This document shows positions 1 through 64,000 of a stretch of DNA of 64,000 nucleotides, piece after piece. Where the stretch lies: assembly GCA_018667355.1 (NCBI GenBank), contig JABIVC010000016.1, positions 175,762 through 239,761 of the forward strand, read 5' to 3'. The position numbers and the translations under genes were made by a program. Below the pieces are notes generated by a model. The model had not been told where the DNA came from, did no database searches, and saw only the letters and a program-made list of their open reading frames with translations. The number at the start of each line of letters is the position of its first letter. Positions within the stretch are counted from its first letter, which is position 1. Origin of the DNA: Gammaproteobacteria bacterium (GTDB lineage Bacteria > Pseudomonadota > Gammaproteobacteria > GCA-002705445 > GCA-002716945).

Positions 1-515
1 TAAATATTGGTATTCCCTGGTTAAGCATCCCACCAGGAGCGCAATGTTTTTCATAAACTTCCACTGCATGACCGCATCTCATTAATTCCCTTGCAGCCGT
101 CAGTCCAGCTACTCCAGAACCAATAATTAATATCTTCTTTTTTGTTTTACCAGCATAGTTTTTTAGTTTTATTTTATCGGTAATATTAAAATGTTCTGCT
201 GATCTTTTAGAGAAACATATTGACACAGATTCACCATTTGAATCTTCACCATGCCTGCAAGCATCTTCGCAAGGTCTTGAACATACTCTTCCGAGAATAC
301 CTGGAAAGACATTATCTTCTAAATTTATTTTATATGCCTTATTATAATCTTCATTATAAATTGCTTCTAAGTATCCTGGTATATCAGTATCAGCAGGACA
401 AGCAGATCTGCATGGAACACTTTTATCATACCACTTGGCATCTCTAATATTTTTTGATTTACCATTATTTATGGTTAAGGCAGATGAATATCTACCAAAA
501 AAACTTTTTTTCATA
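1..515 (-). CDS. Glutamate synthase small-subunit-like NAD(P)H/FAD oxidoreductase (GltD family), N-terminal part; gene continues beyond window start
   Basis: Reverse-strand translation from ATG at 513-515 gives MKKSFFGRYSSALTINNGKSKNIRDAKWYDKSVPCRSACPADTDIPGYLEAIYNEDYNKAYKINLEDNVFPGILGRVCSRPCEDACRHG...KKILIIGSGVAGLTAARELMRCGHAVEVYEKHCAPGGML. This shows the GltD-type Fe-S Cys motifs and a GxGxxG FAD/NAD fold. The + ORF 220..447 lies inside it and is spurious. Confidence 0.75.
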
Positions 516-674
516 ATTCCCCCAATTAATACTCTATCAAGTTTTCATTTTTATAGCAGCTTATTATTTATTAAAGGTTCATAAGATTTTGCTAATATTC
601 TATCATTTCTAAGTAGTGGATTTATTGAGGGTAATATGTGACTATTAGATGATTAAGTATTTAGGAGAGTGAAT

Positions 675-1274
675 ATGAGTTGGAATTTAAAAGGGGATTA
701 TGCTGAGAGTTGTAACTGTGACCTTATGTGTCCCTGTATCTTTTTACAGGCCCCAACAAAAGGGTTTTGTGAAGCAATGCTAATATGGGACATCAAAGAA
801 GGTCATTTAGGTGACGTCAAACTCGATGGCCTAAAAGTCTCAGCATGGCTACATGCCCCCGCTGTTTTGACAGAGGGTGGTTTTCAGTTAGCACTATATG
901 TTGATGAAAATGCAAGTGATGCACAACATGATGCTATTGTTGAATTATGGAGCGGCAAACATGGCGGTCATCTGGGCGTTATAGCCAGCTTAGTTGGTGA
1001 AATAATAGGCGTTAAAAAAGCTGCAATTACATGCAGTATTGATGGCGGTAAAAAAACGCTTCAAGTTAGTGGCGCAGGTGGTTGGGATATGGCTGGTGTT
1101 GAAAGTGGTGACGGTAAAATCGCACAATGCAACTTTCATCCTTTAGCAATTAACCCTGGATACCCAGTTGATGTCAATGTAACAAGCAAACAAGAATATT
1201 CAGATCATGGGAGATCATGGAATACGACACCTGATAGAGTTGGTTTGTCGGGGCAATTTGCTTACCAAGCATAA
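675..1274 (+). CDS. DUF1326-like protein of unknown function
   Basis: N-terminus MSWNLKGDYAESCNCDLMCPC matches the DUF1326 signature as I recall it (W.L.G.Y.E.CNC...CPC). An AGGAG-type RBS at 663-667 favours ATG 675 over the GTG at 669. Confidence 0.45.
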   Translation: MSWNLKGDYAESCNCDLMCPCIFLQAPTKGFCEAMLIWDIKEGHLGDVKLDGLKVSAWLHAPAVLTEGGFQLALYVDENASDAQHDAIVELWSGKHGGHLGVIASLVGEIIGVKKAAITCSIDGGKKTLQVSGAGGWDMAGVESGDGKIAQCNFHPLAINPGYPVDVNVTSKQEYSDHGRSWNTTPDRVGLSGQFAYQA

Positions 1275-1338
1275 TTAAAAAAATAATTTTTAAAGAGGGC
1301 TTTGGCCCTCTTTTTTTTATCATCAATAAAAATATTAT

Positions 1339-2712
1339 ATGTCTGAGAACACTTTACAAAAACCTGAAATTATTAAAGCTATAAATGCTTTTAGTCAAAA
1401 TAACTTTAAAGAAGCTGAAAGTATATGTTTAGAAGTATTATCTAGAGAAGATGATTCTGATGCTAATCATATAGTTGGATGCATAAGGATGGGTCAAAGA
1501 AAATTTGAAGAAAGTATTTCATATATAAATAAATCACTTGAATCTAACCCTGATAGTATAGGCCCACTGATTTCACTTGGGTGCGCATTAAGTTCAAAAA
1601 AAGATTATATGGAGTCAATAAAAGTATTTAAACAAGTGACTAAACTAAAAGATGATTTATCCCAGGTTCATTTTTATCTTGGTGAGGCTTATAGACAGAC
1701 TCTTCAGCAAGAAAAAGCTTTAACATCATTCAAAAGGTGTTTAGAAATAACACCTGATCATATAGGTTGCCAACTAATGGTTGGGATAACTTATGAAGAT
1801 TTAAAAAAGTTTAATCAAGCAATTGATTTTTATAAAGCATGTATTAGTACTTATCCGGATTATATGGAACCTCACATTAATCTAGGGATGTGTTATCTAT
1901 TAACCGGTAATTACTCAGATGGTTGGGACGAATATGAATGGAGATTAAAGCTACCTGCAGAAGTCTATGAAATTAAATTCAAGAAGCCTAGCTGGGTTGG
2001 TCAAGATTTGTCTGGGAAGACATTATTAATTGTAACCGAACAATCAGTTGGAGAGATATTATTATTTATAAGATTTGCAAAACAACTTGCAATGGATGGA
2101 GCTAAAATTATTATCATGACCCAAGGTGAGCTAACAAACATCCTTGAATCTCAAAAATGGATTAACAAAGTTATAAGTTATAAAGATGAGATACCAGATT
2201 GTGATTTTTATACTTATCTACTCTCTATACCAAAAGTACTTGAGTGGAACCCAAAGATGGATACGCAGTCTCACCCTTACTTAGAAATACCTAAAGACAA
2301 GTATGAGAAAAATACCAACGATAAAAGAAACATAGGTTATTTATTAGAACCAGATATAAATTCCTCTTCTGCTAAACATATAGTATTGCCAGATAAAGAT
2401 ATAAGTAATCTTGTCATGGATAAAAACTATAATTTTATAAACTTGCAAGAAATTCATGATATTGAAATATTAGCAGGTGTCATACAAAATTTAGACTTAG
2501 TGATTTGTATTGAAAGTGATTTGGCATACTTGGCGGGAAGTTTAAATATTCCTACATATTTAATTTTATCAGCTGTTCCAAAACATCTCTGGGATTTAAA
2601 TTACAAAGATTCTACACCATGGTTTCCATCATTAGAATTATTTAGGCAAGAAACAACAAATGATTGGAGTGATGTTCTAAACAGTATTAAAGAGAGGATT
2701 AAAAATGTCTAA
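1339..2712 (+). CDS. TPR-repeat protein with a C-terminal glycosyltransferase-like (GT9/heptosyltransferase-like) domain
   Basis: N-terminal ~200 aa show repeated 34-residue TPR-like patterns (A/L/Y spacing). The C-terminal half (KTLLIVTEQSVGEILLFIRFAKQLAMDGAKIII...) resembles the Rossmann-like fold of GT9-type transferases. The family assignment is weak. Confidence 0.45.
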   Translation: MSENTLQKPEIIKAINAFSQNNFKEAESICLEVLSREDDSDANHIVGCIRMGQRKFEESISYINKSLESNPDSIGPLISLGCALSSKKDYMESIKVFKQVTKLKDDLSQVHFYLGEAYRQTLQQEKALTSFKRCLEITPDHIGCQLMVGITYEDLKKFNQAIDFYKACISTYPDYMEPHINLGMCYLLTGNYSDGWDEYEWRLKLPAEVYEIKFKKPSWVGQDLSGKTLLIVTEQSVGEILLFIRFAKQLAMDGAKIIIMTQGELTNILESQKWINKVISYKDEIPDCDFYTYLLSIPKVLEWNPKMDTQSHPYLEIPKDKYEKNTNDKRNIGYLLEPDINSSSAKHIVLPDKDISNLVMDKNYNFINLQEIHDIEILAGVIQNLDLVICIESDLAYLAGSLNIPTYLILSAVPKHLWDLNYKDSTPWFPSLELFRQETTNDWSDVLNSIKERIKNV

Positions 2713-3463
2713 ATTTCTAATCAAACAAGCATTTGCTGAAGCAATGGATCTCCATAAACAAAATCGTTTTGATGAAGCCAAAGAATTATATAATAAAATA
2801 TTAACTGTAGATGATTCTGAACCTAATGCGCACCATCTTATTTCTCTTGTATTTATGGCGGAAGGTGATTTTGAATCTGCAAAAAATCATATCGAGAAAG
2901 CTATTAATAAAGCACCAGACCAAGCTGTCTTCCATAGTAATTATGGGAGCTTATTGCATTCAATGGGCGAGAATCAATTAGCCATCAATGCTATTAAGAA
3001 GTCATTAAAAATTGATAAAAAATTATTTCAGTCACACTATTCATTGGGAATTATTTATACGGATATGTTTAATTTTGAGAAAGCTATAAATAGTTATACG
3101 ACAGCTATAGAATTAGATAGTAAATCTTCAGCAGCACATAACAATTTAGCAAATCTTTTTAGCAACATGGATAATAATGAAGCTGAATATCATTATAAGA
3201 AAACTGTTGAACTTGTTCCTAATGAGATTTATCCAAGGTTAAATATTGCTAACTATTATATTAAAAATGGGAAATTTAACGAGTCTATAACTTTTTTAAA
3301 TGAACTTGTAGATATGGGCCTGGAGTCAAAGGAAGTATATAATAGTCTGGGTGTTTCATATAAAGGGTTAGAAGACGATACAACTGCTAAAGACATGTTT
3401 AATAAATCACTAGCGATTGACCCTGATTTTCTTTTAGCTCAAAAGAACTTAGATAGTTTATAA
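2705..3463 (+). CDS. TPR-repeat protein
   Basis: Multiple TPR-like repeats (e.g. ...AHHLISLVFMAEGDFESAKNHIEKAINKAP..., ...SHYSLGIIYTDMFNFEKAINSYTTAIELD...). Its start overlaps the stop of the upstream TPR gene, suggesting translational coupling. Confidence 0.6.
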   Translation: MSKFLIKQAFAEAMDLHKQNRFDEAKELYNKILTVDDSEPNAHHLISLVFMAEGDFESAKNHIEKAINKAPDQAVFHSNYGSLLHSMGENQLAINAIKKSLKIDKKLFQSHYSLGIIYTDMFNFEKAINSYTTAIELDSKSSAAHNNLANLFSNMDNNEAEYHYKKTVELVPNEIYPRLNIANYYIKNGKFNESITFLNELVDMGLESKEVYNSLGVSYKGLEDDTTAKDMFNKSLAIDPDFLLAQKNLDSL

Positions 3464-3692
3464 TTAAGATAATTTCTTAGTAAGAGTCAATTAAATTCTT
3501 AAATGTACCTTTAATCGGTTAATTTCACTAATTTTTAAATTATAGCTTGTGTTCTTCCCCTCTACCTGTTAAAAAAGAGCCACAGTTACACGGAATATGC
3601 GTAACTTGAGAAGAGCCTCAGTAATATGTTATTAAATAACAGTTGGTGGATATCTTCTACTAATGACTATTTAATTAACATATGAGAAATTA

Positions 3693-5378
3693 ATGAATAA
3701 TTTTGAAAGCTTTAATCTTTCCGAAAATCTAAATTTAGCATTAGCTAAAATGGAATTTTCAAAACCAACACCAATTCAAGCTCAAACTATACCTCTAGCT
3801 TTGCAAGGCAAAGATATTCTCGGTTCAGCACAAACTGGCACTGGTAAAACAGCTGCATTTTGTATACCAATGATTGAAATGTTACTGAGAAATGAAAATA
3901 TGACAGCTTTAATAATGACGCCTACAAGAGAACTTGCAAGGCAGGTTCTAGAGGTTGTTAATCAACTTATGGGTAATAAAACCTCATTGAGAGCAGCATG
4001 TTTGATAGGTGGAGAGGCAATGGGAAAACAGTTAAATCAACTCAGAAAGGCGCCTAGAATTATAGTTGGAACACCTGGAAGAATTAATGATCACCTTGAG
4101 AGTGAAACTTTAGATTTAATGGATTGTGGTTACTTAGTTTTGGATGAAACAGATAGAATGTTGGATATGGGTTTTGGCATACAAATAGATCAAACATTAC
4201 AGTATTTGCCTTCTGAAAAACAAACTTTACTTTTTTCAGCAACACTACCATCTAAGATTATGCAATTGTCTAAAAAATATCTTTATAACCCAGAAAGAAT
4301 TGCTATACAGTCTGATCAAGTTTTGCTAAGTAATATTGATCATGAAATATTGAATATTGATCATAATAAAAAATATGTTGAACTTTTAAGTCAATTGGAG
4401 CAAAGAGAAGGCTCAGTATTAATATTTGCAAAAACAAAACATGGCACACAAAGAATGGCTAAAAATCTAACAAATGATGGATTTAAAGCCGATGCATTAA
4501 ATGGAAACCTAAACCAGAATAAACGCGATAAAGTTATGAATAATTTTAGACTCAAAAAATTTAAAGTTTTAGTTGCAACTGATATTGCATCAAGGGGTTT
4601 AGATGTTGAGCATATCGAACATGTGGTAAATTATGATTTACCTCAAGTAGCTGAAGATTATGTTCATAGAATTGGGAGAACGGGTCGAGCTGGGTTAAAA
4701 GGCTCAACAATCTGTTTCATTTCTCCTGAAGAACAACCATTATGGGAGCAAATTAATTATTTATTAAATCCTAAAACAGCAAAAAAACCTTCAAGTGCAA
4801 GTAAAAATAGTAGATCTTCAAGAAAAAGAAGCAATAGTCAAAATCAATCTACGAAGACTAGAAGAAGCTTTTCTTCAAGCAATGGACCTAGAAGAAGAGG
4901 TAATGAAGGTAATACTGATTCAAGATTACATAGAAATACAAGCACAAGAAGAAGTGCCAATGGAAATACAGTTTCAAGGTCAGCCAGAGACAATAATCAG
5001 CGTAGAGATGCCGAGGGCAACAATATAGCTAAACCATTAAGAGGCAACAGTTCGAGAAGAGCTAATAATGGGTCAAAATCATTTAGAGGGCATAGCAAGA
5101 GAAGAGGAAATGAAGGAAACATGGATTCAAGGCCAACTAGAAGTAGTGCCCCAAGAAGAAGTGCCAATGGAAATACAATTTCAAGGCCAACTAGAAGTAG
5201 TGCCCCAAGAAGAAGTGCCAATGGAAATACAATTTCAAGGCCAACTAGAAGTAGTGCCCCAAGAAGAAGTGCTAATGGAAATACATTCTCTAAGCATACA
5301 AAAGGGTCTGGTCAAAGACGAAATACACCCGGATCAAGAAATAAAACATTAGGTTTGAGACAAGGGAGCAGAAGATAA
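3693..5378 (+). CDS. DEAD-box ATP-dependent RNA helicase (RhlE/DeaD-like) with a ~200 aa Arg/Ser/Asn/Gly-rich repetitive C-terminal tail
   Basis: Q-motif region TPIQAQTIP, motif I AQTGTGKTAAF, Ia PTRELA, TPGR, motif II as DETD (not DEAD), SAT, HRIGRTGRAG. The tail carries 18-aa tandem repeats SRPTRSSAPRRSANGNTI. Confidence 0.9.
   Translation: MNNFESFNLSENLNLALAKMEFSKPTPIQAQTIPLALQGKDILGSAQTGTGKTAAFCIPMIEMLLRNENMTALIMTPTRELARQVLEVVNQLMGNKTSLRAACLIGGEAMGKQLNQLRKAPRIIVGTPGRINDHLESETLDLMDCGYLVLDETDRMLDMGFGIQIDQTLQYLPSEKQTLLFSATLPSKIMQLSKKYLYNPERIAIQSDQVLLSNIDHEILNIDHNKKYVELLSQLEQREGSVLIFAKTKHGTQRMAKNLTNDGFKADALNGNLNQNKRDKVMNNFRLKKFKVLVATDIASRGLDVEHIEHVVNYDLPQVAEDYVHRIGRTGRAGLKGSTICFISPEEQPLWEQINYLLNPKTAKKPSSASKNSRSSRKRSNSQNQSTKTRRSFSSSNGPRRRGNEGNTDSRLHRNTSTRRSANGNTVSRSARDNNQRRDAEGNNIAKPLRGNSSRRANNGSKSFRGHSKRRGNEGNMDSRPTRSSAPRRSANGNTISRPTRSSAPRRSANGNTISRPTRSSAPRRSANGNTFSKHTKGSGQRRNTPGSRNKTLGLRQGSRR
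5133..5294 (+). repeat. Coding 54-bp direct tandem repeat (3 copies, last one degenerate) inside the helicase C-terminal tail; a diverged copy lies near 4945-4985
   Basis: Unit ccaactagaagtagtgccccaagaagaagtgccaatggaaatacaatttcaagg is repeated head-to-tail at 5133, 5187 and 5241. The first two copies are identical and the third diverges near its end. Confidence 0.85.
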
Positions 5379-7198
5379 TGGAAAATCTAAGAAATATTGC
5401 AATAATCGCCCATGTTGATCATGGGAAGACAACTTTAATTGACTCAATTATGAAACAGAGCGGAATGTTTAGAGACAACCAAAATATTGACGAGAGGATT
5501 ATGGATTCTGGCGATCTAGAGAAAGAAAGAGGTATTACTATTTTAGCTAAACCGACTTCGGTTCAATGGAAGGATACCAGAATCAATATTATTGATACTC
5601 CAGGACATGCTGACTTTGGAGGTGAAGTAGAGAGGGTTTTAAGCATGACTGATGGAGTTATTTTGTTAACAGATGCTGCTGAAGGACCAATGCCGCAAAC
5701 AAAATTTGTATTATCAAAAGCTTTAGCTCAAGGTTTAAAACCTATTGTAATTATAAATAAAATTGATAGGCCAGATGGAAGACCTGATACAGTAATAGAT
5801 GAAGTATTTGATTTATTTGTTTCGCTTGATGCTACAGATGAACAGTTAGATTTTCCTATTATGTATGCTGCTGGAAGAGATGGGTGGTGCGTTAAAGATT
5901 TAGATGATCCAAAAGATAATCTTCATGCATTGTTAGACTTAATTTTGGAACATGTACAACCTCCAAAAGTGGAAGCTGATAAACCATTTGCCATGTTGTC
6001 AACATTACTTGACTCTGATCCATATTTAGGAAGATGTCTAATTGGAAGAGTTGAACAAGGTAAAGCAAAAGTGAATGACTCTGTAAAAGCTATTAATTTA
6101 GAAGGTGAGCAAGTTGAAGCTGGAAGACTTACGAAATTATTTAAATTTGAAGGAACTGACAGGGTTGCTGTAGAGGAGGTTCAGACAGGTGATATTATAT
6201 GTATTGCTGGTTTAGCAGAAGCTTCGGTGGCAGATACAATTTGTCATCCAGAAGTAATTGCACCATTACCGTCAACACCAATCGATCCACCGACAATGTC
6301 TATTACTATTACAGTTAATGATTCACCATTAGCAGGTTTAGAGGGGAAAAAAGTAACATCAACTGTTATTAGGGAAAGATTATTAGCCGAAGCTGAAACT
6401 AATGTTGCAATTTCTTTCGCAGAAAATGATAAAAAAGATGCTTTTGAAATTGGAGGCAGGGGAGAATTACAACTAGGAGTTTTAGTTGAAACAATGAGAA
6501 GAGAAGGTTATGAATTAACTGTATCAAGACCACATGTAGTATACAAGATAGATGAAAATGATAAAAAACTAGAACCTATCGAAGAAGTCATTATTGACGT
6601 AGATGACGAGTATGCAAGTACAGTTATAGACAGCATGAATAAAAGAAAAGCTGAGATGACAGATATGAGAAATACTTCTGGCAAAACTAGATTAATTTTT
6701 AAAGCTCCTTCTAGAGCACTCATTGGGTATCAAAGCAGATTCTTGACAGAAACACGTGGTACTGGCGTTGTAAATAGATTATTTGATTCTTATGGTCCAT
6801 TTAAAGGTAATATTTCAACAAGAAGAAATGGAGCGTTGATTGCAACACAAACTGGAACAGCTGTAGCGTTTGCGATTTTTAATTTACAAGATAGAGGAAT
6901 CATGTTTATTGACCCTCAAACAAAAGTTTATCAAGGAATGATAGTTGGTGAACATAATAGAACTAATGACCTAGAAATAAATATCTTGAAAGGTAAACAA
7001 CTTACCAATGTTAGAGCATCTGGTACAGATGAAGCGGTTAAGCTTGTTACACCAAGAAAAATGTCGCTTGAACAAATGATGGCTTATATAAATGAAGATG
7101 AAGTTCTAGAAGTAACGCCTGAAAATTTAAGACTACGGAAACAATTTCTTGATCCACATGCAAGAAAAAAAGCATCAAAAGAACAAAACATAACCTAA
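5378..7198 (+). CDS. typA: Translational GTPase TypA/BipA
   Basis: N-terminus MENLRNIAIIAHVDHGKTTL with G-domain motifs DTPGHADF and NKIDR. Length 606 aa and the EF-G-like domain order fit BipA. Confidence 0.9.
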   Translation: MENLRNIAIIAHVDHGKTTLIDSIMKQSGMFRDNQNIDERIMDSGDLEKERGITILAKPTSVQWKDTRINIIDTPGHADFGGEVERVLSMTDGVILLTDAAEGPMPQTKFVLSKALAQGLKPIVIINKIDRPDGRPDTVIDEVFDLFVSLDATDEQLDFPIMYAAGRDGWCVKDLDDPKDNLHALLDLILEHVQPPKVEADKPFAMLSTLLDSDPYLGRCLIGRVEQGKAKVNDSVKAINLEGEQVEAGRLTKLFKFEGTDRVAVEEVQTGDIICIAGLAEASVADTICHPEVIAPLPSTPIDPPTMSITITVNDSPLAGLEGKKVTSTVIRERLLAEAETNVAISFAENDKKDAFEIGGRGELQLGVLVETMRREGYELTVSRPHVVYKIDENDKKLEPIEEVIIDVDDEYASTVIDSMNKRKAEMTDMRNTSGKTRLIFKAPSRALIGYQSRFLTETRGTGVVNRLFDSYGPFKGNISTRRNGALIATQTGTAVAFAIFNLQDRGIMFIDPQTKVYQGMIVGEHNRTNDLEINILKGKQLTNVRASGTDEAVKLVTPRKMSLEQMMAYINEDEVLEVTPENLRLRKQFLDPHARKKASKEQNIT

Positions 7199-7204
7199 GA
7201 TAGT

Positions 7205-8698
7205 ATGATTAAAACAACGGATTTAGAAATATCATTTTCTGGGCAGAAGATATTTAGTGATGTAAATATTGTTATCAATAAAAAAGAAAAAATTGGCTTT
7301 ATTGGTAGAAATGGAAGTGGCAAAAGCACATTTTTAAAAATTATCATTGGCAAACTGGAGCAAGACTCTGGTGAAGTTATGATGCCTAAAGGGTATAAGA
7401 TCGGCTATCTGGATCAGCATATAAAATTTACACATAGCACCGTCGTAGACGAAGTATGTAGTGTTTTAAGTGGCGATAGAGAATATGAAATATGGAAAGG
7501 CGAGACAATTCTTACCGGCCTAGGGTTCTCATATGATGACATGGCGAAAGACCCAAATGACTTTTCAGGTGGTAATCAGGTTAAAATTAATCTAGCTAAA
7601 CTTTTATTAGAAGAGCCAGATATGTTACTACTAGACGAACCAACAAATTATCTTGATATACATTCAATTAAGTGGCTTAAAAATTTTTTAAATGATTGGA
7701 GAGATGAGTTGATACTTGTAACTCATGATAGGAGTTTTATGAATAATGTGATTAGTCATACATTAAATATCCATCGAGGTGAGTTTAAAAAGACTGCTGG
7801 TACTACTGAAAAAGTCTTAGAAAAAATATTAAGTGAAGAAGAGATATATAATAAAACTGTTGAAAATGAAGCTAAAAAAAGAGAAAAGACTGAGGCATGG
7901 ATTAATAGATTTAAGTCTAAAGCCAGTATGGCAACACGTGCTCAATCTAAAATTAAGATGCTTGAAAAAACTGAGAAAAAAGAAAAGCTTGCCGCTGTAA
8001 CTAATTTAGATTTTAAATTTAACTATGAATACTATGGTAGTAAAGAAAATTTAATTAATTCTAGCAAACTTGAATTTTATTATAATGAAAATAATCCATT
8101 GATTAAGAATCTATCTTTCAGCATAAAGAGTAATGATAAAATTTGTATAATAGGTAAAAATGGAAAAGGTAAGTCTACACTATTAAAATTAATTACTGGT
8201 GATTTGAAGCCAATCAATGGTTATTCTAATATACATCAAAAAACTAAAATTGGATATTTTGGCCAAATGAATATTGACAGACTGAATCCTAAGAATAGTA
8301 TATATACTGAACTGCAAAGTTGTGTCCCTAATATGAGTGAAACAGAAGTTCGTAAAGTTTGCGCAAACATGATGTTCACAAATAATCTATCTAATAAAAA
8401 GATTAATGTGCTATCTGGTGGAGAGAAAAGTAGAGTCATGTTAGGTAAAATATTAATTAATCCTGCAAACTTATTACTTCTTGATGAACCTACCAATCAT
8501 CTAGATCTAGATTCTTGTGATTCATTACTTAGTGCTATAAAAAATTTCGATGGAGCCGTGCTCATGGTGACACATGATGAATATTTTTTGAGAGAAGTGG
8601 CTAATAAACTAATTGTCTTTGATAATGGTAAAGTTAATATTTTTGAAGGCTCATATGATGACTTCTTAGATAAAGTTGGCTGGACAGATGAATATTAA
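7205..8698 (+). CDS. ABC-F family ATPase (two tandem ABC domains, no transmembrane domain)
   Basis: Two Walker A motifs (GRNGSGKST; GKNGKGKST), two ABC signatures (FSGGNQVK; LSGGEKSR) and Walker B motifs (LLLDEPTN twice). Confidence 0.8.
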   Translation: MIKTTDLEISFSGQKIFSDVNIVINKKEKIGFIGRNGSGKSTFLKIIIGKLEQDSGEVMMPKGYKIGYLDQHIKFTHSTVVDEVCSVLSGDREYEIWKGETILTGLGFSYDDMAKDPNDFSGGNQVKINLAKLLLEEPDMLLLDEPTNYLDIHSIKWLKNFLNDWRDELILVTHDRSFMNNVISHTLNIHRGEFKKTAGTTEKVLEKILSEEEIYNKTVENEAKKREKTEAWINRFKSKASMATRAQSKIKMLEKTEKKEKLAAVTNLDFKFNYEYYGSKENLINSSKLEFYYNENNPLIKNLSFSIKSNDKICIIGKNGKGKSTLLKLITGDLKPINGYSNIHQKTKIGYFGQMNIDRLNPKNSIYTELQSCVPNMSETEVRKVCANMMFTNNLSNKKINVLSGGEKSRVMLGKILINPANLLLLDEPTNHLDLDSCDSLLSAIKNFDGAVLMVTHDEYFLREVANKLIVFDNGKVNIFEGSYDDFLDKVGWTDEY

Positions 8699-8731
8699 TA
8701 CTGATTTCTAGATTCAACTTAACTAAAGCCT

Positions 8732-9115
8732 TTATTTATGGCAAGTATAGTCTTCATGAGAACATAGCGTTCTATTTCGTAAATGTGTGAATATTAATAA
8801 GCTACTTGCAAATAAAGTCAGTATGACTGATAAGGTTTGACTAAAATCATGAAGAGCAATGGCTATTAATAAGACAAATATTCCGCATATTCCACCCAAT
8901 TTAACCATATCATCATTATGTCTTTTACAGCCTAGAGTAAATGCAACTAACGATGTAGGTAATATAAAAAACATCAAACTTTCATGAAACTCATGAGAAG
9001 TAAAGAATGTTAATTCTATATAAGGTGACATTATCAGTAGTACAGGCAATAGTATGCAGTGAATTGCACAAGCTGTGGATATTGTTAAGCCAAAGTTATC
9101 TAATATTCTTTGCAT
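8732..9115 (-). CDS. Small 4-TM membrane protein, possibly MerC-domain-like
   Basis: 127 aa hydrophobic protein with TACAIHCILLP near the N-terminus and several Cys/His residues. The family call is tentative. Confidence 0.35.
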   Translation of the reverse strand: MQRILDNFGLTISTACAIHCILLPVLLIMSPYIELTFFTSHEFHESLMFFILPTSLVAFTLGCKRHNDDMVKLGGICGIFVLLIAIALHDFSQTLSVILTLFASSLLIFTHLRNRTLCSHEDYTCHK

Positions 9116-9192
9116 GGGAACAAATGTATCAATAAATGTAATAAAATCAAGTTTTTATTAATATTTATAGAAATTACATTAACAAAATTGAT

Positions 9193-10545
9193 ATGATGAT
9201 TTTTATGAATAGTAAAATAAAATATGATTTAATTTTGAGAAATGGCAATGTTGTTCTTCCTGAAGGTATCAAAGCAGTAGATATAGGTATTACTAATGAG
9301 AGAATTAAAGATATTGGTAATTTATCAAATGCAGATGCACATGATTTAATAGATTGTTCTAGTCTACATGTTTTACCAGGAGTTATTGATTCTCAAGTCC
9401 ATTTTAGGGAACCAGGTCTGGAAAATAAAGAAAATTTAGAATCAGGCATGTTAGCTGCAGCTGCTGGAGGTGTTACAGCAGTTTTTGAAATGCCAAATAC
9501 CAACCCTCTAACAATCACACCAGAAACAATAAAAGATAAATTGCATAGAGCTAGTAGAGTTGCATGGACAGATTATGCTTTCTATCTTGGTGGAACGGGT
9601 AGAACGGGCCCGAATCTTGATAAATGGGAGAATGCCCCCGGTATATGTGGGATTAAAATATTCATGGGTGCTTCTACAGGCGAGCTCATGACAGCAAGTG
9701 ATGAAGAAGTAGAGTCTGTTCTGTCAAATGGCAAAAGAGTTGTAGCTGTCCATGCTGAAGATCAATATATTATGCAAGAAAACATGAAGACTATTCTCAA
9801 AAATCAAACTGATGTATCACTTCATAGCGTTTGGCGTTCACCAGAAAGTTGTTTTTCTGCAACGAAGAGAGTTGTCACCATCGCAAAAAAATATAGCAGA
9901 AGAGTGCATATACTTCATATAACTACTTCAGAAGAAATAGATTTTCTAAGGAAGAATAAAGATGTTGCGAGTGTTGAATTATTAGTAAATCATCTAACGC
10001 TTCATGCACCAGAATGTTATGAAACACTTGGTACATTAGCTCAGCAAAACCCACCTATAAGAGAAAAACATCATCAAGATGCACTCTGGAAAGCATTAAT
10101 TGATGGAACTGTTGATATTCTTGCATCAGATCATGCTCCTCATACTTTGGATGAAAAATCGCAAACGTATCCTAAGTCACCAAGCGGTACGCCTGGAGTT
10201 CAGACACTTGTTCCAGTAATGTTGAATCATGTTAATAATGGAAAATTATCCTTAGAGAGATTGGTAGAACTTTGGTCCTATGGCCCCGAAAGAATACATA
10301 AACTAAGTAATAAGGGTAGGATTGCCATTGGGTATGATGCCGATTTTACTATTGTTGATATGAATAAAAAAAATACAATCACAAATGCACAACAAAAATC
10401 AAAAACAGGCTGGACACCATATGATGGCATGAACGTGACTGGTTGGCCTATTCTAACTATAATAAGAGGCAATATAGTTATGAGAGAAGATGAAATGTTT
10501 GATCCAATTGGAAAGCCTGTGTTATTTGAAGAAACTATTGATTAA
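9193..10545 (+). CDS. Cyclic amidohydrolase of the dihydroorotase/allantoinase family (PyrC-like); first metal-binding His replaced by Gln
   Basis: VIDSQVHFREPG (canonical D-x-H-x-H-x-R-E-P-G), later AVHAED, HILHITT and ASDHAPH motifs. The start is uncertain; candidate ATGs at 9193, 9196 and 9205. Confidence 0.7.
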   Translation: MMIFMNSKIKYDLILRNGNVVLPEGIKAVDIGITNERIKDIGNLSNADAHDLIDCSSLHVLPGVIDSQVHFREPGLENKENLESGMLAAAAGGVTAVFEMPNTNPLTITPETIKDKLHRASRVAWTDYAFYLGGTGRTGPNLDKWENAPGICGIKIFMGASTGELMTASDEEVESVLSNGKRVVAVHAEDQYIMQENMKTILKNQTDVSLHSVWRSPESCFSATKRVVTIAKKYSRRVHILHITTSEEIDFLRKNKDVASVELLVNHLTLHAPECYETLGTLAQQNPPIREKHHQDALWKALIDGTVDILASDHAPHTLDEKSQTYPKSPSGTPGVQTLVPVMLNHVNNGKLSLERLVELWSYGPERIHKLSNKGRIAIGYDADFTIVDMNKKNTITNAQQKSKTGWTPYDGMNVTGWPILTIIRGNIVMREDEMFDPIGKPVLFEETID

Positions 10546-10546
10546 T

Positions 10547-11026
10547 ATGAGTAATGTAGACCAAGATAATAATAACCTTTTTATGGGTTTGGCATTAGAG
10601 CTAGCATATACTGCATTTGACAATGATGAAGTTCCAGTAGGAGCAGTTATAGTTCAACGAAGAAATTCTGAGATTTTATCAGCATTTGCAAATCAAATGA
10701 GAAGTTTAAAATCATCTATAGCTCATGCAGAGATGTTAGCAATTCAAAAAGCAATGAAAGTTACTCATAATGAGAGACTTATTGAATGTGATATGTATGT
10801 GAGCCTTGAGCCATGTCCAATGTGTGCTCAAGCTATAAGCTTTGCGAGGATTAAGAATTTATATTTTGCTGCTGAAGATGAAAAAAGCGGAGGAGTTTTG
10901 AATGGACCTAAAATTTTTGATTCCACTTCATGTCATCATAAACCCCAAGTACATCATGGGATGATGGGGAAAGAATCATCCCAGCTTTTAAAAGATTTTT
11001 TTAAATCAAAACGTAAATATAAATAA
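10547..11026 (+). CDS. tadA: tRNA-specific adenosine deaminase
   Basis: CMP/dCMP-type zinc deaminase motifs HAEMLAIQKA and PCPMCAQAI. ATG at 10547 directly follows the upstream stop; the annotated 10490 start would overlap the upstream gene. Confidence 0.85.
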   Translation: MSNVDQDNNNLFMGLALELAYTAFDNDEVPVGAVIVQRRNSEILSAFANQMRSLKSSIAHAEMLAIQKAMKVTHNERLIECDMYVSLEPCPMCAQAISFARIKNLYFAAEDEKSGGVLNGPKIFDSTSCHHKPQVHHGMMGKESSQLLKDFFKSKRKYK

Positions 11027-11052
11027 ATTAGAGAGAAGTAAGATAAATATTT

Positions 11053-11388
11053 ATGAGTGACTCAAAAAATAAAATAGATGATATACATTCTGATTGTGGA
11101 GCATCAGAACCATATGCTTTGCAAGTTACAGATAATAGTATGGAGCCAGAATTTAAGAAAGAGTGCATTGTTGTTATTGACCCTGTTGGGCAATGTAAGG
11201 ATGGACAATATGTATTTATAGAATATGAAGGTGTTAGATGGTTTAGAAAGTTTGTCACCAAAGGTAATTTAAATTATTTAATTGCACTAAATGACTTATA
11301 TCCAGAAATATTATTAGATAATTCTTATGATATTTTAGGTATAATAATTCAAAAAAACGAGAATCGTAAAATCACACATTATAAGTAG
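11053..11388 (+). CDS. Stand-alone S24 (LexA/UmuD-like) serine peptidase domain protein
   Basis: VTDNSMEP (Ser nucleophile motif, cf. GDSM), VVIDP, ...RWFRKF (catalytic Lys region) and an N-terminal Cys-Gly (DCGASEP) resembling the UmuD self-cleavage site. No HTH DNA-binding domain and no umuC nearby. Confidence 0.65.
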   Translation: MSDSKNKIDDIHSDCGASEPYALQVTDNSMEPEFKKECIVVIDPVGQCKDGQYVFIEYEGVRWFRKFVTKGNLNYLIALNDLYPEILLDNSYDILGIIIQKNENRKITHYK

Positions 11389-11399
11389 AGAGAAATAAC

Positions 11400-11654
11400 A
11401 TGAAAAAAGTTCTGATATATAGTACAAGAATATGCCCATATTGTATGAGAGCAAAAAATTTTTTCAAAAAAAGAGATGTGCCTTATGAAGATATCATGGT
11501 GGACCAAGATTCTGAGCAACTAAAGATAATGATGGAAAAGTCTAAAAGACAATCTGTCCCACAAATATTTATTGGAGACTACCATGTAGGTGGTTTTGAT
11601 GACTTAGTGGAACATGATATGGATGGGAAATTAGAAGATTTACTTAAGGAATAA
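11400..11654 (+). CDS. grxC: Glutaredoxin 3
   Basis: CPYC active site (RICPYCMRAK), 84 aa, typical Grx fold length. Confidence 0.9.
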   Translation: MKKVLIYSTRICPYCMRAKNFFKKRDVPYEDIMVDQDSEQLKIMMEKSKRQSVPQIFIGDYHVGGFDDLVEHDMDGKLEDLLKE

Positions 11655-11655
11655 T

Positions 11656-12096
11656 ATGGATAAACATGAAAATAGAGCAATGGAGTTGGAGAGTGGTATT
11701 GCTGCCTTTGAAACCAAGAGTTTTGCGCATGCTATCAAATTATTATCACCCATTGCAGACGAGGGTAATGTTGAGGCTATGTATAGAATGGCAATAATGT
11801 TACAAAATGGATTGGGCTGTCAAGAAAACACACAAAAAGCTTTTGATTACATGAATAGTGCTGCAGAAAAAGATTACCCGATTGCTCAACATGCTTTGGG
11901 CTTCATGTTTTTTGAAGGTGAGTGCACAGATAAGGACATAAATAAAAGCATAGAATGGTTCACTAAAGCAGCTGACCAAGGATTAATGGGTTCAGCAACA
12001 ACACTTGCTATGATTTATGAAGAAGGAAAACTTGTAGAGCAGGATTTAGACAAAGCACAATATTGGTATAAAAAAGCGGGCATCGAAAAAACTTAA
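11656..12096 (+). CDS. Sel1-repeat protein
   Basis: Repeated Sel1-like motifs (EAMYRMAIMLQNGLGCQENTQKAFDYMNSAAEKDYPIAQHALGFMFFEGE...). Confidence 0.65.
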   Translation: MDKHENRAMELESGIAAFETKSFAHAIKLLSPIADEGNVEAMYRMAIMLQNGLGCQENTQKAFDYMNSAAEKDYPIAQHALGFMFFEGECTDKDINKSIEWFTKAADQGLMGSATTLAMIYEEGKLVEQDLDKAQYWYKKAGIEKT

Positions 12097-13490
12097 TGAA
12101 ATATTTCCCCTTTTTTATGGAACTTAGTAAGCAGTCTGTCCTCTTGATAGGTGGTGGTGAAGTAGCTGAACGCAAATTAGATTTACTGATAAAAGCTAAT
12201 GCTAATGTAACAATCGTTTCACCAGAATTTACTTCTTATATAGAAGAGTTATTTAAAAATAAGAATATAAAGCCAATCAAGGACCATTATAATCTTAGTC
12301 ATCTTAAGAGTTCTTCTTTTGCATTTGTTATTGCTGCAACAAATGATGAATCATTAAACAAAGAAATCGCTAAAGATGCTAATGACAATAATATATTAGT
12401 TAATGTAGTTGATAAACCAAAAATATGCGATTTTATATTTCCTTCCATTTTAGAAAGGGGACCTATCACAGTTGCTGTATCTACAGGAGGATCATCTCCA
12501 GTACTTGCTCGCATGCTTAGAACTAAACTTGAAACAATGATACCAGGCGCTTATGGAAGATTAGCAAAGATAGTATCTGAAAATAGAATTCCTGTAAGGA
12601 AAAAATTAGTCAATTCTAAATCTAATGGAATCTTCTGGGAACAAATGTTGAATGGCAAATTCCTAGAGTTGGTTTTAAGTGGCCAGGATGAAGAAGCCGT
12701 GACTTTTTTAAATACAGAAATTAATAATTTTGATGAGCAGAAAAAGGGAGAAGGAGAAGTATATCTAGTTGGTGCCGGACCAGGTGATCCAGATTTATTA
12801 ACTTTTAGAGCACTACGTTTAATGCAACAAGCAGATGTTGCTCTTTATGATAGATTAGTTCATCCATCAATTATCGACTTAATTAGGAGAGATGCACAGA
12901 AAATATATGTCGGGAAACAAAGAGACAATCATACTGTTCGACAAGAAGAGATTAATGAATTGCTTGTCAAATATGCTAAAGAGGGCAATAGAGTTTTACG
13001 ACTTAAAGGAGGGGACCCTTTTATCTTTGGTCGAGGTGGTGAAGAGATAGATTCGTTGGTTGATAACAATATTTCTTTTCAGGTTGTCCCAGGCATAACA
13101 AGTGCAAGCGGATGCTCTGCTTATAGTGGTATTCCTCTAACACATAGAGATTATGCTCAATCTTGTATATTTGTCACCGGACATCTTAAAAAAGGAAAAT
13201 TAGAGTTAAATTGGGAGAAACTGATACAACCTAACCAAACTATTGTTTTTTATATGGGTCTTGTCTCTATTAATATTATTTGTTCAAAACTTATAGAATT
13301 TGGTTTAGATCGAAAAACACCATGCGCTCTAGTAGAGCAAGGTACTACCCAAAATCAGAAAGTATATACATCAACAGTTGAGCAGATGAATGATTTGGTA
13401 GAGAGAGAGAAACCTCATGCCCCTACCATATTTATAATTGGTCATGTTGTTACATTAAGAGAAAAATTAAATTGGTATAAAACTGACTAA
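12096..13490 (+). CDS. cysG: Siroheme synthase (multifunctional precorrin-2 dehydrogenase / ferrochelatase / uroporphyrinogen-III C-methyltransferase)
   Basis: N-terminal Rossmann LLIGGGEVAERK and C-terminal methylase motifs VYLVGAGPGDPDLLTFRAL and GGDPFIFGRGGEE. Confidence 0.9.
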   Translation: MKYFPFFMELSKQSVLLIGGGEVAERKLDLLIKANANVTIVSPEFTSYIEELFKNKNIKPIKDHYNLSHLKSSSFAFVIAATNDESLNKEIAKDANDNNILVNVVDKPKICDFIFPSILERGPITVAVSTGGSSPVLARMLRTKLETMIPGAYGRLAKIVSENRIPVRKKLVNSKSNGIFWEQMLNGKFLELVLSGQDEEAVTFLNTEINNFDEQKKGEGEVYLVGAGPGDPDLLTFRALRLMQQADVALYDRLVHPSIIDLIRRDAQKIYVGKQRDNHTVRQEEINELLVKYAKEGNRVLRLKGGDPFIFGRGGEEIDSLVDNNISFQVVPGITSASGCSAYSGIPLTHRDYAQSCIFVTGHLKKGKLELNWEKLIQPNQTIVFYMGLVSINIICSKLIEFGLDRKTPCALVEQGTTQNQKVYTSTVEQMNDLVEREKPHAPTIFIIGHVVTLREKLNWYKTD

Positions 13491-14050
13491 TTGTTATTCA
13501 GTCTAAAGTTAATAGGTATTGTCAATGAAATTGATTCTTTCTTAATTGAATCAGGAATTCTGGGGAAAGGGGATGACATCATAATCATTCTCCTGGCTTC
13601 TCTATCCAAAGAACGATATCCAGATGATTTAATACTTAAGTTTGTTACTACACCATTTTTTAATATAGTAAACGTAACGGTAGGAGTACCCTGTTCTTTT
13701 CTTTGACGAGATAATAAAGGATATTTTTTATTAGCATCTATTATCTGCCTAACTTTCCCATAGTAGGTATCATAGGTATATTCTGATTGTTCTCCAACCT
13801 CTCTATTATCCATTAACATTTCCTGATCTTTTTCCGTGTCTTCGGTTTTATTTCTTATTTCTTCTGAGGCTATACTTTTTTCATAAATTTCATCACTCTT
13901 GTTTAATACCATCATCTGTATAGTCATCCCTGTTTCACCGATAGTTGTGATGTCATTAACTGTTTTAGGCATAGAAAATGAAAATAAAAAAAGAGAGTGA
14001 ATTGCAAATGCAATTATTAAATACTTATTTAAGCTTGATGAATCATTCAT
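13487..14050 (-). CDS. tonB: Energy transducer TonB
   Basis: N-terminal TM segment, Glu/Lys-rich linker, and a TonB C-terminal domain (GTPTVTFTILKNGVVTNLSIKSSGYRSLDREARRMI). Confidence 0.75.
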   Translation of the reverse strand: MNDSSSLNKYLIIAFAIHSLFLFSFSMPKTVNDITTIGETGMTIQMMVLNKSDEIYEKSIASEEIRNKTEDTEKDQEMLMDNREVGEQSEYTYDTYYGKVRQIIDANKKYPLLSRQRKEQGTPTVTFTILKNGVVTNLSIKSSGYRSLDREARRMIMMSSPFPRIPDSIKKESISLTIPINFRLNNN

Positions 14051-14438
14051 TTTTATTAGAGAGTAATGTTACATTAGTTATTTGACTATCATTTAAGATT
14101 AAAAGAACTTTATTTAATGCACTAGATTCAAGTGATCCATCTGCAGCTATTATAATACTATCTGTTTTAAGTAATATTAATTTCTCTTTAAGCACATATT
14201 TATCAATAGGTTGATCATTTAAAGTTATAGATTCATTGGCATTAATAAATAATGTATTTTTATCTTTTTCACTATATTCTTCAAGTGCTGCAGATGCCAG
14301 ATTTACATTATGTAATTCTTTCTGCTTAACTATAACCCCTGCTAACATAAAAAATATTAATAATAAAAATATTATATTAACAAGAGGAAGTAGGCTATCC
14401 TCATTATTTGAAGCTTGTTTTTTTATTTTTATTTTCAT
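14043..14438 (-). CDS. exbD: Biopolymer transport protein ExbD/TolR (copy 1)
   Basis: LLPLVNIIFLLLIFFM TM signature of ExbD/TolR. Overlaps tonB start by 8 nt. Confidence 0.8.
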   Translation of the reverse strand: MKIKIKKQASNNEDSLLPLVNIIFLLLIFFMLAGVIVKQKELHNVNLASAALEEYSEKDKNTLFINANESITLNDQPIDKYVLKEKLILLKTDSIIIAADGSLESSALNKVLLILNDSQITNVTLLSNKNE

Positions 14439-14444
14439 AATAAC

Positions 14445-14888
14445 TTATAGTTTTTTTAAAAGTGGTAATTTTACGGGTTTTTTTGATTTGTCATAGGCAT
14501 CATTTTGATCAGAATCATCCTTAATGACACCTAAGGTTACATTATCTATGTCACTGGATTTCAAGTTAGATATCACGCTTAACATGAGCTGAACATCTGC
14601 ACCTTTGGCTGGCTTTGCTATAACAATAAAATCGTCGTTATTTTTTTTACTCGAAATGATATCAGATTTGATAGAGTCCAAACTTGCCTCTGTCCCATTC
14701 AATTTAAACTCGCTGTCTTTATTAAATTCTATTAAAAATACCTTTTTATCACTTTGAGAAACACTAGCATTTTCATTCGAGATTTTTATATCTGTTTTAT
14801 TAAATGATTGAAAATTAGTAGCTAACATAAAAAATATTAGGAGAATGAATACTACATCAATTATTGGTGTTAGGCTTATTTTAGTCAT
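14445..14888 (-). CDS. exbD: Biopolymer transport protein ExbD/TolR (copy 2)
   Basis: LTPIIDVVFILLIFFML signature; paralog of the adjacent gene. Confidence 0.8.
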   Translation of the reverse strand: MTKISLTPIIDVVFILLIFFMLATNFQSFNKTDIKISNENASVSQSDKKVFLIEFNKDSEFKLNGTEASLDSIKSDIISSKKNNDDFIVIAKPAKGADVQLMLSVISNLKSSDIDNVTLGVIKDDSDQNDAYDKSKKPVKLPLLKKL

Positions 14889-14983
14889 TTTGTCTCTCGT
14901 TCAAGAGGTAATTCTATATAAATTATTATCAGATGTCATATATTAGCATATTTTATAATCTAAATAAGAAGCATTCGTGTTTA

Positions 14984-15003
14984 CAAATGAGAATCATTCG
15001 CAT
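14984..15003. promoter_or_regulatory. Fur-box-like operator in the divergent exbD-tonB / TonB-dependent receptor intergenic region
   Basis: caAATGAgAATCATTcgCa matches 13 of 16 positions of the central part of the Fur consensus GATAATGATAATCATTATC. Confidence 0.5.
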
Positions 15004-15083
15004 ATAATAACGTAGTTATCAATATTCAGGGTGATTTTGCCATGAATTATTGATGTTATTTATATAAATATGAGAAAAATTTA

Positions 15084-17324
15084 ATGAATAAAACATATTT
15101 TAAAGGATATATAGTTGCTTCACTGATGGCTATCAGTTTACCAATTATTGCAGAAGAAATGAGTCCTGTAAGTGTTTTCGGATCACAAGACGAAACACAA
15201 CAAGCTGGTTCAGCTCATTTTATTAGTGATAATGAAATGAAAAGCAAAGGCTATACAGATGCTGAAAGGGTCTTAGGACGTATTCCTGGAGTATACTCCC
15301 AAACTGAAGATGGTTATGGGCTTAGAACTAATATAGGTATGCGAGGAACAAGTGCTCTGAGAACAACAAAGATTAATGTTCTAGAAGATGGTGTGCCACA
15401 AGGTCCTGCTATTTATTCTAATGGGAGTATGTATTTCTTCCCTGATGTTGGTCGTATGGAAGGAGTTGAAGTTTTGAAAGGACCGGCAGCAATAGGTAAT
15501 GGTCCTAGAACTACTGCTGGTACAATTAACTTTTTATCACGTTCTATACCTACTATTGATAGCGAAGGATACTATTCTATAACTATGGGCGATGATGGCT
15601 TTTCAAGAAACCATACATACTACGGTGGGAACATAGGGTCTGTTGGTTACGTTTTTGAGTACCATGATTATAGAGCAGATGGTTATAAAAACATTAAAGG
15701 TGCTGGTAATACCGATGCTGGTTTTGACAAACAAACTGATTTAGTTAAGTTTAGCTATACACCATCAAATAGTTCATGGAATCAAGCTTTTGAGCTAACA
15801 AGTTCAAATACAACAGAAACATCTAATGAAACTTATATTGGGTTAACTGGAACAGACTTCCAAGCAGACCCATTCCAGAGATATGGCGCTTCATCGGTCG
15901 ATCAAATGGATAATGATTATCATAGATATATATTTACTCATACAATGCAACCATCTGCTAATATGAAAATTACATCTAAACTTTATAAAACCAGATATAG
16001 TCGTCTTTGGGGTAAAAGTGGTGAAATGTATGTAGACCCAGATGGTGAAGGAACTGGTACATTAACAAAGGTAAAATTTTCTGCTATCGATATGGCTGGA
16101 AACTGTGCAGGTGACACCGGTGCTGAGCTAAGAGCATGTAATATTTTAACAAATAATACAGCAATGCTTGGTAGCGAGTATATCAAAAGATCGATGGGTC
16201 ATCGTGATTATGGTATGACAGGTGTCCAATTTGTAATTAACCATGACATTGGCAATCATGCTCTTGAGTATGGATACAGACGTCATAAAGATTACAGAGA
16301 AAGACATGATGCAGACTACTATCAAAAATATACTATAAACGCAGCTGGAACTATGAGTCTAATGCCAAGCGGTAATATTCGTGGTGCTACCACAACTACA
16401 GCTGCTGAACTCAAAGACACAGACGCATCATCTTGGCATTTGAAAGATGTTATCTCTGCAGGAGCATTTACTCATACTCTTGGTATTCGATATGAAGACA
16501 CAGAGAAGAATGATGGTACTAATGCAGTACCTGGTAACGCTAAGAAAGATGTCAAAGATACCGCAACTATGATGGCTGCATCCACTGTTTATAACATGGG
16601 TGGCGGTCAATCTATGTTTGCTGGTTTTAGTGAAGGACACAGCCCAGTAGATGCTGGATCAGCTGCTTCAATAGAGCCTGAAAAATCTGATAACTATGAA
16701 ATTGGTTACAGAAAACAAAGCGCTGGTAGCTTCTTAGAGGTAATTGCTTTCTATAACGACTACAGTCAGTTAATAGAAACTTGCTTAACTGCAAACGGGT
16801 GTACTGGTACTCAAGGTACTACTACCAATAAAGGTTCAGCAGAAGTTGAAGGCATTGAATTTCAATACAAACTTGACAATATGTTTGCTAAACCTCAAAT
16901 GAAAGGTATGGCTTCACATAGCTCAGTAAGATATCCATTAACAATCAGCGGTATGTTGCAAAGCTCTGAATATACAGGTCAAAACCTTGCTATTAATGGA
17001 AAATCAATTGCATATGTACCTGATTTTCAACTGTATACATCAATAGGTATGGAGACTAACGATTGGAGCATCGCTCTAGGCGCTAAATATCATGATGATA
17101 CATTTACTGATGATACAAATATTTATAGAACTGGCAAAGCATTCATTTTTGATTTGTCTAGTGGTATGAATATTCCTGTAAACTCAAATGGTATTAAAAA
17201 TGCGAGAGTATTTTTAAACGTAGACAACTTATTTGATAAAGTCATCGTGGCTTCAGAACATGAGTATGGTAAACGTCCTAACAAACCATTATCAGTAATG
17301 GCAGGAGTACAATTCGATTTTTAA
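15084..17324 (+). CDS. TonB-dependent outer-membrane receptor
   Basis: Signal peptide, plug-domain motifs, long beta-barrel with C-terminal aromatic residue (…GVQFDF). The substrate cannot be assigned. Confidence 0.85.
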   Translation: MNKTYFKGYIVASLMAISLPIIAEEMSPVSVFGSQDETQQAGSAHFISDNEMKSKGYTDAERVLGRIPGVYSQTEDGYGLRTNIGMRGTSALRTTKINVLEDGVPQGPAIYSNGSMYFFPDVGRMEGVEVLKGPAAIGNGPRTTAGTINFLSRSIPTIDSEGYYSITMGDDGFSRNHTYYGGNIGSVGYVFEYHDYRADGYKNIKGAGNTDAGFDKQTDLVKFSYTPSNSSWNQAFELTSSNTTETSNETYIGLTGTDFQADPFQRYGASSVDQMDNDYHRYIFTHTMQPSANMKITSKLYKTRYSRLWGKSGEMYVDPDGEGTGTLTKVKFSAIDMAGNCAGDTGAELRACNILTNNTAMLGSEYIKRSMGHRDYGMTGVQFVINHDIGNHALEYGYRRHKDYRERHDADYYQKYTINAAGTMSLMPSGNIRGATTTTAAELKDTDASSWHLKDVISAGAFTHTLGIRYEDTEKNDGTNAVPGNAKKDVKDTATMMAASTVYNMGGGQSMFAGFSEGHSPVDAGSAASIEPEKSDNYEIGYRKQSAGSFLEVIAFYNDYSQLIETCLTANGCTGTQGTTTNKGSAEVEGIEFQYKLDNMFAKPQMKGMASHSSVRYPLTISGMLQSSEYTGQNLAINGKSIAYVPDFQLYTSIGMETNDWSIALGAKYHDDTFTDDTNIYRTGKAFIFDLSSGMNIPVNSNGIKNARVFLNVDNLFDKVIVASEHEYGKRPNKPLSVMAGVQFDF

Positions 17325-17352
17325 TTTTCATCATTCTCCGGTGGAAAATAAA

Positions 17353-17408
17353 AGAGGACGCAGGGCTTAAGAGAACTCTTAATCTCTCCCTTGAGCAAGG
17401 CGTCCTCA
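17353..17408. other. Nested stem-loop element (outer 8-bp stem GAGGACGC/GCGTCCTC enclosing inner 7-bp stem TTAAGAG/CTCTTAA)
   Basis: Perfect inverted repeats read directly from the sequence between the receptor gene and exbB. Confidence 0.5.
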
Positions 17409-17431
17409 CTATGAATTCATAACCTCGTTGA

Positions 17432-17462
17432 AAGCCCATAAGATGTGTTTTATGGGCTTTCA
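17432..17462. other. Strong hairpin (AAAGCCCATAA...TTATGGGCTTT) without a U-tract
   Basis: 11-bp perfect inverted repeat. It lacks a T-run on either strand, so it is not a canonical intrinsic terminator. Confidence 0.5.
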
Positions 17463-17576
17463 TACATTCGATATAATATCCATATTCTTAGCAAATTAGT
17501 TTCATGCTAAATTATATGATTTAGATGATGATATTAAATATAATTCCTCTAAAATATAGGCACATGGAAAAATATT

Positions 17577-18206
17577 ATGGAAGTTAATTCACTTTTAAAT
17601 CTTGGCGGCCCAATAGTATATATACTTCTTGTATTGTCTATTTATGCGACTGCTATTATTCTCTATAAGTTACACATTTTCTACAAAGTACAATTCTTTA
17701 AATCAGATATAACAGTTAAAAGCATTAATCTATGGCTTTCAGATAATCATAATGATGCATATGAATCGATTAACAATGTTAATGATCCACAAGCTGAAGT
17801 TGTATCTTTTGCAATGTATCAGCTACTTAAACATAAAAAACTCACTGTGAAAACTGAGAACGATATACGCGAAGAAATTACAAGGCTTTCAGATGAAAGA
17901 ATTAATAATTACAGTTCAAACCTTAATAGTTTGCAAGTAATCGCAACTATTGCTCCTTTATTAGGGTTATTAGGGACTGTTTTCGGTATGATCGAAGCCT
18001 TTCAGCAAATGGAAATGGCAGGTAAAAATGTTGACCCTTCTATTTTATCAGGTGGCATATGGGAAGCTTTATTAACAACCGCAGCAGGTTTATCAGTTGC
18101 GATACCAATAGTTGTTTTCGAATCTTACTTCAGAAATCTTATTGATACCTTTAAAAATAATATTGAAAATGCAGTGACAAAGGTACTAACATCACAAATT
18201 AATTAA
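17577..18206 (+). CDS. exbB: MotA/TolQ/ExbB proton-channel protein
   Basis: Three TM helices with the ExbB signature SGGIWEALLTTAAGLSVAIPIVVFESYFRN. Confidence 0.8.
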   Translation: MEVNSLLNLGGPIVYILLVLSIYATAIILYKLHIFYKVQFFKSDITVKSINLWLSDNHNDAYESINNVNDPQAEVVSFAMYQLLKHKKLTVKTENDIREEITRLSDERINNYSSNLNSLQVIATIAPLLGLLGTVFGMIEAFQQMEMAGKNVDPSILSGGIWEALLTTAAGLSVAIPIVVFESYFRNLIDTFKNNIENAVTKVLTSQIN

Positions 18207-18661
18207 CCACAGCAGCCCATACCAAACTTTTTTAATCTCCAGTAATTATATGGCCATGGAGTTAAAAAACCAGCAGTGAGCATGAATGGGATGACATAGA
18301 GATTTATTTTAGCTCCTCCAGTAATTAGAATATCTGTAATATTCATAGCCAATTCCATGCTGATCATAGAAATAAGACTCATACCAAATGCTGTTTTTAT
18401 TGCAGATTTCAGTTTCATTTGTTTTAACAATATTATTGTTTCAAGTATTATGCTTGAGACTATCCCATTAAACATTGCTAGTGCCATGATTGATAAGGTT
18501 GACCATGGAATTGCATTTACCTGGAAATAATATATTGTCATCATATCTCCGAAGCTACACCCTACCAAACACCAAAATGTATTGATAGCTGACTGACCCC
18601 ATGTATGTTTACATTTCCAGTTAAAGGCATTACTTTTCTTTATCATTATAAATCCAGCCAA
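18203..18661 (-). CDS. Membrane protein, DUF4396-like
   Basis: Hydrophobic 152 aa protein with CLVGCSFGDM, reminiscent of DUF4396. It is the last gene of a 5-gene minus-strand operon. Confidence 0.35.
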   Translation of the reverse strand: MAGFIMIKKSNAFNWKCKHTWGQSAINTFWCLVGCSFGDMMTIYYFQVNAIPWSTLSIMALAMFNGIVSSIILETIILLKQMKLKSAIKTAFGMSLISMISMELAMNITDILITGGAKINLYVIPFMLTAGFLTPWPYNYWRLKKFGMGCCG

Positions 18662-18978
18662 AGTTTTTTAGGTTGTCTCATACCAGCAATTTTACATGCT
18701 TGCTGACCATATCCATAAGGAAATAATTTATAAATATATTTTCTTGTTGATTTATCAGCACCATATTCATTTTTAAAATATTTTAGCAGATATCTTAGTT
18801 CTGGAACTTTTTGGTGTTCATCAAAATACTTTCGAATATACTTTATAACAATCCAATGATTTTTGCTTAACTCAGTCCTGAATTCTTTGGCAACTGTTTC
18901 TGCATGTTGAATATTCCAATCTGATGGATCTAGTAAGAAACCATCACTATCTTTTGCTGGAATGAATACATTATTCAT
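18646..18978 (-). CDS. DsrC/TusE-family protein retaining only the internal cysteine (CysB-like); C-terminal Cys absent
   Basis: MNNVFIPAKDSDGFLLDPSDWNIQHAETVAK...LFPYGYGQQACKIAGMRQPKKLWLDL aligns with bona fide DsrC (…LFPYGPGKQACKFAGLPKPTGCV), but the terminal GCV is replaced. Start taken at the second Met, since the 19002 start would overlap the Rieske gene by 32 nt. Confidence 0.7.
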   Translation of the reverse strand: MNNVFIPAKDSDGFLLDPSDWNIQHAETVAKEFRTELSKNHWIVIKYIRKYFDEHQKVPELRYLLKYFKNEYGADKSTRKYIYKLFPYGYGQQACKIAGMRQPKKLWLDL

Positions 18979-19276
18979 CAATAAAAATATGACCTTTTTC
19001 AATTAAAGTTTTATATGTTATGATTGGCTCGTCAGCTGGTTCATTTAATGCTTTGCCAGATTTTAAGTCAAAATAACTCCCATGCAATGGACATTTTACC
19101 TTAGTTCCATCAAGACATCCCATAGTCAGTTCTGCATCTTCATGAGTACACATATCAGATGTTACATAAATATTATTATCAATCTTTGCAATTAAATAAT
19201 TTTTAGAATTTATAGTTGCCTGAATCATTTCTCCATTCACTATATCATTTACATGTGCAACTTTAACTTTAGCCAT
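18971..19276 (-). CDS. Rieske [2Fe-2S] ferredoxin (small NirD-like protein)
   Basis: CTHEDAELTMGCLDG...CPLHGSYFD matches the CxH...CxxH Rieske motifs. Confidence 0.8.
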   Translation of the reverse strand: MAKVKVAHVNDIVNGEMIQATINSKNYLIAKIDNNIYVTSDMCTHEDAELTMGCLDGTKVKCPLHGSYFDLKSGKALNEPADEPIITYKTLIEKGHIFIDE

Positions 19277-19277
19277 C

Positions 19278-20393
19278 TTATTTTTTGAACCGTTTTAATG
19301 CGCTACCTGAACTCAGTACTTGGTTAACTTCTTTTGAACATGATTCGATACTATTATTAGTAACATGACTTAGAATTATGGTTGCACCATATAAAATACA
19401 GTCTCTCATAACACCATCAGATCCAGACAATGCATCCATTCCCATTTTTAGTGATTCTTTAGCTAAGTCTATTGGATTTACTTTTGTCTCAATTTTGTCA
19501 ATCGAAATATTTTTTTCAAACGAACTTGGTATTGTGACAGCTCGGACTTCTTGTTTAATATTTAAATCTATTTCTGGATTTATTTCTAATAATTCATTTT
19601 CATCTAGTATATTTTTATAATAATAAGCATTAGCCTTCTGTCTTAATGATGGTATTACGCCACCCTCTGTTCCACGAATAACAATTGAAGAATCAAAGTT
19701 TGCATTTCTAGCCAGCATTAAATAAATTGGAGGATATGGTTTATGCACATACCCTGTTACAAAATGATTTCTTTTTGAAATTAATGGGTTTGCTAAAACC
19801 TCTATAGTTGTAACAACAGGCCTTTTAATTATTTCTGTCCTCAGTTCCATTAGATTATTCAGTTGAGGAGAAAAAACTTTTTGGTCTATATAGCCCCAGC
19901 CTATATTTTTATCTTCTATCCTCTCTATAATTTGTTCATGAGTGGAGTACACATCTAATCCTAATAATTTAAAGATAGCATGATGTGTGCAGCCAAACTT
20001 TGGACCTACAGTCTTAACTCCTTGAGAAATAGATGGAATTCCGAGTTCTGCTAGAACGGGTAATATATATGCAGAAGATGGTATGTTTCTTGTAAAACCA
20101 TCATATGGATCAGCAATGTTCACAAGATTATCAACATTAACATCCATCTTTTTGACTGAATTTATCATAGCATCATGGACACCTAGATTTTCATCATGAG
20201 TCTCTCTTTTCATCCTAAGTGCGATTAAAAATATAGCTGAACGTACGTCGCTAATTTCTCCATTCAATATTGCAGACATGGATGCTTTGGCTTCCTCTCT
20301 GCTGATATTTTTACTAAGATCTGGACCAGTTGCTATTCTTTGAATAACTGATTTCATTAGTTCAGATGAAGTTATATTTTTTTTATCGGACAT
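19278..20393 (-). CDS. TrpD2/YbiB-like protein (glycosyltransferase family 3 fold with degenerate anthranilate-PRT active site)
   Basis: N-terminal helical domain ISREEAKASMSAILNGEISDVRSAIFLIALRMKRET matches the TrpD N-terminal domain. The GTGGD/KHGN catalytic motifs are replaced (ADPYDG...KTVGPKFG). Confidence 0.6.
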   Translation of the reverse strand: MSDKKNITSSELMKSVIQRIATGPDLSKNISREEAKASMSAILNGEISDVRSAIFLIALRMKRETHDENLGVHDAMINSVKKMDVNVDNLVNIADPYDGFTRNIPSSAYILPVLAELGIPSISQGVKTVGPKFGCTHHAIFKLLGLDVYSTHEQIIERIEDKNIGWGYIDQKVFSPQLNNLMELRTEIIKRPVVTTIEVLANPLISKRNHFVTGYVHKPYPPIYLMLARNANFDSSIVIRGTEGGVIPSLRQKANAYYYKNILDENELLEINPEIDLNIKQEVRAVTIPSSFEKNISIDKIETKVNPIDLAKESLKMGMDALSGSDGVMRDCILYGATIILSHVTNNSIESCSKEVNQVLSSGSALKRFKK

Positions 20394-20986
20394 TATTTAA
20401 AAACTATCCAAGTTGTTGCTATATATTTAATATCTTTTTTGAGTGTAACACCGCGATGTTCATGAGTCCAAAAAGGAGGAAACAGAATTAACTTTCCTGC
20501 TTCTGGTTTAATCTTTACATTTTGATGTAAAAATTCTGTTTCACCACCTGGGCCTATAACATCATTCAAGTACCAAATAGCAACCATTTGTCTATCACTA
20601 AATTGATGACTCCCGCTATCAATATGCCAGTGAAAAAATTCCCCTGGCTTTGTTCTCTGTACTGCATAACCAATATCTTTAAATGGTCCTGTAAAAAAAT
20701 CAAATTGCTTTTTTACTCCACTTAATGCCTTAGCTAAACTTGTGAAAAGTAAGTCATCAACATCTTTCCAGTTCTCTTTCCCGCTCACAACCATGTCAGT
20801 AGATTTTTTGATATCTAAATTCTCCTCAAATGTTTGTCCTACTCTTCCTTGATAATGATCTTCCTCAGAATCTTCAAATCTATTGATTATATCTAGACAG
20901 TCCTCACTAGAAATACTATTGGAAAATTCAAAAATAAAACTATTAGGTTTGACCTCTATTAATCTTTTGTCTAGCTGAATATCCAA
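20393..20986 (-). CDS. Fe(II)/2-oxoglutarate-dependent oxygenase (prolyl-4-hydroxylase-like superfamily)
   Basis: HWHIDSG (HxD) and distal FWTHEHRG His form a 2-His-1-carboxylate facial triad pattern. Translationally coupled (ATGA overlap) to the TrpD2-like gene. Confidence 0.6.
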   Translation of the reverse strand: MDIQLDKRLIEVKPNSFIFEFSNSISSEDCLDIINRFEDSEEDHYQGRVGQTFEENLDIKKSTDMVVSGKENWKDVDDLLFTSLAKALSGVKKQFDFFTGPFKDIGYAVQRTKPGEFFHWHIDSGSHQFSDRQMVAIWYLNDVIGPGGETEFLHQNVKIKPEAGKLILFPPFWTHEHRGVTLKKDIKYIATTWIVFK

Positions 20987-21068
20987 TTACTTATCCTGTT
21001 CATTTATATTCTTGGTTGTTGTGTGTATAGTATAAAATATTACTAATATATAATGAAGAAAATTAGTC

Positions 21069-21629
21069 ATGGTAATAAGAATTAAAAGCAATTGGTCCAA
21101 GACCGTTAAACGGGAAAAAACTAGCGAAGATATAGCTAGTGCCTTATCTTATATTGGATGGAAATTATCACTTGATAAAGCGCGTAACCTCCATGGGGAC
21201 GACTTTGATTATTCTTCTGATCATCAGCGCATTACTGTTATCGTAGAATTTATGTCATTTCAGGTACATCTAGCCGATAGACTCTTATATCAGAGTAAAA
21301 AGACAGATGACTATAGAATATCAGTCATGAATAATCTAGGACAACAGTCTGCCAGGATAATGCAAGAAAATTGCGAGGATCTATTTGGCGATGGAAATTA
21401 TAGAGAGGGCTATATCAATACTCTTAATATAAGATCCGGGGAATATTCTCATTATGAATTTACAAAATCATCTGGAAATTATTCTCTTTATCGACATCTA
21501 GCTAAAAAAATACAAGATGCGATGGGATCTAGCCAGACTAATAAATGGGTTATGGACCAGATAGTCGATATAGATGCCGTAGAGATTTGTAAGAAGTTTA
21601 TAGAAGTTTACGAATCTTTAACCAAGTAA
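21069..21629 (+). CDS. Hypothetical protein
   Basis: 186 aa ORF with no motif I recognise. Divergent from the 2OG-oxygenase operon. Confidence 0.4.
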   Translation: MVIRIKSNWSKTVKREKTSEDIASALSYIGWKLSLDKARNLHGDDFDYSSDHQRITVIVEFMSFQVHLADRLLYQSKKTDDYRISVMNNLGQQSARIMQENCEDLFGDGNYREGYINTLNIRSGEYSHYEFTKSSGNYSLYRHLAKKIQDAMGSSQTNKWVMDQIVDIDAVEICKKFIEVYESLTK

Positions 21630-21638
21630 GTTAAACAC

Positions 21639-21833
21639 TTATTTTTTAAAATTTTTTGCGTTATTAATGGTCTTATTCTCGCCATCTTCATAGCCAGCTT
21701 CATAAGCATCACTGAGCCTTTGTTCTTCTATTTTAGGACTATTTTGATAACCTTCTTGCCAGCCTATAATATAATCATCAGACGCATTCATGTCTTCAAG
21801 TTCTGTTACTTTTTTAAAATAATCATTATTCAT
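21639..21833 (-). CDS. Small acidic hypothetical protein (64 aa)
   Basis: Last ORF of a tightly coupled minus-strand operon (ATGA overlap with the upstream 74 aa ORF). Confidence 0.35.
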   Translation of the reverse strand: MNNDYFKKVTELEDMNASDDYIIGWQEGYQNSPKIEEQRLSDAYEAGYEDGENKTINNAKNFKK

Positions 21834-22057
21834 TATGTTCTTATAGACCCCTTTAGTTCATGTGCAATGTCTACCAGACGGTTGGCTAACTTCTCATGCG
21901 TTTCTTTATATTCTTTTACAATGCCCACTGGATTTAAATGGATGTCTTTCTCGGTAACGCCAGTACTTCTCTCAAGCTCCATAAACTCTTTTTGAATTCT
22001 TAATAATGTCGCAATTATAGTTTTTCTTTCTTCTTCTAGTTTTTTAATATCACTCAT
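21833..22057 (-). CDS. Small coiled-coil hypothetical protein (74 aa)
   Basis: Predicted helical/coiled-coil protein (KLEEERKTIIATLLRIQKEFMELER). Its start overlaps the stop of the RspA-like gene. Confidence 0.4.
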   Translation of the reverse strand: MSDIKKLEEERKTIIATLLRIQKEFMELERSTGVTEKDIHLNPVGIVKEYKETHEKLANRLVDIAHELKGSIRT

Positions 22058-22407
22058 TAGTATCCACCTTTTCTCCTACTTTCTGGCAAGCCACCTATTC
22101 TACCAGCTTGTTTACTAGGATTACCAGGAAATAAGTCGAATAATGTTTTAGTATCAATTTTTTCACCCCACAACTTTCCTAAATCTTTGACCATGTTTCT
22201 AGTATTAGGCTGATTTTCTTTGTTATTGATGAACTCGTCTCTTAGGTAGTTAATTACGTCCCAGTGCCTTTCTGTTAGTTCTATTTCCTCTTGTATCGCA
22301 ATAACTTTGGCTATATCTTCATTCCAGTCTTCGAGCTTAACTAGAAAGCCTGTTTCAGATGTTTCGATTAATTGACCATTTACCTCTACTTTCATTGGAA
22401 GCTCCAT
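22057..22407 (-). CDS. DsrC/TusE-family protein lacking both conserved cysteines (RspA-like)
   Basis: MELPMKVEVNGQLIETSETGFLVKLEDWNEDIAK...DLFPGNPSKQAGRIGGLPESRRKGGY is collinear with DsrC, but CysB is Gly and the C-terminal GCV is GGY. Confidence 0.75.
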   Translation of the reverse strand: MELPMKVEVNGQLIETSETGFLVKLEDWNEDIAKVIAIQEEIELTERHWDVINYLRDEFINNKENQPNTRNMVKDLGKLWGEKIDTKTLFDLFPGNPSKQAGRIGGLPESRRKGGY

Positions 22408-22480
22408 CTAATCCTGATTTTTATATATGAAAATTCTAATATACTAGGAGAAATATGTCCATATTGATTTTGACTAATAG

Positions 22481-23149
22481 TTAGTCTTCTTTGAAGTTTG
22501 GGACCGCATCTATTGACTTATGAGGTAACAATATTCCACATCCGTAAATTCTGCCACCTCCAATGCCTAAATCTTGAAGAAGTATAGAGTGTTCTTTAGA
22601 TAAATCAGCAATCATGAGGCTTCTTGTAAATTTATGTTTTCCCATTAAAATTATACTTTTTGTTTTGCCACATATAGCTTTTTTTATATGTATTCCATGC
22701 ACACTCAACTGATTTTTAATTTCTAATAGAAAATTTTCTTCTGTTTGATCAGGATCACAGAGAACAGATCTACAAATCAAATCTTTGACAACAAGGAATG
22801 GTTTCACAATAGATATGCCAATTTTTATATCATTTTTTAAAACATTTAGAGTAGAGCCTTCTATTAGCCGCACCTTATCAATATCAGTTTTAGGAATTCT
22901 TAATATAAGTCTAGTTCTTTTGGATAAAAATATTTGATCTTTTTCAGAGCGAACCCAACCATTCCCAAAATCAGGCCCATGAAGAGTATGAACACCGATA
23001 GATTTGTTTTCTAGCATCCAAGGAGCTAGATTAGTTATAGCATTTGATAATTCTGAAACATGGTCATATGGTAATATCTTACATTCAATTTTAAATGCAA
23101 CATCTGCCATCATAGATTTTTCTTCTACCTTTTCTTCTTCTTCCCACAT
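22481..23149 (-). CDS. Protein with Cas6e(CasE)-like C-terminal glycine-rich loop; putative RAMP/RRM-fold RNA-binding protein, no CRISPR context
   Basis: C-terminus SILLQDLGIGGGRIYGCGILLPHKS closely parallels the E. coli CasE C-terminus ALIDLVQQGIGPAKSMGCGLLSLAPL (G-rich loop GhG-x5-GCG-hL). An N-terminal PYDH motif is a possible catalytic-His region. Acidic N-terminal extension; the true start may be the MMADV Met. Confidence 0.45.
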   Translation of the reverse strand: MWEEEEKVEEKSMMADVAFKIECKILPYDHVSELSNAITNLAPWMLENKSIGVHTLHGPDFGNGWVRSEKDQIFLSKRTRLILRIPKTDIDKVRLIEGSTLNVLKNDIKIGISIVKPFLVVKDLICRSVLCDPDQTEENFLLEIKNQLSVHGIHIKKAICGKTKSIILMGKHKFTRSLMIADLSKEHSILLQDLGIGGGRIYGCGILLPHKSIDAVPNFKED

Positions 23150-23151
23150 AA

Positions 23152-23343
23152 TTATTTAATATAACTACTAAAAGCTGACTCTATTTTATCTTCCCAGTTT
23201 TCTGGTGTATCTGGGAATGGGGGTTTTAAATCAATCCTTATGAAAATTTCACCGTCTTTAGCTCTAATTTTAACTACTTCTAATAGCTCCTTAAAAGTTT
23301 CAATATCTTTTTCGTCTATAAGTAAACTGCTTAAATATAACAT
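23152..23343 (-). CDS. Small hypothetical protein (63 aa)
   Basis: Coupled on both sides, between the TauD-like and Cas6e-like genes. Confidence 0.35.
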   Translation of the reverse strand: MLYLSSLLIDEKDIETFKELLEVVKIRAKDGEIFIRIDLKPPFPDTPENWEDKIESAFSSYIK

Positions 23344-24191
23344 TACACTTCCATTCTCTTTTTAGATCTTAATCTATATAGGAGCCTATTCTTTTTTTCC
23401 AAATTTGTAAACGGTGTACGCATATGGATAACATTATTTGTTATAACGCCCTGCCCCTCTGTGAATTTATGTGTAATGTGGTATTCATCAGAATTATTAA
23501 CAATATTTTTTAGATTACTTGCAGCTTTTTGGGATTTATCATTCCACAATATATTTTTCTCTCTCATAGTGAATTTCATATGTAATTTGCCATTAATGAA
23601 TGAGAATATAGGACTGTCAACAGCCTTTCTCTGAGTGTGTGTATTTTCAGGGATTGTATATGTGTTATGTAACATTAAATCACTAATATTATTATAAGCT
23701 TCATTAAATAATATATATGCTATTTCATGATCCATATATTTATTCATACCACCACTTTCAGATTGTGTTCTACAGAATAAAATCCATGAGAGTATAAGGT
23801 TTTCATTATTATTATAATATCCATCCGTATGCCAATTCAGTTTTTTATTTGTATATGGAATATATTCAGCGTTTGATTGATGTTTACTGTGAATTTTGAT
23901 CTCTGTTAGGCCATCATCATCTGATTTTGAGTCTATCTCATAATTACCAAGTCCAATTTGGGACCCCATGATTTTTATGGCTGCTTTTAAATCCGTGGCT
24001 TCTTTATCTATCTGAAAAAAGACAATATTATGCTGATTTATTATGTTAGACATATATGTTTTTTCAGGTTTGGTAAGGGAGCTGGGATTGTTAATTTCCA
24101 CAATTAAATCATCGATTTTATTGGAAAATCTCTCTAGTTTTTTATCAGCCCAGAGTTTATAATCATTTCTAGGAATCTCAAGTATGTTCAT
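23343..24191 (-). CDS. TauD/TfdA-family Fe(II)/2-oxoglutarate dioxygenase
   Basis: WHTDGYY (HxD of the facial triad, as in TauD WHTD) and C-terminal ...NNVIHMRTPF (distal His and Arg that binds 2OG). First gene of the operon, divergent from dsrA. Confidence 0.6.
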   Translation of the reverse strand: MNILEIPRNDYKLWADKKLERFSNKIDDLIVEINNPSSLTKPEKTYMSNIINQHNIVFFQIDKEATDLKAAIKIMGSQIGLGNYEIDSKSDDDGLTEIKIHSKHQSNAEYIPYTNKKLNWHTDGYYNNNENLILSWILFCRTQSESGGMNKYMDHEIAYILFNEAYNNISDLMLHNTYTIPENTHTQRKAVDSPIFSFINGKLHMKFTMREKNILWNDKSQKAASNLKNIVNNSDEYHITHKFTEGQGVITNNVIHMRTPFTNLEKKNRLLYRLRSKKRMEV

Positions 24192-24322
24192 TGGATTTAA
24201 TGCCTATTTAGTACTTGTAAGTTATTTTAAATAAATGCTATATTGTTTATCCATAGACATATATTAGTAAATAATGATAATATAATAAACATTATATATC
24301 ATAAATAGCGGGGAGCTATACA

Positions 24323-25576
24323 TTGAAAAAGCACGATACACCAATGTTAGATGAACTAGAAAACGGGCCATGGCCTAGTTTTATTAGTGGGATTAAGAGA
24401 CTAAGAGACTCTCATCCTGAAGAAAGAATTAATGAAATGACAAATGACTTATTGGGTCAATTAGAACATTCATATGAGACAAGAAAAGGTTATTGGAAAG
24501 GCGGTACTGTAAGTGTTTATGGTTATGGCGGCGGAATAATACCTCGTTTCTCAGAGGTAGGTGATGCGTTTCCTAAATCTAAAGAATTTCATACACTACG
24601 CGTACAACCTCCTGCTGGGAATTTCTATACAACGGACATACTTAGAAAAATGGCTGATAGCTGGGAAAAATATGGCTCAGGGTTAGTTACTTTTCATGGC
24701 CAAACTGGAAATATTATGTTTATAGGGTCAACTTCTGATGCTACCCAACATTTTTTTGACGAAATCAATGAATATGGTTTTGATTTAGGTGGAGCTGGAC
24801 CATGCGTTAGAACAGCAATGTCATGTGTTGGTGCTGGAAGATGTGAAATGTCCAACATCAATGAACATAAAGCTCATAGGTTGCTAGTAAATAATTTTAT
24901 AGATGATATGCATAGACCTGCATTACCATATAAATTTAAATTCAAGGTTTCTGGATGTGCAAATGATTGTATGAATTCTATTGAAAGAGCAGACATGTCA
25001 ATTATTGGGACATGGAGAGATGACATTAAAATTGACCAAAAAGAATTTAAAGAATATGTTGAATTAAAAGGAAGAAAGCATGTAATAGATAATATTATTA
25101 CAAGGTGCCCAACAAATGCTATTTCTCTAAACGATGATGATACAGTGTCTATAGATAATCAAAATTGCGTAAAATGTATGCATTGCTTAAATGTAGTTCC
25201 AAAAGCTCTTCATCCTGGTGATGATAAGGGAGCTACTGTATTAATGGGTGGTAAAAGAACTCTTAAAATTGGTGACTTAATGGGAACTGTGATTGTCCCA
25301 TTTATGAAACTAGAATCACAAGAAGACTGGGATAGGCTAGTTGAAATTGCTGAGGAATCAATAGATTTCTGGGCAGATAATGCTCTTGAGCATGAAAGAT
25401 GTGGTGAGATGATTGAAAGAATCGGCCTTGTAAACTTTTTAGAAGGCATAGGAATTGATGTAGATCCAAATATGGTTGGAAATCCAAGGGAATCTAGTTA
25501 TTTTAGAGGTGATGGATGGGACGGCGAAGCAGTCAAGTGGTATGAACGCGCAGATGCGGATAAGGATTCTGCTTAA
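24323..25576 (+). CDS. dsrA: Dissimilatory sulfite reductase alpha subunit (reverse/oxidative type)
   Basis: TTG start at 24323 (RBS GGGAG 7 nt upstream) gives MKKHDTPMLDELENGPWPSFISG, collinear with DsrA N-termini. Sirohaem and [4Fe-4S] Cys clusters (CVGAGRC...C) and ferredoxin-like CPTNA...C. Confidence 0.9.
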   Translation: MKKHDTPMLDELENGPWPSFISGIKRLRDSHPEERINEMTNDLLGQLEHSYETRKGYWKGGTVSVYGYGGGIIPRFSEVGDAFPKSKEFHTLRVQPPAGNFYTTDILRKMADSWEKYGSGLVTFHGQTGNIMFIGSTSDATQHFFDEINEYGFDLGGAGPCVRTAMSCVGAGRCEMSNINEHKAHRLLVNNFIDDMHRPALPYKFKFKVSGCANDCMNSIERADMSIIGTWRDDIKIDQKEFKEYVELKGRKHVIDNIITRCPTNAISLNDDDTVSIDNQNCVKCMHCLNVVPKALHPGDDKGATVLMGGKRTLKIGDLMGTVIVPFMKLESQEDWDRLVEIAEESIDFWADNALEHERCGEMIERIGLVNFLEGIGIDVDPNMVGNPRESSYFRGDGWDGEAVKWYERADADKDSA

Positions 25577-25590
25577 AGAGAAATAAAATT

Positions 25591-26679
25591 ATGACAGAAG
25601 TTAAAGAAAAAAAACAACAAAGATCACCAATAGAAACTGGTGCACCAGATGGTTTCCAATATATGCATCCAACAATGCGTAAAAATTTTGGTCAATGGAA
25701 ATGGCATGATCATCCAAGACCGGGAGTCTTGAGGCATGCGGCAAACAGCGGCGACGAGATATGGACAGTTAGAGCTGGAACTCAAAGAATTTTGGATGTA
25801 TTCACTTTACGTACATTATGTGACATTGGTGACAAGTATGCAGATGGTTTTGTGAGATTTACAATAAGAAGTAACATTGAGTATATGGTCAAAGATGCAT
25901 CTAAAGTTGACCCATTGATTGAAGCACTTGAAAAAGAAGGTTTTATTGTAGGTGGTACTAAAAATAGTGTTGCTATGATATCTCATACACAAGGATGGTT
26001 GCATTGTGATATTCCAGGAACAGATGCCTCCGGTGTTGTTAAAGCAATGATGGATGAATTAATAAATGAATTTAAGAACAATGATATGCCTAATAGAGTG
26101 CATATGACTACATCATGTTGCCAAATTAATTGTGGAGGTCAGGGAGACATAGCAATTAACATACAGCATACTAAGCCACCTAAAATAAACCATGATTTAG
26201 TATCAAATGTGTGTGAAAGACCTAGTGTTGTTGCTAGATGTCCTGTAGCAGCAATCAGACCAGCAATGGTAAATGGTAAAGCTTCATTAGAGGTTGATGA
26301 AAAGAAATGTATATGTTGCGGAGCTTGTTTCCCACCATGTCCACCAATGCAAATAAATGATCCAGAGCATAGTAAATTAGCTATATGGGTTGGTGGTAAT
26401 CACTCAAATGCACGTAGTAAGCCAACATTCCAAAAACTAGTGGCAGCTGGAATACCAAATAATCCCCCAAGATGGCCAGAGGCTACTGCAATTGTTAAGA
26501 AAATTCTTAAAAAGTATAAAGAAGATGCTAAAGATTGGGAACGCATCAATGATTGGATTGAGAGAATTGGCTGGCCAAGATTCTTTGAGCTCACTGAATT
26601 ACCATTTACTAAATATCACATTGATAATTGGCGTGGTGGTAGAAAGACCCTAAACTCATCTACCTACATTAGATTTTAA
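25591..26679 (+). CDS. dsrB: Dissimilatory sulfite reductase beta subunit
   Basis: Sulfite reductase beta Cys motifs (TSCCQINCGG, CPVAAIRP, CICCGACFPPCPP). Directly downstream of dsrA. Confidence 0.9.
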   Translation: MTEVKEKKQQRSPIETGAPDGFQYMHPTMRKNFGQWKWHDHPRPGVLRHAANSGDEIWTVRAGTQRILDVFTLRTLCDIGDKYADGFVRFTIRSNIEYMVKDASKVDPLIEALEKEGFIVGGTKNSVAMISHTQGWLHCDIPGTDASGVVKAMMDELINEFKNNDMPNRVHMTTSCCQINCGGQGDIAINIQHTKPPKINHDLVSNVCERPSVVARCPVAAIRPAMVNGKASLEVDEKKCICCGACFPPCPPMQINDPEHSKLAIWVGGNHSNARSKPTFQKLVAAGIPNNPPRWPEATAIVKKILKKYKEDAKDWERINDWIERIGWPRFFELTELPFTKYHIDNWRGGRKTLNSSTYIRF

Positions 26680-26692
26680 ACAAGGACTGTTT

Positions 26693-27085
26693 ATGTTATT
26701 CGGTATACTAGTTAACGAAGGACCTTATCAGCATCAAGCTTCAGATAGCGCATACTTATTTGCAAAAGCAGCCATAGAAGAAGGCCATACTATTTTTCGA
26801 GTTTTTTTTTATCATGATGGAGTCAATAATGGTACTAGACTAGCAACTCCTCCTCAAGATGATAGACACATTCCTAATAGATGGTCAGAGTTAGCTCAAG
26901 AACATGAAATTGATTTAGTTCTATGTGTTGCAGCTGCCCAAAGAAGGGGTATGGTTGACCCAGATGAAATGAAGAGACATAAAAAAGACGCAGATAATAT
27001 TGCAGATAAATTTAGAATATCAGGTCTAGGACAGCTTATAGAAGCTGGCGTGCAAGCAGATCGGCTGATAACTTTTGGTGATTAA
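26693..27085 (+). CDS. dsrE: Sulfurtransferase DsrE
   Basis: 130 aa DsrE/DsrF-like fold, first of the dsrEFH triplet following dsrAB. Contains the conserved Cys in LCVAAAQ. Confidence 0.85.
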   Translation: MLFGILVNEGPYQHQASDSAYLFAKAAIEEGHTIFRVFFYHDGVNNGTRLATPPQDDRHIPNRWSELAQEHEIDLVLCVAAAQRRGMVDPDEMKRHKKDADNIADKFRISGLGQLIEAGVQADRLITFGD

Positions 27086-27469
27086 ATGGAAGATGAATTA
27101 GAAAGTGGTGTTGTAAAAAAATTTCTCTATGTCAATAGAAGAGCTCCACATGGAACAGTCTATGCACATGAAGCGCTTGAGGTTGTTCTAATTGGTGCTG
27201 CGTTTGAGCAAGATGTTAGCTTAGCCTTTATAGATGATGGTGTTTTCCAACTAAAAAAAGAACAAGATACATCTGAAATTTATACAAAAAACTTTTCTAA
27301 GATTTATGCCGCTCTTGAAATGTATGACGTTGAAAAGCTTTACGTAGACAAGGATTCATTAGAGTCTAGAGGTTTAACGGAGAATGATTTATCAGTAGAT
27401 GTTAAAGTTATCGATAGTAAAGAGATGACTAAACTTATAGTAGATAGCGAGGTTATATTTAATTTCTAA
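27086..27469 (+). CDS. dsrF: DsrF
   Basis: 127 aa DsrE/F family protein. Its start abuts the dsrE stop. Confidence 0.8.
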   Translation: MEDELESGVVKKFLYVNRRAPHGTVYAHEALEVVLIGAAFEQDVSLAFIDDGVFQLKKEQDTSEIYTKNFSKIYAALEMYDVEKLYVDKDSLESRGLTENDLSVDVKVIDSKEMTKLIVDSEVIFNF

Positions 27470-27771
27470 TGTTACATACAGTAAATAAATCACCATTTGA
27501 AAAAAATAGCCTAGATACTTGTTTAAGGTTAATAGATGATAGTTCGTCAGTACTTCTGATAGAAGATGCTGTATATGGCGCACTCGAGAATACAAGTATT
27601 TCTGATAAAATAAAAAAAGCGCAACAAGCAACTAAGTTTTATGTATTAGGCCCAGATTTAAAAGCTAGAGGGCTTGATAAAAGTTCTCTAATCTCTAATA
27701 TAGAGGTTATAGATTACAAGGGTTTTGTTACATTAACGGTAGAAAATGATAAAATTCAAAACTGGTTATAA
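27469..27771 (+). CDS. dsrH: DsrH
   Basis: 100 aa DsrH/TusB-like protein. ATG overlaps the dsrF stop (TAATG). Confidence 0.8.
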   Translation: MLHTVNKSPFEKNSLDTCLRLIDDSSSVLLIEDAVYGALENTSISDKIKKAQQATKFYVLGPDLKARGLDKSSLISNIEVIDYKGFVTLTVENDKIQNWL

Positions 27772-27787
27772 ATTAGAGGAGTAAATT

Positions 27788-28120
27788 ATGCCTATAGAAG
27801 TAAACGGAAAATCTTTTGAAACAGATGAAGAAGGGTATCTAGCCGATCTTAGCCTCTGGGAAAAAGACTTAGCTACAGCAATGGCTAAAGAAGATGATAT
27901 TGAACTTGGTGATGATCACTGGGAAATTATTAATTTTCTTCGTGAATACTATGAGGAGTATCAAATAGCCCCAGCTGTTAGGGTATTAACAAAGGCTGTT
28001 GGTAAAAAACTTGGCAAAGATAAAGGTAATAGTAAATACTTATATGAGCTATTCCCATATGGTCCAGGTAAACAAGCATGTAAATTTGCAGGGCTTCCAA
28101 AACCAACTGGTTGCGTATAA
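27788..28120 (+). CDS. dsrC: Sulfur carrier DsrC (both reactive cysteines present)
   Basis: C-terminus GKQACKFAGLPKPTGCV with CysB and penultimate CysA; 110 aa. Confidence 0.9.
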   Translation: MPIEVNGKSFETDEEGYLADLSLWEKDLATAMAKEDDIELGDDHWEIINFLREYYEEYQIAPAVRVLTKAVGKKLGKDKGNSKYLYELFPYGPGKQACKFAGLPKPTGCV

Positions 28121-28152
28121 CCTTTATACCAATTATAAGGAGAGATTAAGGT

Positions 28153-28890
28153 ATGTCATTTGTGACCATATTCTATGGAATATCATTTTATGTGGCTACC
28201 TTGATTCTATTTATAGGCCTAGCATATAGAATATATGAATATTCTATAATACCAGCCCCATTAAAAATCCCGACTCCACCGGCACCTAAAACAAAAAAGG
28301 GTGTTGCAATAAGATTATTTCGTGAAGTAGTATTTTTTGAAAGCTTATTCTCAGCTACCAAATGGACATGGTTGTTTGGATGGTTATTTCATTTTGCACT
28401 TTTACTTGCAGCTTTTAGACATCTGAGATATTTCACTGATCCGGTATGGTTTTGGGTTTCTTGGGAAATTGTTCAAGCTGCAGGGCATTATGCTGGATAT
28501 ATGATGTTATTTGGGTTGTTAGGTTTGCTAGGCAGAAGGATTTTTGTTGATAGGGTAAGGTATATTTCTAACCCATCTGATTACTTAATGTTAATACTAA
28601 TCATTTCCATTGCATTCACAGGGCTATTAATGAAGTGGTTTCATACAGATATTTATGCAGTAAAAATGTTCTTCATTGGTCTCATGTATTTCCAATGGTC
28701 TGAACTACCTAGTGATTTTGTCTTATTATTACATCTTTCTCTTGTACTGCTTTTAATGATAATATTTCCATATAGTAAATTATTGCATGCACCAGGATTA
28801 TTTTTTAGTCCTACGAGAAATCAAACAGACAATGCACGCGATCAGAGACACATAGCTGATTGGGCAAAAAGAATAGAATCAAAAAAATAG
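28153..28890 (+). CDS. dsrM: DsrM, membrane dihaem cytochrome b (NarI-like)
   Basis: Five predicted TM helices with conserved His pairs. Position after dsrC. Confidence 0.85.
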   Translation: MSFVTIFYGISFYVATLILFIGLAYRIYEYSIIPAPLKIPTPPAPKTKKGVAIRLFREVVFFESLFSATKWTWLFGWLFHFALLLAAFRHLRYFTDPVWFWVSWEIVQAAGHYAGYMMLFGLLGLLGRRIFVDRVRYISNPSDYLMLILIISIAFTGLLMKWFHTDIYAVKMFFIGLMYFQWSELPSDFVLLLHLSLVLLLMIIFPYSKLLHAPGLFFSPTRNQTDNARDQRHIADWAKRIESKK

Positions 28891-28897
28891 GGATATT

Positions 28898-30397
28898 ATG
28901 GCAGTAAAAGAATTTAAAAAACCTACTTTGAAAGAGTACTCATCGATTCCAAAGTTAGTGGAATCTGCTACTTCACATTTAGCACCATTTAAATCTAAAG
29001 AAGATTTTCAAAAGTCACTAGGATATCCAGGTGAATTAGTTGATAACTGGGAAGAAGTTGCTCTAGATAAAATGGGTGATTTATTGAAAAAATATCGTTC
29101 TCTCAGAGTTTATATGGATTCATGTATTCAATGTGGAGCTTGTACTGATAAGTGTCATTATTATTTAGGAACTAAAGATCCTAATAATATGCCTGTTGGT
29201 AGACAGAATCTAATGCGTGGCGTATATCGTAAGCATTTTACACTACCAGGAAAATATTTTCCTAAACTTGTTGGTGCAGTGGACCTTACAAAAGAAGTTT
29301 TGGACGACTGGTATTCATATTATCATCAATGTTCTCAATGCCGAAGATGTGCTGTCTTTTGTCCAATAGGAATTGACACTGCAGAAATCTCAATGGCAGC
29401 AAGGGAAATAATGGACTCTATTGGTGTTGGACAAAAATATTGCAATGAAATAATTGGGAAAGTTCATAAAATAGGTAATAACTTAGGCTTACCCAAGCCT
29501 GCCCTTGCAGACACACTGGAAGGACTAGAGGAAGATGTAGAAGAAGAAATAGGTGTAGATGTCAAGTTCCCGTTAGATGTTAAAGGTTCTGATGTATTAC
29601 TAGTCACCCCCTCAGCAGATTTTTTTGCTGAGCCTCATGTTGACGGCTTGATAGGCTATGCAAAAGTTTTTCATCAGGCAGGGATTAGCTGGACATTGAG
29701 TTCTCATGCAAGTGAAGCAGCAAATTTTGGAATGTTTATTGGTAGCTACGACAATATGAAAAAGTTAGCGCTTAGGATTCGTGAGGCTGCGTTAGATTTA
29801 GGTGTCAAAAGAATAGTATTTGGGGAGTGTGGACATGCATGGAGAGTTGCATATAGTTTTTTAAATACATTAGCAGGCCCATTTGATTTTCTAGATTCAA
29901 AATATCCTGTACCGCAACATATATGTGAAGTAACGCATGACCTTATTAATAAAAATGTATTACAGTTTGATAAAACCGCTAATGATGGAAAAATTATTAC
30001 ATTTCATGATTCTTGTAATGTAGCGAGAGCATCAAATATGGGTGATATCATGGGTGGACAATTTAGTCTTCCGAGAGACATTATAAAGGCTACAACAAAT
30101 AATTTTTATGACATGGATACAGAGACAATCATGGAGAAAACATTCTGTTGTGGCGGTGGTGGAGGCCTTCTAACAGATGATTTAATAGAACTGAGAATGA
30201 AAGGTGCTCAACCAAGAATGGAAGCTTTAAAAAGAGTTGTTGAGGACCATGGAGTGACCCATATGGCAGCAATATGCGCTATTTGCAAGAGTCAGTTTTC
30301 AAAGGCATTCCAGTATTATGGGTTTGAATTAGATCAAATTATAAGCCTTCATCAACTTGTTGGTGATGCCTTGATAATGAACAAAAAAGAGCTTTAG
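28898..30397 (+). CDS. dsrK: DsrK, HdrD-like iron-sulfur subunit with CCG domains
   Basis: Ferredoxin motifs CIQCGACTDKC and CSQCRRCAVFCP, plus CCG-type Cys-rich region (TFCCGGGGG, CAICK). Confidence 0.85.
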   Translation: MAVKEFKKPTLKEYSSIPKLVESATSHLAPFKSKEDFQKSLGYPGELVDNWEEVALDKMGDLLKKYRSLRVYMDSCIQCGACTDKCHYYLGTKDPNNMPVGRQNLMRGVYRKHFTLPGKYFPKLVGAVDLTKEVLDDWYSYYHQCSQCRRCAVFCPIGIDTAEISMAAREIMDSIGVGQKYCNEIIGKVHKIGNNLGLPKPALADTLEGLEEDVEEEIGVDVKFPLDVKGSDVLLVTPSADFFAEPHVDGLIGYAKVFHQAGISWTLSSHASEAANFGMFIGSYDNMKKLALRIREAALDLGVKRIVFGECGHAWRVAYSFLNTLAGPFDFLDSKYPVPQHICEVTHDLINKNVLQFDKTANDGKIITFHDSCNVARASNMGDIMGGQFSLPRDIIKATTNNFYDMDTETIMEKTFCCGGGGGLLTDDLIELRMKGAQPRMEALKRVVEDHGVTHMAAICAICKSQFSKAFQYYGFELDQIISLHQLVGDALIMNKKEL

Positions 30398-30470
30398 AGC
30401 TATAGTTCTTGTGATATAATTATCCAATATTAGAGAAGAATAATAAACTTATATAAAGTGTGAGATAATT

Positions 30471-32444
30471 ATGACTAAGCTAGAAAAAACTGTAAATGCA
30501 ATGAAAGAAGAAAGCACCTTCAGAAGATATGAAGAAGGTGATCACCAATATTCTGACTTCTCAAAACAAATATTTAATGAGGATACCTCTCATAAATGTC
30601 CAACTTATATTCACAAAACTCCTCCATGTCAAGGTAGTTGCCCGTCTGGCGAAGATATACGTGGATGGCTACAAATTGTAAGAGGCATTGAAAAAGCACC
30701 TGAGGGAATGAGTATGTCTGAATATGCTTTTAGGCGTTCTACTACTGCTAACCCGTTCCCATCACAAATGGGTAGAGTTTGCCCAGCTCCTTGTCAAAGT
30801 GGTTGTAACAGGAATGAAGTAGATGATTATGTTGGTATTAATGCCGTAGAACAATTTATTGGTGACAAAGCTTTTAAAGAAAATTATAAATTTGATTCTG
30901 CCCCAAAACTACTTAAACAAAGAGTAGCTATTATAGGTGGTGGACCAGCTGGATTATCTGCTGCTTTTCAACTACGAAAAATGGGCTATGCCTCAACAAT
31001 TTTTGAAGAACGTGAGGACTTGGGAGGGATGATGCGTTACGGAATCCCTAATTATAGAACACCGCGTGATATATTAGATGCAGAAATTAAACGCATACTT
31101 GATTTAGGTGATATTGAAGTGGTTCTGAATAAAAGAGTTGGAAAAGATATACCAATGGAAGAAGTTGAAAGTGCTTATGATGCAGTATTATGGACTATAG
31201 GTTGTTGGAATGGAAAGGCATTACCTATCGAAGGCAGTGATGCTGAAAATTGTCTAAGTGGTGTAGCTTTTTTAGAAGCTTTTTGCCAAGGTAGATTAAA
31301 AGTTGGGTCTAAAAAGGTTGTATGCGTTGGTGGCGGTGATACTTCGATTGATGTGGTGTCAGTTGCAAGAAGGCTAGGGCATATTTCAACTATGAATCCA
31401 CAAGAAAGCCCAGAAGCAATTGTACATGGTTATGTCGCGCAGGACGTCTCAGAGTCAGCGATGAAAGAAGGTGCCGAGGTTACACTAACGTCACTATTCC
31501 AAAAAGAAGAAATGACAGCTGCAGAACAAGAAGTTAATGACGCCATACATGAAGGAGTAACAATAATTAACAGTGTTATTCCGGTAAGAGTAGAAAAAGA
31601 TGATAATAATCGAGCTACAGCATTAATAATTGCTAAATGTACTTTTGAAGATAATAAGCCAGTTCCTGTCGAAGGTTCAGAGCAAAGAATCGAAGCAGAC
31701 TTAATTGTTTCTGCAATAGGCCAGTCACCCGATATAGAAGGCCTTGAGGCTCTTGGTAATGAGCATGGTTTTTTTGACATTGATGATTTTTATAGACACA
31801 AGACAAAAGAAGGACATTTTGTTGCCGGAGATATAGTGAGGCCACATCTATTGACAACTGCAATCGGTCAGGGATCAATAGCATCACAATCTATAAAAAG
31901 TTTTTTTGAAAATAAAGATTTTAAACGTAGACCTAAAGTAGATGTGCACCATTTTAATTTATTAGATAAATTAAGAGAAACAGATCAACAACCTGCTGAG
32001 TATAAGGCAGTAATTGAGGATCCTGATTTATTAAGAGGAACTGATAATAGTAACGCGGTTGTTCATAATTACGAGGATCGTTCTTCACAAGAAGTAATCC
32101 CTTCTACAGAATTATTTTTAGGACATTTTGATCATGAAGACCGAGTCAAAAGAGGAGAAGCTGTTCCTTCTGGTGATGATGTGATAGATCATTATGAAGA
32201 TAGAATAATTGGTCTTACAGAAGAAGATGCAATCAAAGAAGCTTCAAGATGCATGAGTTGTGGGATGTGTTTTGAGTGTGATAATTGTGTAATCTACTGT
32301 CCTCAAGATGCAGTTTTTCGTGTCAAAAAAGATGAATCTACAATGGGTAGATACGTTGATACTGATTATGATAAATGTATTGGGTGTCATATTTGCGCAG
32401 ATGTTTGTCCAACTGGATATATAAAAATGGGTCTAGGCGAATAA
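30471..32444 (+). CDS. dsrL: DsrL, NAD(P)H:acceptor oxidoreductase (GltD-like with C-terminal ferredoxin domain)
   Basis: N-terminal Fe-S Cys motifs, IIGGGPAGLSAA FAD fold, second NAD(P) fold VCVGGGDTSIDV, and C-terminal CMSCGMCFECDNCVIYCP / CIGCHICADVCP. Confidence 0.85.
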   Translation: MTKLEKTVNAMKEESTFRRYEEGDHQYSDFSKQIFNEDTSHKCPTYIHKTPPCQGSCPSGEDIRGWLQIVRGIEKAPEGMSMSEYAFRRSTTANPFPSQMGRVCPAPCQSGCNRNEVDDYVGINAVEQFIGDKAFKENYKFDSAPKLLKQRVAIIGGGPAGLSAAFQLRKMGYASTIFEEREDLGGMMRYGIPNYRTPRDILDAEIKRILDLGDIEVVLNKRVGKDIPMEEVESAYDAVLWTIGCWNGKALPIEGSDAENCLSGVAFLEAFCQGRLKVGSKKVVCVGGGDTSIDVVSVARRLGHISTMNPQESPEAIVHGYVAQDVSESAMKEGAEVTLTSLFQKEEMTAAEQEVNDAIHEGVTIINSVIPVRVEKDDNNRATALIIAKCTFEDNKPVPVEGSEQRIEADLIVSAIGQSPDIEGLEALGNEHGFFDIDDFYRHKTKEGHFVAGDIVRPHLLTTAIGQGSIASQSIKSFFENKDFKRRPKVDVHHFNLLDKLRETDQQPAEYKAVIEDPDLLRGTDNSNAVVHNYEDRSSQEVIPSTELFLGHFDHEDRVKRGEAVPSGDDVIDHYEDRIIGLTEEDAIKEASRCMSCGMCFECDNCVIYCPQDAVFRVKKDESTMGRYVDTDYDKCIGCHICADVCPTGYIKMGLGE

Positions 32445-32486
32445 TTAGTAAAGCTAATTAACTGGTAGCAACTGAGGAGAGAGATT

Positions 32487-32966
32487 GTGCCCCAACTTAA
32501 GAAAATACTAGCTGTTGTAATAATGGTATTTATCCCAATTTCCTCGTTCTCACATGATAATGAAAAACATTCACTGAAAGGAATGTCGAAAGCTGATAAA
32601 TTAGATCAGTGCGTAGAGCCCACGGAGAAGATGCAAAAACATCACTTTGAGTATCTTTATCACCAACGAGAAAATACTGTTGAGAAAGGAATAAGAACTA
32701 AAAATCATAGTTTAGCTAATTGCATAGATTGTCATGTTTCACACGATGAAGAGGGTAATGCGATCCCAATTAACGATGAAGGTCAATTTTGTCAAACTTG
32801 TCATGTCAAGACTGCAGTAAACATAGATTGTTTCAGTTGCCATGCCTCCATTCCAAGAGATAGTTTATCAAGAACTAAGTCGCAAGTTCATAGTCGTAAC
32901 ACGCATATTGAATCTACTGCAAAAAATTTAGTAGAGTATTATAATGAGACTAATTATGAAAGATAG
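32487..32966 (+). CDS. dsrJ: DsrJ, trihaem cytochrome c
   Basis: Three CxxCH motifs (CIDCH, CQTCH, CFSCH) and an N-terminal signal/TM anchor. GTG start with GAGGAGAG RBS. Confidence 0.85.
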   Translation: MPQLKKILAVVIMVFIPISSFSHDNEKHSLKGMSKADKLDQCVEPTEKMQKHHFEYLYHQRENTVEKGIRTKNHSLANCIDCHVSHDEEGNAIPINDEGQFCQTCHVKTAVNIDCFSCHASIPRDSLSRTKSQVHSRNTHIESTAKNLVEYYNETNYER

Positions 32967-33696
32967 AACTCATCTAACAAGAAGAGAATTTATAGTAAAG
33001 TCTATTACAGCTATATCTGCTGTATATATAATTCCTGATATTATTTCTAAAGCTGAAGCATCTAAACCTTTAGATGCAGAAGTTAGTCCAAAAACAAAAT
33101 GGGCTATTAATGTTGATGTTACTAAATGCGTTGATGGATGTACTTCTTGCGTAGAAGCTTGTGTTGATGAAAATGGACTTTACGGATTTGATAGGCCGGA
33201 GACTGATTCCCAATGGATTAGAAAACTACGAATTAAAGATATTAAAACTGATAAAGTGACAACCTTGCCAATGATGTGTCAGCATTGTGAAAACCCACCA
33301 TGTGTAGATGTATGCCCTACTGGAGCTTCCTTTAGAAGAGAAGATGGTATTGTAATGGTTAATCAGCATACATGTATTGGTTGTAGATATTGTATGATGG
33401 CCTGTCCATTTAAAGCAAGATCCTTTGTCCATGAAAACTTAACTGAACAAGTAACAAGTGCACCTCGAGGGAAAGGGTGTGTCGAAAGTTGTAATCTATG
33501 TGTTAACAGAATAGACCATGGATCCGAGACCACTGCTTGTGAAGAAGCTTGCATGAAAGAAGGACATAATGCAATTACTTTTGGTGATTTGTCTGAACCA
33601 GATAGCAGAGTAAGTATTGCAATCAAAACAAAATCAAGTAGGCGATTAAGAGCAGATATGAGACTTAAACAGAGAGTTACATACTCAGGGTTTTAA
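32944..33696 (+). CDS. dsrO: DsrO, periplasmic iron-sulfur protein (Tat substrate)
   Basis: Twin-arginine motif TRREFIVKS and four ferredoxin-like Cys clusters (CVDGCTSCVEAC, CQHCENPPCVDVCP, CIGCRYCMMACP, CNLC...C). The true start may be the second Met at 32956. Confidence 0.85.
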   Translation: MRLIMKDRTHLTRREFIVKSITAISAVYIIPDIISKAEASKPLDAEVSPKTKWAINVDVTKCVDGCTSCVEACVDENGLYGFDRPETDSQWIRKLRIKDIKTDKVTTLPMMCQHCENPPCVDVCPTGASFRREDGIVMVNQHTCIGCRYCMMACPFKARSFVHENLTEQVTSAPRGKGCVESCNLCVNRIDHGSETTACEEACMKEGHNAITFGDLSEPDSRVSIAIKTKSSRRLRADMRLKQRVTYSGF

Positions 33697-33702
33697 ATCA
33701 TT

Positions 33703-34923
33703 ATGGATAAAATTATATTCACTAAATTCATTATTAATCCAAAGATATTTTGGTCTAATTTTTTTCTTTTAGGTTTCTTTATGTTAATTGGTTTTGCATG
33801 CTCTCACTATATGGAATTAGAAGGACATCATGTAACAGGCATGAATAATCAAATTGTTTGGGGTTTACCGCACATATTTGCTGTGCTTCTAATTGTCATA
33901 GCCTCAGGTGTATTAAATATTGCATCTATATCTTCTGTTTTTGATAAGAAATTATATAAACCTCTTGCACCATTATCTGCATTATTAGCGATTTCCTTTC
34001 TAATTGCTGGTTTAGCTATACTAGTTTTAGATTTAGGCCGTCCTAATAGATTAATTGTTGCAATGACCACATATAATTTTAAATCAATATTTTCTTGGAA
34101 CATCTTCTTATACTCTGGTTTTACAGTCGTTCTTGCAGCATATATTTGGACAATGTTAGACCGTGAAGTTAACAAATATTCAAAATTTATGGGTACTTTT
34201 GCTTTTGGGTGGAGAATAATACTTACTACTGGTACAGGTTCTATTTTTGGTTTTCTTGTAGCTCGTGAAGCCTATTCAACAGCGATATTAGCCCCTCTAT
34301 TTATTGTTATGTCTTTACTTTATGGTACCGCTGTTTATTATTTGATTCTAAGAGTAATCAGTAAATATCATGAGACCTATATCTCAAAAGATATCCTCGA
34401 TAATTTAAAAAAGTTGAGCACTATGTTTTTATTCGCCAATCTATATTTCCTGGCTCTGTATCATATGACAAATATGTATATTGCCAAACATTTGGATTTT
34501 GAGATATTTATATTATCTTCAGGTGGAGTATATACACTGGCTTTTTGGCTTGGACAAGTTATTATTGGGATAGTGATACCAATAATACTTCTTAATTCTA
34601 AAAAGTTATCATCAAATATGGTGTTGACATCATCATCGATAATGATCCTTTTAGGTAGTTTTATTGCTATGTATGTCATTATTATTGGTGGGCAAGCTTA
34701 TCCATTAACAATTTTCCCAGACCATATGATTATAGAATCAGCATTTTATGATAATGTTGTTCATTCTTATGTACCATCTATATATGAACTTGGCTTAGGT
34801 ATTGGTGGTGTTGCCCTAGCATTAATTATTATCTTAGTTGGAATTGCTAATTTTAAATTCTTACCAACAATGATTTCCTCTCCTAAGTCTATAGATGCTG
34901 TTGACAATACTTCTAATAACTAA
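33703..34923 (+). CDS. dsrP: DsrP, NrfD/PsrC-like integral membrane subunit
   Basis: ~10 predicted TM helices, 406 aa. Position after dsrO. Confidence 0.85.
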   Translation: MDKIIFTKFIINPKIFWSNFFLLGFFMLIGFACSHYMELEGHHVTGMNNQIVWGLPHIFAVLLIVIASGVLNIASISSVFDKKLYKPLAPLSALLAISFLIAGLAILVLDLGRPNRLIVAMTTYNFKSIFSWNIFLYSGFTVVLAAYIWTMLDREVNKYSKFMGTFAFGWRIILTTGTGSIFGFLVAREAYSTAILAPLFIVMSLLYGTAVYYLILRVISKYHETYISKDILDNLKKLSTMFLFANLYFLALYHMTNMYIAKHLDFEIFILSSGGVYTLAFWLGQVIIGIVIPIILLNSKKLSSNMVLTSSSIMILLGSFIAMYVIIIGGQAYPLTIFPDHMIIESAFYDNVVHSYVPSIYELGLGIGGVALALIIILVGIANFKFLPTMISSPKSIDAVDNTSNN

Positions 34924-34928
34924 GTACT

Positions 34929-36287
34929 GTGAAATCTTATCTTATCTCATCAACTAAAAAATCATCTGGGAAAACTATTATAACTAGTGGCTTGTGTTCA
35001 GTATTAAACTCTATAGATTCTCTAGCCGTATTTAAAAAAGGTCCTGATTATATAGATTCTCATTGGTTAAGTAAGTCAGCAAAAACTAAATGTTATAATT
35101 TAGATTTTTTTACAATGAGCAAATCAGAGATAAGGGATTTATATAAGTGCAAGTCTCGTGATAAAGCTATTTCTATTATAGAAGGTAACAAAGGATTATT
35201 TGATGGGGTAAGCTTAAATGGTGAAGATAGTAATGCGGCTTTAGCACATCTCTTAAAACTTAATATAATTTTAGTCCTTGATTGTGCTGGTATCACACGA
35301 GGCATAGCCCCATTACTTCAAGGATATCAAGGTTTTGATAAAGATTTAAAATACAAAGGAGTTATTCTAAATAATGTAGCAAGCGATAGACATGAAGGTA
35401 AAATCATTAATGCAATAAATGAATTTACAAAATTTAAGGTAATTGGTTCTGTACATAAAAATAAACAATTAAATATTATAGAAAAAAAACTTGGCCTGGA
35501 ACCTGTGTTTCAAAATAAAAATACTAACAAAGTAATCAAAAATATATCATCTATAGTGAAGTCATCAATTGATATTAAATGTTTGCTTAATAAGCCGATC
35601 AAGGCCAAGAAAAATATGATTACAAAGATTAATACTAGATATTCCAAATATTCTAATTTAAGGATTGGAATAGCTTTAGATAGTGCTTTCGGTTTCTATT
35701 ATCCAGATGATATCGAGAAGATTAAATCTTATGGTGTTAAAATTATCTACTTTGATACCTTGAAAGATAAATCACTTCCTAATGTTGATGCGTTAATTAT
35801 TGGAGGTGGATTTCCCGAACGAGTAGCTCATTATCTAAATAAAAATACCCAGATGATTAAATCTATTTCCAGTTTTATTAATGATGGGTTACCAGTTTAT
35901 GCCGAGTGCGGTGGTTTAATGTATTTATGTAAAACTATAAAAACTAGCATGAAGAAATATAAAATGACTGGTATTATTAATGCAGATGTTGAAATGTGCG
36001 ATAATCCTATTGGGAGAGGATATGTTGAACTTTCAGTTAGTAATAAACACCCTTGGTTTCATAAAGGTGATACTATAAAATGTCATGAATTTCACTATTC
36101 TAATATTATATTGAAAAATGATTCGTATTCGTATGGATTCAAGGTCAAGCGTGGATATGGTATCAATGGTAAGCATGATGGTATATTATATAAAAATCTT
36201 GTTGCCTCTTATAGCCACTTAAGAGATACTGATCAGTCCAAATGGATTGATAATTACTTAAACTTTATCAATAGCATAAAAAAATAA
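34929..36287 (+). CDS. dsrN: DsrN, cobyrinic acid a,c-diamide synthase-like sirohaem amidase
   Basis: GTG start; N-terminal P-loop-like SSTKKSSGKT and C-terminal glutamine amidotransferase region (AECGGLMYL ... H...E). Confidence 0.8.
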   Translation: MKSYLISSTKKSSGKTIITSGLCSVLNSIDSLAVFKKGPDYIDSHWLSKSAKTKCYNLDFFTMSKSEIRDLYKCKSRDKAISIIEGNKGLFDGVSLNGEDSNAALAHLLKLNIILVLDCAGITRGIAPLLQGYQGFDKDLKYKGVILNNVASDRHEGKIINAINEFTKFKVIGSVHKNKQLNIIEKKLGLEPVFQNKNTNKVIKNISSIVKSSIDIKCLLNKPIKAKKNMITKINTRYSKYSNLRIGIALDSAFGFYYPDDIEKIKSYGVKIIYFDTLKDKSLPNVDALIIGGGFPERVAHYLNKNTQMIKSISSFINDGLPVYAECGGLMYLCKTIKTSMKKYKMTGIINADVEMCDNPIGRGYVELSVSNKHPWFHKGDTIKCHEFHYSNIILKNDSYSYGFKVKRGYGINGKHDGILYKNLVASYSHLRDTDQSKWIDNYLNFINSIKK

Positions 36288-36643
36288 TGAAACAAAAACA
36301 GATATTTGAAATTACAGATTCAGCTTCAGAACAAATTATAAAATCTTCAGAGGATAGCGATTCTAAAGATTGGCCACTAAGAATTGCAGTCAACGTTTCT
36401 AACGATGGAAAGTTTAATTATATTATGGGCTTTGATCATTCCAAGGAAGAGGACTTAAGATTAAAAATTAATAAAGTTGAAATAATTATTTCACCTGATT
36501 CAATGATCAATCTAAAGAATTGTAAATTAGATTATGTTGAGCTAGAGGAAGGCCAGTATGAGTTTATTTTTTTGAACCCTAATGATCCTGCTTACAGCCC
36601 TCCAGATGATAGTTTAGAAAAAAATGTTACGCATGACTTATAG
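36287..36643 (+). CDS. dsrR: DsrR, IscA/HesB-like protein lacking the Fe-S-binding cysteines
   Basis: 118 aa protein ending the dsr operon, with an IscA-like beta pattern and none of the three conserved Cys. Consistent with A. vinosum DsrR. Confidence 0.6.
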   Translation: MKQKQIFEITDSASEQIIKSSEDSDSKDWPLRIAVNVSNDGKFNYIMGFDHSKEEDLRLKINKVEIIISPDSMINLKNCKLDYVELEEGQYEFIFLNPNDPAYSPPDDSLEKNVTHDL

Positions 36644-37594
36644 ATCTCTTAATTCTTTGGGCATGCTAAATGTTATATCTTCTATAATAACATCTTGCTT
36701 GATATCATCCAACACGGCTCCGTTTTGGATAAGATAATTTATAACCCCATCCAATAATATTTGAGGAGCTGAAGCACCTGCGGTGATACCAATATTCCTC
36801 TTATCTTTTAGTTCTTGCAGGTTTATGTCTTTTTTATTATCTATAAGTTTTGAGTTGATATTATTTTTTAATGCTAATTCTACTAATCGTCTTGAATTAG
36901 AGCTATTAATCGACCCGATAACGAGCAAGTAATCACAATGTTTTAATATTGATTTAACCGCATCCTGTCTATTCTGTGTTGCATAACATATGTCACTTTT
37001 TGCTGGTGATTGTATATGAGGATATTTTTTTAATAGCCTCATTATTATATTTTTAGTATCATCTATCGAAAGGGTTGTTTGTGTGACATAAGCAATTTCT
37101 TTATTTATTATCTTAAGCTTGTCAATATCATCCAATGTTTCGACAAGATGTATTTTAGCATTTGGTGATCTATATTGACCCATCGTTCCTTCTATTTCAG
37201 GATGACCTTTATGACCTATTAATACTACATCCGTATCTGTCTTAGAGTATTTATGCACTTCTATATGAACTTTTGTAACTAATGGGCATGTAGCATCGAA
37301 TATTTTTAAATTTCTTTTTTCAGCCTCATCTTTAATTTGTATTGAAACACCATGAGCACTATAGATTAAAATTGAGTTTTCTGGAACCTCTTTAATATCT
37401 TCAATAAAGTGTACACCTCTTCTTTCAAGGTCTTCAATAACATATTTATTATGTACAACCTCATGTTTGACATAGACAGGAGAGCCAAAAACATCTATCG
37501 CCTTGTTGACTATATCTACAGCTCTTTCTACTCCTGCACAAAACCCTCGGGGTGTAGCTAGAATAAGCCTCGTATTTAAAAAAATATTACTCAT
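36638..37594 (-). CDS. ispH: 4-hydroxy-3-methylbut-2-enyl diphosphate reductase
   Basis: ATPRGFCAGVERAV N-terminal motif and conserved Cys/His/Glu of IspH/LytB. Confidence 0.9.
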   Translation of the reverse strand: MSNIFLNTRLILATPRGFCAGVERAVDIVNKAIDVFGSPVYVKHEVVHNKYVIEDLERRGVHFIEDIKEVPENSILIYSAHGVSIQIKDEAEKRNLKIFDATCPLVTKVHIEVHKYSKTDTDVVLIGHKGHPEIEGTMGQYRSPNAKIHLVETLDDIDKLKIINKEIAYVTQTTLSIDDTKNIIMRLLKKYPHIQSPAKSDICYATQNRQDAVKSILKHCDYLLVIGSINSSNSRRLVELALKNNINSKLIDNKKDINLQELKDKRNIGITAGASAPQILLDGVINYLIQNGAVLDDIKQDVIIEDITFSMPKELRDL

Positions 37595-38024
37595 CTATGT
37601 TAACAACTTTCACCTTAAATATAATTTTATGCCCGGCTAATGGATGGTTTAGGTCTAATGACACATTTTCACCATCAACACGTTTTATAATAGCAAATGC
37701 TATGCCAGTTTTTCCATCTTTTTCTCTAATATCAATCTCTATTACATTACCAACCATAACCATTTCTTTTTTAGGAAACATACTGATATGTAGGGTTTTA
37801 TTTTTATTCTCATCTCGCATACCAAAAGCATCTTTCGGCTCTATTACCACTGTTTGGTCAGTGCCAATAGTGAGTCCATATAAGGTCATTTCAAGATTTC
37901 TTGGAAGTGTGCCATCACCTATTCTTATTACTATAGGTTTTGAGGAAAAGGTTGATTCAAATATTATATTATTCACACTAGATATTGAGTAATGTAATGT
38001 TACTAAAGAATTAAATTTAATCAT
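37587..38024 (-). CDS. fkpB: FKBP-type peptidyl-prolyl cis-trans isomerase (FkpB/SlpA-like)
   Basis: VTLHYSI...G.V.DST and IGDGTL...E..L.G FKBP motifs. Conserved position between lspA and ispH. Confidence 0.8.
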   Translation of the reverse strand: MIKFNSLVTLHYSISSVNNIIFESTFSSKPIVIRIGDGTLPRNLEMTLYGLTIGTDQTVVIEPKDAFGMRDENKNKTLHISMFPKKEMVMVGNVIEIDIREKDGKTGIAFAIIKRVDGENVSLDLNHPLAGHKIIFKVKVVNIDE

Positions 38025-38490
38025 ATCTATTCTTACTTATAAAATACGAAAGTAGCATCATAAGGACTCCGATAGTAATGAACATATCAGCTAAATTAAA
38101 AATTCCTGGAAAATAAATATGCTTATAATGAATTATAATAAAATCTAGGACTGATTGATTAAGTAATCTATCTATGAAGTTTCCCAATGCACCGCCCAAA
38201 ATCAGAACAAATGCAAAATAATTAGTACGACAAAGCATTTTATAATTTTTTCTAAATTCAGAGAATATATATAAAATAATTCCAGCTACCAGTAATGTAA
38301 CAAAATAATTAACAGTTAAAGAATCTGAATCTAGAAAACTAAAAGCCACTCCTTTATTATAATATATGTCTAGTATTAAATAATTATTTACCTCAATAGT
38401 ATTATTTTTTAATAAATCTTTTATATAATTTTTTGACGTAAAGTCTATTAACACTAACAAAAAAATAAGGATGATGGATAGACGATTCAT
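38017..38490 (-). CDS. lspA: Lipoprotein signal peptidase II
   Basis: 4 TM helices, NKG/NxGAAFS-like region (YNKGVAFSF) and FNLADMFITIGV motif. Confidence 0.85.
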   Translation of the reverse strand: MNRLSIILIFLLVLIDFTSKNYIKDLLKNNTIEVNNYLILDIYYNKGVAFSFLDSDSLTVNYFVTLLVAGIILYIFSEFRKNYKMLCRTNYFAFVLILGGALGNFIDRLLNQSVLDFIIIHYKHIYFPGIFNLADMFITIGVLMMLLSYFISKNRYD

Positions 38491-41249
38491 TAGCCTAGTT
38501 GTCTTTTTTCGCCATCTTCAAACACATTTTGATGACATCTTGAGCATATACTTTCGTGTTCAGGAATTGACCCTACAGATTTATTTCTATGCCAACATCT
38601 ATCACACTTTAAATCATTATTTTTTTCAATAATTATAACCGGATCACCCTCTAATATTTTCTCTAAGTGACATTCAGATGAAATAAAGATATATTTTAAT
38701 TCTTTGCTTGTAGCTAACAGTTTTTGATATATCTCTTCATTAACTCCTAACTTTATTGTTGCATCAAGCGAAGAGCCAATAATACCATCATTTCTGGCCT
38801 CTTCTAATTTTTTTGAGACTGGTTGTTTTAGTGAAAATAAGATTTCACCTATTTCTTTTTCATTCTTATTTAGACCTACATCATATTGTATCCATTCTTC
38901 TAGAAATATAGATTTAAGTTTTGAATTTTTCATATGCCCATACATTTCTTCTGCTGTAAATGATAATATTGGAGCTATCCATATATTAATCATCTTCAAT
39001 AATTTTAAACATACGCTTTGACAAGATTTTCTAGCTAATCCTGCTTTATGCGTGGTATATAATCTATCTTTAACAATATCAAGATAGTAGCCGCCTAATT
39101 CAGTCGTACAAAAATTTTGTATGTCTTGTGCTATTTGATGAAATTTATAGTTATTATAATTATCTTTGATCGACTCTTGTAAGTCCAAAGCAGATTGTAT
39201 TATCCATTTATCAATTAGCATCATATCTGAAAACTTTACTTCTTCTTTCATTTCATCAAAATCACTCACATTTGATAATAGAAACTTGATAGTATTTCTA
39301 ATTCTTCTATAAGACTCTGTAGTTCGTTTTATTATTTCTGGAGATATATTCATCTCTTTTGTATAGTCTGTATTTGCTACCCATAATCTTAAGATATCAG
39401 AACCCTTATCTTTGATAATAGATTGTGGTGCAATTACGTTGCCTTGTGATTTTGACATTTTCTGTCCATCAGCATCTACAACAAAGCCATGTGTTAGAAC
39501 TGTTTTATATGGTGGTTTACTGGTAGTGGCCAATGCTGTTATTAATGATGACTGGAACCATCCTCGATGTTGATCTGAACCTTCTAGGTATAAATCTGCT
39601 ATATCTCCTAAGCCCCTTTGTTGCATAACAGAGATATGTGAAATACCAGAATCAAACCATACATCAAGAGTATCGGTTACCAAGCGATAATTATCTCTAT
39701 CTTTACCTAATAACTCTTTTTTATCATACTCAAACCATGCTTCTATATTACCTTTTTCTATAATTTTCGCTGCCTTCTCAAGAATCAACTCAGTTTGTTC
39801 ATGCAATTCATTTGTGTCTTTATGAATAAAAAGAGGTATTGGAACACCCCAAAACCTTTGTCGAGAGACACACCAGTCAGGTCGATTTTCAATCATATTT
39901 TTTATTCTTTCATGACCCCAGTCTGGAACCCAGTTAACATCTTTTAGTGTATTCAAGATATTTTTTCTTAAACGATTCTGGCTCATGCTTATAAACCACT
40001 GTGGTGTAGCTCTAAATATCAAAGGAGTTTTGAATCTCCAGCAGTGAGGGTAACTATGCGAGTATTTTTGATGGCAAAGTAACTTATTATTTTTAATCAA
40101 TTCCTCAATAATAGGAGCATTAGCTTTTCGTACATGCATCCCCCCAAATATTTCTAAAGAGTCTATGAATACTCCTTTGTCATTAACAGGATTAAAGACT
40201 TCTAGATTATTCTTTAAACCTGCAATATAGTCATCTTGCCCATGACCAGGTGCTATGTGGACAAGACCTGTCCCATTTTCTGTTGTAACATGATCAGCAT
40301 TAATGATTGGAACTTCTTTTTTATAAAAAGGATGCTCAGCTTTTAGCCCTAACAAATCTTTACCATGAAAGCTTTGAACTATTTTAATATCTTTAAAATC
40401 AAGTTTTTCAGATAATGACTCTATTAAATCCTTCGCAATTATAATAGATTGATTGCCAATATCAGCTAGAACATATTGAATATTATCTCCTATAGCAATT
40501 GCTTGATTAGCAGGTAATGTCCATGGAGTTGTAGTCCAAATTACAAAGAATATATCTTTCTTATTTTCTATTTTAAATGCTTTCAAAAAATTATCTTGTT
40601 TTGATAATTTAAACAATACATCAACTGCATCTGAAACTACATCTTGATACTCTACCTCGGCCTCAGCTAAAGCAGATTCAGACTCAATACACCAGTGAAC
40701 AGGTTTTGACCCAAAATATATATGATTATTCTTAATAATAGTAGCTAAGCTTCTTACGGCTGATGCCTCAAAATTTTTATCCATACTCGTATATGAATTA
40801 TCCCAATCCGCAGAGATTCCTAGTCTTACGAAATCTGATTTTTGCCGCTCTACTTGTTTAGAAGCATATTCCCTACAAGCTTTTCTAAACGCATTTCTGT
40901 CATCTCTAAATTTTGATTTCCCATGCTTTTTTTCAATCATTAATTCAATTGGGAGACCATGACAGTCCCAGCCTGGAATAAAGGGTGTATCATAGCCAGA
41001 TATAGTTTTACTCTTAATAACAATATCTTTTAATATTTTGTTAACAGCATGACCTATATGTATATCACCATTAGCGTATGGTGGGCCATCATGAAGAATA
41101 AATTTTTTCAGGCCTTCGCTTTTTTTCCTTATTTGTTCATATAGCTTAATAGTATCCCAATGTTCTAAAATTTTAGGTTCTCTATTTGGCAGGTTAGCTT
41201 TCATTGGAAAATCTGTAGCTGGTAGATTTAAAGTATCCTTATAACTCAT
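38490..41249 (-). CDS. ileS: Isoleucyl-tRNA synthetase
   Basis: Class I motifs HIGHA and KMSKS (QKMSKSQGN), and a C-terminal zinc-binding Cys cluster (CDRCWHR...CSRC). 919 aa. Confidence 0.95.
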   Translation of the reverse strand: MSYKDTLNLPATDFPMKANLPNREPKILEHWDTIKLYEQIRKKSEGLKKFILHDGPPYANGDIHIGHAVNKILKDIVIKSKTISGYDTPFIPGWDCHGLPIELMIEKKHGKSKFRDDRNAFRKACREYASKQVERQKSDFVRLGISADWDNSYTSMDKNFEASAVRSLATIIKNNHIYFGSKPVHWCIESESALAEAEVEYQDVVSDAVDVLFKLSKQDNFLKAFKIENKKDIFFVIWTTTPWTLPANQAIAIGDNIQYVLADIGNQSIIIAKDLIESLSEKLDFKDIKIVQSFHGKDLLGLKAEHPFYKKEVPIINADHVTTENGTGLVHIAPGHGQDDYIAGLKNNLEVFNPVNDKGVFIDSLEIFGGMHVRKANAPIIEELIKNNKLLCHQKYSHSYPHCWRFKTPLIFRATPQWFISMSQNRLRKNILNTLKDVNWVPDWGHERIKNMIENRPDWCVSRQRFWGVPIPLFIHKDTNELHEQTELILEKAAKIIEKGNIEAWFEYDKKELLGKDRDNYRLVTDTLDVWFDSGISHISVMQQRGLGDIADLYLEGSDQHRGWFQSSLITALATTSKPPYKTVLTHGFVVDADGQKMSKSQGNVIAPQSIIKDKGSDILRLWVANTDYTKEMNISPEIIKRTTESYRRIRNTIKFLLSNVSDFDEMKEEVKFSDMMLIDKWIIQSALDLQESIKDNYNNYKFHQIAQDIQNFCTTELGGYYLDIVKDRLYTTHKAGLARKSCQSVCLKLLKMINIWIAPILSFTAEEMYGHMKNSKLKSIFLEEWIQYDVGLNKNEKEIGEILFSLKQPVSKKLEEARNDGIIGSSLDATIKLGVNEEIYQKLLATSKELKYIFISSECHLEKILEGDPVIIIEKNNDLKCDRCWHRNKSVGSIPEHESICSRCHQNVFEDGEKRQLG

Positions 41250-42171
41250 TTTTTTTTCTCAAAATATTTAAAGCTAAACTATGATCTTCATTCATTTGAT
41301 TCATTAGTTCTTCTTTGGTATTAAACTTAATTTGGTCTCTAATTTTTTCTAAAAGTACTACTTCAATAGTCTGCCCATATATATCGGTATTGAAGTCAAA
41401 GATATATACTTCTAGTACGTCATTAGTTCCAGAAAACGTAGGTTTGTTACCTATGCTAGCTAGACCATAGAACTTTTCACTATTTTTATATAATACTTCC
41501 ACTAAAAATATACCATTTATTGGATAAGATTTACATATTTCAATATTAGCTGTCGGATATCCTAGCTCTCTACCTAATTTTTCTCCATGGATAACCTTAC
41601 CGCCTATTGTGAATGGCTTTCCAAGAAAACTGTTTGCCTCTGAAACTTTACCTGATATTAATAGTTTACGTATAGATGTACTACTTATCTTCTTATTAGA
41701 TGCTTCCACCAAACTAATCGTTTTTACCTCAATGCCTTGATTACCTCCATATGATTTAAGTAGCTCTACATCTCCGACTCGTTTATGGCCAAACTTAAAA
41801 TCACTCCCTATAATTATATGCTTTGCGTTAAGATTTCTTATAAGGACCTTATCAATAAAACTTTTTTCATCAATTTTGGAAAATTCTTTGTTAAAAGGTA
41901 TCAATATTGTTTCCTTCATCCCATATTCTTTAAAGAATTTGATCTTTGTAGTATTACTCATTAACCTAAAAAAGTTTATATTTTGAAAATATTCCTCAGG
42001 CATTGGGTTGAATGTCAATACTACAGGTATAGTATTATGCTCTTCAGCAAGTTTGATAGTTTTTTTCAGTAGCTTTATATGACCCTGATGAATACCATCA
42101 AAATTACCTATTGTTATCGAGGATGAGCTATGATTTTCTGGAAGATCATCGAGACTATTGAAAATATTCAT
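41239..42171 (-). CDS. ribF: Bifunctional riboflavin kinase / FAD synthetase
   Basis: N-terminal nucleotidyltransferase GNFDGIHQGH and C-terminal riboflavin kinase GYPTANI...EVYIFDF. Confidence 0.9.
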   Translation of the reverse strand: MNIFNSLDDLPENHSSSSITIGNFDGIHQGHIKLLKKTIKLAEEHNTIPVVLTFNPMPEEYFQNINFFRLMSNTTKIKFFKEYGMKETILIPFNKEFSKIDEKSFIDKVLIRNLNAKHIIIGSDFKFGHKRVGDVELLKSYGGNQGIEVKTISLVEASNKKISSTSIRKLLISGKVSEANSFLGKPFTIGGKVIHGEKLGRELGYPTANIEICKSYPINGIFLVEVLYKNSEKFYGLASIGNKPTFSGTNDVLEVYIFDFNTDIYGQTIEVVLLEKIRDQIKFNTKEELMNQMNEDHSLALNILRKKNEL

Positions 42172-43748
42172 ATGTAATTTTTTTTAATTTTATACCCTAG
42201 TAAGTACATTATCAAAGCATATATAGCAGCACCAAATATTATATATAGCAACAACAATGAACCTCTCATGTAATACACATTTTTTGCCCATTCCAAGATA
42301 TCTATTAGTGTATAGCTAAGAATTATAGCCATTATAATACAACTAAGTAGTGACTGATAATTTGGTTTTGCCCAAAATATACTTTTATTTATATAGCCAC
42401 TATTTCTTAAATTATTGTATAGTAAAATAACTTGTAACCAAGCAGACAATGAAGTGGCTAAAGCTAGAAATGCATGAGCTCCATCAAATGGGTTTATCAT
42501 ATAATAAGATAGAACGCTTAAATTCATTATAATATTAAAAAGAACGGCTATCATTCCATACTTAACAGGAGTTTTAGTATCTTGACGAGAGAAGAATCCA
42601 GTTAATAGTACTTTCATTAAAATAAATGCAGGCAGCCCAATAGAGTATGCTATTAAGCTCATTGAGCTCATTAGAGTATCATTGATGGTAAAACTACCAT
42701 ATTGAAATAAACTAACAATGATATGGTTTGAGAGGACTATTAATCCAAACATTGCTGGAAGACTAAAAACAACAGCAATATTCAAAGCATTACCCAATGT
42801 ATCTTTATAAGATGTAGTGTCTTTTTTTGAATGTTTTGCTGATAGCGCAGGAAGTATAACTGTCGCAATTGCTATGCCAAATATGCCCAAAGGTAATTCA
42901 ACAAGTCTATCAGAATAATATAACCAACTTATACTCCCACTAGCTAATAATGATGCTACAACTGAATCAACAATTAAATTTATTTGGACTACTGCAGTAC
43001 CAAGTATCGCAGGTAGCATTAATTTAATTACTTTATTTACACCTGTGAATTTAAAACCAACTTTTGGCATAACAAGTAGGTCCATTTTATAAAGAAATGG
43101 TATTTGAATTAAATACTGAAGTATTCCTGCGATAAGAACACCATATGCTAATGCCATTATAGGATCCGAGAAGCTATTTGTTAGATATAGTGCAGAAAAT
43201 ATCAATGAGATGTTAAGCAATACAGGTGTTATTGCAGGTAATAAAAATTTATTATATGTATTAAAAATACCAGCAGACATTGCTGTTAAAGCAATGAAGA
43301 AAAGGTATGGGAAAGTTATCTTTAACATATCAGAGGCTAATAGAAATCTTTTGCTGCCTGTTTCAAACCCAGGCGCAAAAAGGTTAATGATATTTTCTGA
43401 AAAGATTATACCAAGAAAAGTTATTATGAAGAGGATTAAAGCTAAATTACCCTGGACATATCTTATAAACTTTTTCAATTCAATAGGGTTATTGCTCTTA
43501 TAATCATTCAACACAGGAACAAAAGACTGTATAAATGCACCTTCCGCAAATAATCTCCTAAAAAAGTTTGGTATTTTAAATGCTACGAAAAATGCATCAG
43601 TATATGCTGATGCTCCAAATATATTGGCAAAAAGTATATCTCTACAAAATCCAGAAATTCTTGATATAAATGTTGACCCGCCTACAATGTACGAGGATTT
43701 CACTAGAGAATGTTCTCTATTTTCGCTTTTTTGATCGATCATTGGCAA
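42168..43748 (-). CDS. murJ: Lipid II flippase MurJ (MviN)
   Basis: 14-TM MOP-superfamily protein. N-terminal GGSTFISRISGFCRDILFANIFG is typical of MurJ. Confidence 0.85.
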   Translation of the reverse strand: MPMIDQKSENREHSLVKSSYIVGGSTFISRISGFCRDILFANIFGASAYTDAFFVAFKIPNFFRRLFAEGAFIQSFVPVLNDYKSNNPIELKKFIRYVQGNLALILFIITFLGIIFSENIINLFAPGFETGSKRFLLASDMLKITFPYLFFIALTAMSAGIFNTYNKFLLPAITPVLLNISLIFSALYLTNSFSDPIMALAYGVLIAGILQYLIQIPFLYKMDLLVMPKVGFKFTGVNKVIKLMLPAILGTAVVQINLIVDSVVASLLASGSISWLYYSDRLVELPLGIFGIAIATVILPALSAKHSKKDTTSYKDTLGNALNIAVVFSLPAMFGLIVLSNHIIVSLFQYGSFTINDTLMSSMSLIAYSIGLPAFILMKVLLTGFFSRQDTKTPVKYGMIAVLFNIIMNLSVLSYYMINPFDGAHAFLALATSLSAWLQVILLYNNLRNSGYINKSIFWAKPNYQSLLSCIIMAIILSYTLIDILEWAKNVYYMRGSLLLLYIIFGAAIYALIMYLLGYKIKKNYI

Positions 43749-43822
43749 TCTAAATGTTGACAGTAATCATCTACACTGAGATAATCTTGTTTTATTTTAC
43801 CTTTAATTGGAGAAGAATACAT

Positions 43823-44085
43823 TGGCAAATACTGCACAAGCAAGAAAAAGAGTAAGGCAAGCAATCAAAGCTAGAGATAGAAATGTGGCCCAAAAATCAA
43901 ATTTCAGAACCTGTATAAAAAAAGTCTTAAAATCACTCGCTGAAAAGAATAAAGATGAGTCAAATGCTAATTTTAAAGAAGCTATGTCTGTTATGGATAA
44001 GCTTGTAGGTAAAGGGTTAATCCATAAAAATAAAGCAGCTAGGCATAAATCACGTCTAAATGCTCATATTAAAGCTTTATCTTAA
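43823..44085 (+). CDS. rpsT: 30S ribosomal protein S20
   Basis: TTG start at 43823 (RBS GGAGAAG) gives MANTAQARKRVRQAIKARDRN, matching the S20 N-terminus. The annotated 43807 start adds 5 unsupported residues. Confidence 0.85.
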
Positions 44086-44090
44086 AATCA

Positions 44091-44864
44091 TTAATTGGCT
44101 TTAAAATAAGTCCCTATCTCATCTTGATTAATAATCTTTGTTAGAGAATCCTTTTCAAATCCAGAGGCTACAACTGTATCAGTACCTGAAGTAGATGCTA
44201 TTTTTACTGCCTGTAGTTTTGTCTTAAATCCACCTGTTCCAAAGTTACTTTTAGAATCAGAATCATATTCATTAATATCAATATCTTTGATATCACATTT
44301 CTTAATTAGTACTGCATCTTTATTAGTATCAGGATTTTTATCATATAAACCACACTGATTCGTTAGGATAATCATTAAATTAGCATTGATTAAATTTGAT
44401 ACCATTGCCGCTAAAGTATCATTATCTCCTAGCTTTATCTCATCAGTTGCCACAACATCATTTTCATTTATAATTGGAATTACATTTAGTGCAAGTAATT
44501 TCTTAATTGTTGCTTTAGCATTAGAGTATCTCTGCATATCATTCATATCATCATGTGTTAGCAAAACTTGAGCAGTTAATAAATCATGATTTTGGAAAGA
44601 TCTTTCATACATCCCCATTAATTGTTGTTGTCCAATTGCTGCTAACGCCTGGAGAGATTCAAGGTCTGTTGGCTTTTTAGCAATATTTAATATCCTCTGT
44701 CCTTGGCTTATAGCTCCGGATGTGACTATTACAAATTTAATTCTTTTTTTAATAAAAAAATTAATTTGGCTTGTTATAGATTCTATTAATCTGTTCGACT
44801 GATTTTCATCACTACTAATCAAAGCACTACCAATTTTCAAAACTATTATCTTCAAATCTTTCAT
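44091..44864 (-). CDS. proB: Glutamate 5-kinase (short form without PUA domain)
   Basis: Amino-acid kinase family motifs (IVLKIGSALIS, VVTSGAI, GDNDTLAA). Confidence 0.8.
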   Translation of the reverse strand: MKDLKIIVLKIGSALISSDENQSNRLIESITSQINFFIKKRIKFVIVTSGAISQGQRILNIAKKPTDLESLQALAAIGQQQLMGMYERSFQNHDLLTAQVLLTHDDMNDMQRYSNAKATIKKLLALNVIPIINENDVVATDEIKLGDNDTLAAMVSNLINANLMIILTNQCGLYDKNPDTNKDAVLIKKCDIKDIDINEYDSDSKSNFGTGGFKTKLQAVKIASTSGTDTVVASGFEKDSLTKIINQDEIGTYFKAN

Positions 44865-45865
44865 TATAAATCTCTTAAATATTCAATAATTTTTTCACAT
44901 ACATCATCTAAACCAGACTTTTCTTTTGCAGATACAAAAAATACATTCTTACCAATTTTATTATTAACTGATTTTTTTAATATTTCTAACTCTTTTTTAT
45001 TCAACATATCAATCTTATTAAAAACATACCATCTGTCTTTCTTTCCAAGCCCTGCATCATAGTCTTTTAGCTCTTTAGCTATTACATCAACATCTTTAAG
45101 AGCTTCATCTATGTTATTTTTTGAGATATCAATAACATTCAATAATAATTTTGTCCTTGAAATATGTTTGAGAAACTGGATGCCTAGTCCTGCACCAGTT
45201 GAAGCTCCAACAATTAATCCTGGTAAATCAGCTACAACAAATTTCTCATAATCACTTATAAGCACAACACCAAGATTTGGGTGTATAGTTGTAAACGCAT
45301 AGTTTGCAATCTTTGGTTTAGCCATACTTATGGCAGCCAGAATTGAACTTTTCCCAACATTTGGTAATCCAACTAATCCTACATCAGCTAAAACTTTCAA
45401 GACTATTTTCAGCTGCCTCTCTTCCCCTGGGGTTCCGTCCGTTGTTTTTCTAGGCGCTCTATTAGTTGAGGTTTTAAATCTAGCATTACCCAGACCATAG
45501 TCTCCACCAGAAGCTATTGTAATTGATTGACCGTCTCTTTCTAAATCACATATGAGTTCTTGAGTTTCTAGGTCGTAAATTACACTTCCTGCTGGCAACT
45601 GTATTACTAGGTCATCACCACCTCGTCCTTTCTTATTTCTTCCTCCACCTGTTTTACCATTTGGTGCTATAAATTTACTTCTATTCCTGAAATCAGCTAA
45701 AGTATTAAGACCATCTTTAGCTTGAATAATTATTGATCCTCCATGACCACCATCACCACCATCTGGCCCTCCAAAAGGGATATATTTTTCTCTTCTAAAG
45801 CTTAAACAGCCATTACCGCCATTACCAGCTTTAACCAAGATTATGGTTTCATCTATAAATTTCAT
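44864..45865 (-). CDS. obg: GTPase Obg/CgtA
   Basis: Gly-rich Obg fold (GGNGG, GGPDGGDGGHGG) followed by G-domain motifs GLPNVGKSS and DLPGL. Confidence 0.9.
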   Translation of the reverse strand: MKFIDETIILVKAGNGGNGCLSFRREKYIPFGGPDGGDGGHGGSIIIQAKDGLNTLADFRNRSKFIAPNGKTGGGRNKKGRGGDDLVIQLPAGSVIYDLETQELICDLERDGQSITIASGGDYGLGNARFKTSTNRAPRKTTDGTPGEERQLKIVLKVLADVGLVGLPNVGKSSILAAISMAKPKIANYAFTTIHPNLGVVLISDYEKFVVADLPGLIVGASTGAGLGIQFLKHISRTKLLLNVIDISKNNIDEALKDVDVIAKELKDYDAGLGKKDRWYVFNKIDMLNKKELEILKKSVNNKIGKNVFFVSAKEKSGLDDVCEKIIEYLRDL

Positions 45866-45881
45866 ATGATTATTTTAGAAT

Positions 45882-46148
45882 TTAGATATTCTTTGTGGGC
45901 AAGACACTTACAAACTTATGTTTGCCAAGGCCTTTTTTTTGGAATGTAACGTATCCATCTGCTGTAGCAAATAAAGTATGATCTTTACCGCAACCTACAT
46001 TGAGACCAGCTTTTACAGGGGTGCCACGCTGGCGTATAAGTATATTGCCAGATTTTACAAACTCACTTCCATACTTCTTAACTCCAAGCCTCTTGGACTC
46101 CGAATCTCTTCCGTTTTTAGTACTTCCGCCTGCTTTCTTGTGAGCCAT
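45882..46148 (-). CDS. rpmA: 50S ribosomal protein L27
   Basis: [24 protein letters not shown] matches the L27 N-terminus. Confidence 0.95.
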
Positions 46149-46161
46149 TTTATTACCTTAT

Positions 46162-46470
46162 TTACTTGATTGATTCTATCTTTACTTCAGTAAAATCTTG
46201 TCTGTGACCTTGCGTCCGCATATAGTGCTTTCTTCTCTTGAATTTTACTACACGAATTTTCTTATATCTACCATGTTTTTTAACAGTACCAGTAACTTTT
46301 ACGCTAGATAACTTAGTTCCAGAAATAAGAGCATTTTTTTCATCAAATGCCATTAATACATTATCAAAAGCAATTGAGCTACCTTCTGGTGAAGAAACAA
46401 GATCTATCTTGATTGAGTCTCCTTCCGTTACCTTATATTGCTGACAGCCATTTTTAATAATTGCGTACAT
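46162..46470 (-). CDS. rplU: 50S ribosomal protein L21
   Basis: MYAIIKNGCQQYKVTEGDSIKID matches the L21 N-terminus. Conserved rplU-rpmA-obg order. Confidence 0.95.
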   Translation of the reverse strand: MYAIIKNGCQQYKVTEGDSIKIDLVSSPEGSSIAFDNVLMAFDEKNALISGTKLSSVKVTGTVKKHGRYKKIRVVKFKRRKHYMRTQGHRQDFTEVKIESIK

Positions 46471-46602
46471 CTGTTTACCTGTAAAACCAATGATTCTATC
46501 GTGTATTGGTCATTTAATAAATACTTTTATTAATTATATTAGGTTATTTTTGTATATTTAGTATAGCTGGTAGTTTATCAAATCAGTATGTAATATAACA
46601 GG

Positions 46603-47574
46603 ATGACAATATTATCATTAAATAAGCTATTAAACAGTGAATTAGAGAGTTTGGATAGGCAACTCAAGATAAGATCTCGAACAGAAGTTGAAATGATCAA
46701 TCTCATGAGTGATCATATTATTTCTAGTGGAGGAAAGCGGTTGAGGCCAACTACATTGCTCTTGTCTGCACATTGCGTGAATACTAAATTAGATAGTAAA
46801 ATTATTGATTCTTCAGTCGTAGTAGAGTTTATTCATGCGGCTACCTTACTACATGATGACGTTGTTGATATGTCGCATATTAGACATAATCTTGATACTG
46901 CTAATAAGATTTGGGGTAATAAAGGTGCTGTGTTAGTAGGTGATTTCTTATATTCAAGAGCATTTGAAATTATTGTCGAGATAAATAATTCATTGGTCTA
47001 TGAGACATTGGCACATACGACTAATATTATCGCCCAAGGAGAAGTTATGCAGTTAATGAATATTGGGAATATAGATATTAATGAAAAACTATATATGGAT
47101 ATAATTTTCAGAAAAACAGCAATACTCTTTGAGGCATCGATGAAAATAGGTGCAATACTTAATCATGGTTCTAAAGAGGAGGTTAAATCATTAACCTCGT
47201 TTGGACTTCATTTTGGTAATGCGTATCAATTAAGGAATGATTATTTAGACTACTTTGGGAGTTCAGGATTAACAGGAAAAAATATAACAGAAGATCTAGT
47301 TGAAGGGAAAACAACTCTTCCAATTATTCATGCACTGCGAAATGCAAGTGAATCTGATGAAAAGATAATTAGAGATGCATTTAATAAGGCAGATAAAAAT
47401 ATAAGGAGCGTAATAATAAAAATACTGAAAAAATATAAATCTGATGTTTATATGGATGAAATGATAGAGGAGCAAACACAAATTGCCATTGATTCTTTAA
47501 GTGGAATAAAAGAGGGTAAATATAAAGATAAATTAATAGAGTTAGCGTCTTATTGTATGAAAAGAACTAGTTAG
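46603..47574 (+). CDS. ispB: Octaprenyl diphosphate synthase (polyprenyl synthetase)
   Basis: First and second Asp-rich motifs LLHDDVVD and (R)NDYLD. 323 aa. Confidence 0.85.
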   Translation: MTILSLNKLLNSELESLDRQLKIRSRTEVEMINLMSDHIISSGGKRLRPTTLLLSAHCVNTKLDSKIIDSSVVVEFIHAATLLHDDVVDMSHIRHNLDTANKIWGNKGAVLVGDFLYSRAFEIIVEINNSLVYETLAHTTNIIAQGEVMQLMNIGNIDINEKLYMDIIFRKTAILFEASMKIGAILNHGSKEEVKSLTSFGLHFGNAYQLRNDYLDYFGSSGLTGKNITEDLVEGKTTLPIIHALRNASESDEKIIRDAFNKADKNIRSVIIKILKKYKSDVYMDEMIEEQTQIAIDSLSGIKEGKYKDKLIELASYCMKRTS

Positions 47575-48685
47575 CAAAAATACTTTTCTTACCCATTATT
47601 TCGGATAATGTTTTTCCTTCAGAGTAACCATTCATAAATTTTTTACCCAGACCAAGTTTCATCATCCAGTAGCTTATCATTGGAAAGCCATAAAGAATTT
47701 TTGCGCCTTTTCGGTAGAGTTTTAGTTCATTAGTCAGATGTGATAAAAACTCATTATAATTTAATTTCGCTGAGACACTATTATTGTATGATTCATTAAT
47801 TGATGAGCCAGCATATTTACCTGATAAAACTGCGTTGTATATGCCTTCGCCGAGTAATGATTCCGCAAGTCCAGCTGCATCACCAACTAAGAATATATTA
47901 TTTTGGACTCTATAATTATCACCTTCTGTACCAATAGGGAAAGCTGTTATATTACTAATTTTAGTAGACCCAAATTTATCAGAGACAAAGCTACGCAGAT
48001 CTTTCTTTGTTACATTTTTTGACTTAGAGGTAGAAACTAGATTACCAATACCTACATTATAGTGCCCATCTTTAGGAAATACCCAAGCATATCCATGTTT
48101 ATTAAAAATAAACTCTGTAGAGTAGTTTGTATCTTTTTTTTCAACCAACCCCTCATATGCAAACACTGGGTTTTTATATTCAAAATTGGACGATAGTTTT
48201 CTTACTATACTATTTGCTCCATCAGCACCAATCAAATAATCACATACATATATTTTCCCATCAACATCTATCATGACCTTATTTTTAATAGATTTGATCG
48301 AATTAATTTTATTAATTTTATTAAATGTCGCGCCTAATTTTATTGTTTCATTGAAGAAATATTCATCAAACTTATCTCTTATGACCATTACACATGAACC
48401 TTTATGATGATTGAGTTTAATTTTCTTTGTAGGACTAAAAGTAAATATCATATCTTGAGCTTTATGTTGCACAAGATGGTTAATATCAATAGGTAGATGT
48501 TTTAGAGTTTTCATTGTAATACCCCCGGCGCATGGTTTATGCCTCGGGAATTCTGTCTTGTCTAAAATTAATACTTTTTTATTGTTCCTTAACAGTTCGT
48601 GAGCACTGCTGCAACCTGCAGGTCCTGCTCCGACTATAACAACATCGTAGTTATTATTTTTTTGTTCCATATTAGTGCATACCAT
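47567..48685 (-). CDS. FAD-dependent oxidoreductase, geranylgeranyl reductase family
   Basis: DVVIVGAGPAGCSSA dinucleotide fold and GDAAGLAES motif. Confidence 0.75.
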   Translation of the reverse strand: MVCTNMEQKNNNYDVVIVGAGPAGCSSAHELLRNNKKVLILDKTEFPRHKPCAGGITMKTLKHLPIDINHLVQHKAQDMIFTFSPTKKIKLNHHKGSCVMVIRDKFDEYFFNETIKLGATFNKINKINSIKSIKNKVMIDVDGKIYVCDYLIGADGANSIVRKLSSNFEYKNPVFAYEGLVEKKDTNYSTEFIFNKHGYAWVFPKDGHYNVGIGNLVSTSKSKNVTKKDLRSFVSDKFGSTKISNITAFPIGTEGDNYRVQNNIFLVGDAAGLAESLLGEGIYNAVLSGKYAGSSINESYNNSVSAKLNYNEFLSHLTNELKLYRKGAKILYGFPMISYWMMKLGLGKKFMNGYSEGKTLSEIMGKKSIFAN

Positions 48686-48805
48686 GTTTATTATTAGAGC
48701 AAAAAATATTCTATTATACTAAAGAAAAAATCTTACCAACCAATGATTTCATTTTTCCCTTAATATATCAAAGACTTTTGTATTAATAACATATGTGCTT
48801 CATTT

Positions 48806-48821
48806 TGGCACACTTTGTGCA
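48806..48821 (+). promoter_or_regulatory. Candidate sigma-54 (-24/-12) promoter upstream of amt
   Basis: TGGCAC-N5-gTGCA, with GG and GC correctly spaced relative to the consensus TGGCAC-N5-TTGCA. It lies ~27-42 nt upstream of the amt start. Confidence 0.45.
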
Positions 48822-48847
48822 TGATATATTACCTAAAGGAGATAAAT

Positions 48848-50152
48848 ATGAACTTAACTATTAAAAAAATATTAACTGTTATTGGTATTATAAGTGTAAT
48901 AGGTGCTTTACCAGAGAATCTTTATGCAGCTGAAGCAGAGCTTTCTGGTCCAAACACTGCTTGGATTTTAACTTCTACAGCCCTCGTATTATTCATGACA
49001 ATCCCGGGATTGGCATTTTTTTATGGTGGACTGGTTCGTAGTAAAAATGTCCTTTCGGTACTTATGCAATGTTTTGCATTAACTTGCATGGTTTCAATCT
49101 TATGGGTTGTTGTATTATATGGCCTCGTGTTTGGCGATGGAGGCTCGATGAATTCAATTATTGGTGGGTTTGATAAACTGTTCATGTCAGGTGTAACTAA
49201 TCAAAGTCTTGCTGGAGATATACCGGAAACAGTTTTTTCAATGTTCCAATTAACTTTTGCAATTATCACACCTGCTTTAATTGTTGGAGGTTTTGCAGAA
49301 CGAATGAAATTTTCATCGATGCTTTTATTTAGTACTCTATGGATGATTTTTGTTTATGCACCTATTGCTCATATGGTATGGGGCGGTGGTTGGTTAGGTT
49401 CTATTGGTTTTATGGATTTTGCTGGAGGGGCAGTTGTACATATAAATGCAGGTGTTGCAGCTTTGATTGCAGCGATTATGCTCAGAGAACGAAAAGGTTT
49501 CCCTTCAACACCTATGCCGCCACATAATTTATCAATGACCGTTGCTGGAGCATCTATGTTGTGGGTCGGCTGGTTTGGTTTCAATGCAGGTTCTGCGCTA
49601 GCTGCCGATCAATCTGCAGGCATGGCGATGTTAGTTACTCATATTGGAGCTGCTGCTGGTTCTTTATCATGGATGGCAAGAGAATGGATAAAACAGGGCA
49701 AAGCAAGCGTTCTTGGTATTGTTACTGGCATGGTAGCAGGCTTAGGAACAATAACCCCGGCATCTGGCTTCGTAGGTCCTATGGGAGCTTTATTTATAGG
49801 CATAGCAGCAGGATTAGTTTGCTATGAAGCAACACAATATATTAAAAAAGTTCTAAAAATTGATGATTCTCTAGATGTATTCCCTGTCCATGGAGCTGGA
49901 GGAGTTCTGGGTACTCTGCTCACAGGCGTATTTGCAGCAACTAGTTTTGGTGGAATGGGAATGGATAATGCTATATCGACTCAAGTAAGTATACAGGTAA
50001 TAGGAATTATATTTACCATTCTATGGTGCAGTATATTCACATTCATCATTCTAAGATTTGTAGATAATATTCTAGGATTAAGGATTTCAGAAGATAATGA
50101 AGAAACAGGAATCGACTTATCTGAACATGGGGAGAGCAGCTATAATAATTAG
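48848..50152 (+). CDS. amt: Ammonium transporter
   Basis: Signal peptide plus 11 TM helices with Amt signature regions (DFAGGAVVHINAGVAAL, GWFGFNAGS). ATG at 48848 preceded by AAGGAG. The annotated TTG 48815 start is unlikely. Confidence 0.9.
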   Translation: MNLTIKKILTVIGIISVIGALPENLYAAEAELSGPNTAWILTSTALVLFMTIPGLAFFYGGLVRSKNVLSVLMQCFALTCMVSILWVVVLYGLVFGDGGSMNSIIGGFDKLFMSGVTNQSLAGDIPETVFSMFQLTFAIITPALIVGGFAERMKFSSMLLFSTLWMIFVYAPIAHMVWGGGWLGSIGFMDFAGGAVVHINAGVAALIAAIMLRERKGFPSTPMPPHNLSMTVAGASMLWVGWFGFNAGSALAADQSAGMAMLVTHIGAAAGSLSWMAREWIKQGKASVLGIVTGMVAGLGTITPASGFVGPMGALFIGIAAGLVCYEATQYIKKVLKIDDSLDVFPVHGAGGVLGTLLTGVFAATSFGGMGMDNAISTQVSIQVIGIIFTILWCSIFTFIILRFVDNILGLRISEDNEETGIDLSEHGESSYNN

Positions 50153-50209
50153 TTATGAGCAGGTATGTGAATATTTAGTACTAGCAACCTATGTTAGAAA
50201 TATATCTCA

Positions 50210-51031
50210 TTAAAGTGTGACCCTTATTACTTTTGTATTAATTTCTCCATCATCCCTTAATGAGATAATTCTATAACCAGGAGATTGAGATAAATCTATT
50301 GAGAACTTCTTTGATTTTGGTTTCGCTTGATAGCAAGTTGACGGTGTAGAGAAAAGAAGGGCCCCGTTATATTTAATAGATATTTCATCATGCACATGAC
50401 CCCATCCAATTCCTTTAATCTGAGTATGATTAATTCTATTTAGTAATTCATTAGAGTTCTCTATAATCATTGTATCCATAGATTCTGATCCTATTGGAAC
50501 AGGGTGATGATGAAGCATAATTAGTAAATATTTATCTTTATTATCATTTGTAATCTTGTCAAAACTAACTAATTCATGCTGATGTAAAATCCCATTTGGA
50601 GAGTTATCCTTTTTAGTATTAAACATAAAGATACCCCACTTGCCTAAGTTCGCATAATTCTGATATTTAAGATTATTTTTGTTAGTTATAAGTTCTATAC
50701 TATCGAGAGAATCATGATTACCAGACATGAGATAAATAGGACAATCAAAATTCTTCAAAAGATAACGAAGATTCTCATATGATGCTGTTGATCCGTCGTC
50801 AGACAAGTCTCCACTGAGAATAAGCATATCAAAATCCCTTTCATTTTTTTCAATTGCTCTGAGTACACTCTGTGCTGAATTAAATGTATTTATGTTATGC
50901 GCAGATACATTTCTATCTGCATGTAAGTGTAAATCTGTTATTTGTATAATATTTATCGTCACTTTATTCGGACCTCTGTAATTAAGAGTTATTTTAGCAA
51001 TAATTACATGAAAAATAGAAATTACCATCAT
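50210..51031 (-). CDS. Metallophosphoesterase, CpdA-like class III cyclic-nucleotide phosphodiesterase family
   Basis: Calcineurin-like motifs ITDLHLH, LSGDLSDDG, SGNHDS, LHHHP and GWGHVHD. N-terminal start uncertain. Confidence 0.75.
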   Translation of the reverse strand: MMVISIFHVIIAKITLNYRGPNKVTINIIQITDLHLHADRNVSAHNINTFNSAQSVLRAIEKNERDFDMLILSGDLSDDGSTASYENLRYLLKNFDCPIYLMSGNHDSLDSIELITNKNNLKYQNYANLGKWGIFMFNTKKDNSPNGILHQHELVSFDKITNDNKDKYLLIMLHHHPVPIGSESMDTMIIENSNELLNRINHTQIKGIGWGHVHDEISIKYNGALLFSTPSTCYQAKPKSKKFSIDLSQSPGYRIISLRDDGEINTKVIRVTL

Positions 51032-51075
51032 AATATGTTTTGACAGTCGAAAAACTATGATATATTACCAAAAAT

Positions 51076-51324
51076 ATGAAAAAAGATACTCATCCAAATT
51101 ATCAGCCAATTATATTTCATGATGTAACATGCAATAAAAGCTTTCTGATATCATCTACTTTAAATCCTAAGGAAACGATGGAATATGAGGATGGCAAGGA
51201 GTATCCAGTCTATAAAATAGAAACTTCATCAGAATCCCATCCTTTCTACACAGGAAAGGGGCGTATTGAAACTAAAGAAGGGCGTATCGCCAAATTCAGA
51301 AAAAAGTATACTTCTTCCAAGTAA
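51076..51324 (+). CDS. rpmE2: 50S ribosomal protein L31 type B (non-zinc-ribbon paralog)
   Basis: MKKDTHPNYQPIIFHDVTCNKSFLISST...HPFYTGKGRI, with a single Cys instead of the CxxC pairs of type A. Confidence 0.85.
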   Translation: MKKDTHPNYQPIIFHDVTCNKSFLISSTLNPKETMEYEDGKEYPVYKIETSSESHPFYTGKGRIETKEGRIAKFRKKYTSSK

Positions 51325-51334
51325 ATCAAGTTTT

Positions 51335-51357
51335 AGACCATCATCAGGTCTTATTTT
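51335..51357 (+). terminator. Weak intrinsic terminator after rpmE2
   Basis: AGACC-atcatca-GGTCT stem followed by a TATTTT tract. Confidence 0.35.
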
Positions 51358-51540
51358 AACTGCTGTTAAACCCTAAATTAGCTCTTTAATATTTATTGTA
51401 ATATTTAGTTGACTTATCCTTTTTCTTAAATTACTGTTATATACATAAGATGGACAAAGTATTAATATATTAGACAAAACTTATATAAGGAATACTTTGT
51501 ACATATAAATATAGACATAGTTCAAACAAAGGAGGATATT

Positions 51541-52734
51541 ATGTTAACAATATTTGCAAACATTAAATATTTGCTAGCTCCAGTACTTATTCTTGTGACT
51601 TTCGCAGGTGTATTGGCTGGCGGAGTATTCGCATGGTTGGGTGTAGCTCTACTTTTCGTAGGTATCATTATCGATACGTTGATTAAGAGACAGGCATCAA
51701 GCCAAATGCACAGTGATTCTGGTGAAACACTAGCAAGTCCAGCATTTCAAAATTTGGTAATGTATTTCATGTTACCAGTATTTGTACTGCTACAATTTGC
51801 TCTTGCATGGCGAGTATATGGCTTCATGTCAGGTATGCCAGTAGAAGTAACATCTCTATGGTTAGGCTTAATTCCAGTAACCTCAGGAATTACAGGTCTT
51901 GATCTTATAGGTGCAACACTATCAACGGGTATATTTGCTGGAATAGGTATAATTTATGGTCATGAATTATCACACTGCAAAGGTTTTGCCTTCATCATTT
52001 CAAGAATGACGATGGGATTATCTGGGTCAGCACATTTCTGCTACGCACATGTATACAATCATCACCTAGAACTTGCTAGTGAAGATGATCCTGCAACTGC
52101 TCCACGTGGACGCACAATCTATGGACATTATTTACTATCATATTTAGGTCAGTCTAAATTTGTGTTTAATATGGAAAAAGAGAGATTAGCTCGCATGAAC
52201 GTATCTTTCATTTCATGGCAAAACCGTTGGATTCGTGGTTATCTAATGTCAGTACCTTCAGTAGCATTATTTTTTGCAGCTGGTGGCTGGGTCGGAGTAT
52301 CTGCATTAGCAGTAGTATGGGTTGTTTCAAACTTTGAATTAGAAGCTTTGAACTATCTTGAACACTATGGCTTAATACGCGTGAAAGATCAGCCTATTGA
52401 CTATCGTCATAACTGGGATAACAACACATTATTCACAAGTTGGTTCTTTATCGAAATTGGTCGTCAAGCTGACCACCATGATCGTGGAGAAACACACTTC
52501 TGGGAACTTGAAAATGTAGGCGCACCTAACACAGGTTGGGGCTACTTTACAATCTTCGCACTTGCACTAGTACCGCCAATATGGCACTGGTACATGCGTA
52601 AAAGGTTAGCAACATGGGACGAAAAATTCGCAACTATCGAAGAGAAAGCGATTGCTACAAGAATCAACAAAGAAGTTGGTTACGAAGGCACGAGCTTTGA
52701 TGGTGACGAGTTATCTTTTCCTGTAGAGAACTAA
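51541..52734 (+). CDS. Integral-membrane di-iron alkane-1-monooxygenase (AlkB)-family hydroxylase
   Basis: His boxes HELSHCK, AHFCYAHVYNHH and DHHDRGETH, plus the AlkB-type motif NYLEHYGL (cf. NYIEHYGL). Multiple TM helices. Confidence 0.7.
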   Translation: MLTIFANIKYLLAPVLILVTFAGVLAGGVFAWLGVALLFVGIIIDTLIKRQASSQMHSDSGETLASPAFQNLVMYFMLPVFVLLQFALAWRVYGFMSGMPVEVTSLWLGLIPVTSGITGLDLIGATLSTGIFAGIGIIYGHELSHCKGFAFIISRMTMGLSGSAHFCYAHVYNHHLELASEDDPATAPRGRTIYGHYLLSYLGQSKFVFNMEKERLARMNVSFISWQNRWIRGYLMSVPSVALFFAAGGWVGVSALAVVWVVSNFELEALNYLEHYGLIRVKDQPIDYRHNWDNNTLFTSWFFIEIGRQADHHDRGETHFWELENVGAPNTGWGYFTIFALALVPPIWHWYMRKRLATWDEKFATIEEKAIATRINKEVGYEGTSFDGDELSFPVEN

Positions 52735-52766
52735 GCAAGGACGCAAAATATTACAAGGATGTAATG

Positions 52767-52797
52767 GTGACCCCTCTCACGAGGGGTCATTTTTTTT
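52767..52797 (+). terminator. Rho-independent terminator after the AlkB-like gene
   Basis: TGACCCCTC-tcac-GAGGGGTCA perfect 9-bp GC-rich stem followed by T8. Confidence 0.8.
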
Positions 52798-52798
52798 G

Positions 52799-53203
52799 TT
52801 AATAATGCAATTGTATATTTCTTACAATACCCTTGTGAATATATGAACACCATGCACACTTATACTTAAGACCAATATTACATGTGAGTTTATAAACAAC
52901 TTCATCTACATCGCTATCCTTAACCTTGTTAAGATTAAATTTAATATAGTAGGTGTCAGGGTTACTTATATGTTGATGTGAACATGATAAGTTTCCCACA
53001 TATCCTTTCGTAGGTGTATTACACAAATACTCTCTAATATCATTATTTACTTTTACTGTAGGCAAGAGTGATTTATCACTATGGCTACTAAAAGTTAAAA
53101 CAATACATACATAAGATGTATCAGCACAAGAGTCTTTTATGATTAAATCATTTATAACTCTTGTGAAAATAGCATCAGATGAAATATCTGATTTAATTTT
53201 CAT
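52799..53203 (-). CDS. Cysteine-rich hypothetical protein (134 aa)
   Basis: 11 Cys including a CAWC pair. No recognisable family, and no obvious TM helix or signal peptide. RBS AGGAGAAGG upstream. Confidence 0.45.
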   Translation of the reverse strand: MKIKSDISSDAIFTRVINDLIIKDSCADTSYVCIVLTFSSHSDKSLLPTVKVNNDIREYLCNTPTKGYVGNLSCSHQHISNPDTYYIKFNLNKVKDSDVDEVVYKLTCNIGLKYKCAWCSYIHKGIVRNIQLHY

Positions 53204-53270
53204 TTCCTTCTCCTCTTTAGTGTTTTACCTGATCGGGTATTGGCCACAAGCTGAAGATCAACTGCCAAAA

Positions 53271-53302
53271 AAAACCACCATGCGCTAATGCATTGGTGGT
53301 AA
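53271..53302 (-). terminator. Rho-independent terminator (minus strand) for the fatty-acid-hydroxylase gene
   Basis: On the minus strand: CCACCAATGC-attagc-GCATGGTGG followed by T7 (A-run 53271-53277 on plus). Confidence 0.65.
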
Positions 53303-53397
53303 ACCGATCGCTTTAGCTATTTAACGCCGGCAAGCTGAATAATTCAAAACGGCGTAATTTCATTACATCAAATAAAGGTGTTAGTGTCAATTACATT

Positions 53398-54174
53398 TTA
53401 TGTATTAAATGGATGTTTAATATTCTGTATGATTCCTAATTCTTTGCTTCTATCATCCAAACCCATTACTTTCCTGTCCTCCTTTGTTGCATCTTTGTAA
53501 GTAAAAAATATCATATCCCATATTGTCAAAATAGAGGTATAATTTGCATCCCTTGATAACTTTTCTAGAGTATGATGATTTGCATGATATTCTGGTGTCA
53601 CAATAAATCGTTTTAATATTTTATTAGAATTTTGTGAGAGCTTAATATTTGAGTGATGAAATTGATTACATGCAGATAATAGAATTTCATAAAAGATAAA
53701 AACTGAAATTGGCATTCCTATGGCTAATATTAATATTGTTTTATATATAGATGATAAAAGTAACTCACCGAAATGAAATCTTAATGATGTAGTTACATCT
53801 AAATGGGTATCAAGATGATGAACCGAGTGAAATCTCCATAAAAAAGAATTTGTATGATTAAGTCTGTGCCACCAATAGTATGCTAGATCTAGTAATATCA
53901 TTCCTACAAATGCTTGCCCCAAAAAACTAAGATCAAGCATGCCAAGTAATCCATAATTATTTTCTGACATTAACATTAAAGCAGGGATTATTAAAAATAT
54001 AGTTGGAATTCTTATTATAAGGGTATTGATAACTGCCAATTTAAAGTGGAATAATAACCTAAAAAACCGTTTGGTTCCCCATGTTCTTTCTGAATAATAT
54101 GATTCAATGATGAATAATATTATAAAAAACAGTACAAAAAACATGAGTTTAATATTAGAGAGTATTTCTATCAT
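53398..54174 (-). CDS. Fatty acid hydroxylase / sterol desaturase superfamily membrane protein
   Basis: His boxes HRLNH, HSVHH and HANHH in a 4-TM protein. Confidence 0.7.
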   Translation of the reverse strand: MIEILSNIKLMFFVLFFIILFIIESYYSERTWGTKRFFRLLFHFKLAVINTLIIRIPTIFLIIPALMLMSENNYGLLGMLDLSFLGQAFVGMILLDLAYYWWHRLNHTNSFLWRFHSVHHLDTHLDVTTSLRFHFGELLLSSIYKTILILAIGMPISVFIFYEILLSACNQFHHSNIKLSQNSNKILKRFIVTPEYHANHHTLEKLSRDANYTSILTIWDMIFFTYKDATKEDRKVMGLDDRSKELGIIQNIKHPFNT

Positions 54175-54239
54175 TATTCATACTACCATCTAATGGATAA
54201 GAAGGTCATTATATAATATACTAAAATAGACCAATTATT

Positions 54240-55028
54240 ATGGAAAATATTATGGCAAATAAAAGTGAAAGACATAGGTTAAGCTTAATAATTGCAACCC
54301 TAGGACCTTCGACAGATAATGAAAAAGAATTGATTACAATGATTACAGCTGGCATTGCCAGGCAGTGGACAGATGGGGTTGATATAGCACGTGTTGTTTA
54401 TAATGATGGAGAATCTACTGTAATTAATAGAGTAAATATATTTAGAGATCAATGCGCGAAGAGAAGCTTTAATACAAGTATTTATCTAGATATTGATGAT
54501 ATAAATGCAGAAAATTTTGAAAAGTATCTGTCATTCGCAAAGACTATTAAACCAAAATATATTTCTATTCCTAAAACATTCGGTTTAGATTGTATTAATA
54601 AAGCCAAACAGAATTGTGATGATAACACTCTTGTTGGGGTTAGAGTTAGAAAAGAGGACGATATATCTGATATTGAAAGCTATCTGGATGTCTCTAATTT
54701 TATAATGGTAGAGTTAGAATCAAAACAAATAGTTGATGAAAAAATAGTAGAGAAGGCTAAGCAAAATAGTTGTGAGCCAATATATTTAGCCAAAATGCCA
54801 ACATTAATGAAAGGTCAGGTTCAATCAAGAGATGAAAATTTTGAAATAGGACATACGCTAGAGGAAGGCTTTGATATTGTTGCGCTATATGAGGAAACGT
54901 CAAATGGACCTTATGCTGCAAGATCAGTTAAATGCTTAGATGAGATTGCTGTAGAGTCAGAGAAACTTCGCGTTAATCCATTTTCTGAACTCATGGATAA
55001 ACTATTAAGTTTTTTTAAAAAACAATAA
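54240..55028 (+). CDS. Pyruvate-kinase-barrel-like protein, truncated and apparently catalytically degenerate
   Basis: LSLIIATLGPST (cf. PK KIVCTIGPAS), IMVELES (cf. IMVARGDLG) and EETSNGPYAARSV (cf. GETAKGKYPLEAV). Only ~262 aa, and the key Lys/Glu/Asp/Thr ligands are not conserved. Confidence 0.4.
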   Translation: MENIMANKSERHRLSLIIATLGPSTDNEKELITMITAGIARQWTDGVDIARVVYNDGESTVINRVNIFRDQCAKRSFNTSIYLDIDDINAENFEKYLSFAKTIKPKYISIPKTFGLDCINKAKQNCDDNTLVGVRVRKEDDISDIESYLDVSNFIMVELESKQIVDEKIVEKAKQNSCEPIYLAKMPTLMKGQVQSRDENFEIGHTLEEGFDIVALYEETSNGPYAARSVKCLDEIAVESEKLRVNPFSELMDKLLSFFKKQ

Positions 55029-55032
55029 TCTG

Positions 55033-55371
55033 TTAACCAGGTGGCCAGCCAAAATTCCTTCCAGCTAATATATGTAGATGCAGATGGAAAACAGTCTGCC
55101 CTGCCTCAGAACCATTATTAATAACAACTCTGAAGTCTTTAATTTCAAACTTACTTGTTATTTTTTTAACCACCAATAATAAGTGTCCAAGCAAATCTTG
55201 ATCATCTTCACTGGTATCGCTTAATTTTTTAATGTCTTTTTTGGGTATCACGAGAATATGGGTTGGAGCTTCAGGACTAATATCATTGAAGGCAATTGCT
55301 ATATCATCTTCATATATTATCTCTGCAGGAATTTCCTTGTTAATAATTTTTAAAAAAATATTGTCAGTCAT
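55033..55371 (-). CDS. HIT-family nucleotide hydrolase (HinT-like)
   Basis: Histidine triad FHLHLHILAG, 112 aa. Confidence 0.85.
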   Translation of the reverse strand: MTDNIFLKIINKEIPAEIIYEDDIAIAFNDISPEAPTHILVIPKKDIKKLSDTSEDDQDLLGHLLLVVKKITSKFEIKDFRVVINNGSEAGQTVFHLHLHILAGRNFGWPPG

Positions 55372-55373
55372 AG

Positions 55374-55595
55374 TTATTTTAGATTTTTTAAATACTCATG
55401 TTTCAGGTTTTCTAAGTCTTCACTAGACATTGCCCCATCCTTTTTAGAATCTCTATTCTTCATTAGAAGCTCAGATAATAGTCTATTGGTCTCTTGTTGA
55501 AGTTTAATGAGCTTTTTAAAGAAAACTATACCATTTAACAGCGTCAGTATAACCATAGTAAGTAATAATAGTTGTATTAGATTGAAGTCATTCAT
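55374..55595 (-). CDS. Small single-TM hypothetical protein
   Basis: 73 aa, N-terminal TM helix then a charged coiled region. Coupled between bcp and the HIT gene. Confidence 0.35.
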   Translation of the reverse strand: MNDFNLIQLLLLTMVILTLLNGIVFFKKLIKLQQETNRLLSELLMKNRDSKKDGAMSSEDLENLKHEYLKNLK

Positions 55596-56056
55596 TTTAA
55601 TTCTTTAATTTTTTTTACTACTTCTTCAACGTGACCATTAACTTTTACATTTCTCCAAATATGGAGAACTTTTAAATTTTTACTAATCAGAAATGTGCTT
55701 CTATCTATGCCCATATATTTTCTTCCATATAAAGATTTCTCTTTAATTACATCAAACATATTGCAAAGATTTTCATCTTCATCAGCAATTAGAGGAAATT
55801 TAAATGAATATTTGTCAATAAACTTCGAATGCTTTTTTAAATTATCTCTAGAAACTCCAACTACATTCCATCCGACCCTTTTAATTTTTAGCAAATTATC
55901 ATTAAATTCAATACTTTCAGTAGTACAGCCAGGAGTCATATCTTTTGGATAAAAATAAATTATCAAGTTTTTTGCAAGATAATCTGATAGTTTATTTTTA
56001 TTATCCGTTGTGATAATTGATATATCTTTTATTTTTGAGCCAATTTCTATTTTCAT
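55592..56056 (-). CDS. bcp: Thiol peroxidase Bcp/PrxQ (peroxiredoxin)
   Basis: Peroxidatic Cys motif YPKDMTPGCTTES (cf. PKD.TPGCT.E), 154 aa. Confidence 0.85.
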   Translation of the reverse strand: MKIEIGSKIKDISIITTDNKNKLSDYLAKNLIIYFYPKDMTPGCTTESIEFNDNLLKIKRVGWNVVGVSRDNLKKHSKFIDKYSFKFPLIADEDENLCNMFDVIKEKSLYGRKYMGIDRSTFLISKNLKVLHIWRNVKVNGHVEEVVKKIKELK

Positions 56057-56061
56057 ATTAT

Positions 56062-56253
56062 TTATTCATCTATTGTTATTTCTCGAGCTTCTTGTATCAG
56101 CATTACAGGTATATTATCTCTTATTGGGTAAGCTAATTTTGAGTCTTTGGAGATAAGCTCATTAGTTTCTTTCGAGTAATTCAGTTTGCCACCAGACTTA
56201 GGACAGACCAATATATCTAATAAATATTTATCCATAATTAAATAATTTATCAT
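56062..56253 (-). CDS. Trm112/YcaR-like small protein (UPF0434)
   Basis: [14 protein letters not shown]...[10 protein letters not shown] matches the Trm112 family. Confidence 0.75.
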
Positions 56254-56313
56254 ATATTATGAATTATCGACAATATTTATGAATATTATTTATTTTAGTC
56301 TATAATAATTGAA

Positions 56314-56802
56314 ATGAAAAAAAATATCGCATTATTATTGTTTATATTTCTCGCTGTTAATACTTCTCATGCCTTTATGACGGGTGTTGAGCCTAGCAAG
56401 GATGGTGGTGCAGCTGTTGAACTTATCTCTGGTGTTATTCATATGGCACCTCCTGGAAGTAATGTAAATGCAGGTTATGGTATATTAAGAAACAATACTA
56501 AAAATGATATTAAGTTAAAGAGTTTTAGGTCACCTGTCTTTGATACGACTGAAGCTCATGCAATGGAATATTCTGATAACGGCACTGCTAGAATGATACA
56601 TCTTAAAGAAGTAGTAATACCTGCTAATGGCGAAATAGTATTTGAAAGTGGTGGCCTTCATTTTATGTTTATTGGTAAACGAAGAGATCTTTCGCTCAAT
56701 GAAGAGATTCTTGTTATCACAAGAGATGACCGTGAAGTCAGATACATGCTTAATATGAAAGTGATAGACTCAAGGGCTGAAAATCATCATCATATGCACT
56801 AG
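56314..56802 (+). CDS. Periplasmic copper chaperone PCu(A)C (DUF461)
   Basis: Signal peptide, H...M (HAMEY) and GGLHFMFIG motifs, and a His-rich C-terminal tail AENHHHMH. Confidence 0.7.
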   Translation: MKKNIALLLFIFLAVNTSHAFMTGVEPSKDGGAAVELISGVIHMAPPGSNVNAGYGILRNNTKNDIKLKSFRSPVFDTTEAHAMEYSDNGTARMIHLKEVVIPANGEIVFESGGLHFMFIGKRRDLSLNEEILVITRDDREVRYMLNMKVIDSRAENHHHMH

Positions 56803-57467
56803 ACCCAACGTCGAACTGATTTTTTATAATTAATATATGATTGACTAAATTTTTCTTCTAGATATTTCTCTTCTGGAATAATTACATAATATTTTAATAC
56901 TATATATGTAAATAATGTGAAGAAAACAATATGAACCATGCTCAATAGCATACCCATTCCTATCTGTATTAATAACATTGCAAGGTACATTGGATTCCTA
57001 GAATAGCCATAAATACTTCTAAAGATTATGAGCTCAGTGGAGGACGTGGGAATAGGATTCTCATTAGCCTTATTAAATGCATTAAGGGATATAGAGAATA
57101 TTACTAATGATATAATTATTAATAGTAACCCAATCCCTGAGTGACGGAATAAGTCAAATAATTCTGGTACTTTATATAATTGTAGATGATACATATTGAG
57201 TGTTGAAAAAGTAAATCCAGCGTTAATGAAGAACAATAAGATAATAGGAGGGAAAGATATAACAGATGCATGTCCTGTATTATCTCTTGGATAATAATAA
57301 TAATGTATTAGGAAGATAGCCAGAAACATTGGTAGTGATGCCTGAAGTGATAACATAAATGCTTCTTCTATAATCATTTGATCATTCCCCAGATACCAAG
57401 TAAAAAAATGATAGTAGTTTTTTAGCGAAAAAATAATTAATATATAGATTATTAGTTTTTTAAACAT
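56799..57467 (-). CDS. ICMT/phospholipid-methyltransferase-family membrane methyltransferase
   Basis: Multi-TM protein with the RNPMY motif (YSRNPMYLAMLL) characteristic of isoprenylcysteine carboxyl methyltransferase-like enzymes. Confidence 0.65.
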   Translation of the reverse strand: MFKKLIIYILIIFSLKNYYHFFTWYLGNDQMIIEEAFMLSLQASLPMFLAIFLIHYYYYPRDNTGHASVISFPPIILLFFINAGFTFSTLNMYHLQLYKVPELFDLFRHSGIGLLLIIISLVIFSISLNAFNKANENPIPTSSTELIIFRSIYGYSRNPMYLAMLLIQIGMGMLLSMVHIVFFTLFTYIVLKYYVIIPEEKYLEEKFSQSYINYKKSVRRWV

Positions 57468-58221
57468 TTTTTGATATATCTAAATAATTTTGCACAGTTA
57501 ATGTTTCAGGTCTAGCAGAAGGATTGATAGATAATTTATTTAATAAATCATCATGAATTATTCCTCTCAAAGATGTCTTTATCATTTTTCTTCTTGCAGT
57601 GAAAACCATCGTCACTAAGTCTTTAAACTTTTTCTCATGTAATATATCTTTGAATGCATAATTTCTTGGGATTAATCTTATATATCCAGATTCAACTTTT
57701 GGCTTAGGAATGAATACATTAGGGGAAATATCAAATAATTTTTTTACCATAAAATATACCTGAGTCATAATACTTAATCTCCCATAAATTTTTGTACCTG
57801 GATTTGCCACTATCCGGTCTACTACTTCTTTTTGTAGCATAAAATGTATATCTTTAATATTTTTTGAGTATGGTAATAATTTAAATATTATTTCTGTGGA
57901 AATGTTATATGGAAGATTACCTATTATGCGCATATTACTTTTTATAATATTAGATAAATCACATTTTAGGATATCCTGATTAATAACTTTTACTTGATTT
58001 GAATTATATTGATTTTCAAGATATGGTACTAAATCCTTATCTTTTTCTATTAGGGTGATATTTTTAATTTTTTCAATCAATGGCGTAGTTAATGCACCTT
58101 CGCCTGGGCCTATTTCTAGAAATAAATCATCTTTATTTAGTTCAAAACTATTAATGATTTTGTTAATGACATTCTTGTCATGCAAAAAATTTTGACCAAG
58201 CCTTTTTTTATGTTTTCGCAT
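57460..58221 (-). CDS. rsmA: 16S rRNA (adenine1518/1519-N6)-dimethyltransferase
   Basis: KRLGQNFLHD N-terminus, SAM-binding EIGPGEGALT, NLPYNIST motif. Confidence 0.9.
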   Translation of the reverse strand: MRKHKKRLGQNFLHDKNVINKIINSFELNKDDLFLEIGPGEGALTTPLIEKIKNITLIEKDKDLVPYLENQYNSNQVKVINQDILKCDLSNIIKSNMRIIGNLPYNISTEIIFKLLPYSKNIKDIHFMLQKEVVDRIVANPGTKIYGRLSIMTQVYFMVKKLFDISPNVFIPKPKVESGYIRLIPRNYAFKDILHEKKFKDLVTMVFTARRKMIKTSLRGIIHDDLLNKLSINPSARPETLTVQNYLDISKNV

Positions 58222-59185
58222 TACTCATTGATTTGGCTAATTTTATGGCTTCCATAAAACTTGATATATCAATATTTCCAGTTCCAACTAGATCTAAAGC
58301 AGTTCCATGATCAACTGATACTCTTATAATTGGCAAACCAAGTGTTACATTGACAGTCTTTTTGAAATTATTAAATTTTATAACTGGCAAACCTTGATCA
58401 TGATACATAGTTAGAATGATGTCATATTTTTCTATATTCTTCTTTAAAAAAGCAGTATCAGCAGGAATAGGTCCATCCACTTGAATTTTTTTCTTTTGCA
58501 ATTGCTTTATAGTTGGACTGATAATCTTATTATCTTGTGAACCTAGCATCCCATCTTCACCAGCATGTGGATTTAAGCCTGTTACTAATATCTTTGGATT
58601 TTTAATATTAAATTTATTTTTTAAATCTTTGTTGATTATAGTTATAGTTTCTATGAGGGATTTTTTCGTAATATAATCCTTCACAGATTCAAGTGGTACA
58701 TGCATAGTATGTAAGGCAACTTTCATATATGGATTCATCAACATCATTACAGACTTCTTTTTACAAATATCTGCTAGAAATTCAGTATGTCCAGTAATTT
58801 TATATCCTCCATTATTAAGAACTGATTTGCTTATAGGGCCTGTAACCATGGCTGCTGCTTTACCAGATATGCATAGCTCCGCTGCTGTTTTTATAGTGCT
58901 TATTACATATTCTGAGTTGTTTGGGTTAAGCTTACCCGGAGTATTTTTGGTATTCAGTTTAATTGGCAATACATTGATAACTTTATTACCCGATAAGGCT
59001 TTTGAAGAGATATTTTGAAGAATATTAACTTTAATAGTTTTTTTTAACTTCTTTGCGCTGTCTTTTAATAAACTAGGGTCCGCTAAGAATATTATTCTTT
59101 TACCAAGATTCTTTTGAGCTAACAATACTCCTAGATCTGGTCCAATACCCGCAGGGTCACCTAGTGTTACAGCAATTATATTCAA
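58208..59185 (-). CDS. pdxA: 4-hydroxythreonine-4-phosphate dehydrogenase
   Basis: IAVTLGDPAGIGPD N-terminus, TGHTE and VDHGTA motifs. Confidence 0.9.
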   Translation of the reverse strand: MNIIAVTLGDPAGIGPDLGVLLAQKNLGKRIIFLADPSLLKDSAKKLKKTIKVNILQNISSKALSGNKVINVLPIKLNTKNTPGKLNPNNSEYVISTIKTAAELCISGKAAAMVTGPISKSVLNNGGYKITGHTEFLADICKKKSVMMLMNPYMKVALHTMHVPLESVKDYITKKSLIETITIINKDLKNKFNIKNPKILVTGLNPHAGEDGMLGSQDNKIISPTIKQLQKKKIQVDGPIPADTAFLKKNIEKYDIILTMYHDQGLPVIKFNNFKKTVNVTLGLPIIRVSVDHGTALDLVGTGNIDISSFMEAIKLAKSMSNAKT

Positions 59186-59186
59186 T

Positions 59187-60443
59187 TTAAAATCCTTTCA
59201 TTTCAATATATGCTTGGTCTTTCAGTTTAGCAACCCAATCATCACGCTCACGCTTTGCTTTATCTATCCTAATTGCATTTGCTATATTAGTCCTCACAAT
59301 CTTATTAGTATCATCAACCGACCGTATATTTTCGATATATAAAATATGCCAGCCAAATCTACTTTGAAAAGGATCACTTATTTTTTTAATTGGAGTGTTT
59401 TCCATTTTACTTGCAAATGCAGGCACTAATGATTTAGTTCTTACATAACCTAAGTCACCTCCTTTAAAACCAGATGCCTTATCATCAGAATATTTTTTAG
59501 CAAAAATTGCAAAATCTTCGATATTTTTAATATCATTTCTCATTTTAGTTAATCTATCACGTATAGCATTATCAGATGACATTACATCAGTTTTTAGTAA
59601 AATATGCCGGACTTTATATTCATTAACAAATGATGACGATTTATTTCTTGATTCTAGTACTTTTAAAACATGATAACCTTTAGAACTGATAATCATATCT
59701 GTATAATTATCATCAGTCATATCATGAATTGCCTTTATGAATATGTTTGGCAGCTTGTCATGCGAAGAAACCCCCAAGGTTTTTATGTTTATAGAAATAT
59801 TTGGGTATTTACTTTTTGTATTAAGAAAACCTTGTTCTTTAATATCATCATATATTTTATCTATATCATCCTGAGCTAGTAATTTTTCTTCATCAATAAT
59901 CACGAACTCAATCAAATCATATTCAAAATTACCATATTGATTAATCCTTTCTCTTTCAATAAAATTCTCAATTTCTTCTTCTGTTACACTCATTCTAGAA
60001 TAAAACTGAGATACAAAAAGAGTTTCAACCGTCATTTGATTCTTTATATCTTGGATAAATTTTGTATAGTCTTGACCTTCTTTGATGATATTATTTCTCA
60101 ATTCATTTATTGTCATTTTTTTTGACCTGGCAAGATCTGAAAGTTTATTTTCTAGTGCTATATCAGAAATCTTAATCCCAAATCTATCAGCTGCTTGAAT
60201 TAATAGACTTGTTTCAATTAAATTGCTCAATACTTTCTTAACTACTTCTTTATCGCTGAGGCCAATATATTCTCTCTCAATAACTTCTGGAGAAAGATAG
60301 TCAATTGCAAGCTGTACCTCTGATTTTAATATAATTCTATCATTCACAACCGCCATTATCTTATCATCATAATTTTCTGCAATTGCAAAATGTGACGAAC
60401 TATAAAATATTGTTATTAATATAAATTTAAGTATCTTGTCCAT
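59187..60443 (-). CDS. surA: Periplasmic chaperone / peptidyl-prolyl isomerase SurA
   Basis: Signal peptide, N-terminal SurA chaperone domain and a parvulin-type PPIase domain (RHILLK...GGDLGY...GWHIL). Confidence 0.85.
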   Translation of the reverse strand: MDKILKFILITIFYSSSHFAIAENYDDKIMAVVNDRIILKSEVQLAIDYLSPEVIEREYIGLSDKEVVKKVLSNLIETSLLIQAADRFGIKISDIALENKLSDLARSKKMTINELRNNIIKEGQDYTKFIQDIKNQMTVETLFVSQFYSRMSVTEEEIENFIERERINQYGNFEYDLIEFVIIDEEKLLAQDDIDKIYDDIKEQGFLNTKSKYPNISINIKTLGVSSHDKLPNIFIKAIHDMTDDNYTDMIISSKGYHVLKVLESRNKSSSFVNEYKVRHILLKTDVMSSDNAIRDRLTKMRNDIKNIEDFAIFAKKYSDDKASGFKGGDLGYVRTKSLVPAFASKMENTPIKKISDPFQSRFGWHILYIENIRSVDDTNKIVRTNIANAIRIDKAKRERDDWVAKLKDQAYIEMKGF

Positions 60444-60446
60444 AAT

Positions 60447-63179
60447 CTAGTAATCAAACTTGTCTTGATATCCAAGTATTCCTTGTCTCAGCAGTTCCGA
60501 AGTTTTATTTGTTGAGGTAGCGATACCTTTTGGTAGAAATTCAAAATAAAATGCATTGTCTGTTTTAGTACCATTCCAGTAATCGCGTATAACAAATTTA
60601 ATTCCATAACAGCAACTTTCATATTCCACACCAAACATTTTTTCTAAAGTATCTTCCTTTTTACTTCTTCTATTATTAAACGAATAATTAATTTTTCCTA
60701 CAAGTGATAATCTATTATTAATTGGGAAAACGCCTGAGAAATCTACTTCTTCTTGAGTACCTCTAGAAAACCTATAGCTAGTATTGAAGATTTGATTCTG
60801 TTTACCATAAGGCCGTTTATAAGATAGCCTTATTTGGTTTTTTTCACCATATCCTTTATGAGGATTATACTCTGTATAACCACTTAATCTCCAGTAATCT
60901 GAGAATCTTGCATTAACTAAACCCATTATATTAGATGAGTCTGAATGATCTGTTTCACTTCCAGAAATATTTACTGTTCGATCATCTAAGTAGAATATTT
61001 GTCCTATAGTAGCACGCAGTATTTCATTCCCGCTTTTAGTATCTATCATGCTTGAACTTAGTGCCAAAGTAAGTTGCTTTGCATCATTTAACCTATCCTC
61101 GCCATAGAATTTATTTTCTGAAAACAGATTATATTTTAAATCATTCTCTCCTGCATCAAAAATGGGTATGGCATCTTGGTTCGAAGCAGGGATATACAAG
61201 AAAAACATTTCTGGTTCTAAAGTTTGGAGTATACTTTTACCTGTCATCTTGTCAAAAATCATTTTACCTCTAAGACTCATAATTGGAGTTGTCTGGCTAA
61301 TACTGCCAGTGTCACTTTTATCCAAGCTATAGCTCCTATGCTTGAAACCTAGTTTAGGCCTTAGTTCCCACCCTGGTCTTTTAAAAGGATACTCTATGGA
61401 TGGATATAAGCTTATTCTTGTTCCATCAGCCTTACTATCGTAAGTATGGGTGAAGATGGATACCTCTCCACCTAACTTATATAATAATTCTTCATTTTTC
61501 TCATGAGTACTAAAATTAACCCTAACTCTAGGTAAAACGCTATACTGTTCAACTAAGTCTGTTTTAGCTAGCTGATAATCCGTTGCTTTAACAGAAGTTT
61601 TTAGAATACCAAATGAACCATAATCTATTCTATTAATTTCTGCATTTCTTTTAATATGAGTTCTTCCAACCCTAGAAACAGTATTACCAAAATCATCAAA
61701 GTAGGTCAGATCTGATATTCCACCGACATTGATACTTGAAGAAACGAGTGTTCCTTCCCAGACCCCTTTATTTTTAAGTTTTAAAGTATTTGAGAATGTT
61801 CTGCTATCTCTGAAGAAGTAAGCATGTCTATTCTTTCCAGTGATATCATCCTTATCCATATTAGCTACTTCAAACTCTGTATCACTATTTTTAGTTTTAT
61901 ATCGTATCTCTGCTTCAAACATTTGCCCTCTACCAGAAAAATTTGTTGGGGTAATAGTAGCATCCATATTATCAGCAATATTAAAATAGTAAGGAGCTGA
62001 GATAACTGTACCACTTTCACCAGAACTACCTATAGTTGGAAACAAAAACCCGCTATGCCTATCTTTACTTAAAGGAAAACTAAAAAAAGGAGAGTATAGA
62101 ATAGGAACATCTTTATATTTTAAAAATATATTATAAGAATGACCACGATCGATGTCGCGGTACAAGATTGTTTTTGAAGAAGTTATCTCCCAATCAGGAT
62201 CATTCAATCCGCATGTGGTATAACTGCTTGGATTAAGATATACGATTCCCGAGTCATCTATAAATATATTTTCTGCTTCACCCCTTCCTGGCCTCTCTTG
62301 AGAAGGAAAATGATAGGTGGTTCCTGAAAAATTAACAGTATCATTCTGGCTATTATAACCACCCTTATTAGCATACAAGGATAAATCTTCAGTGAGGTAT
62401 TTAACATTACCTTCTGCAGCTAGTACTCCTGTATCAGCGTTAAATTGTGCTTTATCAGCTTTAATTAAGTCATTAGCTCTTTCAATTTCAACATTACCAT
62501 CAGCATAAAAAATTCCTGCTTCATCTTGATTCTGTCCGTCTGATCTAACTTCAAGAGTTTCTTCATCAGCATTAAATAAAGTTTTCTGGGTTATATAACT
62601 CTCAAACTCATCATCTATACATACTGGTAATTTATTTTTTAGAGTTGCAGTAAGATAGTCGTCTCTCTTTGCAATAACTATTTCTTGATATATATTATTT
62701 TCCTCTAACATTTCTTTTTTCACTGGTGCATCTTGGTAAGAGTTGTCAATATCAGCGCCCATTTTTTTAATGAGTTTATGCTGATCATATATTTCGGCAA
62801 CTTTTTCATTTTTAAAAAAGACAGTGATTCTTTTTGGCTTAGAAAACACGCCATCATCTCTATCGTAATATATATAATCCCAGCGTTCCGTATGAAAAGT
62901 ATCAATGATTGTTGGAGTCCCTAACAAAAACATTACTTGTTCTTTATCTAAACCAGGAGTGAGTTTCTTGAGATTTTTATCATCTATTAGAACTCCTTGT
63001 TTAATAGGTGTTTTATAAGGTTTTGGAAACCAGTCAGGACCAGATTCTAAGAAATCCAAAATCTCTTCATCTGGAATTGAAATATTTGGGATAATTGCTG
63101 CATTAACATTATTTGTGATAATGCATAAGATAACAGCCGCAACTATATTATTTGTTTTTTTCAGAAACTCGTTTTCCAT
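60447..63179 (-). CDS. lptD: LPS-assembly outer-membrane protein LptD
   Basis: 910 aa. Signal peptide, N-terminal OstA-like domain, large C-terminal beta-barrel. Conserved lptD-surA-pdxA-rsmA order. Confidence 0.85.
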   Translation of the reverse strand: MENEFLKKTNNIVAAVILCIITNNVNAAIIPNISIPDEEILDFLESGPDWFPKPYKTPIKQGVLIDDKNLKKLTPGLDKEQVMFLLGTPTIIDTFHTERWDYIYYDRDDGVFSKPKRITVFFKNEKVAEIYDQHKLIKKMGADIDNSYQDAPVKKEMLEENNIYQEIVIAKRDDYLTATLKNKLPVCIDDEFESYITQKTLFNADEETLEVRSDGQNQDEAGIFYADGNVEIERANDLIKADKAQFNADTGVLAAEGNVKYLTEDLSLYANKGGYNSQNDTVNFSGTTYHFPSQERPGRGEAENIFIDDSGIVYLNPSSYTTCGLNDPDWEITSSKTILYRDIDRGHSYNIFLKYKDVPILYSPFFSFPLSKDRHSGFLFPTIGSSGESGTVISAPYYFNIADNMDATITPTNFSGRGQMFEAEIRYKTKNSDTEFEVANMDKDDITGKNRHAYFFRDSRTFSNTLKLKNKGVWEGTLVSSSINVGGISDLTYFDDFGNTVSRVGRTHIKRNAEINRIDYGSFGILKTSVKATDYQLAKTDLVEQYSVLPRVRVNFSTHEKNEELLYKLGGEVSIFTHTYDSKADGTRISLYPSIEYPFKRPGWELRPKLGFKHRSYSLDKSDTGSISQTTPIMSLRGKMIFDKMTGKSILQTLEPEMFFLYIPASNQDAIPIFDAGENDLKYNLFSENKFYGEDRLNDAKQLTLALSSSMIDTKSGNEILRATIGQIFYLDDRTVNISGSETDHSDSSNIMGLVNARFSDYWRLSGYTEYNPHKGYGEKNQIRLSYKRPYGKQNQIFNTSYRFSRGTQEEVDFSGVFPINNRLSLVGKINYSFNNRRSKKEDTLEKMFGVEYESCCYGIKFVIRDYWNGTKTDNAFYFEFLPKGIATSTNKTSELLRQGILGYQDKFDY

Positions 63180-63245
63180 GATATTCGTGATTATATCATG
63201 AAATCTGAGCTAAAATAGAGAGAGTTGGCAAGACTCCTACGATGA

Positions 63246-63896
63246 CTAAGATTTAACTATTTCTAATATTTTACTAGAAAGAATTGAAGGGTCATTACCA
63301 CCTATCATTTTATGTAATATACCTTTGCTCGCATAAAAATCTATAATTGGTGCAGTTTGCTCTTGATAAACATTAAGCCTATTTTTTACAGTTTCAGCTT
63401 TATCGTCTTCTCGTTGATATAGCTTTCCAGGCTCACAATTATCCCGTTCGCACTTATCTCCAACCTTTTCACCTCTATCCATGTTACCTATATAATCACA
63501 CGTTGTGCATAATAATCGGCCTGTACATCTCTCAATAAGCGTTTCAAAAGGAACATCAATTAAAAAAACATATTCAAGGTTGATATTTTTTTCTATAAAT
63601 AATGAATCGAGACTTTTTGCTTGGGAAATATTTCTAGGATAACCATCAAGTATAAAACCTTCCTTGCACTCATCTTGCCCAAGTTTCTTAGAAACCAAAG
63701 ATAAAACTAAATCATCGCTTACAAATTTTCCTGTAGACATTATATCTTGAATTTCCTTACCAAGATTAGAACCACCTTTAATTTCTTCTCTCAATAAATC
63801 TCCTGTAGATATTTGAGGTATTCCAAATTCTTTTATAATAATTTTTGACTGCGTACCTTTGCCACAACCCGGTGCTCCTAAAAACAATATATTCAT
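63246..63896 (-). CDS. adk: Adenylate kinase (zinc-binding LID type)
   Basis: MNILFLGAPGCGKGTQ P-loop, plus LID Cys cluster C..C...C..C (CTTCDY...CERDNC). Confidence 0.95.
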   Translation of the reverse strand: MNILFLGAPGCGKGTQSKIIIKEFGIPQISTGDLLREEIKGGSNLGKEIQDIMSTGKFVSDDLVLSLVSKKLGQDECKEGFILDGYPRNISQAKSLDSLFIEKNINLEYVFLIDVPFETLIERCTGRLLCTTCDYIGNMDRGEKVGDKCERDNCEPGKLYQREDDKAETVKNRLNVYQEQTAPIIDFYASKGILHKMIGGNDPSILSSKILEIVKS

Positions 63897-63908
63897 AACT
63901 TTCTCCTT

Positions 63909-64000
63909 CTATAGTAATGGTGCAATTACTAAACTAACAATTGCCATAACATTGATTAATATATTCATTGACGGTCCTGATGTGTCTTTTAAAGGATCAC
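63909..64000 (-). CDS. C-terminal fragment of an upstream minus-strand gene (hydrophobic C-terminus); continues beyond window end
   Basis: Reverse frame ends ...MNILINVMAIVSLVIAPLL* at 63909. Only 30 codons are visible. Confidence 0.3.
   Translation of the reverse strand, partial: DPLKDTSGPSMNILINVMAIVSLVIAPLL

Follow-up and report, generated by a model that had tools for sequence, protein, structure and literature searches.

A TrpD-like and Rieske gene pair in a five-gene operon of the dsr neighbourhood in a marine gammaproteobacterial sulfur oxidiser

The window, which is the whole stretch of 64,000 nucleotides analysed here, derives from a low-GC marine gammaproteobacterial sulfur oxidiser and contains a genuine, translationally coupled operon of five genes in the dsr neighbourhood. 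The broadly conserved part and evolutionary core of the operon is the gene pair for a TrpD-fold protein and a low-potential Rieske [2Fe-2S] ferredoxin, the sole such pair among its genes. Hundreds of sulfur-oxidising bacteria carry this pair. Its function has not been described before; no paper in the literature that we searched describes it or connects a TrpD-like, Rieske or P4H-like gene with dsr.

Organization and conservation of the operon

The operon consists of five intact minus-strand ORFs at positions 18203-20986. The first gene (20393-20986) starts with TTG and encodes a P4H-like 2OG-Fe(II) oxygenase of 197 aa (PF13640, 1.2e-12), followed by genes for a TrpD-fold protein of 371 aa (19278-20393; PF02885, 2.9e-15) and a Rieske-type [2Fe-2S] ferredoxin of 101 aa (18971-19276; PF00355, 2.6e-18). 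The last two genes encode a DsrC/TusE-family paralogue of 110 aa (18646-18978; PF04358, 1.3e-31) and a DUF4396 membrane protein of 147 aa (18203-18646; PF14342, 6.4e-32); both lengths are counted from an ATG, and the ORFs reach upstream to TTG codons at 19002 and 18661, respectively. All five Pfam scores are far over the gathering scores, and the search returned the domains named for the five products in the preliminary description.

The junctions are tight: a 1-nt overlap (TAATG) between the P4H-like and TrpD-like genes, a 1-nt gap before the Rieske gene, an 8-nt overlap between the Rieske and DsrC-like genes (ATGAATAA) and another 1-nt TAATG overlap before the DUF4396 gene. Identical lengths and junctions are found in independent public gene calls of three assemblies, including NCBI GCA_018670925.1. 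The operon was thus confirmed at the coordinates first given for it. The first two genes had been described as fused by an ATGA overlap; they do overlap, but by the single nucleotide of TAATG, and they are coupled rather than fused.

In the window clade, dsrAB adjoins the operon. The neighbouring operon, previously said to be of similar composition, opens with a dsrQ-type gene for a TauD-like 2OG oxygenase and also includes a DsrC-family member, so that the comparison is fair. As described by Lenk et al. (2012, as cited in PMC7596348), dsrQ is a TauD-like gene divergent from dsrA, and this is also the arrangement in the window. Oxygenase genes that flank dsr are thus a recognised feature of aerobic sulfur oxidisers, although dsrQ belongs to another 2OG-oxygenase family (PF02668) and lies outside the five-gene operon.

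Gene order is identical in 10 related genomes, in which the TrpD-like proteins are 59-86% identical. The genes are therefore syntenic rather than scattered, and their order is conserved much beyond chance. The complete five-gene layout is limited to one low-GC marine clade; the P4H-like and DUF4396 genes are clade-specific. These two proteins are under strong purifying selection, with catalytic and Cys motifs intact. The DsrC-like gene is present in some clade members only: in L004 and L006 it occupies the position of the Rieske gene, and in L002, L003, L005 and L007-L010 it is missing while DUF4396 is kept.

The P4H-like protein carries H121-x-D123 and T-H175-E-H177. The motifs hWH121xD123, FPPFWTH175EH177RGV and K187YIATTW are invariant in 16 orthologues from two clades, and the closest solved structure is a Bacillus anthracis prolyl 4-hydroxylase (E 2.6e-4). 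The PF13640 match and these motifs bear out the earlier reading of a prolyl-hydroxylase-like dioxygenase with HxD...H. An 82-bp divergent intergenic region (20987-21068), the probable promoter region, separates this gene from orf186 (21069-21629, plus strand), a conserved gene without a Pfam or NCBIfam match. The stretch TTTTATACTATACAC is conserved in this region in the window, L001, L004 and L006; neither a Fur box nor an Rfam element was found in the 82 bp. In the window clade, and likewise in L029, L037, L038, L059 and L066, orf186 orthologues are transcribed divergently from the P4H-like gene, of which orf186 is a co-occurring partner.

The TrpD-fold protein and its Rieske partner

Alignment of the 371-aa protein confirmed the reported loss of the PRPP-binding motifs: DPYDG stands in place of GTGGD, SQGV in place of KHGN and VI in place of the Mg-binding DE. 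The family has 306 representatives at E<=1e-30, and GTGGD occurs in 0 of the 150 representatives listed. The characteristic motifs of the protein are DPYDG95-99, SQGV123, GPKFGCTH130-137, KRPVVTT190, VHKPYP216 and RGTEGG240. Among 13 aligned members, DPYDG, GPKxGxTH, KRPxxTTxEVL, VHKPYP and RGxEGGxxPSL are invariant, and the invariant polar motifs sit in the former active-site loops. The protein contains neither a conserved Cys nor an obvious redox cofactor site.

The AF2 model (pLDDT 86) predicts that the TrpD fold is kept, with Foldseek matches to TrpD structures at a TM of 0.7-0.8. The protein shares with TrpD (TIGR01245; PDB 4hkm, 1zvw) the two-domain fold, the α8 Arg, the R-x-x-x-x-(K)R segment, the K-x-G of the β2-α6 loop and the α5 Ser, but differs in the replaced Gly-rich phosphate loop, KHGN and DE Mg2+ ligands and in having no trp-operon context. 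PF02885 was the only Pfam domain detected, and the protein scores under the cut-off of every NCBIfam model. The best curated full-length model is the unnamed PRK07394 (NF005635, 'hypothetical protein'), a TrpD-like uncharacterised group; its score of 137 bits is far from the cut-off of 287. By these comparisons, the protein is a member of a third, uncurated branch beside TrpD and YbiB/TrpD2. One distant family member comes from Margulisiibacteriota.

The Rieske protein carries its ligands in C43xH45 and C62xxH65, and its nearest solved relatives are the dioxygenase ferredoxins of naphthalene and biphenyl systems (E 5e-18). It resembles the ferredoxins of three-component Rieske oxygenases (NdoA, BphF, HcaC, AndAb), its best sequence matches, in being soluble, about 100 aa long and of the CxH…CxxH type. 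We inspected 80 species-level loci, from the 80 species that match the query TrpD-like protein best among at least 576. A Rieske gene adjoins the TrpD-like gene, on either side, in 56-57 of these, with intact ligands in 54 of 56 such genes. The junction is also tight in five further contigs (4-nt overlap to 10-nt gap), and the pairing persists across about 45% identity. An adjacent Rieske gene is missing in about 23 of the 80 loci, including the entire clade 'group B'; pairing in cis is thus not obligatory. At two of the 80 loci, both from betaproteobacterial lineages (L050 and L034), an electron-donor gene with HTH, plant-type 2Fe-2S and FNR NAD-binding domains adjoins the pair, much as an Fdx-FNR-type reductase serves three-component systems. 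Unlike in those systems, there is no Rieske/non-haem-iron terminal oxygenase, and the TrpD-fold protein stands at the position of the terminal component.

Named records of the TrpD-like family are mostly from sulfur-oxidising Gamma- and Betaproteobacteria (taxa in the titles include Thiodiazotropha, Thiobacillus, Thiocystis, Thioglobus, Ruthturnera, Sedimenticola, Thiogranum, Acidiferrobacterales and a Bathymodiolus SOX symbiont), a seeming restriction that may be a sampling effect as the 80 loci are those closest to the query. Links to sulfur genes recur in independent lineages. L034 carries dsrN, a dsrC-like gene of the CysB-only kind and dsrR at 4 kb upstream of the pair; L050 has a CysB-only dsrC-like gene downstream, L059 a DsrL-like gene and L036 fccAB-like genes. 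A periplasmic rhodanese gene is located downstream in about six TrpD-like loci, and Sel1-cysG synteny was observed in three clades. Many loci are situated among housekeeping genes (tpiA-secG, lolCDE, ccm, speB-type), so that linkage to dsr recurs without being general.

The DsrC-like and DUF4396 proteins

The DsrC-like protein scores 103.7 bits with TIGR03342 (cut-off 53.5) and shares with DsrC/TusE/RspA both the DsrC fold and the conserved core LFPYG…Q.CK.AG. Its identity to the window's genuine DsrC (27788-28120) is about 45%. Its one Cys, Cys95, is at the CysB position; the penultimate CysA, the sulfur carrier in DsrC and TusE, is absent. The C-terminus reads …QQACKIAGMRQPKKLWLDL, and the flexible arm of DsrC is replaced by the conserved …GMRQPKKLWLDL. 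The 120 best cluster representatives of the subfamily all share the C-terminus …QQ[AG]CKIAGMR.P.KL[WM]LD., with CysB kept in 114 and CysA in none. The protein is a member of a large, conserved and widespread separate subfamily (…AGMRQPKKLWLDL). The CysB-only complement reported earlier was correct, but it is not unusual, since CysA is lacking in 120/120 of these representatives. The subfamily has very diverse contexts (nirD-nasA, glutaredoxin, TauE half-transporter), most of them not membrane-linked.

The DUF4396 protein contains WC26LxGC30SxGD and a C-terminal C145C146, both invariant in orthologues. Its AF2 model is a helical bundle (pLDDT 79.5), for which no fold match was found in the PDB.

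Alternative explanations and proposed function

The 371-aa protein could in principle be an ordinary tryptophan-pathway TrpD in a chance juxtaposition of unrelated genes, which we consider hardly credible. Its fold is that of TrpD, and relatives are named 'anthranilate phosphoribosyltransferase' in public annotations. This identity is rejected because GTGGD, KHGN and DE are all replaced; motif analysis had already refuted it, in line with the preliminary description, and the catalytic residues are not retained on alignment. Moreover, TIGR01245 (trpD) gives 68 bits where the cut-off is 199, the surroundings contain no other trp gene, and gene order is kept over 59-86% and the Rieske pairing over about 45% identity. 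The placement in the TrpD2/YbiB subgroup, made in the same description, did not hold. Under this reading, the protein would bind nucleic acids and the operon would target DNA or RNA in stress response, repair or modification; the oxygenase and the Rieske protein would be modifying or redox partners. YbiB of E. coli (PDB 4muo, 8bfr) also has a TrpD fold without the GTGGD motif; its model (NF006005, 97 bits) exceeds trpD among the named NCBIfam models, and YbiB chains are the top single-sequence PDB matches. Both families contain Y-[DN]-G and GTEG motifs, R102 and K132 are near the positions of the conserved Arg92 and Arg123 of YbiB, and the neighbouring operon encodes a Cas6-like RNA-binding-fold protein and a TusE-like protein. 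However, 97 bits is well short of the cut-off of 185, and the family profile scores TrpD (67 bits) and YbiB (62 bits) structures about equally. The family is neutral to acidic (median pI 6.5, net charge -2), whereas YbiB is basic (pI 8.7 in a fragment), and its partner is a Rieske ferredoxin, not a dinG/LexA operon: the dinG/helicase or LexA-type context that is the YbiB signature occurs in none of the loci examined. Its invariant residues concentrate at the former small-molecule site in other, far more strongly conserved motifs (DPYDG, GPKxGxTH, VHKPYP), and the window's protein exceeds YbiB by about 45 residues and has an additional insert around residues 255-305. Given the scores, the near-neutral charge and the missing dinG, YbiB membership was rejected, nucleic-acid binding is not indicated, and we regard this reading as unlikely.

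Equally unlikely is an iron/copper homeostasis module at an incidental dsr position. In such a module the oxygenase would play a part like that of PiuC/YbiX next to a TonB receptor, DUF4396 would be a metal transporter rich in Cys, and the Rieske protein would be an Fe-S protein. The operon is indeed flanked by genes for ExbB, a TonB-dependent receptor preceded by a weak Fur-like palindrome, two ExbD proteins and TonB, and MerC is encoded inside the window. A DUF4396 homologue, 68% identical, is divergent from SCO1/SenC, the domain is reported from a metal-resistance island, and in group-B loci orf64 is followed by a membrane protein with a CC motif and by an HMA-domain protein, with a PKHD hydroxylase nearby. 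But the operon's own promoter region has no Fur box, the ExbB gene is convergent rather than co-transcribed, the P4H-like protein has no PKHD_C domain, in contrast to PiuC/YbiX, and the TrpD-like/Rieske core occurs without TonB or metal genes in most lineages. Still less probable is a sulfur-import device like YeeE/YeeD(TusA), in which DUF4396 would pass sulfane or thiosulfate species through the membrane to Cys95 and feed the Dsr pathway, the upstream genes being functionally separate. The translational coupling of the two genes, the invariant CxxxC, CC and CysB, and the adjoining dsr genes are consistent with such a relay; elsewhere DsrC-subfamily orthologues follow a TauE/TSUP-type half-transporter by 0-4 nt, and glutaredoxin is a recurrent neighbour. 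On the other hand, most clade members with DUF4396 lack the DsrC-like gene, the subfamily's contexts are mostly without a membrane link, the sulfur-carrying CysA is absent and the DUF4396 fold matches no known transporter.

We tentatively favour, as a possibility well short of even, that the operon is a putative module, fed by ferredoxin, for redox reactions or ligand processing, and accessory to Dsr-type sulfur oxidation in the cytoplasm. Within this module, the Rieske protein would donate electrons to the TrpD-like protein, whose role as acceptor is conjecture, or form a redox-sensitive complex with it; in two betaproteobacterial lineages the electrons may come from the adjacent Fdx-FNR reductase. 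The remodelled cleft may hold a small anionic, aromatic or nucleotide-type ligand, and the protein would perform neither phosphoribosyl transfer nor general DNA binding. The window clade would have extended the module with a P4H-like hydroxylase that depends on O2 and Fe(II) and with a thiol pair, the single-Cys DsrC paralogue and the Cys-rich DUF4396 protein; at the membrane, this pair probably handles a thiophilic species, either persulfide sulfur or Cu/metal. Both members of this pair also occur outside sulfur oxidation, DUF4396 in the SCO1/SenC context and the CysB-only DsrC subfamily at nirD-nasA.

Structure and setting of the five-gene operon

The operon at 18203-20986 on the minus strand encodes, in order, a P4H-like 2OG-Fe(II) oxygenase of 197 aa (20393-20986; TTG start, AGGA 8 nt upstream), a TrpD-fold protein of 371 aa (19278-20393), a Rieske protein of 101 aa (18971-19276), a DsrC-family protein of 110 aa (18646-18978) and a DUF4396 membrane protein of 147 aa (18203-18646), the last four with ATG starts. 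All five open reading frames are intact. The first and the last pair of genes each overlap by 1 nt (TAATG), the TrpD-like and Rieske genes are separated by 1 nt, and the Rieske and DsrC-like genes overlap by 8 nt (ATGAATAA). The five genes are therefore translationally coupled. The same products and junctions were present in public gene calls from three independent assemblies, including NCBI GCA_018670925.1, and all five products scored far beyond the Pfam gathering scores. Thus, the tight minus-strand operon and the five domain assignments of the preliminary description, which had been made from the sequence alone, are confirmed. The ATGA overlap that it placed at the P4H/TrpD-like junction was a small error, the overlap being the 1-nt TAATG.

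Rfam scanning of the 64 kb revealed no riboswitch or other RNA element, and promoter and terminator scans performed no better on the window than on shuffled sequences. Control of the operon by Fur was rejected, as no Fur box with three or fewer mismatches was found anywhere in the window. A phage or defence origin of the operon was likewise rejected on viral, PADLOC and CRISPR searches. The TrpD-like gene had no relatives among 2.9 million viral contigs, in which the P4H-like gene had one match (25%, in a giant-virus MAG). PADLOC matches were restricted to a generic 2OG model and a Cas6-like neighbour, and no CRISPR array was detected anywhere in the 64 kb.

The window, with a GC content of about 32%, contains a complete dsrABEFHCMKLJOPN cluster plus dsrR (24323-36643, plus strand), which identifies the host as a Dsr-type sulfur oxidiser. 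The IscA-like dsrR lies at 36287-36643; beyond it, on the opposite strand, are the housekeeping genes ispH, fkpB, lspA, ileS, ribF and murJ. The first gene of the neighbouring operon (21639-24191, minus strand) is TauD-like and divergent from dsrA; it is followed by orf63, a stand-alone Cas6/Cmx6-like gene (PF09559 at 1e-48; PADLOC Cas6 at 2e-55), a Cys-less DsrC-like gene, orf74 and orf64. This set is conserved beside dsrA in 14 of the compared loci (L001-L010, L092 and L176-L178). The TauD-like gene and its orientation relative to dsrA match the dsrQ arrangement that Lenk et al. 2012 reportedly described. Passages of PMC7596348 connect a TauD-like dsrQ adjoining dsrA with an aerobic or micro-oxic lifestyle.

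The TrpD-fold protein and its Rieske partner

The AlphaFold (AF2) model of the TrpD-fold protein was confident (pLDDT 86), and the best Foldseek matches were the TrpD entries 4hkm, 1zyk and 5c2l (E 1e-15 to 1e-18, TM 0.7-0.8). The protein is thereby predicted to keep the two-domain TrpD/NP-II fold. The only Pfam match was to the N-terminal helical domain (PF02885), and the full-length matches listed in the NCBIfam scan were all sub-threshold: 137.1 bits for PRK07394 (NF005635, 'hypothetical protein'; cut-off 287), 97.1 bits for YbiB (NF006005; residues 14-258 only, cut-off 185) and 67.8 bits for trpD (TIGR01245; cut-off 199). Ten other family representatives scored 94-206 bits against NF005635, and all ten fell under every cut-off; no curated NCBIfam model covers the TrpD-like family. 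With a profile built from 13 members, the scores of solved TrpD and YbiB structures were similar (67 and 62 bits).

We compared the family by HMMER and MAFFT with the TrpD catalytic elements as described in PMC9835598. The phosphate/anthranilate loop (β1-α5) GTGGD(G) is replaced by (A)DPYDG in all aligned members, the ribose-binding loop KHGN by S(Q/H)GV, SSKSGSAD by GPK(F/Y)GxTH, and GxDGxDE, with its DE Mg2+ ligands (β5-β6), by RGTEGGV(I)P. The replacement motifs are invariant in the 13 aligned members, as are KRPVxTTxEVL, TGYVHKPYP, W-x-Y-x-DQ and several arginines. Among 1.84 billion cluster representatives searched, 306 matched at E<=1e-30, and GTGGD was absent from all 150 listed. The proposed loss of the PRPP-binding motifs was therefore borne out, with GTGGD, KHGN and DE all replaced; the alignment showed no retention of the catalytic TrpD residues, and together with the HMM cut-offs it rules out an ordinary TrpD. 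The invariant motifs are located in the loops that form the TrpD active site, which argues for a ligand pocket that has been retained with changed specificity.

The preliminary description had likened the protein to the TrpD2/YbiB subgroup. Both YbiB and the window protein have a TrpD fold without the PRPP motif, Y-[DN]-G and GTEG are common to YbiB and the TrpD-like family, and R102 and K132 of the TrpD-like protein lie within one position of the aligned Arg92 and Arg123, which are conserved and functionally important in YbiB. However, YbiB has strongly basic nucleic-acid-binding grooves and the YbiB fragment has a pI of 8.7, whereas the TrpD-like family is neutral to slightly acidic (median pI 6.5, net charge -2). 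The genomic signature of YbiB is a dinG helicase neighbourhood or LexA regulon. In the neighbourhoods that were inspected, the TrpD-like gene had no helicase beside it, and the recurrent neighbour was a Rieske gene. Membership of YbiB/TrpD2 was rejected on the basis of the sub-cut-off score, the genomic context and the charge. The protein is thus neither a TrpD nor a member of the YbiB family, but represents a third branch of this fold, one that is uncurated.

The Rieske partner is a soluble protein of about 100 aa with the cluster ligands C43-T-H45 and C62-P-L-H65. It matched PF00355 at 66 bits, and dioxygenase ferredoxins were its best-matching relatives in the PDB. When one genome of each GTDB species was scanned, at least 576 species had a TrpD-like relative, and the best 80 loci were examined for synteny by tblastn with the window proteins. 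The named records among these 80 are mostly sulfur-oxidising Gamma- and Betaproteobacteria; carriers include Thiodiazotropha, Thiobacillus, Thiocystis violacea, Thioglobus, Ruthturnera and the Bathymodiolus SOX symbiont, as well as Sedimenticola, Thiogranum, Acidiferrobacterales, Hydrogenophilus and Arenicellales. In 56-57 of the 80 loci, the TrpD-like gene had a Rieske gene within 250 bp on its own strand (42 downstream, 14 upstream), with intact CxH…CxxH ligands in 54 of 56 adjacent genes. On Pfam-annotated contigs, the two genes overlapped by up to 4 nt or were separated by up to 10 nt.

Among the 80 best loci, the complete operon layout, P4H - TrpD-like - (Rieske and/or DsrC-like) - DUF4396, was confined to the ten most similar genomes (L001-L010; TrpD-like identity 59-86%). 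It is flanked there by ExbB on one side and on the other by orf186 (the gene divergent from the P4H-like gene), orf64, orf74, DsrC-like2, Cas6-like, orf63, TauD-like and dsrAB; a long-read contig showed the same layout. The DsrC-like operon gene was found only in the window and in L001, L004 and L006, and in the latter two it takes the place of a missing Rieske gene. Since the Rieske gene is adjacent in 56-57 loci and the full layout is confined to L001-L010, the broadly conserved unit is the TrpD-like/Rieske pair, and the P4H-like, DsrC-like and DUF4396 genes are lineage-specific additions. The scattering of the genes that would have spoken against the preliminary description was thus not observed: the whole layout is shared by these ten genomes, and the pair more broadly.

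The lineage-specific components

The facial triad of the P4H-like protein (H121-I-D123 with H175/H177) and the basic K187 are invariant in 16 orthologues, in agreement with the suggested prolyl-hydroxylase-like dioxygenase with an HxD...H motif. The protein scored 49 bits against PF13640 (cut-off 27), and the nearest solved structure is the Bacillus anthracis P4H (E 2.6e-4). PKHD-type hydroxylases such as PiuC/YbiX combine PF13640 with PKHD_C (PF18331), whereas no match to PKHD_C was obtained for the window protein.

A second clade of loci (group B: L029, L030, L037, L038, L040, L047, L056, L059 and L066) has a TrpD-like gene without an adjacent Rieske gene, followed by an orthologue of orf64. 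In L029, L037, L038, L059 and L066, orf186 divergent from a (DUF6866) - P4H-like - GNAT set is located within the next 1-5 kb, and in L038 these are followed by orf74 and by genes for a PKHD hydroxylase and a DsrC-like protein without Cys. The window clade and group B are 62-69% identical in the P4H-like protein, with a nearly identical C-terminal half, and 43-47% identical in the TrpD-like protein. The P4H-like proteins are thus more alike than the TrpD-like ones, and the two clades were not sisters in an NJ tree of TrpD-like proteins. The association of P4H-like, orf186, orf64 and TrpD-like genes is therefore recurrent. In the window, orf186 (21069-21629, plus strand) is divergent from the P4H-like gene and had no family match. 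In group B loci, orf64 is directly followed by genes for a membrane protein with a CC motif and a protein with an HMA domain.

The DsrC paralogue contains a single cysteine, Cys95, whose aligned counterpart in the genuine DsrC of the window (27788-28120, C-terminus …KQACKFAGLPKPTGCV) is CysB. It has no CysA, the arm that carries this residue being replaced by …GMRQPKKLWLDL (C-terminus …ACKIAGMRQPKKLWLDL). It scored 103.7 bits against TIGR03342 (cut-off 53.5) and 109.7 bits against PF04358 (cut-off 24.9). DsrC has two C-terminal cysteines (CxxxxxxxxxxC-x) and TusE a penultimate CysA, whereas the paralogue has CysB only and scored 76.7 bits against the TusE model NF008562 (cut-off 191). RspA-type proteins, according to what is said of Venceslau et al. 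2014, are DsrC-like proteins without the catalytic Cys arm, for which a regulatory role was proposed. The DsrC motif AGLPKPTGxC, which TusE and RspA lack in DiSCo, is likewise missing here. Of 982 hits, the best 120 cluster representatives all end in AGM[RK].P.KL[WM]LD; CysA is present in none of these and CysB in 114. The retained CysB and replaced Cys arm were thus correctly described, but this Cys complement is not unusual. Since CysA is the sulfur-binding residue of DsrC, a classical sulfur-carrier role is unlikely for the paralogue, and a thiol-redox or partner-protein role is more plausible.

Elsewhere, genes of this CysB-only subfamily occur directly after a TauE/TSUP half-transporter gene between dapB and carA, or together with Rrf2 and CBS genes. 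Among 80 metagenome loci (L096-L175), the gene directly followed a NirD-type Rieske gene in seven, directly preceded a NasA-type molybdoenzyme (molybdopterin oxidoreductase) gene in six, followed FeS and DmsC-like protein genes in seven, and was located beside glutaredoxin/PpiC and beside PrmC in seven each. The NirD-type Rieske to DsrC-like order parallels that in the window. Constant pairing of the paralogue with a membrane protein was rejected as a rule, given 3-4 TauE-type and 4 DUF4396-type neighbours in the 80 loci.

The DUF4396 protein scored 111 bits against PF14342 (cut-off 27), covering 139 of 141 profile positions. WCLxGCSxGD, a CC at the C-terminus and several polar residues within the membrane are invariant; the model (pLDDT 79.5) gave an uninformative best match to PDB folds (E 0.2). 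A homologue with 68% identity in another abundant marine lineage (L090/L091, 4336-5423) is divergent from the copper chaperone gene SCO1/SenC, a neighbourhood that hints at a copper-related role of the family, and one incidental mention of DUF4396 in the literature is within a metal-resistance island. The window also carries a MerC-family membrane protein gene (8732-9115, minus strand; PF03203 at 1e-23). Between cysG and the operon, at 13487-18206, are inserted TonB-ExbD-ExbD (minus strand) and a TonB-dependent receptor with ExbB (plus strand); a weak Fur-box-like palindrome, ACAAATGAGAATCATTCGC (14983-15001, 13/19 matches), lies upstream of the receptor gene. Further away, a DEAD-box helicase gene (3693-5378) contains a perfect tandem repeat of 54 bp x 3 (5126-5285), encoding an 18-aa repeat in the C-terminal tail.

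Links to sulfur oxidation and possible functions

Sulfur genes were located near several TrpD-like loci in independent lineages. In the window clade, dsrAB is adjacent to the operon neighbourhood. In the Burkholderiales locus L034, dsrN, a CysB-only dsrC-like gene (…CRIAGMRKPRAWSTG) and dsrR are found about 4 kb upstream of Rieske - TrpD-like. A gene for a 493-aa protein (5562-4150, minus strand), in which an HTH-like N-terminus is combined with plant-type 2Fe-2S and FNR NAD-binding domains, is situated just downstream of these, divergent from the pair. The betaproteobacterial locus L050 encodes on one strand Rieske, TrpD-like, a reductase of the 493-aa type (1657-3135, plus strand) and a CysB-only dsrC-like protein; the dsrC-like genes beside the reductase in both MAGs end in …AGM[KR][KR]PRAWSTG. 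Further examples are a DsrL-like gene 5 kb from the TrpD-like locus in L059, fccAB-like genes directly upstream in L036 (Hydrogenophilus) and a periplasmic rhodanese gene after the pair in about six loci. Three clades show synteny of Sel1-repeat and cysG (sirohaem synthase) genes with the TrpD-like gene: that of the window (11656-13490), group B and one of Arenicellales type. In the window they form an operon with glutaredoxin (about 11400-13490, plus strand), and in group B MoxR AAA+, DUF2201/VWA and 370-aa genes lie between them and the TrpD-like gene. Many TrpD-like loci are located among housekeeping genes (tpiA-secG-nuo, lolCDE, ccm and the agmatine pathway). Thus, among the loci examined, sulfur-gene linkage is recurrent and enriched, but not universal.

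We tentatively favour, at somewhat less than even chances, a composite reading in which a Rieske/TrpD-like redox module would assist Dsr-type sulfur oxidation. Electrons would pass from a reductase to the Rieske protein and on to either the TrpD-like protein or a ligand bound to it; alternatively, the Rieske protein may act as a redox gate on the TrpD-like protein. The window clade would have recruited a hydroxylase that requires O2, together with a thiol/metal membrane component; this would fit the aerobic or micro-oxic lifestyle that passages of PMC7596348 associate with dsrQ adjoining dsrA. A more specific version, which we regard as a long shot, is a new three-component system (NAD(P)H reductase, Rieske ferredoxin and TrpD-fold terminal enzyme) for an as yet unassigned step of Dsr sulfur oxidation. 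Its substrate could, for example, be nucleotide-linked or of a cofactor type, such as AMP/APS or a sirohaem derivative. In the marine clade, the P4H-like oxygenase would tie the system to O2, and DUF4396 with the CysB-only DsrC would provide a membrane thiol relay.

Other explanations appear less likely than the composite reading. A nucleic-acid function of the YbiB type is consistent with the positions of R102 and K132 and the common Y-[DN]-G and GTEG motifs, but the neutral-to-acidic family and the absence of a dinG neighbourhood speak against it, and we consider it rather unlikely. We judge it similarly improbable that the operon is a metal-homeostasis module, the reading closest to the SCO1/SenC neighbour and the metal-resistance island. 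A sulfur relay formed by DUF4396 and the DsrC-like protein, which lacks the sulfur-binding CysA, is quite unlikely. With the catalytic motifs replaced and the TIGR01245 score at 67.8 against 199 bits, an ordinary TrpD is extremely improbable, as is a chance juxtaposition of the genes.

Dsr-type sulfur oxidisers, among them SUP05 relatives, lucinid and mussel symbionts, purple sulfur bacteria and Thiobacillus, play a major part in marine and sediment sulfur cycling. To our knowledge, several steps around rDsr are still without assignment, namely how sulfur reaches the cytoplasm, how electrons are routed and how cofactors mature. The TrpD-like family is present in at least 576 species representatives, and the TrpD-like/Rieske pair, which repeatedly lies next to sulfur genes, is a concrete and testable candidate for a missing accessory function of sulfur oxidation. 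Our literature search retrieved no paper joining anthranilate phosphoribosyltransferase/TrpD with Rieske proteins and sulfur oxidation or dsr, and no description of the pair or of its link to dsr. Each domain family was already known; what appears new is a third TrpD-fold branch that has a ferredoxin partner of its own. The fold would thereby have a third functional branch besides those for phosphoribosyl transfer (TrpD) and DNA binding (YbiB), which is of relevance to studies of enzyme evolution. Public pipelines misname these genes 'anthranilate phosphoribosyltransferase', which could inflate the tryptophan-pathway completeness predicted for MAGs.

Distant relatives (P0318-P0389), one of them from Margulisiibacteriota, are about 420-445 aa long. 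In approximately 10 of 60 the C-terminus reads …GC[VIL], which recalls the tails of DsrC/TusE; a penultimate Cys was rejected as a family trait, as it is not conserved. These proteins have an extra N-terminal segment of about 100 aa that looks like a duplicate of the helical domain (LLKKKGTGxTMSKSL).

Follow-up and report, generated by a model that had tools for sequence, protein, structure and literature searches.

Gene content of the region beside dsrA

The window analyzed here is a 64,000-nucleotide stretch of a gammaproteobacterial contig (JABIVC010000016.1). The 6 kb beside dsrA are organized into at least four predicted transcription units (Table 1), not into two accessory operons as a preliminary description of this DNA had it. 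Unit 1 is tauD-like–s63–cas6-like, with a solo cas6 homolog (its product hereafter Cas6L). Unit 2 consists of a dsrC-like gene without cysteine codons (DsrCL1), s74 and an Alvin_2107-family gene behind an invariant promoter-like element of its own, and unit 3 is p186. Unit 4 is P4H-like oxygenase–TrpD-like–Rieske–dsrC-like (DsrCL2)–DUF4396. All named domains were confirmed at the coordinates in Table 1 on the minus strand, and the six assignments made earlier for the two clusters all hold at the family level in Pfam and similar searches. The clusters are not made up of three parts each, since they also hold s63, s74, the Alvin_2107-family gene, p186, the Rieske ferredoxin and DUF4396. Every gene is under purifying selection (dN/dS 0.006–0.14).

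Table 1 Features of the region beside dsrA, with positions in the window.
Feature	Unit	Position	Strand	Match or remark
DUF4396 membrane protein, 152 aa	4	18203..18661	-	PF14342 E 6.4e-32; last of unit, convergent with exbB
DsrCL2, about 110 aa from internal ATG	4	18646..18978	-	PF04358 E 1.3e-31 (ORF 18646-19002)
Rieske [2Fe-2S] ferredoxin, 101 aa	4	18971..19276	-	PF00355 E 2.6e-18
TrpD-fold protein, 371 aa	4	19278..20393	-	Glycos_trans_3N E 2.9e-15
P4H-like 2OG-Fe(II) oxygenase, 197 aa	4	20393..20986	-	PF13640 (2OG-FeII_Oxy_3) E 1.2e-12; first gene of unit
p186, conserved protein on opposite strand, part of Dsr-linked set	3	21069..21629	+	
Alvin_2107-family small protein, 64 aa	2	21639..21833	-	NF049856 E 2e-23, 82.5 bits (cut-off 60)
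s74, small conserved protein	2	21833..22057	-	start overlaps DsrCL1 stop
DsrCL1, 111 aa from second ATG	2	22057..22392	-	PF04358 E 4.5e-32 (ORF 22057-22407)
Conserved promoter-like element, TGGACA-17-TAGAAT	2	22423..22461	-	Cas6L-DsrCL1 spacer; invariant core AGTATATTAGAATTTTC
Cas6L, solo Cas6 homolog, 222 aa	1	22481..23149	-	PF09559 E 1.4e-48
s63, small acidic protein, 63 aa, pI 4.6	1	23152..23343	-	start overlaps TauD-like stop (TAATG), read from sequence
TauD/TfdA-family Fe(II)/2OG oxygenase, 282 aa	1	23343..24191	-	PF02668 E 6e-15; first gene of unit
dsrABEFHC		24323..28120	+	divergent from TauD-like gene; ORFs and translations, synteny
True DsrC		27788..28120	+	PF04358 E 1.3e-46; both cysteines

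Conservation of the Dsr-linked gene set

The 42 loci profiled for synteny were collected via the Cas6 homolog with exact peptide patterns, so that the distribution is a lower bound; most of the loci come from a few related MAG clades and the counts are not independent. Units 1 to 3 were found beside dsrAB in at least three lineages of gammaproteobacterial sulfur oxidizers (SUP05-like, Acidiferrobacter-like and Chromatiales). The gene order in loci L001-L029 is dsrKMCHFEBA <> TauD-s63-Cas6L-DsrCL1-s74-Alv2107-<p186>-Oxy3-TrpD-like-.... Acidiferrobacter-like loci have TauD-s63-(234 aa)-Cas6L-DsrCL1-s74 beside dsrAB, plus p186 and Alv2107, and TauD-s63-Cas6L-DsrCL1 lies beside dsrA in a high-GC Chromatiales locus (L037). 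The set is kept in lineages with only about 30–66% protein identity to that of the window and very different GC content, and it survives local rearrangement, such as inverted p186/Alv2107 and inserted genes.

The tauD-like gene was present at 28 of the 33 assessable Cas6L loci, and DsrCL1 was downstream of Cas6L in 35 of 40; the two are either both present or both absent. s74 was co-retained in 33/40 loci, Acidiferrobacter-like ones included, and p186 (dN/dS 0.006), also kept in the Acidiferrobacter-like loci, was found in 29/35. The Alvin_2107-family gene, whose NCBIfam name is 'globule sulfur oxidation protein', remains close to the module also in L034-36, where it is inverted. s63 and Cas6L are the tightest pair of the gene set, with s63 as an obligate partner upstream of Cas6L in all 33 assessable loci. 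The pair occurs alone in five loci (L030-33 and L038), with no TauD, DsrC-like 1 or dsr nearby, so its function need not depend on Dsr. No significant match was detected for s63 or s74 in Pfam or NCBIfam, or for p186 in Pfam, NCBIfam or PDB.

The TauD-like oxygenase and Cas6L

The TauD-like protein, encoded divergently from dsrA, is highly divergent within the TauD/TfdA family, with a Pfam score of only 56 bits. It matched no TauD equivalog in NCBIfam, where gamma-butyrobetaine dioxygenase was the sole match (21 bits), and a PDB sequence search gave no match at E<=1, that is, no solved TauD, AtsK or TfdA. All 7 orthologs compared share the metal and 2OG ligands (H121-x-D123, H256 and R269), and dN/dS is 0.13 (versus L004).

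Cas6L is a true Cas6-family protein without CRISPR context. It exceeded the TIGR02807 cut-off (101 versus 98.85 bits) and matched PADLOC Cas6 profiles at up to E 1.8e-55; a profile search at E<1e-30 gave 277 clusters (50% identity), whereas synteny was counted in the 42 loci. The earlier assignment was correct as to the Cas6 family but not as to Cas6e. The best PDB sequence match is a type I-B Cas6 (8fcj_B, E 1.5e-15), and the AF2 model (pLDDT 83.7) aligned with 8fcu_B/8fcj_B at TM 0.76–0.79 but with Cas6e at only about 0.4–0.5; Cas6L is type I-B/Cmx6-like. Searches for CRISPR arrays were negative for the window and for 45 loci; the annotated flanks of Cas6L loci contain no cas genes, and Rfam gave no match. 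Likewise, neither the dsr region nor the surroundings of Cas6L showed, in any of the lineages, a hairpin that is conserved or recurs and could be an RNA target.

Across 36 sequences Cas6L has 32 invariant columns, and its dN/dS is about 0.09–0.16. Conserved features include the G-rich loop (GIGGGRIYGCG), an invariant D29-H30 at the N-terminus of helix 1, a nearly invariant H57 within an HGxxxGNGW loop, and a PHKSIDAV tail in which PHK is invariant. Motif conservation is strongest in loop 58-65 and the C-tail, which are modelled with low confidence, a pattern that segments binding a partner would be expected to show. Several Cas6 enzymes have a catalytic His or Tyr at the position corresponding to H30, whereas the closest solved homolog has Asn there. 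The protein is not basic (pI 7.7).

Two DsrC-like proteins

Both DsrC-like proteins are short of the full cysteine complement, as had been noticed in the preliminary description. The true DsrC ends in KQACKFAGLPKPTGCV with both cysteines, whereas DsrCL2 has CysB only (C-terminus QQACKIAGMRQPKKLWLDL) and DsrCL1 has no cysteine in the whole protein (C-terminus KQAGRIGGLPESRRKGGY). A sulfur-relay role of the TusE kind is therefore impossible for DsrCL1. The two are homologs with 30% identity, and a 2OG-oxygenase fold is common to the TauD-like and P4H-like oxygenases; the clusters are thus not built entirely of non-homologous parts.

The second ATG of DsrCL1 is preceded by GGAG 6 nt before, and its dN/dS is 0.03. 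Its C-terminal arm is longer, basic and conserved, GLPES(R/M)RKGGY, and is identical in the Chromatiales locus L037. The promoter-like element upstream scored 10/12 in a consensus scan. In each of 30 SUP05-like loci, whose proteins are as little as about 50% identical, its core occurs a single time, and it is unique in the window (0 expected by chance). With this element of its own, DsrCL1 is probably transcribed separately from the TauD-like and Cas6L genes.

Orthologs of DsrCL2 begin MTN.../MNN... after an in-frame stop. The gene sits in a variable slot and was found at only 6 of 26 related loci; the co-occurrence with oxygenases expected earlier holds for the first cluster and fails for the second. 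DsrCL2 belongs to a widespread CysB-only family, for which 149 neighbours at 53 other metagenome loci span 114 Pfam families; none of the 25 most frequent is a 2OG family. DsrCL2 is an optional insert in unit 4 from a widespread stand-alone family.

A cluster specific to the SUP05-like clade

Unit 4 (P4H-like oxygenase, TrpD-fold protein, Rieske and DUF4396) is specific to the SUP05-like clade. The P4H-like oxygenase was found only in SUP05-like loci, with 72–81% identity across the clade and invariant ligands (H121/D123/H175 or H177/K187); it has weak PDB matches to bacterial prolyl 4-hydroxylases (E 3e-4). Where SUP05-like loci reach far enough, DUF4396 occupies the same place in them. The Rieske gene adjoins the TrpD-like gene in 20/26 clade loci and 6/6 distant loci, in which it is the only neighbour kept and no oxygenase, DsrC-like or DUF4396 gene was found.

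The TrpD-like protein scored below the cut-offs of PRK07394 (137 bits), YbiB (97 bits) and TrpD (68 bits), and its PDB matches to YbiB (E 1e-10) and TrpD (2.7e-10) were about equal. The PRPP-binding motifs GTGGD/KHGN/GSAD are replaced by DPYDGF/SQGV/FGCTHH, and they are likewise absent from YbiB. The top 50 fold matches of the AF2 model (pLDDT 89) were all TrpD, with YbiB not among them. What was called TrpD2-like thus has a TrpD-like fold without PRPP motifs, but the protein is PRK07394-like and fits neither TrpD nor YbiB/TrpD2 clearly. Its near-neutral pI (7.1) and many invariant polar residues among 68 invariant columns (41 homologs) fit a conserved ligand pocket better than non-specific binding to nucleic acids.

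Possible function of the Dsr-linked module

The 6 kb probably represent a conserved reverse-Dsr accessory gene set followed by an unrelated clade-specific cluster, rather than one three-part design used twice. The resemblance of the clusters is limited to this genome; the parallel is visible in the window and is not conserved. What makes the region interesting is the first cluster, which is associated with Dsr and includes a Cas6 homolog, with neither a CRISPR array nor cas genes in its vicinity; no description of this module was found.

The genomic context tentatively suggests an oxygen-dependent regulatory or adaptor function of this cluster on the Dsr system. DsrCL1, unable to carry sulfur, might act as a DsrC mimic or adaptor, and its conserved basic arm (GLPESRRKGGY) could be where it docks to one of the partners of DsrC, i.e., DsrAB, DsrMK, DsrEFH or dsr promoter DNA. 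The TauD-like oxygenase, predicted to be intact, might confer the oxygen dependence, for example by hydroxylating the DsrCL1 arm or a small ligand; the substrates of TauD-family enzymes are mostly small molecules, which disfavours the arm. s63-Cas6L may be a Cas6 that was recruited from CRISPR to bind RNA or protein in the service of the Dsr system.

The preliminary description saw one theme in both clusters, in which a 2OG oxygenase, a degenerate DsrC/TusE protein and a nucleic-acid binder together perform oxygen-dependent modification of a nucleic acid or cofactor. The six domain calls, the predicted integrity of both oxygenases, the conservation of the first trio across lineages and the YbiB-like loss of PRPP motifs are consistent with it. 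It is nevertheless improbable given the rarity of the second trio (6/26 related loci), the unrelated neighbours of the widespread DsrCL2 family (the 25 most frequent neighbour families include no 2OG one), and the distant TrpD-like homologs that keep Rieske and not the oxygenase or DsrC-like gene; DsrCL1 lacks cysteine and lies behind its own promoter-like element, the TrpD-like fold matches are all enzymes, and no RNA element was found for Cas6L. That missing element also weighs against Cas6L being an active endoribonuclease that sets dsr or module transcript levels, with the TauD-like protein and DsrCL1 as separate Dsr accessories. The Cas6 fold with its G-rich loop and the invariant D29-H30 at a position catalytic in several Cas6 enzymes argue for such activity, but with neither a hairpin nor an Rfam match, a pI of 7.7 and Asn in place of H30 in the closest solved homolog, we regard it as improbable too.

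It is also unlikely that the TauD-like protein is an organosulfonate (taurine-type) dioxygenase releasing sulfite, so that it and dsr both feed sulfite oxidation and the other genes are unrelated. The Pfam match and intact Fe/2OG site agree with this, and TauD/TfdA-family genes of marine rDsr-bearing bacteria, e.g., UBA868, have been read as taurine degradation (preprint 10.64898/2026.04.01.715867), a comparison at the family level. Against it stand the weak family scores and lack of solved relatives, the overlap of its stop with the s63 start, its co-retention with Cas6L and DsrCL1 across lineages, and a cluster without a taurine transporter or tauABC-like genes. The same co-retention makes it very unlikely that the resemblance and the linkage of the first cluster are inherited synteny without functional coupling, with Cas6L a decaying remnant of a lost CRISPR-Cas system. 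Shared ancestry could explain the order in related MAG clades, and s63-Cas6L also occurs away from dsr, but the set persists through divergence and rearrangement, Cas6L is constrained in sequence, and no vestige of an array or of another cas gene was found. As for the accessory gene set and its neighbour, unit 4 is very well conserved in its clade and always adjacent, so it may be functionally linked to units 1 to 3.

Organization of the accessory genes beside dsrA

The minus-strand accessory genes occupy the interval between exbB and dsrA in a window of ~32% GC, whose gene content and relatives suggest a probable origin in a SUP05-like marine sulfur-oxidising gammaproteobacterium. The TauD-like gene, s63 and the Cas6 homolog (Cas6L) abut or overlap one another, with the stop codon of the first overlapping the start of the second; the same applies to DsrCL1, s74 and the Alvin_2107-family gene. 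The 73-nt spacer between Cas6L and DsrCL1 contains a promoter-like element whose core, AGTATATTAGAATTTTC, occurs at one site in the whole window (chance expectation, 0) and as a single copy per locus in 30 related loci, where the encoded proteins have diverged down to ~50% identity. Given this invariant site, DsrCL1 is predicted to head its own unit, and its translation probably starts at the second ATG, which is preceded by GGAG. An imperfect palindrome inside the core, ATATT-N10-AATAT, may be an operator. The preliminary description had two operons here; the gene overlaps and the element before DsrCL1 instead divide the region into at least four predicted transcription units. We refer to the genes from the TauD-like gene to p186 as cluster 1, and to the unit from the P4H-like gene to DUF4396 as cluster 2.

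Positions of genes and of the promoter-like element in and around the accessory region
Feature	Coordinates	Strand	Remarks
TauD-family oxygenase (TauD-like)	23343-24191	minus	
s63, 63-aa ORF	23152-23343	minus	
Cas6 homolog (Cas6L)	22481-23149	minus	
Promoter-like element TGGACA-17-TAGAAT	22423-22461	minus	in the Cas6L-DsrCL1 spacer
DsrC-family gene DsrCL1	22057-22407	minus	probable start, second ATG at 22392
s74, 74-aa ORF	21833-22057	minus	
Alvin_2107-family gene, 64 aa	21639-21833	minus	NF049856, 82.5 bits (cut-off 60)
p186	21069-21629	plus	
PF13640 oxygenase (P4H-like, Oxy3)	20393-20986	minus	
TrpD-fold gene (TrpD-like)	19278-20393	minus	
Rieske ferredoxin	18971-19276	minus	
DsrC-family gene DsrCL2	18646-19002	minus	start, internal ATG at 18978, from orthologs
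DUF4396	18203-18661	minus	
dsrABEFHCMK...	from 24323	plus	opposite direction to the accessory genes
True DsrC	27788-28120		

The intergenic region between dsrA and the TauD-like gene (24192-24322) carries a near-invariant block, TTATCATTNNTTTNCTAATAT, that is also found in the homologous spacers of loci L001-L029 of the SUP05-like clade. This region is probably a divergent promoter or operator. An operator common to the dsrA and DsrCL1 promoters was considered and rejected, as ATATTAGAAW had four matches against 2.1 expected, which is not significant, and the dsrA-side copy in the window is imperfect.

Cluster 1 is conserved next to dsrAB in several lineages

A genome scan with the Cas6L alignment detected 37 species-level loci, and contig look-ups added five. 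Because the loci were retrieved by exact peptide patterns and a few MAG clades dominate, the following counts cannot be taken as independent and give a minimum distribution: s63 was upstream of Cas6L in all 33 assessable loci, the TauD-like gene was present in 28/33 and DsrCL1 in 35/40, and dsrA lay within 6 kb in 25/30. The five loci without the TauD-like gene, from Oxydemutatoraceae or Porisulfidus plus one metagenome contig, were also without DsrCL1, and in these s63-Cas6L stands alone after aroK-aroB.

SUP05-like MAGs keep the full order, dsr <> TauD-s63-Cas6L-DsrCL1-s74-Alv2107-<p186>-Oxy3-TrpD-like-.... Acidiferrobacter-like loci have TauD-s63-(extra 234-aa gene)-Cas6L-DsrCL1-s74 divergent from dsrAB, with p186 and the Alvin_2107 gene close by but rearranged. 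In a high-GC Chromatiales MAG, TauD-s63-Cas6L-DsrCL1 adjoins dsrA and the DsrCL1 C-terminus, GLPESRRKGGY, is identical. The dN/dS values over all genes (0.006-0.14, rough figures since synonymous sites are saturated) indicate purifying selection. On the basis of synteny, these counts, selection and the lack of CRISPR arrays, cluster 1 stands as a real gene set, conserved and linked to Dsr, whose Cas6 has no CRISPR context. The co-occurrence of a TauD-like oxygenase, Cas6L and a Cys-less DsrC by dsrAB, as proposed earlier, is thus supported by all three groups of loci. The literature searched, which covered few subscription papers, contained no account of a Cas6/TauD/DsrC-like cluster near dsr or of a solo Cas6.

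The Dsr-linked sets of Acidiferrobacter-like loci include further conserved proteins, namely the 234-aa protein encoded between s63 and Cas6L, a DUF6866 protein and a ~375-aa protein (L034:2986-3690, L039:6843-7547 and L041:11372-12418 among the compared loci). For p186, searches of Pfam, NCBIfam and PDB gave chance-level matches only. The 64-aa protein scores over the NCBIfam cut-off of the Alvin_2107 family, a homolog of which is drawn with the sulfur-oxidation genes of 'Ca. Thiosymbion oneisti' (PMC8269255). The window's gene shares the sulfur-oxidation/dsr setting of the known family and is the third gene in a unit whose first gene encodes a Cys-less DsrC paralog, a linkage that is not mentioned in the literature searched.

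Cas6L belongs to the type I-B branch and has no CRISPR context

Cas6L matched Cas6 profiles (PF09559, E 1.4e-48; PADLOC Cas6, E 1.8e-55), and its sequence matched the Cas6 of a type I-B CAST Cascade (PDB 8fcj_B, E 1.5e-15). The AlphaFold model (pLDDT 83.7) comprises two ferredoxin-like (RRM) domains and a C-terminal G-rich loop, the conserved GIGGGRIYGCG. This model has TM scores of 0.76-0.79 to chain B of 8fcu and 8fcj, the type I-B references, versus 0.36-0.48 to Cas6e/Cse3 structures, so the Cas6e label initially given to the protein was wrong and Cas6L belongs to the type I-B/Cmx6 branch. With type I-B/'MYXAN' (Cmx6) Cas6 it shares the sequence family, the double ferredoxin-like fold and the loop GxGxxxxxGxG.

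Unlike CRISPR Cas6, Cas6L sits beside dsrAB and is always preceded by a gene for a 63-aa acidic protein, with which it forms the tightest pair of cluster 1. A conserved HGxxxGNGW loop, which the solved homolog does not have, and a conserved PHKSIDAV tail further distinguish it from type I-B Cas6. These are the most conserved motifs of s63-Cas6L, and they fall in low-confidence parts of the Cas6L model, as would be expected for partner-binding segments. A Cas6L-type profile search at E<1e-30 gave 277 clusters (50% identity); the GNGW motif is present in 52 of the 150 best.

Neither the window nor 45 related loci showed a CRISPR-like array, and among the 10 cluster proteins PADLOC gave no cas match except Cas6, which leaves Cas6L without a CRISPR context. 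In the annotated flanks of Cas6L loci and among the window's large ORFs lie dsr, housekeeping or other genes. The public annotation of Cas6L is 'type I-MYXAN CRISPR-associated protein Cas6/Cmx6', a name that is probably misleading because of the missing context and a margin of just 2 bits in the TIGR02807 match (101 bits, cut-off 98.85). A defence-system reading was rejected, as PADLOC matched nothing beyond Cas6 profiles and, for the P4H-like protein, a generic '2OG' profile of 81 positions. A phage origin of Cas6L, DsrCL1 or the optional DsrC-like gene was likewise rejected, with none found in viral contigs.

The DsrC paralogs lack the cysteine pair and the oxygenases keep their ligands

DsrCL1 and DsrCL2 both have the full-length DsrC fold (PF04358, E about 1e-32) and 41-45% identity to the neighbouring true DsrC, which has both C-terminal cysteines. 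As the preliminary description had it, neither paralog has the full cysteine complement. The whole of DsrCL1 is free of cysteines, its GLPESRRKGGY arm being two residues longer, and DsrCL2, with the C-terminus MRQPKKLWLDL, keeps only CysB of the pair. Lacking the penultimate cysteine, neither can carry trisulfide or persulfide by the known chemistry. TusE works with TusBCD in the sulfur relay for tRNA thiolation. DsrC proteins reportedly have both cysteines, TusE the terminal one only, and RspA-type proteins none. Neither paralog has both CysB and the penultimate CysA, as DsrC does, or the penultimate cysteine of TusE (DsrCL1 scored 74 bits against the TusE model NF008562, cut-off 191), and both fit the RspA-type/Cys-deficient proteins, which have the DsrC fold without the redox-active cysteine pair. 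The DsrC, TusE and RspA family names are also cited in PMC8477390.

The TauD-like protein scored 56 bits against PF02668 (cut-off 27), and its predicted Fe(II)/2OG site (H121/D123/H256/R269) is invariant. It belongs to the TauD/TfdA family, sharing the HxD...H triad and the 2OG-binding Arg with these (clavaminate-synthase-like) dioxygenases, although its sequence is very divergent. The P4H-like protein scored 49 bits against PF13640 (cut-off 27) and has the HxD...H and the Lys/Arg for 2OG of that family as invariant H121/D123/H175 or H177/K187. It has HxD...H...K in common with bacterial prolyl 4-hydroxylase-like 2OG oxygenases such as Bacillus anthracis P4H (PDB 3itq/5hv0), and solved P4Hs match at just E 3e-4. 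Unlike those of bacterial P4Hs, its gene lies in a predicted transcript with a TrpD-fold protein, a Rieske ferredoxin and DUF4396. Both oxygenases thus keep their iron and 2OG ligands.

Cluster 2 is clade-specific and built around a TrpD-like/Rieske pair

The TrpD-like protein has a TrpD fold (model pLDDT 89; TM 0.72-0.78 to TrpD structures) without the PRPP motifs GTGGD/KHGN/GSAD, a combination it shares with TrpD2/YbiB. Its NCBIfam scores are all below cut-off, with the uncharacterised PRK07394 family first (137 bits), then YbiB (97, cut-off 185) and TrpD (68), and phmmer against PDB gave 1e-10 for YbiB versus 2.7e-10 for TrpD. The top 50 structural matches of the model are TrpD enzymes only, with YbiB absent. 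The TrpD2-like label is accordingly ambiguous: the missing motifs and the higher score of YbiB than TrpD speak for it, the best match to PRK07394 and the fold comparison against it. The domains named at the outset were otherwise right at the family level, Cas6e excepted. The protein has a pI of 7.1 with K+R equal to D+E, which gives no hint of high-affinity nucleic-acid binding by basic grooves, and 68 columns are invariant among 41 homologs. By these features, it looks more like a specific-pocket protein than a general nucleic-acid binder.

The slot from the TrpD-like gene to DUF4396 is covered by 26 of the loci retrieved with Cas6L. Rieske and DsrCL2 are both present in 3 of them, Rieske only in 17, DsrCL2 only in 3 and neither in 3. 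A metagenome scan with DsrCL2 detected 80 loci, 26 being the SUP05-type operon. The other 54 all bear the family C-terminus, typically QQACKIAGMR(K/Q)PxKL(M/W)LD, and cluster-2 genes were absent near them except on the short contig L077 (dsrEFH-like, DUF4396). The 149 nearest neighbours of DsrCL2 at 53 loci span 114 Pfam families; the 25 commonest include no 2OG oxygenase family, which limits any such family to at most three members. Six TrpD-like homologs with 46-50% identity all adjoin a Rieske ferredoxin, unlike YbiB/TrpD2, and no oxygenase, DsrC-like or DUF4396 gene was found within 5-8 kb of them. With DsrCL2 sporadic (6/26 loci), its neighbours unrelated and the distant TrpD-like homologs keeping Rieske alone, there is no statistical co-occurrence for cluster 2, and the earlier suggestion that the same three-part logic is repeated in two operons is not supported. 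Cluster 2 is clade-specific and built around the TrpD-like/Rieske pair, with DsrCL2 as an optional passenger.

In two Acidiferrobacterales MAGs (L043:300-9122; L126:259-6116, which covers just part of the cassette), the Rieske/TrpD-like pair closely follows a lexA-sulA-imuB-dnaE2 SOS cassette, with one opposite-strand metallo-beta-lactamase gene in between. As the two loci are syntenic, this link counts as one observation. In E. coli, ybiB is LexA-controlled.

On contig L077 (3-1452), a DsrCL2-type gene and DUF4396 directly follow dsrEFH/tusDCB-like genes, a hint that in some relatives this CysB-only DsrC family may have a second DsrEFH-like complex as its partner. In three other DsrCL2 loci (L094, L097 and L106), the DsrCL2-type genes are downstream of a small Rieske-type gene and a distant sulfite/nitrite-reductase-like gene (26-28% to DsrA), a pair that is possibly nirBD-like. 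This setting is a different recurring context for the family. Molybdopterin oxidoreductase domains are also among its commoner neighbours overall.

Possible roles of cluster 1

Among the major sulfur oxidisers of low-oxygen ocean water are SUP05-type and related gammaproteobacteria, in which some accessory components of the cytoplasmic reverse-Dsr pathway have yet to be explained. Cluster 1 forms one accessory set of this system. Its uncharacterised genes (for the TauD-like protein, the Cas6 homolog and its small partner, the Cys-free DsrC, the Alvin_2107-family protein and p186) travel with dsrAB in several lineages and are concrete candidates for missing Dsr regulators or helpers. The TauD-like/Cas6L/Cys-less-DsrC linkage by dsrAB is a supported one and worth following up, whereas the idea of 2OG oxygenases and degenerate DsrC proteins as a general functional pair is unsupported and was set aside. 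Besides the Cas6 name, 'taurine dioxygenase' and 'anthranilate phosphoribosyltransferase' are likely misleading database names.

As for mechanism, we infer that DsrCL1, which cannot carry sulfur, may serve as a decoy or adaptor binding a partner of DsrC, a role that its DsrC fold and conserved basic arm would suit. Oxygen dependence of such docking could come from the TauD-like enzyme, whose gene is found or missing along with that of DsrCL1. It is conceivable, though we consider it improbable, that a Cas6 taken from CRISPR immunity into the sulfur-oxidation machinery, its 63-aa partner, the TauD-like enzyme and the Cys-free DsrC decoy form an oxygen-sensing switch. Its target would be either dsr transcripts or the interaction of DsrAB with DsrC, and it would tune sulfur oxidation by reverse-Dsr when marine sulfur oxidisers pass oxic-anoxic boundaries. 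Should Cas6L prove to act outside immunity, core energy metabolism would offer a clear example of a Cas protein put to new use.

Other explanations bear on separate parts of the set. The TauD-like enzyme, with its TauD/TfdA-type ligands, could be sulfonate-cleaving; it does not have the equivalog-level similarity of taurine dioxygenase TauD proper, and searches found no TauD equivalog in NCBIfam at E<=0.1 and no PDB sequence match at E<=1. Cas6L could be an RNA-processing factor, and the invariant D29-H30 at the N-terminus of its helix 1 is suggestive, though only that, of RNA hairpin cleavage. However, no RNA target was found: an Rfam search of the window gave no match, the flanks of stand-alone s63-Cas6L loci folded into nothing in common between loci, and an inverted-repeat scan of 17-37 kb detected just one hairpin. 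The latter, a perfect inverted repeat of 13 bp around an 8-nt loop directly after the TonB-dependent receptor gene (17429-17462), resembles a terminator. The linkage as a whole could be pure inherited synteny, given loci from few clades; against this, the set is kept in Acidiferrobacter-like loci despite local rearrangement.

Other features of the window

Five repeat copies at mostly 54-nt spacing (4893-5315) lie in the C-terminal part of a DEAD-box helicase ORF (3693-5378) and were rejected as CRISPR because they are coding DNA. On the minus strand at 60447-63179, an LptD of 910 aa has a BamE domain at its N-terminus (PF04355, residues 62-129), apparently an unusual fusion between two components of outer-membrane assembly.

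Follow-up and report, generated by a model that had tools for sequence, protein, structure and literature searches.

Many abundant marine bacteria and symbionts oxidise sulfur by the reverse dissimilatory sulfite reductase (Dsr) pathway, of which several steps, together with its control, are unsettled. According to the accessible part of PMC7596348, the name dsrQ was given by Lenk et al. 2012 to a tauD-like gene that is divergent from dsrA; this gene occurs mainly in (facultatively) aerobic chemotrophic sulfur oxidisers, and has been speculated to serve in sulfonate cleavage. A homolog of Alvin_2107 is found among the sulfur-oxidation genes of the nematode symbiont Ca. Thiosymbion oneisti (PMC8269255). 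DsrC sensu stricto is recognized by two C-terminal cysteines, CysA at the penultimate position and CysB ten residues upstream, within a wider DsrC/TusE/RspA superfamily (for RspA as a family name, see PMC8477390). One of four further DsrC-family genes of A. vinosum, Alvin_1508, falls together with dsr genes (PMC11267869); we do not equate it with the protein described here. Finally, array-less CRISPR derivatives such as the Streptomyces I-E plus STAND and haloarchaeal HRAMP systems consist of cas-derived genes that lack an array and adaptation module; several effector subunits persist in them, and their predicted role is in defence (PMC8730458).

The window, by which we mean the whole stretch of 64,000 nucleotides that was analysed, contains six minus-strand ORFs upstream of and divergent from dsrA, located exactly where the original prediction had placed them. 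These ORFs and the features around them are as follows.

23343-24191, minus strand: dsrQ, a TauD/TfdA-family Fe(II)/2-oxoglutarate (2OG) dioxygenase of 282 aa (PF02668)
23152-23343, minus strand: orf63, a small acidic protein of 63 aa, the steady upstream partner of the Cas6-like gene
22481-23149, minus strand: Cas6-like protein of 222 aa, PF09559/Cmx6 type (Pfam, TIGR02807, PADLOC, AF2/Foldseek)
22057-22407, minus strand: Cys-less paralog within the DsrC/TusE/RspA family, 116 aa (PF04358, TIGR03342)
21833-22057, minus strand: orf74, a conserved helical protein of 74 aa with no family match and syntenic orthologs
21639-21833, minus strand: Alvin_2107-family small protein of 64 aa (NCBIfam NF049856)
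21069-21629, plus strand: hyp186, a protein without assigned family, convergent with the minus-strand gene array and part of the same conserved set
22433-22461, minus strand: putative internal sigma-70-type promoter (promoter scan and cross-species comparison)
24192-24322, no strand: control region between the divergent dsrQ and dsrA; a promoter-like site for dsrA lies at 24254-24281 on the plus strand (promoter scan)
20393-20986, minus strand: prolyl-4-hydroxylase (P4H)-like 2OG oxygenase (Pfam/NCBIfam; PDB matches to bacterial P4H)
19278-20393, minus strand: YbiB/TrpD2-like protein of 371 aa (Pfam/NCBIfam; PDB matches to YbiB)
18971-19276, minus strand: Rieske ferredoxin (Pfam/NCBIfam)
18646-19002, minus strand: second DsrC paralog, retaining CysB only (Pfam/NCBIfam)

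On the plus strand dsrA starts at 24323 and is followed by dsrB, dsrEFH and dsrC; the last of these (27788-28120) is a bona fide dsrC with both cysteines present. Five of six junctions had been described as tight. Six genes have five junctions, four of which are tight (three 1-nt TAATG overlaps and one 2-nt spacer), and the fifth is the 73-nt gap that had been singled out, or 85 nt if the DsrC-like gene begins at a conserved ATG at 22395. Judged by sequence comparison, the six ORFs are real genes under purifying selection, with dN/dS values of 0.03-0.14 throughout (the reference ortholog being that of L001; synonymous sites approach saturation in more distant comparisons).

The gene set stands divergent from dsrA in every marine relative with a contig reaching far enough (L001-L029), in the order dsrBA, then TauD, orf63, Cas6, DsrC-like, orf74, Alvin_2107, (hyp186), 2OG, GT3 and Rieske, while the identity of the Cas6 protein declines from 82% to 46%. 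The same core recurs in L034-L037, L038, L039, L047, L048, L049, L050 and L051, and distant carriers include Acidiferrobacter, Sulfuricaulis and Chromatiales. A reduced form in L052 has dsrA divergent from DUF6967, Cas6-like, hyp186-like and Alvin_2107-like genes, TusA and FccB, its Cas6-like protein being 29% identical to that of the window. Five loci, namely L030-L033 and those of the L041 group, carry the orf63-Cas6-like pair away from dsr. The locus sample, collected with two clade-specific peptide patterns, is biased, and its contexts all come from Pseudomonadota, mostly Gammaproteobacteria. Low dN/dS values and the return of one gene order across dozens of genomes at species level show that the arrangement goes beyond chance. 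The set is therefore conserved as a unit beside dsrA, as had been proposed; neither a breakdown of the unit in relatives nor assignment of the 222-aa and 282-aa proteins to housekeeping families was found.

We consider it probable, though well short of certain, that the cluster is an accessory neighbourhood of the oxidative (reverse) Dsr, transcribed away from dsrA, whose products would help rDsrAB. In oxygen-exposed sulfur oxidisers they would assist this enzyme in stoichiometric amounts, by delivering sulfur to it or by controlling it. Such a module is partly described, given that dsrQ and the Alvin_2107 family are already known. The original claim that no system of this kind had been described is only partly true: the searchable papers make no mention of the Cas6-like member, but dsrQ had already been named by Lenk et al. 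2012, and the last ORF belongs to the curated Alvin_2107 family. The accessible part of the published dsrQ account (PMC7596348) makes no mention of the downstream orf63, Cas6-like, Cys-less DsrC-like, orf74 and Alvin_2107 genes.

Assignment of the first gene to the TauD/TfdA family was borne out. Its product matches PF02668 (E 6e-15, 56.3 bits against a cut-off of 27) and possesses the HxD/E...H iron triad and 2OG-binding arginine that define the family alongside the Pfam match; the predicted motifs are present as W120-H121-T122-D123 and H256-x-R258, and the H121-x-D123...H256 triad is invariant, together with R269, R273 and R275, across 32 DsrQ orthologs. In the window and in all relatives the gene is tauD-like, lies directly upstream of dsrA and is oppositely transcribed, as is dsrQ of chemotrophic sulfur oxidisers. 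DsrQ would be a catalytically competent hydroxylase that depends on O2 and 2OG and has some small molecule or protein as its substrate. Its family membership and intact active site also accommodate the speculation reported in PMC7596348 that dsrQ serves organosulfonate use, with DsrQ as a taurine/sulfonate dioxygenase releasing sulfite for the Dsr/Apr pathway. We find this improbable, as DsrQ is not close to TauD and the other conserved genes would be left unexplained. Single-sequence searches of the PDB gave no match for DsrQ, and TauD itself was not among the PDB matches of either single-sequence or profile searches. The nearest solved relatives, found weakly by profile search (E 1e-5 to 1e-3), were only TmpA and gamma-butyrobetaine hydroxylase, and the NCBIfam result agrees.

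The 222-aa product is truly homologous to Cas6, but it is of the PF09559/Cmx6/type I-B kind and not Cas6e. It matches PF09559 (E 1.4e-48, 165.9 bits, cut-off 26.7), the PADLOC Cas6 model (E 1.8e-55) and TIGR02807 (101 bits, a margin of 2 bits over the cut-off of 98.85), and its PDB sequence match is 8fcj_B (E 2.8e-15). The AF2 model comprises two ferredoxin-like (RRM) domains, with beta-alpha-beta-beta-alpha-beta occurring twice, and Foldseek aligns it best with 8fcu_B/8fcj_B, the Cas6 of a type I-B CAST (TM 0.70), followed by other Cas6 structures. The label Cas6e-like was thus correct as to Cas6 homology and the glycine-rich loop, but not as to subtype: Cse3/Cas6e structures have the overall RAMP fold and a glycine-rich loop in common with it but are distant structural matches, ranking ninth or lower (TM ~0.45, E 1e-4), and no Cas6e model of Pfam, NCBIfam or PADLOC matched the protein. 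The predicted loop is conserved at the C terminus as GIGGGRIYGCG (G195-G205), and D29-H30, at the start of helix 1, is invariant. With type I-B/I-MYXAN Cas6 (Cmx6; 8FCJ/8FCU chain B) the protein has in common PF09559, the two-ferredoxin-like fold and the loop GxGxxRxxGCG. In contrast to those systems, the window locus is devoid of an array, Cas5/7/8 and adaptation genes, and its clade has a constant 63-aa partner, a constant dsrA neighbourhood and a near-neutral pI.

Such a gene could be the decaying remnant of a CRISPR-Cas system, an orphan cas6 located near dsr by chance, and both the database name of the family (type I-MYXAN CRISPR-associated Cas6/Cmx6) and the narrowly passed TIGR02807 cut-off point that way. 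This reading is effectively refuted by the dN/dS of the Cas6-like gene (0.10-0.17), by a dsrA-adjacent position kept down to 29% identity, and by the clade's own invariant motifs, the insert HGPxSGNGW and the tail PHKSIDAV, both missing in the solved type I-B CAST Cas6. Clustered at 50% identity, the clade falls into hundreds of groups. TRF, a direct-repeat search and Rfam detected no CRISPR array and no tandem or spaced repeats in the window, the 43 loci scanned yielded no arrays, and a k-mer spacing scan of 785 kb of window and loci found no CRISPR-like spacing. No other cas gene was present in the window or near the Cas6-like gene in the contexts examined, in every one of which the neighbours were dsr and accessory genes; tblastn of the protein against plasmids gave no match. 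Taken together, the data strongly indicate that the whole clade goes with dsrAB and with neither arrays nor cas genes, and that this Cas6-fold homolog has departed from CRISPR. Whereas the array-less derivatives discussed above retain several effector subunits for predicted defence, the window holds a lone Cas6 homolog in an energy-metabolism locus.

A role in RNA biology is still conceivable because the protein keeps the RNA-binding glycine-rich loop of canonical Cas6. We entertained the first of the two functions originally proposed, a sulfur-linked RNA processing or modification system, in which the Cas6-like protein would recognise, and perhaps cut, one particular hairpin carried by an mRNA or a small RNA, with the dioxygenases and the YbiB-like protein acting on nucleic acid. 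The Cas6 fold with its intact loop and invariant D29-H30, the strong purifying selection, and the inclusion in the YbiB/TrpD2 family of proteins deposited as DNA-binding are all consistent with it. Against this, no candidate RNA emerged: Rfam detected no family in the window at the gathering threshold and no CRISPR-repeat (DR) family or repeat-like element even at E <= 5, the only sizeable gap holds a promoter and not a conserved hairpin, local folds upstream of dsrQ are weak and unconserved, and the dsr operon is tightly packed. The pI of the orthologs is mostly 5.6-7.8, which is not usual for strong RNA binders, and in L052 the Cas6-like gene is co-oriented with genes of sulfur trafficking and oxidation (TusA and FccB). 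We therefore regard RNA processing as unlikely, though deserving of attention; an RNA role for this protein could be its main one, which would count against the helper reading. Under the helper reading, the Cas6-like protein and orf63 (joined in the deepest lineages by hyp186 and the Alvin_2107 protein) would form a binding module, with structured RNA or protein as its possible ligand.

The DsrC-like protein was correctly predicted to be a Cys-less paralog. It matches PF04358 over its full length (E 4.5e-32, 111 bits) and TIGR03342 (97 bits, cut-off 53.5), and its best PDB match is A. vinosum DsrC (1yx3, E 7e-22), with which it has PF04358 in common over the whole sequence; the bona fide dsrC of the window encodes a paralog of it. 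Unlike A. vinosum DsrC, it lacks the redox-active cysteines of the arm and its tail ends in RRKGGY. Both DsrC cysteines are replaced by glycine in the tail ...KQAGRIGGLPESRRKGGY, as in 35/35 orthologs aligned; the protein thus belongs to the DsrC/TusE/RspA superfamily and not to DsrC sensu stricto, and it cannot form the DsrC trisulfide or persulfide. The start at ATG 22395, which is conserved, used by gene callers and accompanied by a GGAG Shine-Dalgarno site, probably makes it a protein of 112 aa instead of 116 aa. Its dN/dS is 0.03 and its pN 0.03-0.09, the C-terminal arm is its most conserved part, and the tail NPSKQAGRIGGLPESRRKGGY is nearly invariant across orders. Very low nonsynonymous divergence and a near-invariant tail fit a very conserved docking partner. 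Having kept the DsrC body and arm, the protein would most likely dock at the DsrC site, on DsrAB or its partners, carrying no sulfur.

The cluster had been predicted to be a six-gene operon with a promoter region common to the dsr operon. The second point stands: the 131-nt dsrQ-dsrA spacer is a control region, and those marine relatives with both genes (23 of L001-L029) have its core, TAGACwTATATTAGaAAATAATGATAATATAATAAAC, conserved. The first was only partly sustained. The genes are co-directional with four tight junctions, but two transcription units are probably the better description because the 73-nt gap holds promoter hexamers that are invariant across species. A promoter scan identified a -35 TGGACA and a -10 TAGAAT separated by 17 nt; in 14 orthologous gaps T-GAC and AGTATATTAGA-TT-T are invariant and the spacer sequence between them varies. 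A repeat-like hairpin considered for this gap was rejected, as invariant hexamers around a variable spacer are the signature of a promoter and not of an RNA stem. The first unit would consist of dsrQ, orf63 and the Cas6-like gene, with transcription starting in the control region that dsrQ shares with dsrA, and the second of the DsrC-like gene, orf74 and the Alvin_2107 gene, driven by their own strongly conserved promoter.

The second function originally proposed is that the cluster is a regulatory module for dsr. The RspA subgroup comprises Cys-less DsrC-family members with a regulatory (DNA-binding) role. In favour of this alternative, A. vinosum DsrC itself reportedly binds DNA upstream of dsrA (Grimm et al. 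2010). Here, the Cys-less paralog would bind the dsrA and internal promoters through a helix-turn-helix-like part of the DsrC fold, and the O2-dependent dioxygenases would supply an oxygen signal. The control region common to cluster and dsrA agrees with such a module, as does the motif TATATTAGWAWWT, which occurs twice in the 64 kb, once each at the dsrA and internal promoters (0.27 expected; 4/100 shuffles reach two), and whose pairing recurs in several relatives. However, this motif was defined after both sites had been seen, in AT-rich DNA, and no common motif was seen in the GC-rich distant loci. Moreover, a near-consensus promoter suggests high expression, unusual for a repressor or activator, and the most conserved part of the DsrC-like protein, its arm, is irrelevant to DNA binding. 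The occurrence of dsrQ in aerobic chemotrophs, as reported in the accessible part of PMC7596348, would suit an oxygen signal. The divergent layout and the motif common to both promoters fit a regulatory role at least as well as a helper role; on the whole, we judge the regulatory module doubtful. The regulation of dsr can be tested directly through the predicted internal promoter and the motif found both there and at the dsrA promoter, and the conserved, strongly selected set around dsrA offers concrete targets for genetics.

The searchable literature yielded no description of a Cas6-like member of a dsr cluster: Cas6 and dsr appear together only in genome papers with ordinary CRISPR loci, and reviews of CRISPR exaptation do not mention a dsr-linked Cas6. 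The protein looks as if energy metabolism had recruited it from a defence system. A bolder and distinctly speculative version is that a whole Cas6 clade left CRISPR long ago to become a core accessory for the oxidative DsrAB of Pseudomonadota that oxidise sulfur and, with its 63-aa partner, still binds or cuts a dedicated structured RNA, setting dsr expression or coupling RNA to sulfur trafficking. If true, no Cas6 before this one would have been domesticated for energy metabolism. In CRISPR evolution it would be unusual for one RAMP protein to be retained in a role outside defence with no other cas gene beside it. Automatic annotation as type I-MYXAN Cas6/Cmx6 makes CRISPR counts in sulfur oxidisers too high and masks a probable exaptation.

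Neither orf63 nor orf74 has a family match in Pfam or NCBIfam. The DUF6967 small ORF that replaces orf63 in L052 was considered as its counterpart and rejected, with no detectable relation (hhalign probability 3%). In L041, orf63 and the Cas6-like gene have an inverted repeat between them; it is absent in the related L042 and was set aside as a lineage-specific insertion. Orthologs of orf74 (dN/dS 0.06) occupy the same position in the marine relatives, L034, L036, L038, L048 and L051. The 64-aa product is a plain member of NF049856, 'Alvin_2107 family globule sulfur oxidation protein' (82.5 bits, cut-off 60), with no specific difference from that family, homologs of which also lie near dsr in distant genomes, L052 among them. 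The analysis strongly indicates that hyp186, the P4H-like oxygenase, the YbiB-like protein, the Rieske protein and the second DsrC paralog are part of the same conserved set. hyp186 is present in all marine relatives, with homologs in L034-L036, L038, L048 and L049, and in L052 a homolog lies directly downstream of the Cas6-like gene (BLASTP E 9e-12; HMM synteny). The remaining four genes (18646-20986) are syntenic in the marine relatives, L038 and L048.

An ORF check located the six minus-strand ORFs at 21639–24191, as had been predicted, with the start of dsrA lying 131 nt upstream of the set on the other strand and the dsr order continuing as dsrB, dsrEFH, dsrC, dsrMKLJOP, dsrN and dsrR. 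From the dsrA side the six encode DsrQ (282 aa, TauD-like), a 63-aa protein (orf63), a 222-aa Cas6-like protein, a DsrC-like protein, a 74-aa protein (orf74) and a 64-aa Alvin_2107-family protein. They meet at five junctions, not six as originally counted (a minor slip): three 1-nt TAATG overlaps, one 2-nt spacer and one 73-nt gap before the DsrC-like gene. Compared with their orthologs in L001, the locus of a marine relative, all six genes have dN/dS values of 0.03–0.14, indicating purifying selection, and hence the three small ORFs, too, are genuine genes. The start of the DsrC-like gene is more likely the conserved ATG at 22395, which would give 112 aa, because gene callers use it, the conserved alignment begins there and GGAG precedes it.

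The linkage of this set to dsrAB is conserved. When species-level genomes were scanned with the Cas6-like alignment, 37 loci were recovered; among the marine relatives (L001–L029), wherever the contig extends far enough, dsrC-dsrE-dsrB-dsrA diverges from TauD-orf63-Cas6-DsrC-like-orf74-Alvin_2107, followed by hyp186 on the opposite strand, a 2OG oxygenase, a YbiB-like protein and a Rieske protein, with Cas6 identity falling from 82% to 46%. The core set is also present in Acidiferrobacter-, Chromatiales- and Sulfuricaulis-type genomes and on other long contigs. Across the whole library, 698 clusters (50% identity) contain relatives of the Cas6-like protein; four remote representatives, 29–38% identical to the window protein, all adjoin dsrA. 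A lack of conservation as a unit, which would have refuted the original reading, was thus not observed. In L052, the most strongly reduced case, family HMMs still detect Cas6-like, hyp186-like and Alvin_2107-like genes beside dsrA; TauD-like and DsrC-like genes are absent. Many lineages carry between orf63 and the Cas6-like gene an additional gene of 232–235 aa, absent from the window and without a Pfam match.

Variant arrangements in loci of other genomes
L052, 2133–6318: most reduced cluster; dsrA divergent from a DUF6967 small ORF, then Cas6-like, hyp186-like and Alvin_2107-like genes, TusA, cytochrome c and flavocytochrome c sulfide dehydrogenase
L034, 2986–3690: inserted 232–235-aa gene
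L047, 8283–8990: inserted 232–235-aa gene
L049, 7289–7996: inserted 232–235-aa gene
L050, 7219–7917: inserted 232–235-aa gene

In five loci orf63 and the Cas6-like gene stand alone amid housekeeping genes and are therefore the tightest pair of the set. Between these two genes L041 has a perfect 20-nt inverted repeat with a 79-nt loop (10263–10381), which looks like a small mobile insertion, since the related L042 lacks it.

The 222-aa protein, originally described as Cas6e-like, is a genuine Cas6 homolog, although not of the Cas6e type. It matches PF09559 (E = 1.4e-48) and several PADLOC Cas6 models, and exceeds the cut-off of TIGR02807 (type I-MYXAN Cas6/Cmx6) by 2 bits; among solved structures, only the Cas6 of a type I-B CAST Cascade is related to it in sequence. 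The AF2 model contains two ferredoxin-like domains and superposes on that Cas6 with a TM of 0.70, compared with ~0.5 for other Cas6 structures and ~0.45 for Cse3/Cas6e, making Cas6 of the Cmx6/I-B type the correct label. The dsr-linked clade has invariant motifs of its own, HGPxSGNGW in an insert and PHKSIDAV in the tail, which the solved CAST Cas6 lacks; both are low-confidence regions of the predicted structure and look like candidate partner-binding surfaces. The protein is independent of CRISPR: the window contains no CRISPR array, CRISPR-repeat (DR)-like RNA family or other cas gene, and none of 43 loci scanned contains an array. It may still bind RNA, the glycine-rich loop being retained; however, no RNA substrate was found and the pI of most orthologs is only 5.6–7.8.

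Neither the 63-aa nor the 74-aa protein has a family match. The former (23152–23343, minus strand) yields a confident small alpha/beta structure model, with which a fold search returned no informative match. Some NCBI records call it 'sulfur relay protein DsrC', yet it has no DsrC-family match, and the name is probably a propagated misannotation.

The 282-aa protein was correctly placed among the TauD/TfdA-family Fe(II)/2OG dioxygenases (PF02668), to which we assign it as a distant member. A profile search gave only weak matches to TmpA and gamma-butyrobetaine hydroxylases, with NCBIfam concordant, and a single-sequence search found no PDB match. Its active site is intact, H121-x-D123, H256 and R269/R273/R275 being invariant across 32 aligned orthologs. 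The tauD-like gene in this position has already been named dsrQ (PMC7596348), and DsrQ is entered as of unknown function (PMC6018796).

The 116-aa protein belongs, as expected, to the DsrC family, part of the recognised DsrC/TusE/RspA family (PMC8477390), and has glycine at both arm cysteine positions. Its tail, NPSKQAGRIGGLPESRRKGGY, is almost invariant from the window genome to Acidiferrobacter and Chromatiales relatives. In A. vinosum one of four further DsrC-family genes, Alvin_1508, at most a candidate ortholog of the window protein, falls together with the dsr genes (PMC11267869). The 64-aa protein belongs to the curated Alvin_2107 family, a homolog of which is counted as a sulfur-oxidation gene in the nematode symbiont Ca. 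Thiosymbion oneisti (PMC8269255).

The gaps orthologous to the 73-nt gap share an invariant T-GAC, a variable stretch and an invariant AGTATATTAGA-TT-T, which in the window read TGGACA, 17 nt and TAGAAT. Because the hexamers are conserved while the spacer varies, the gap is, judged by its sequence, probably a promoter; the same pattern speaks against an RNA hairpin. This internal promoter fragment and that of dsrA both carry TATATTAGAA. The motif TATATTAGWAWWT, defined only after both sites had been seen, occurs twice in the 64 kb, where 0.27 occurrences are expected:

22431–22443, minus strand: internal promoter
24260–24272, plus strand: conserved dsrA promoter core

The pair recurs in several relatives, and TATATTAGWAWWT may be a shared operator.

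These observations bear out the original description as a whole and partly support its interpretation. The cluster is an accessory module of dsr that has been described in part; within it, the pair of orf63 and the Cas6-like gene appears to represent a Cas6 branch that is independent of CRISPR, wrongly annotated and not described before. No mention of a Cas6 homolog beside dsr was found in the papers that could be searched. We propose that the set serves or controls the oxidative (reverse) sulfite reductase rDsrAB. The strong conservation of the cysteine-free arm suggests that the DsrC-like protein may dock to one of the partners of DsrC, with no sulfur chemistry involved. An oxygen-related role is suggested by the reported occurrence of dsrQ mainly in aerobic chemotrophs (PMC7596348) and by the two O2-dependent oxygenases in the neighbourhood.

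Beyond the six genes lie two further features:

18971–20986, minus strand: tight array of a prolyl-4-hydroxylase-like 2OG oxygenase, a YbiB/TrpD2-like protein and a Rieske ferredoxin
18646–19002, minus strand: second DsrC paralog, retaining only CysB and ending in KKLWLDL

Even in the distant L038 and L048 the array keeps its synteny with the cluster, and there it also includes a GNAT acetyltransferase and DUF6866. As listed, the paralog shares 32 nt with the Rieske gene, which makes a start site farther downstream likely.

Rfam, run over 1–64000, gave no tRNA, rRNA or other family at its gathering score. Elsewhere, a DEAD-box RNA helicase ORF (3693–5378) contains three near-identical 54-nt tandem copies (5126–5285, plus strand), which give the C-terminal tail of the helicase a repeating segment rich in Arg and Ser.
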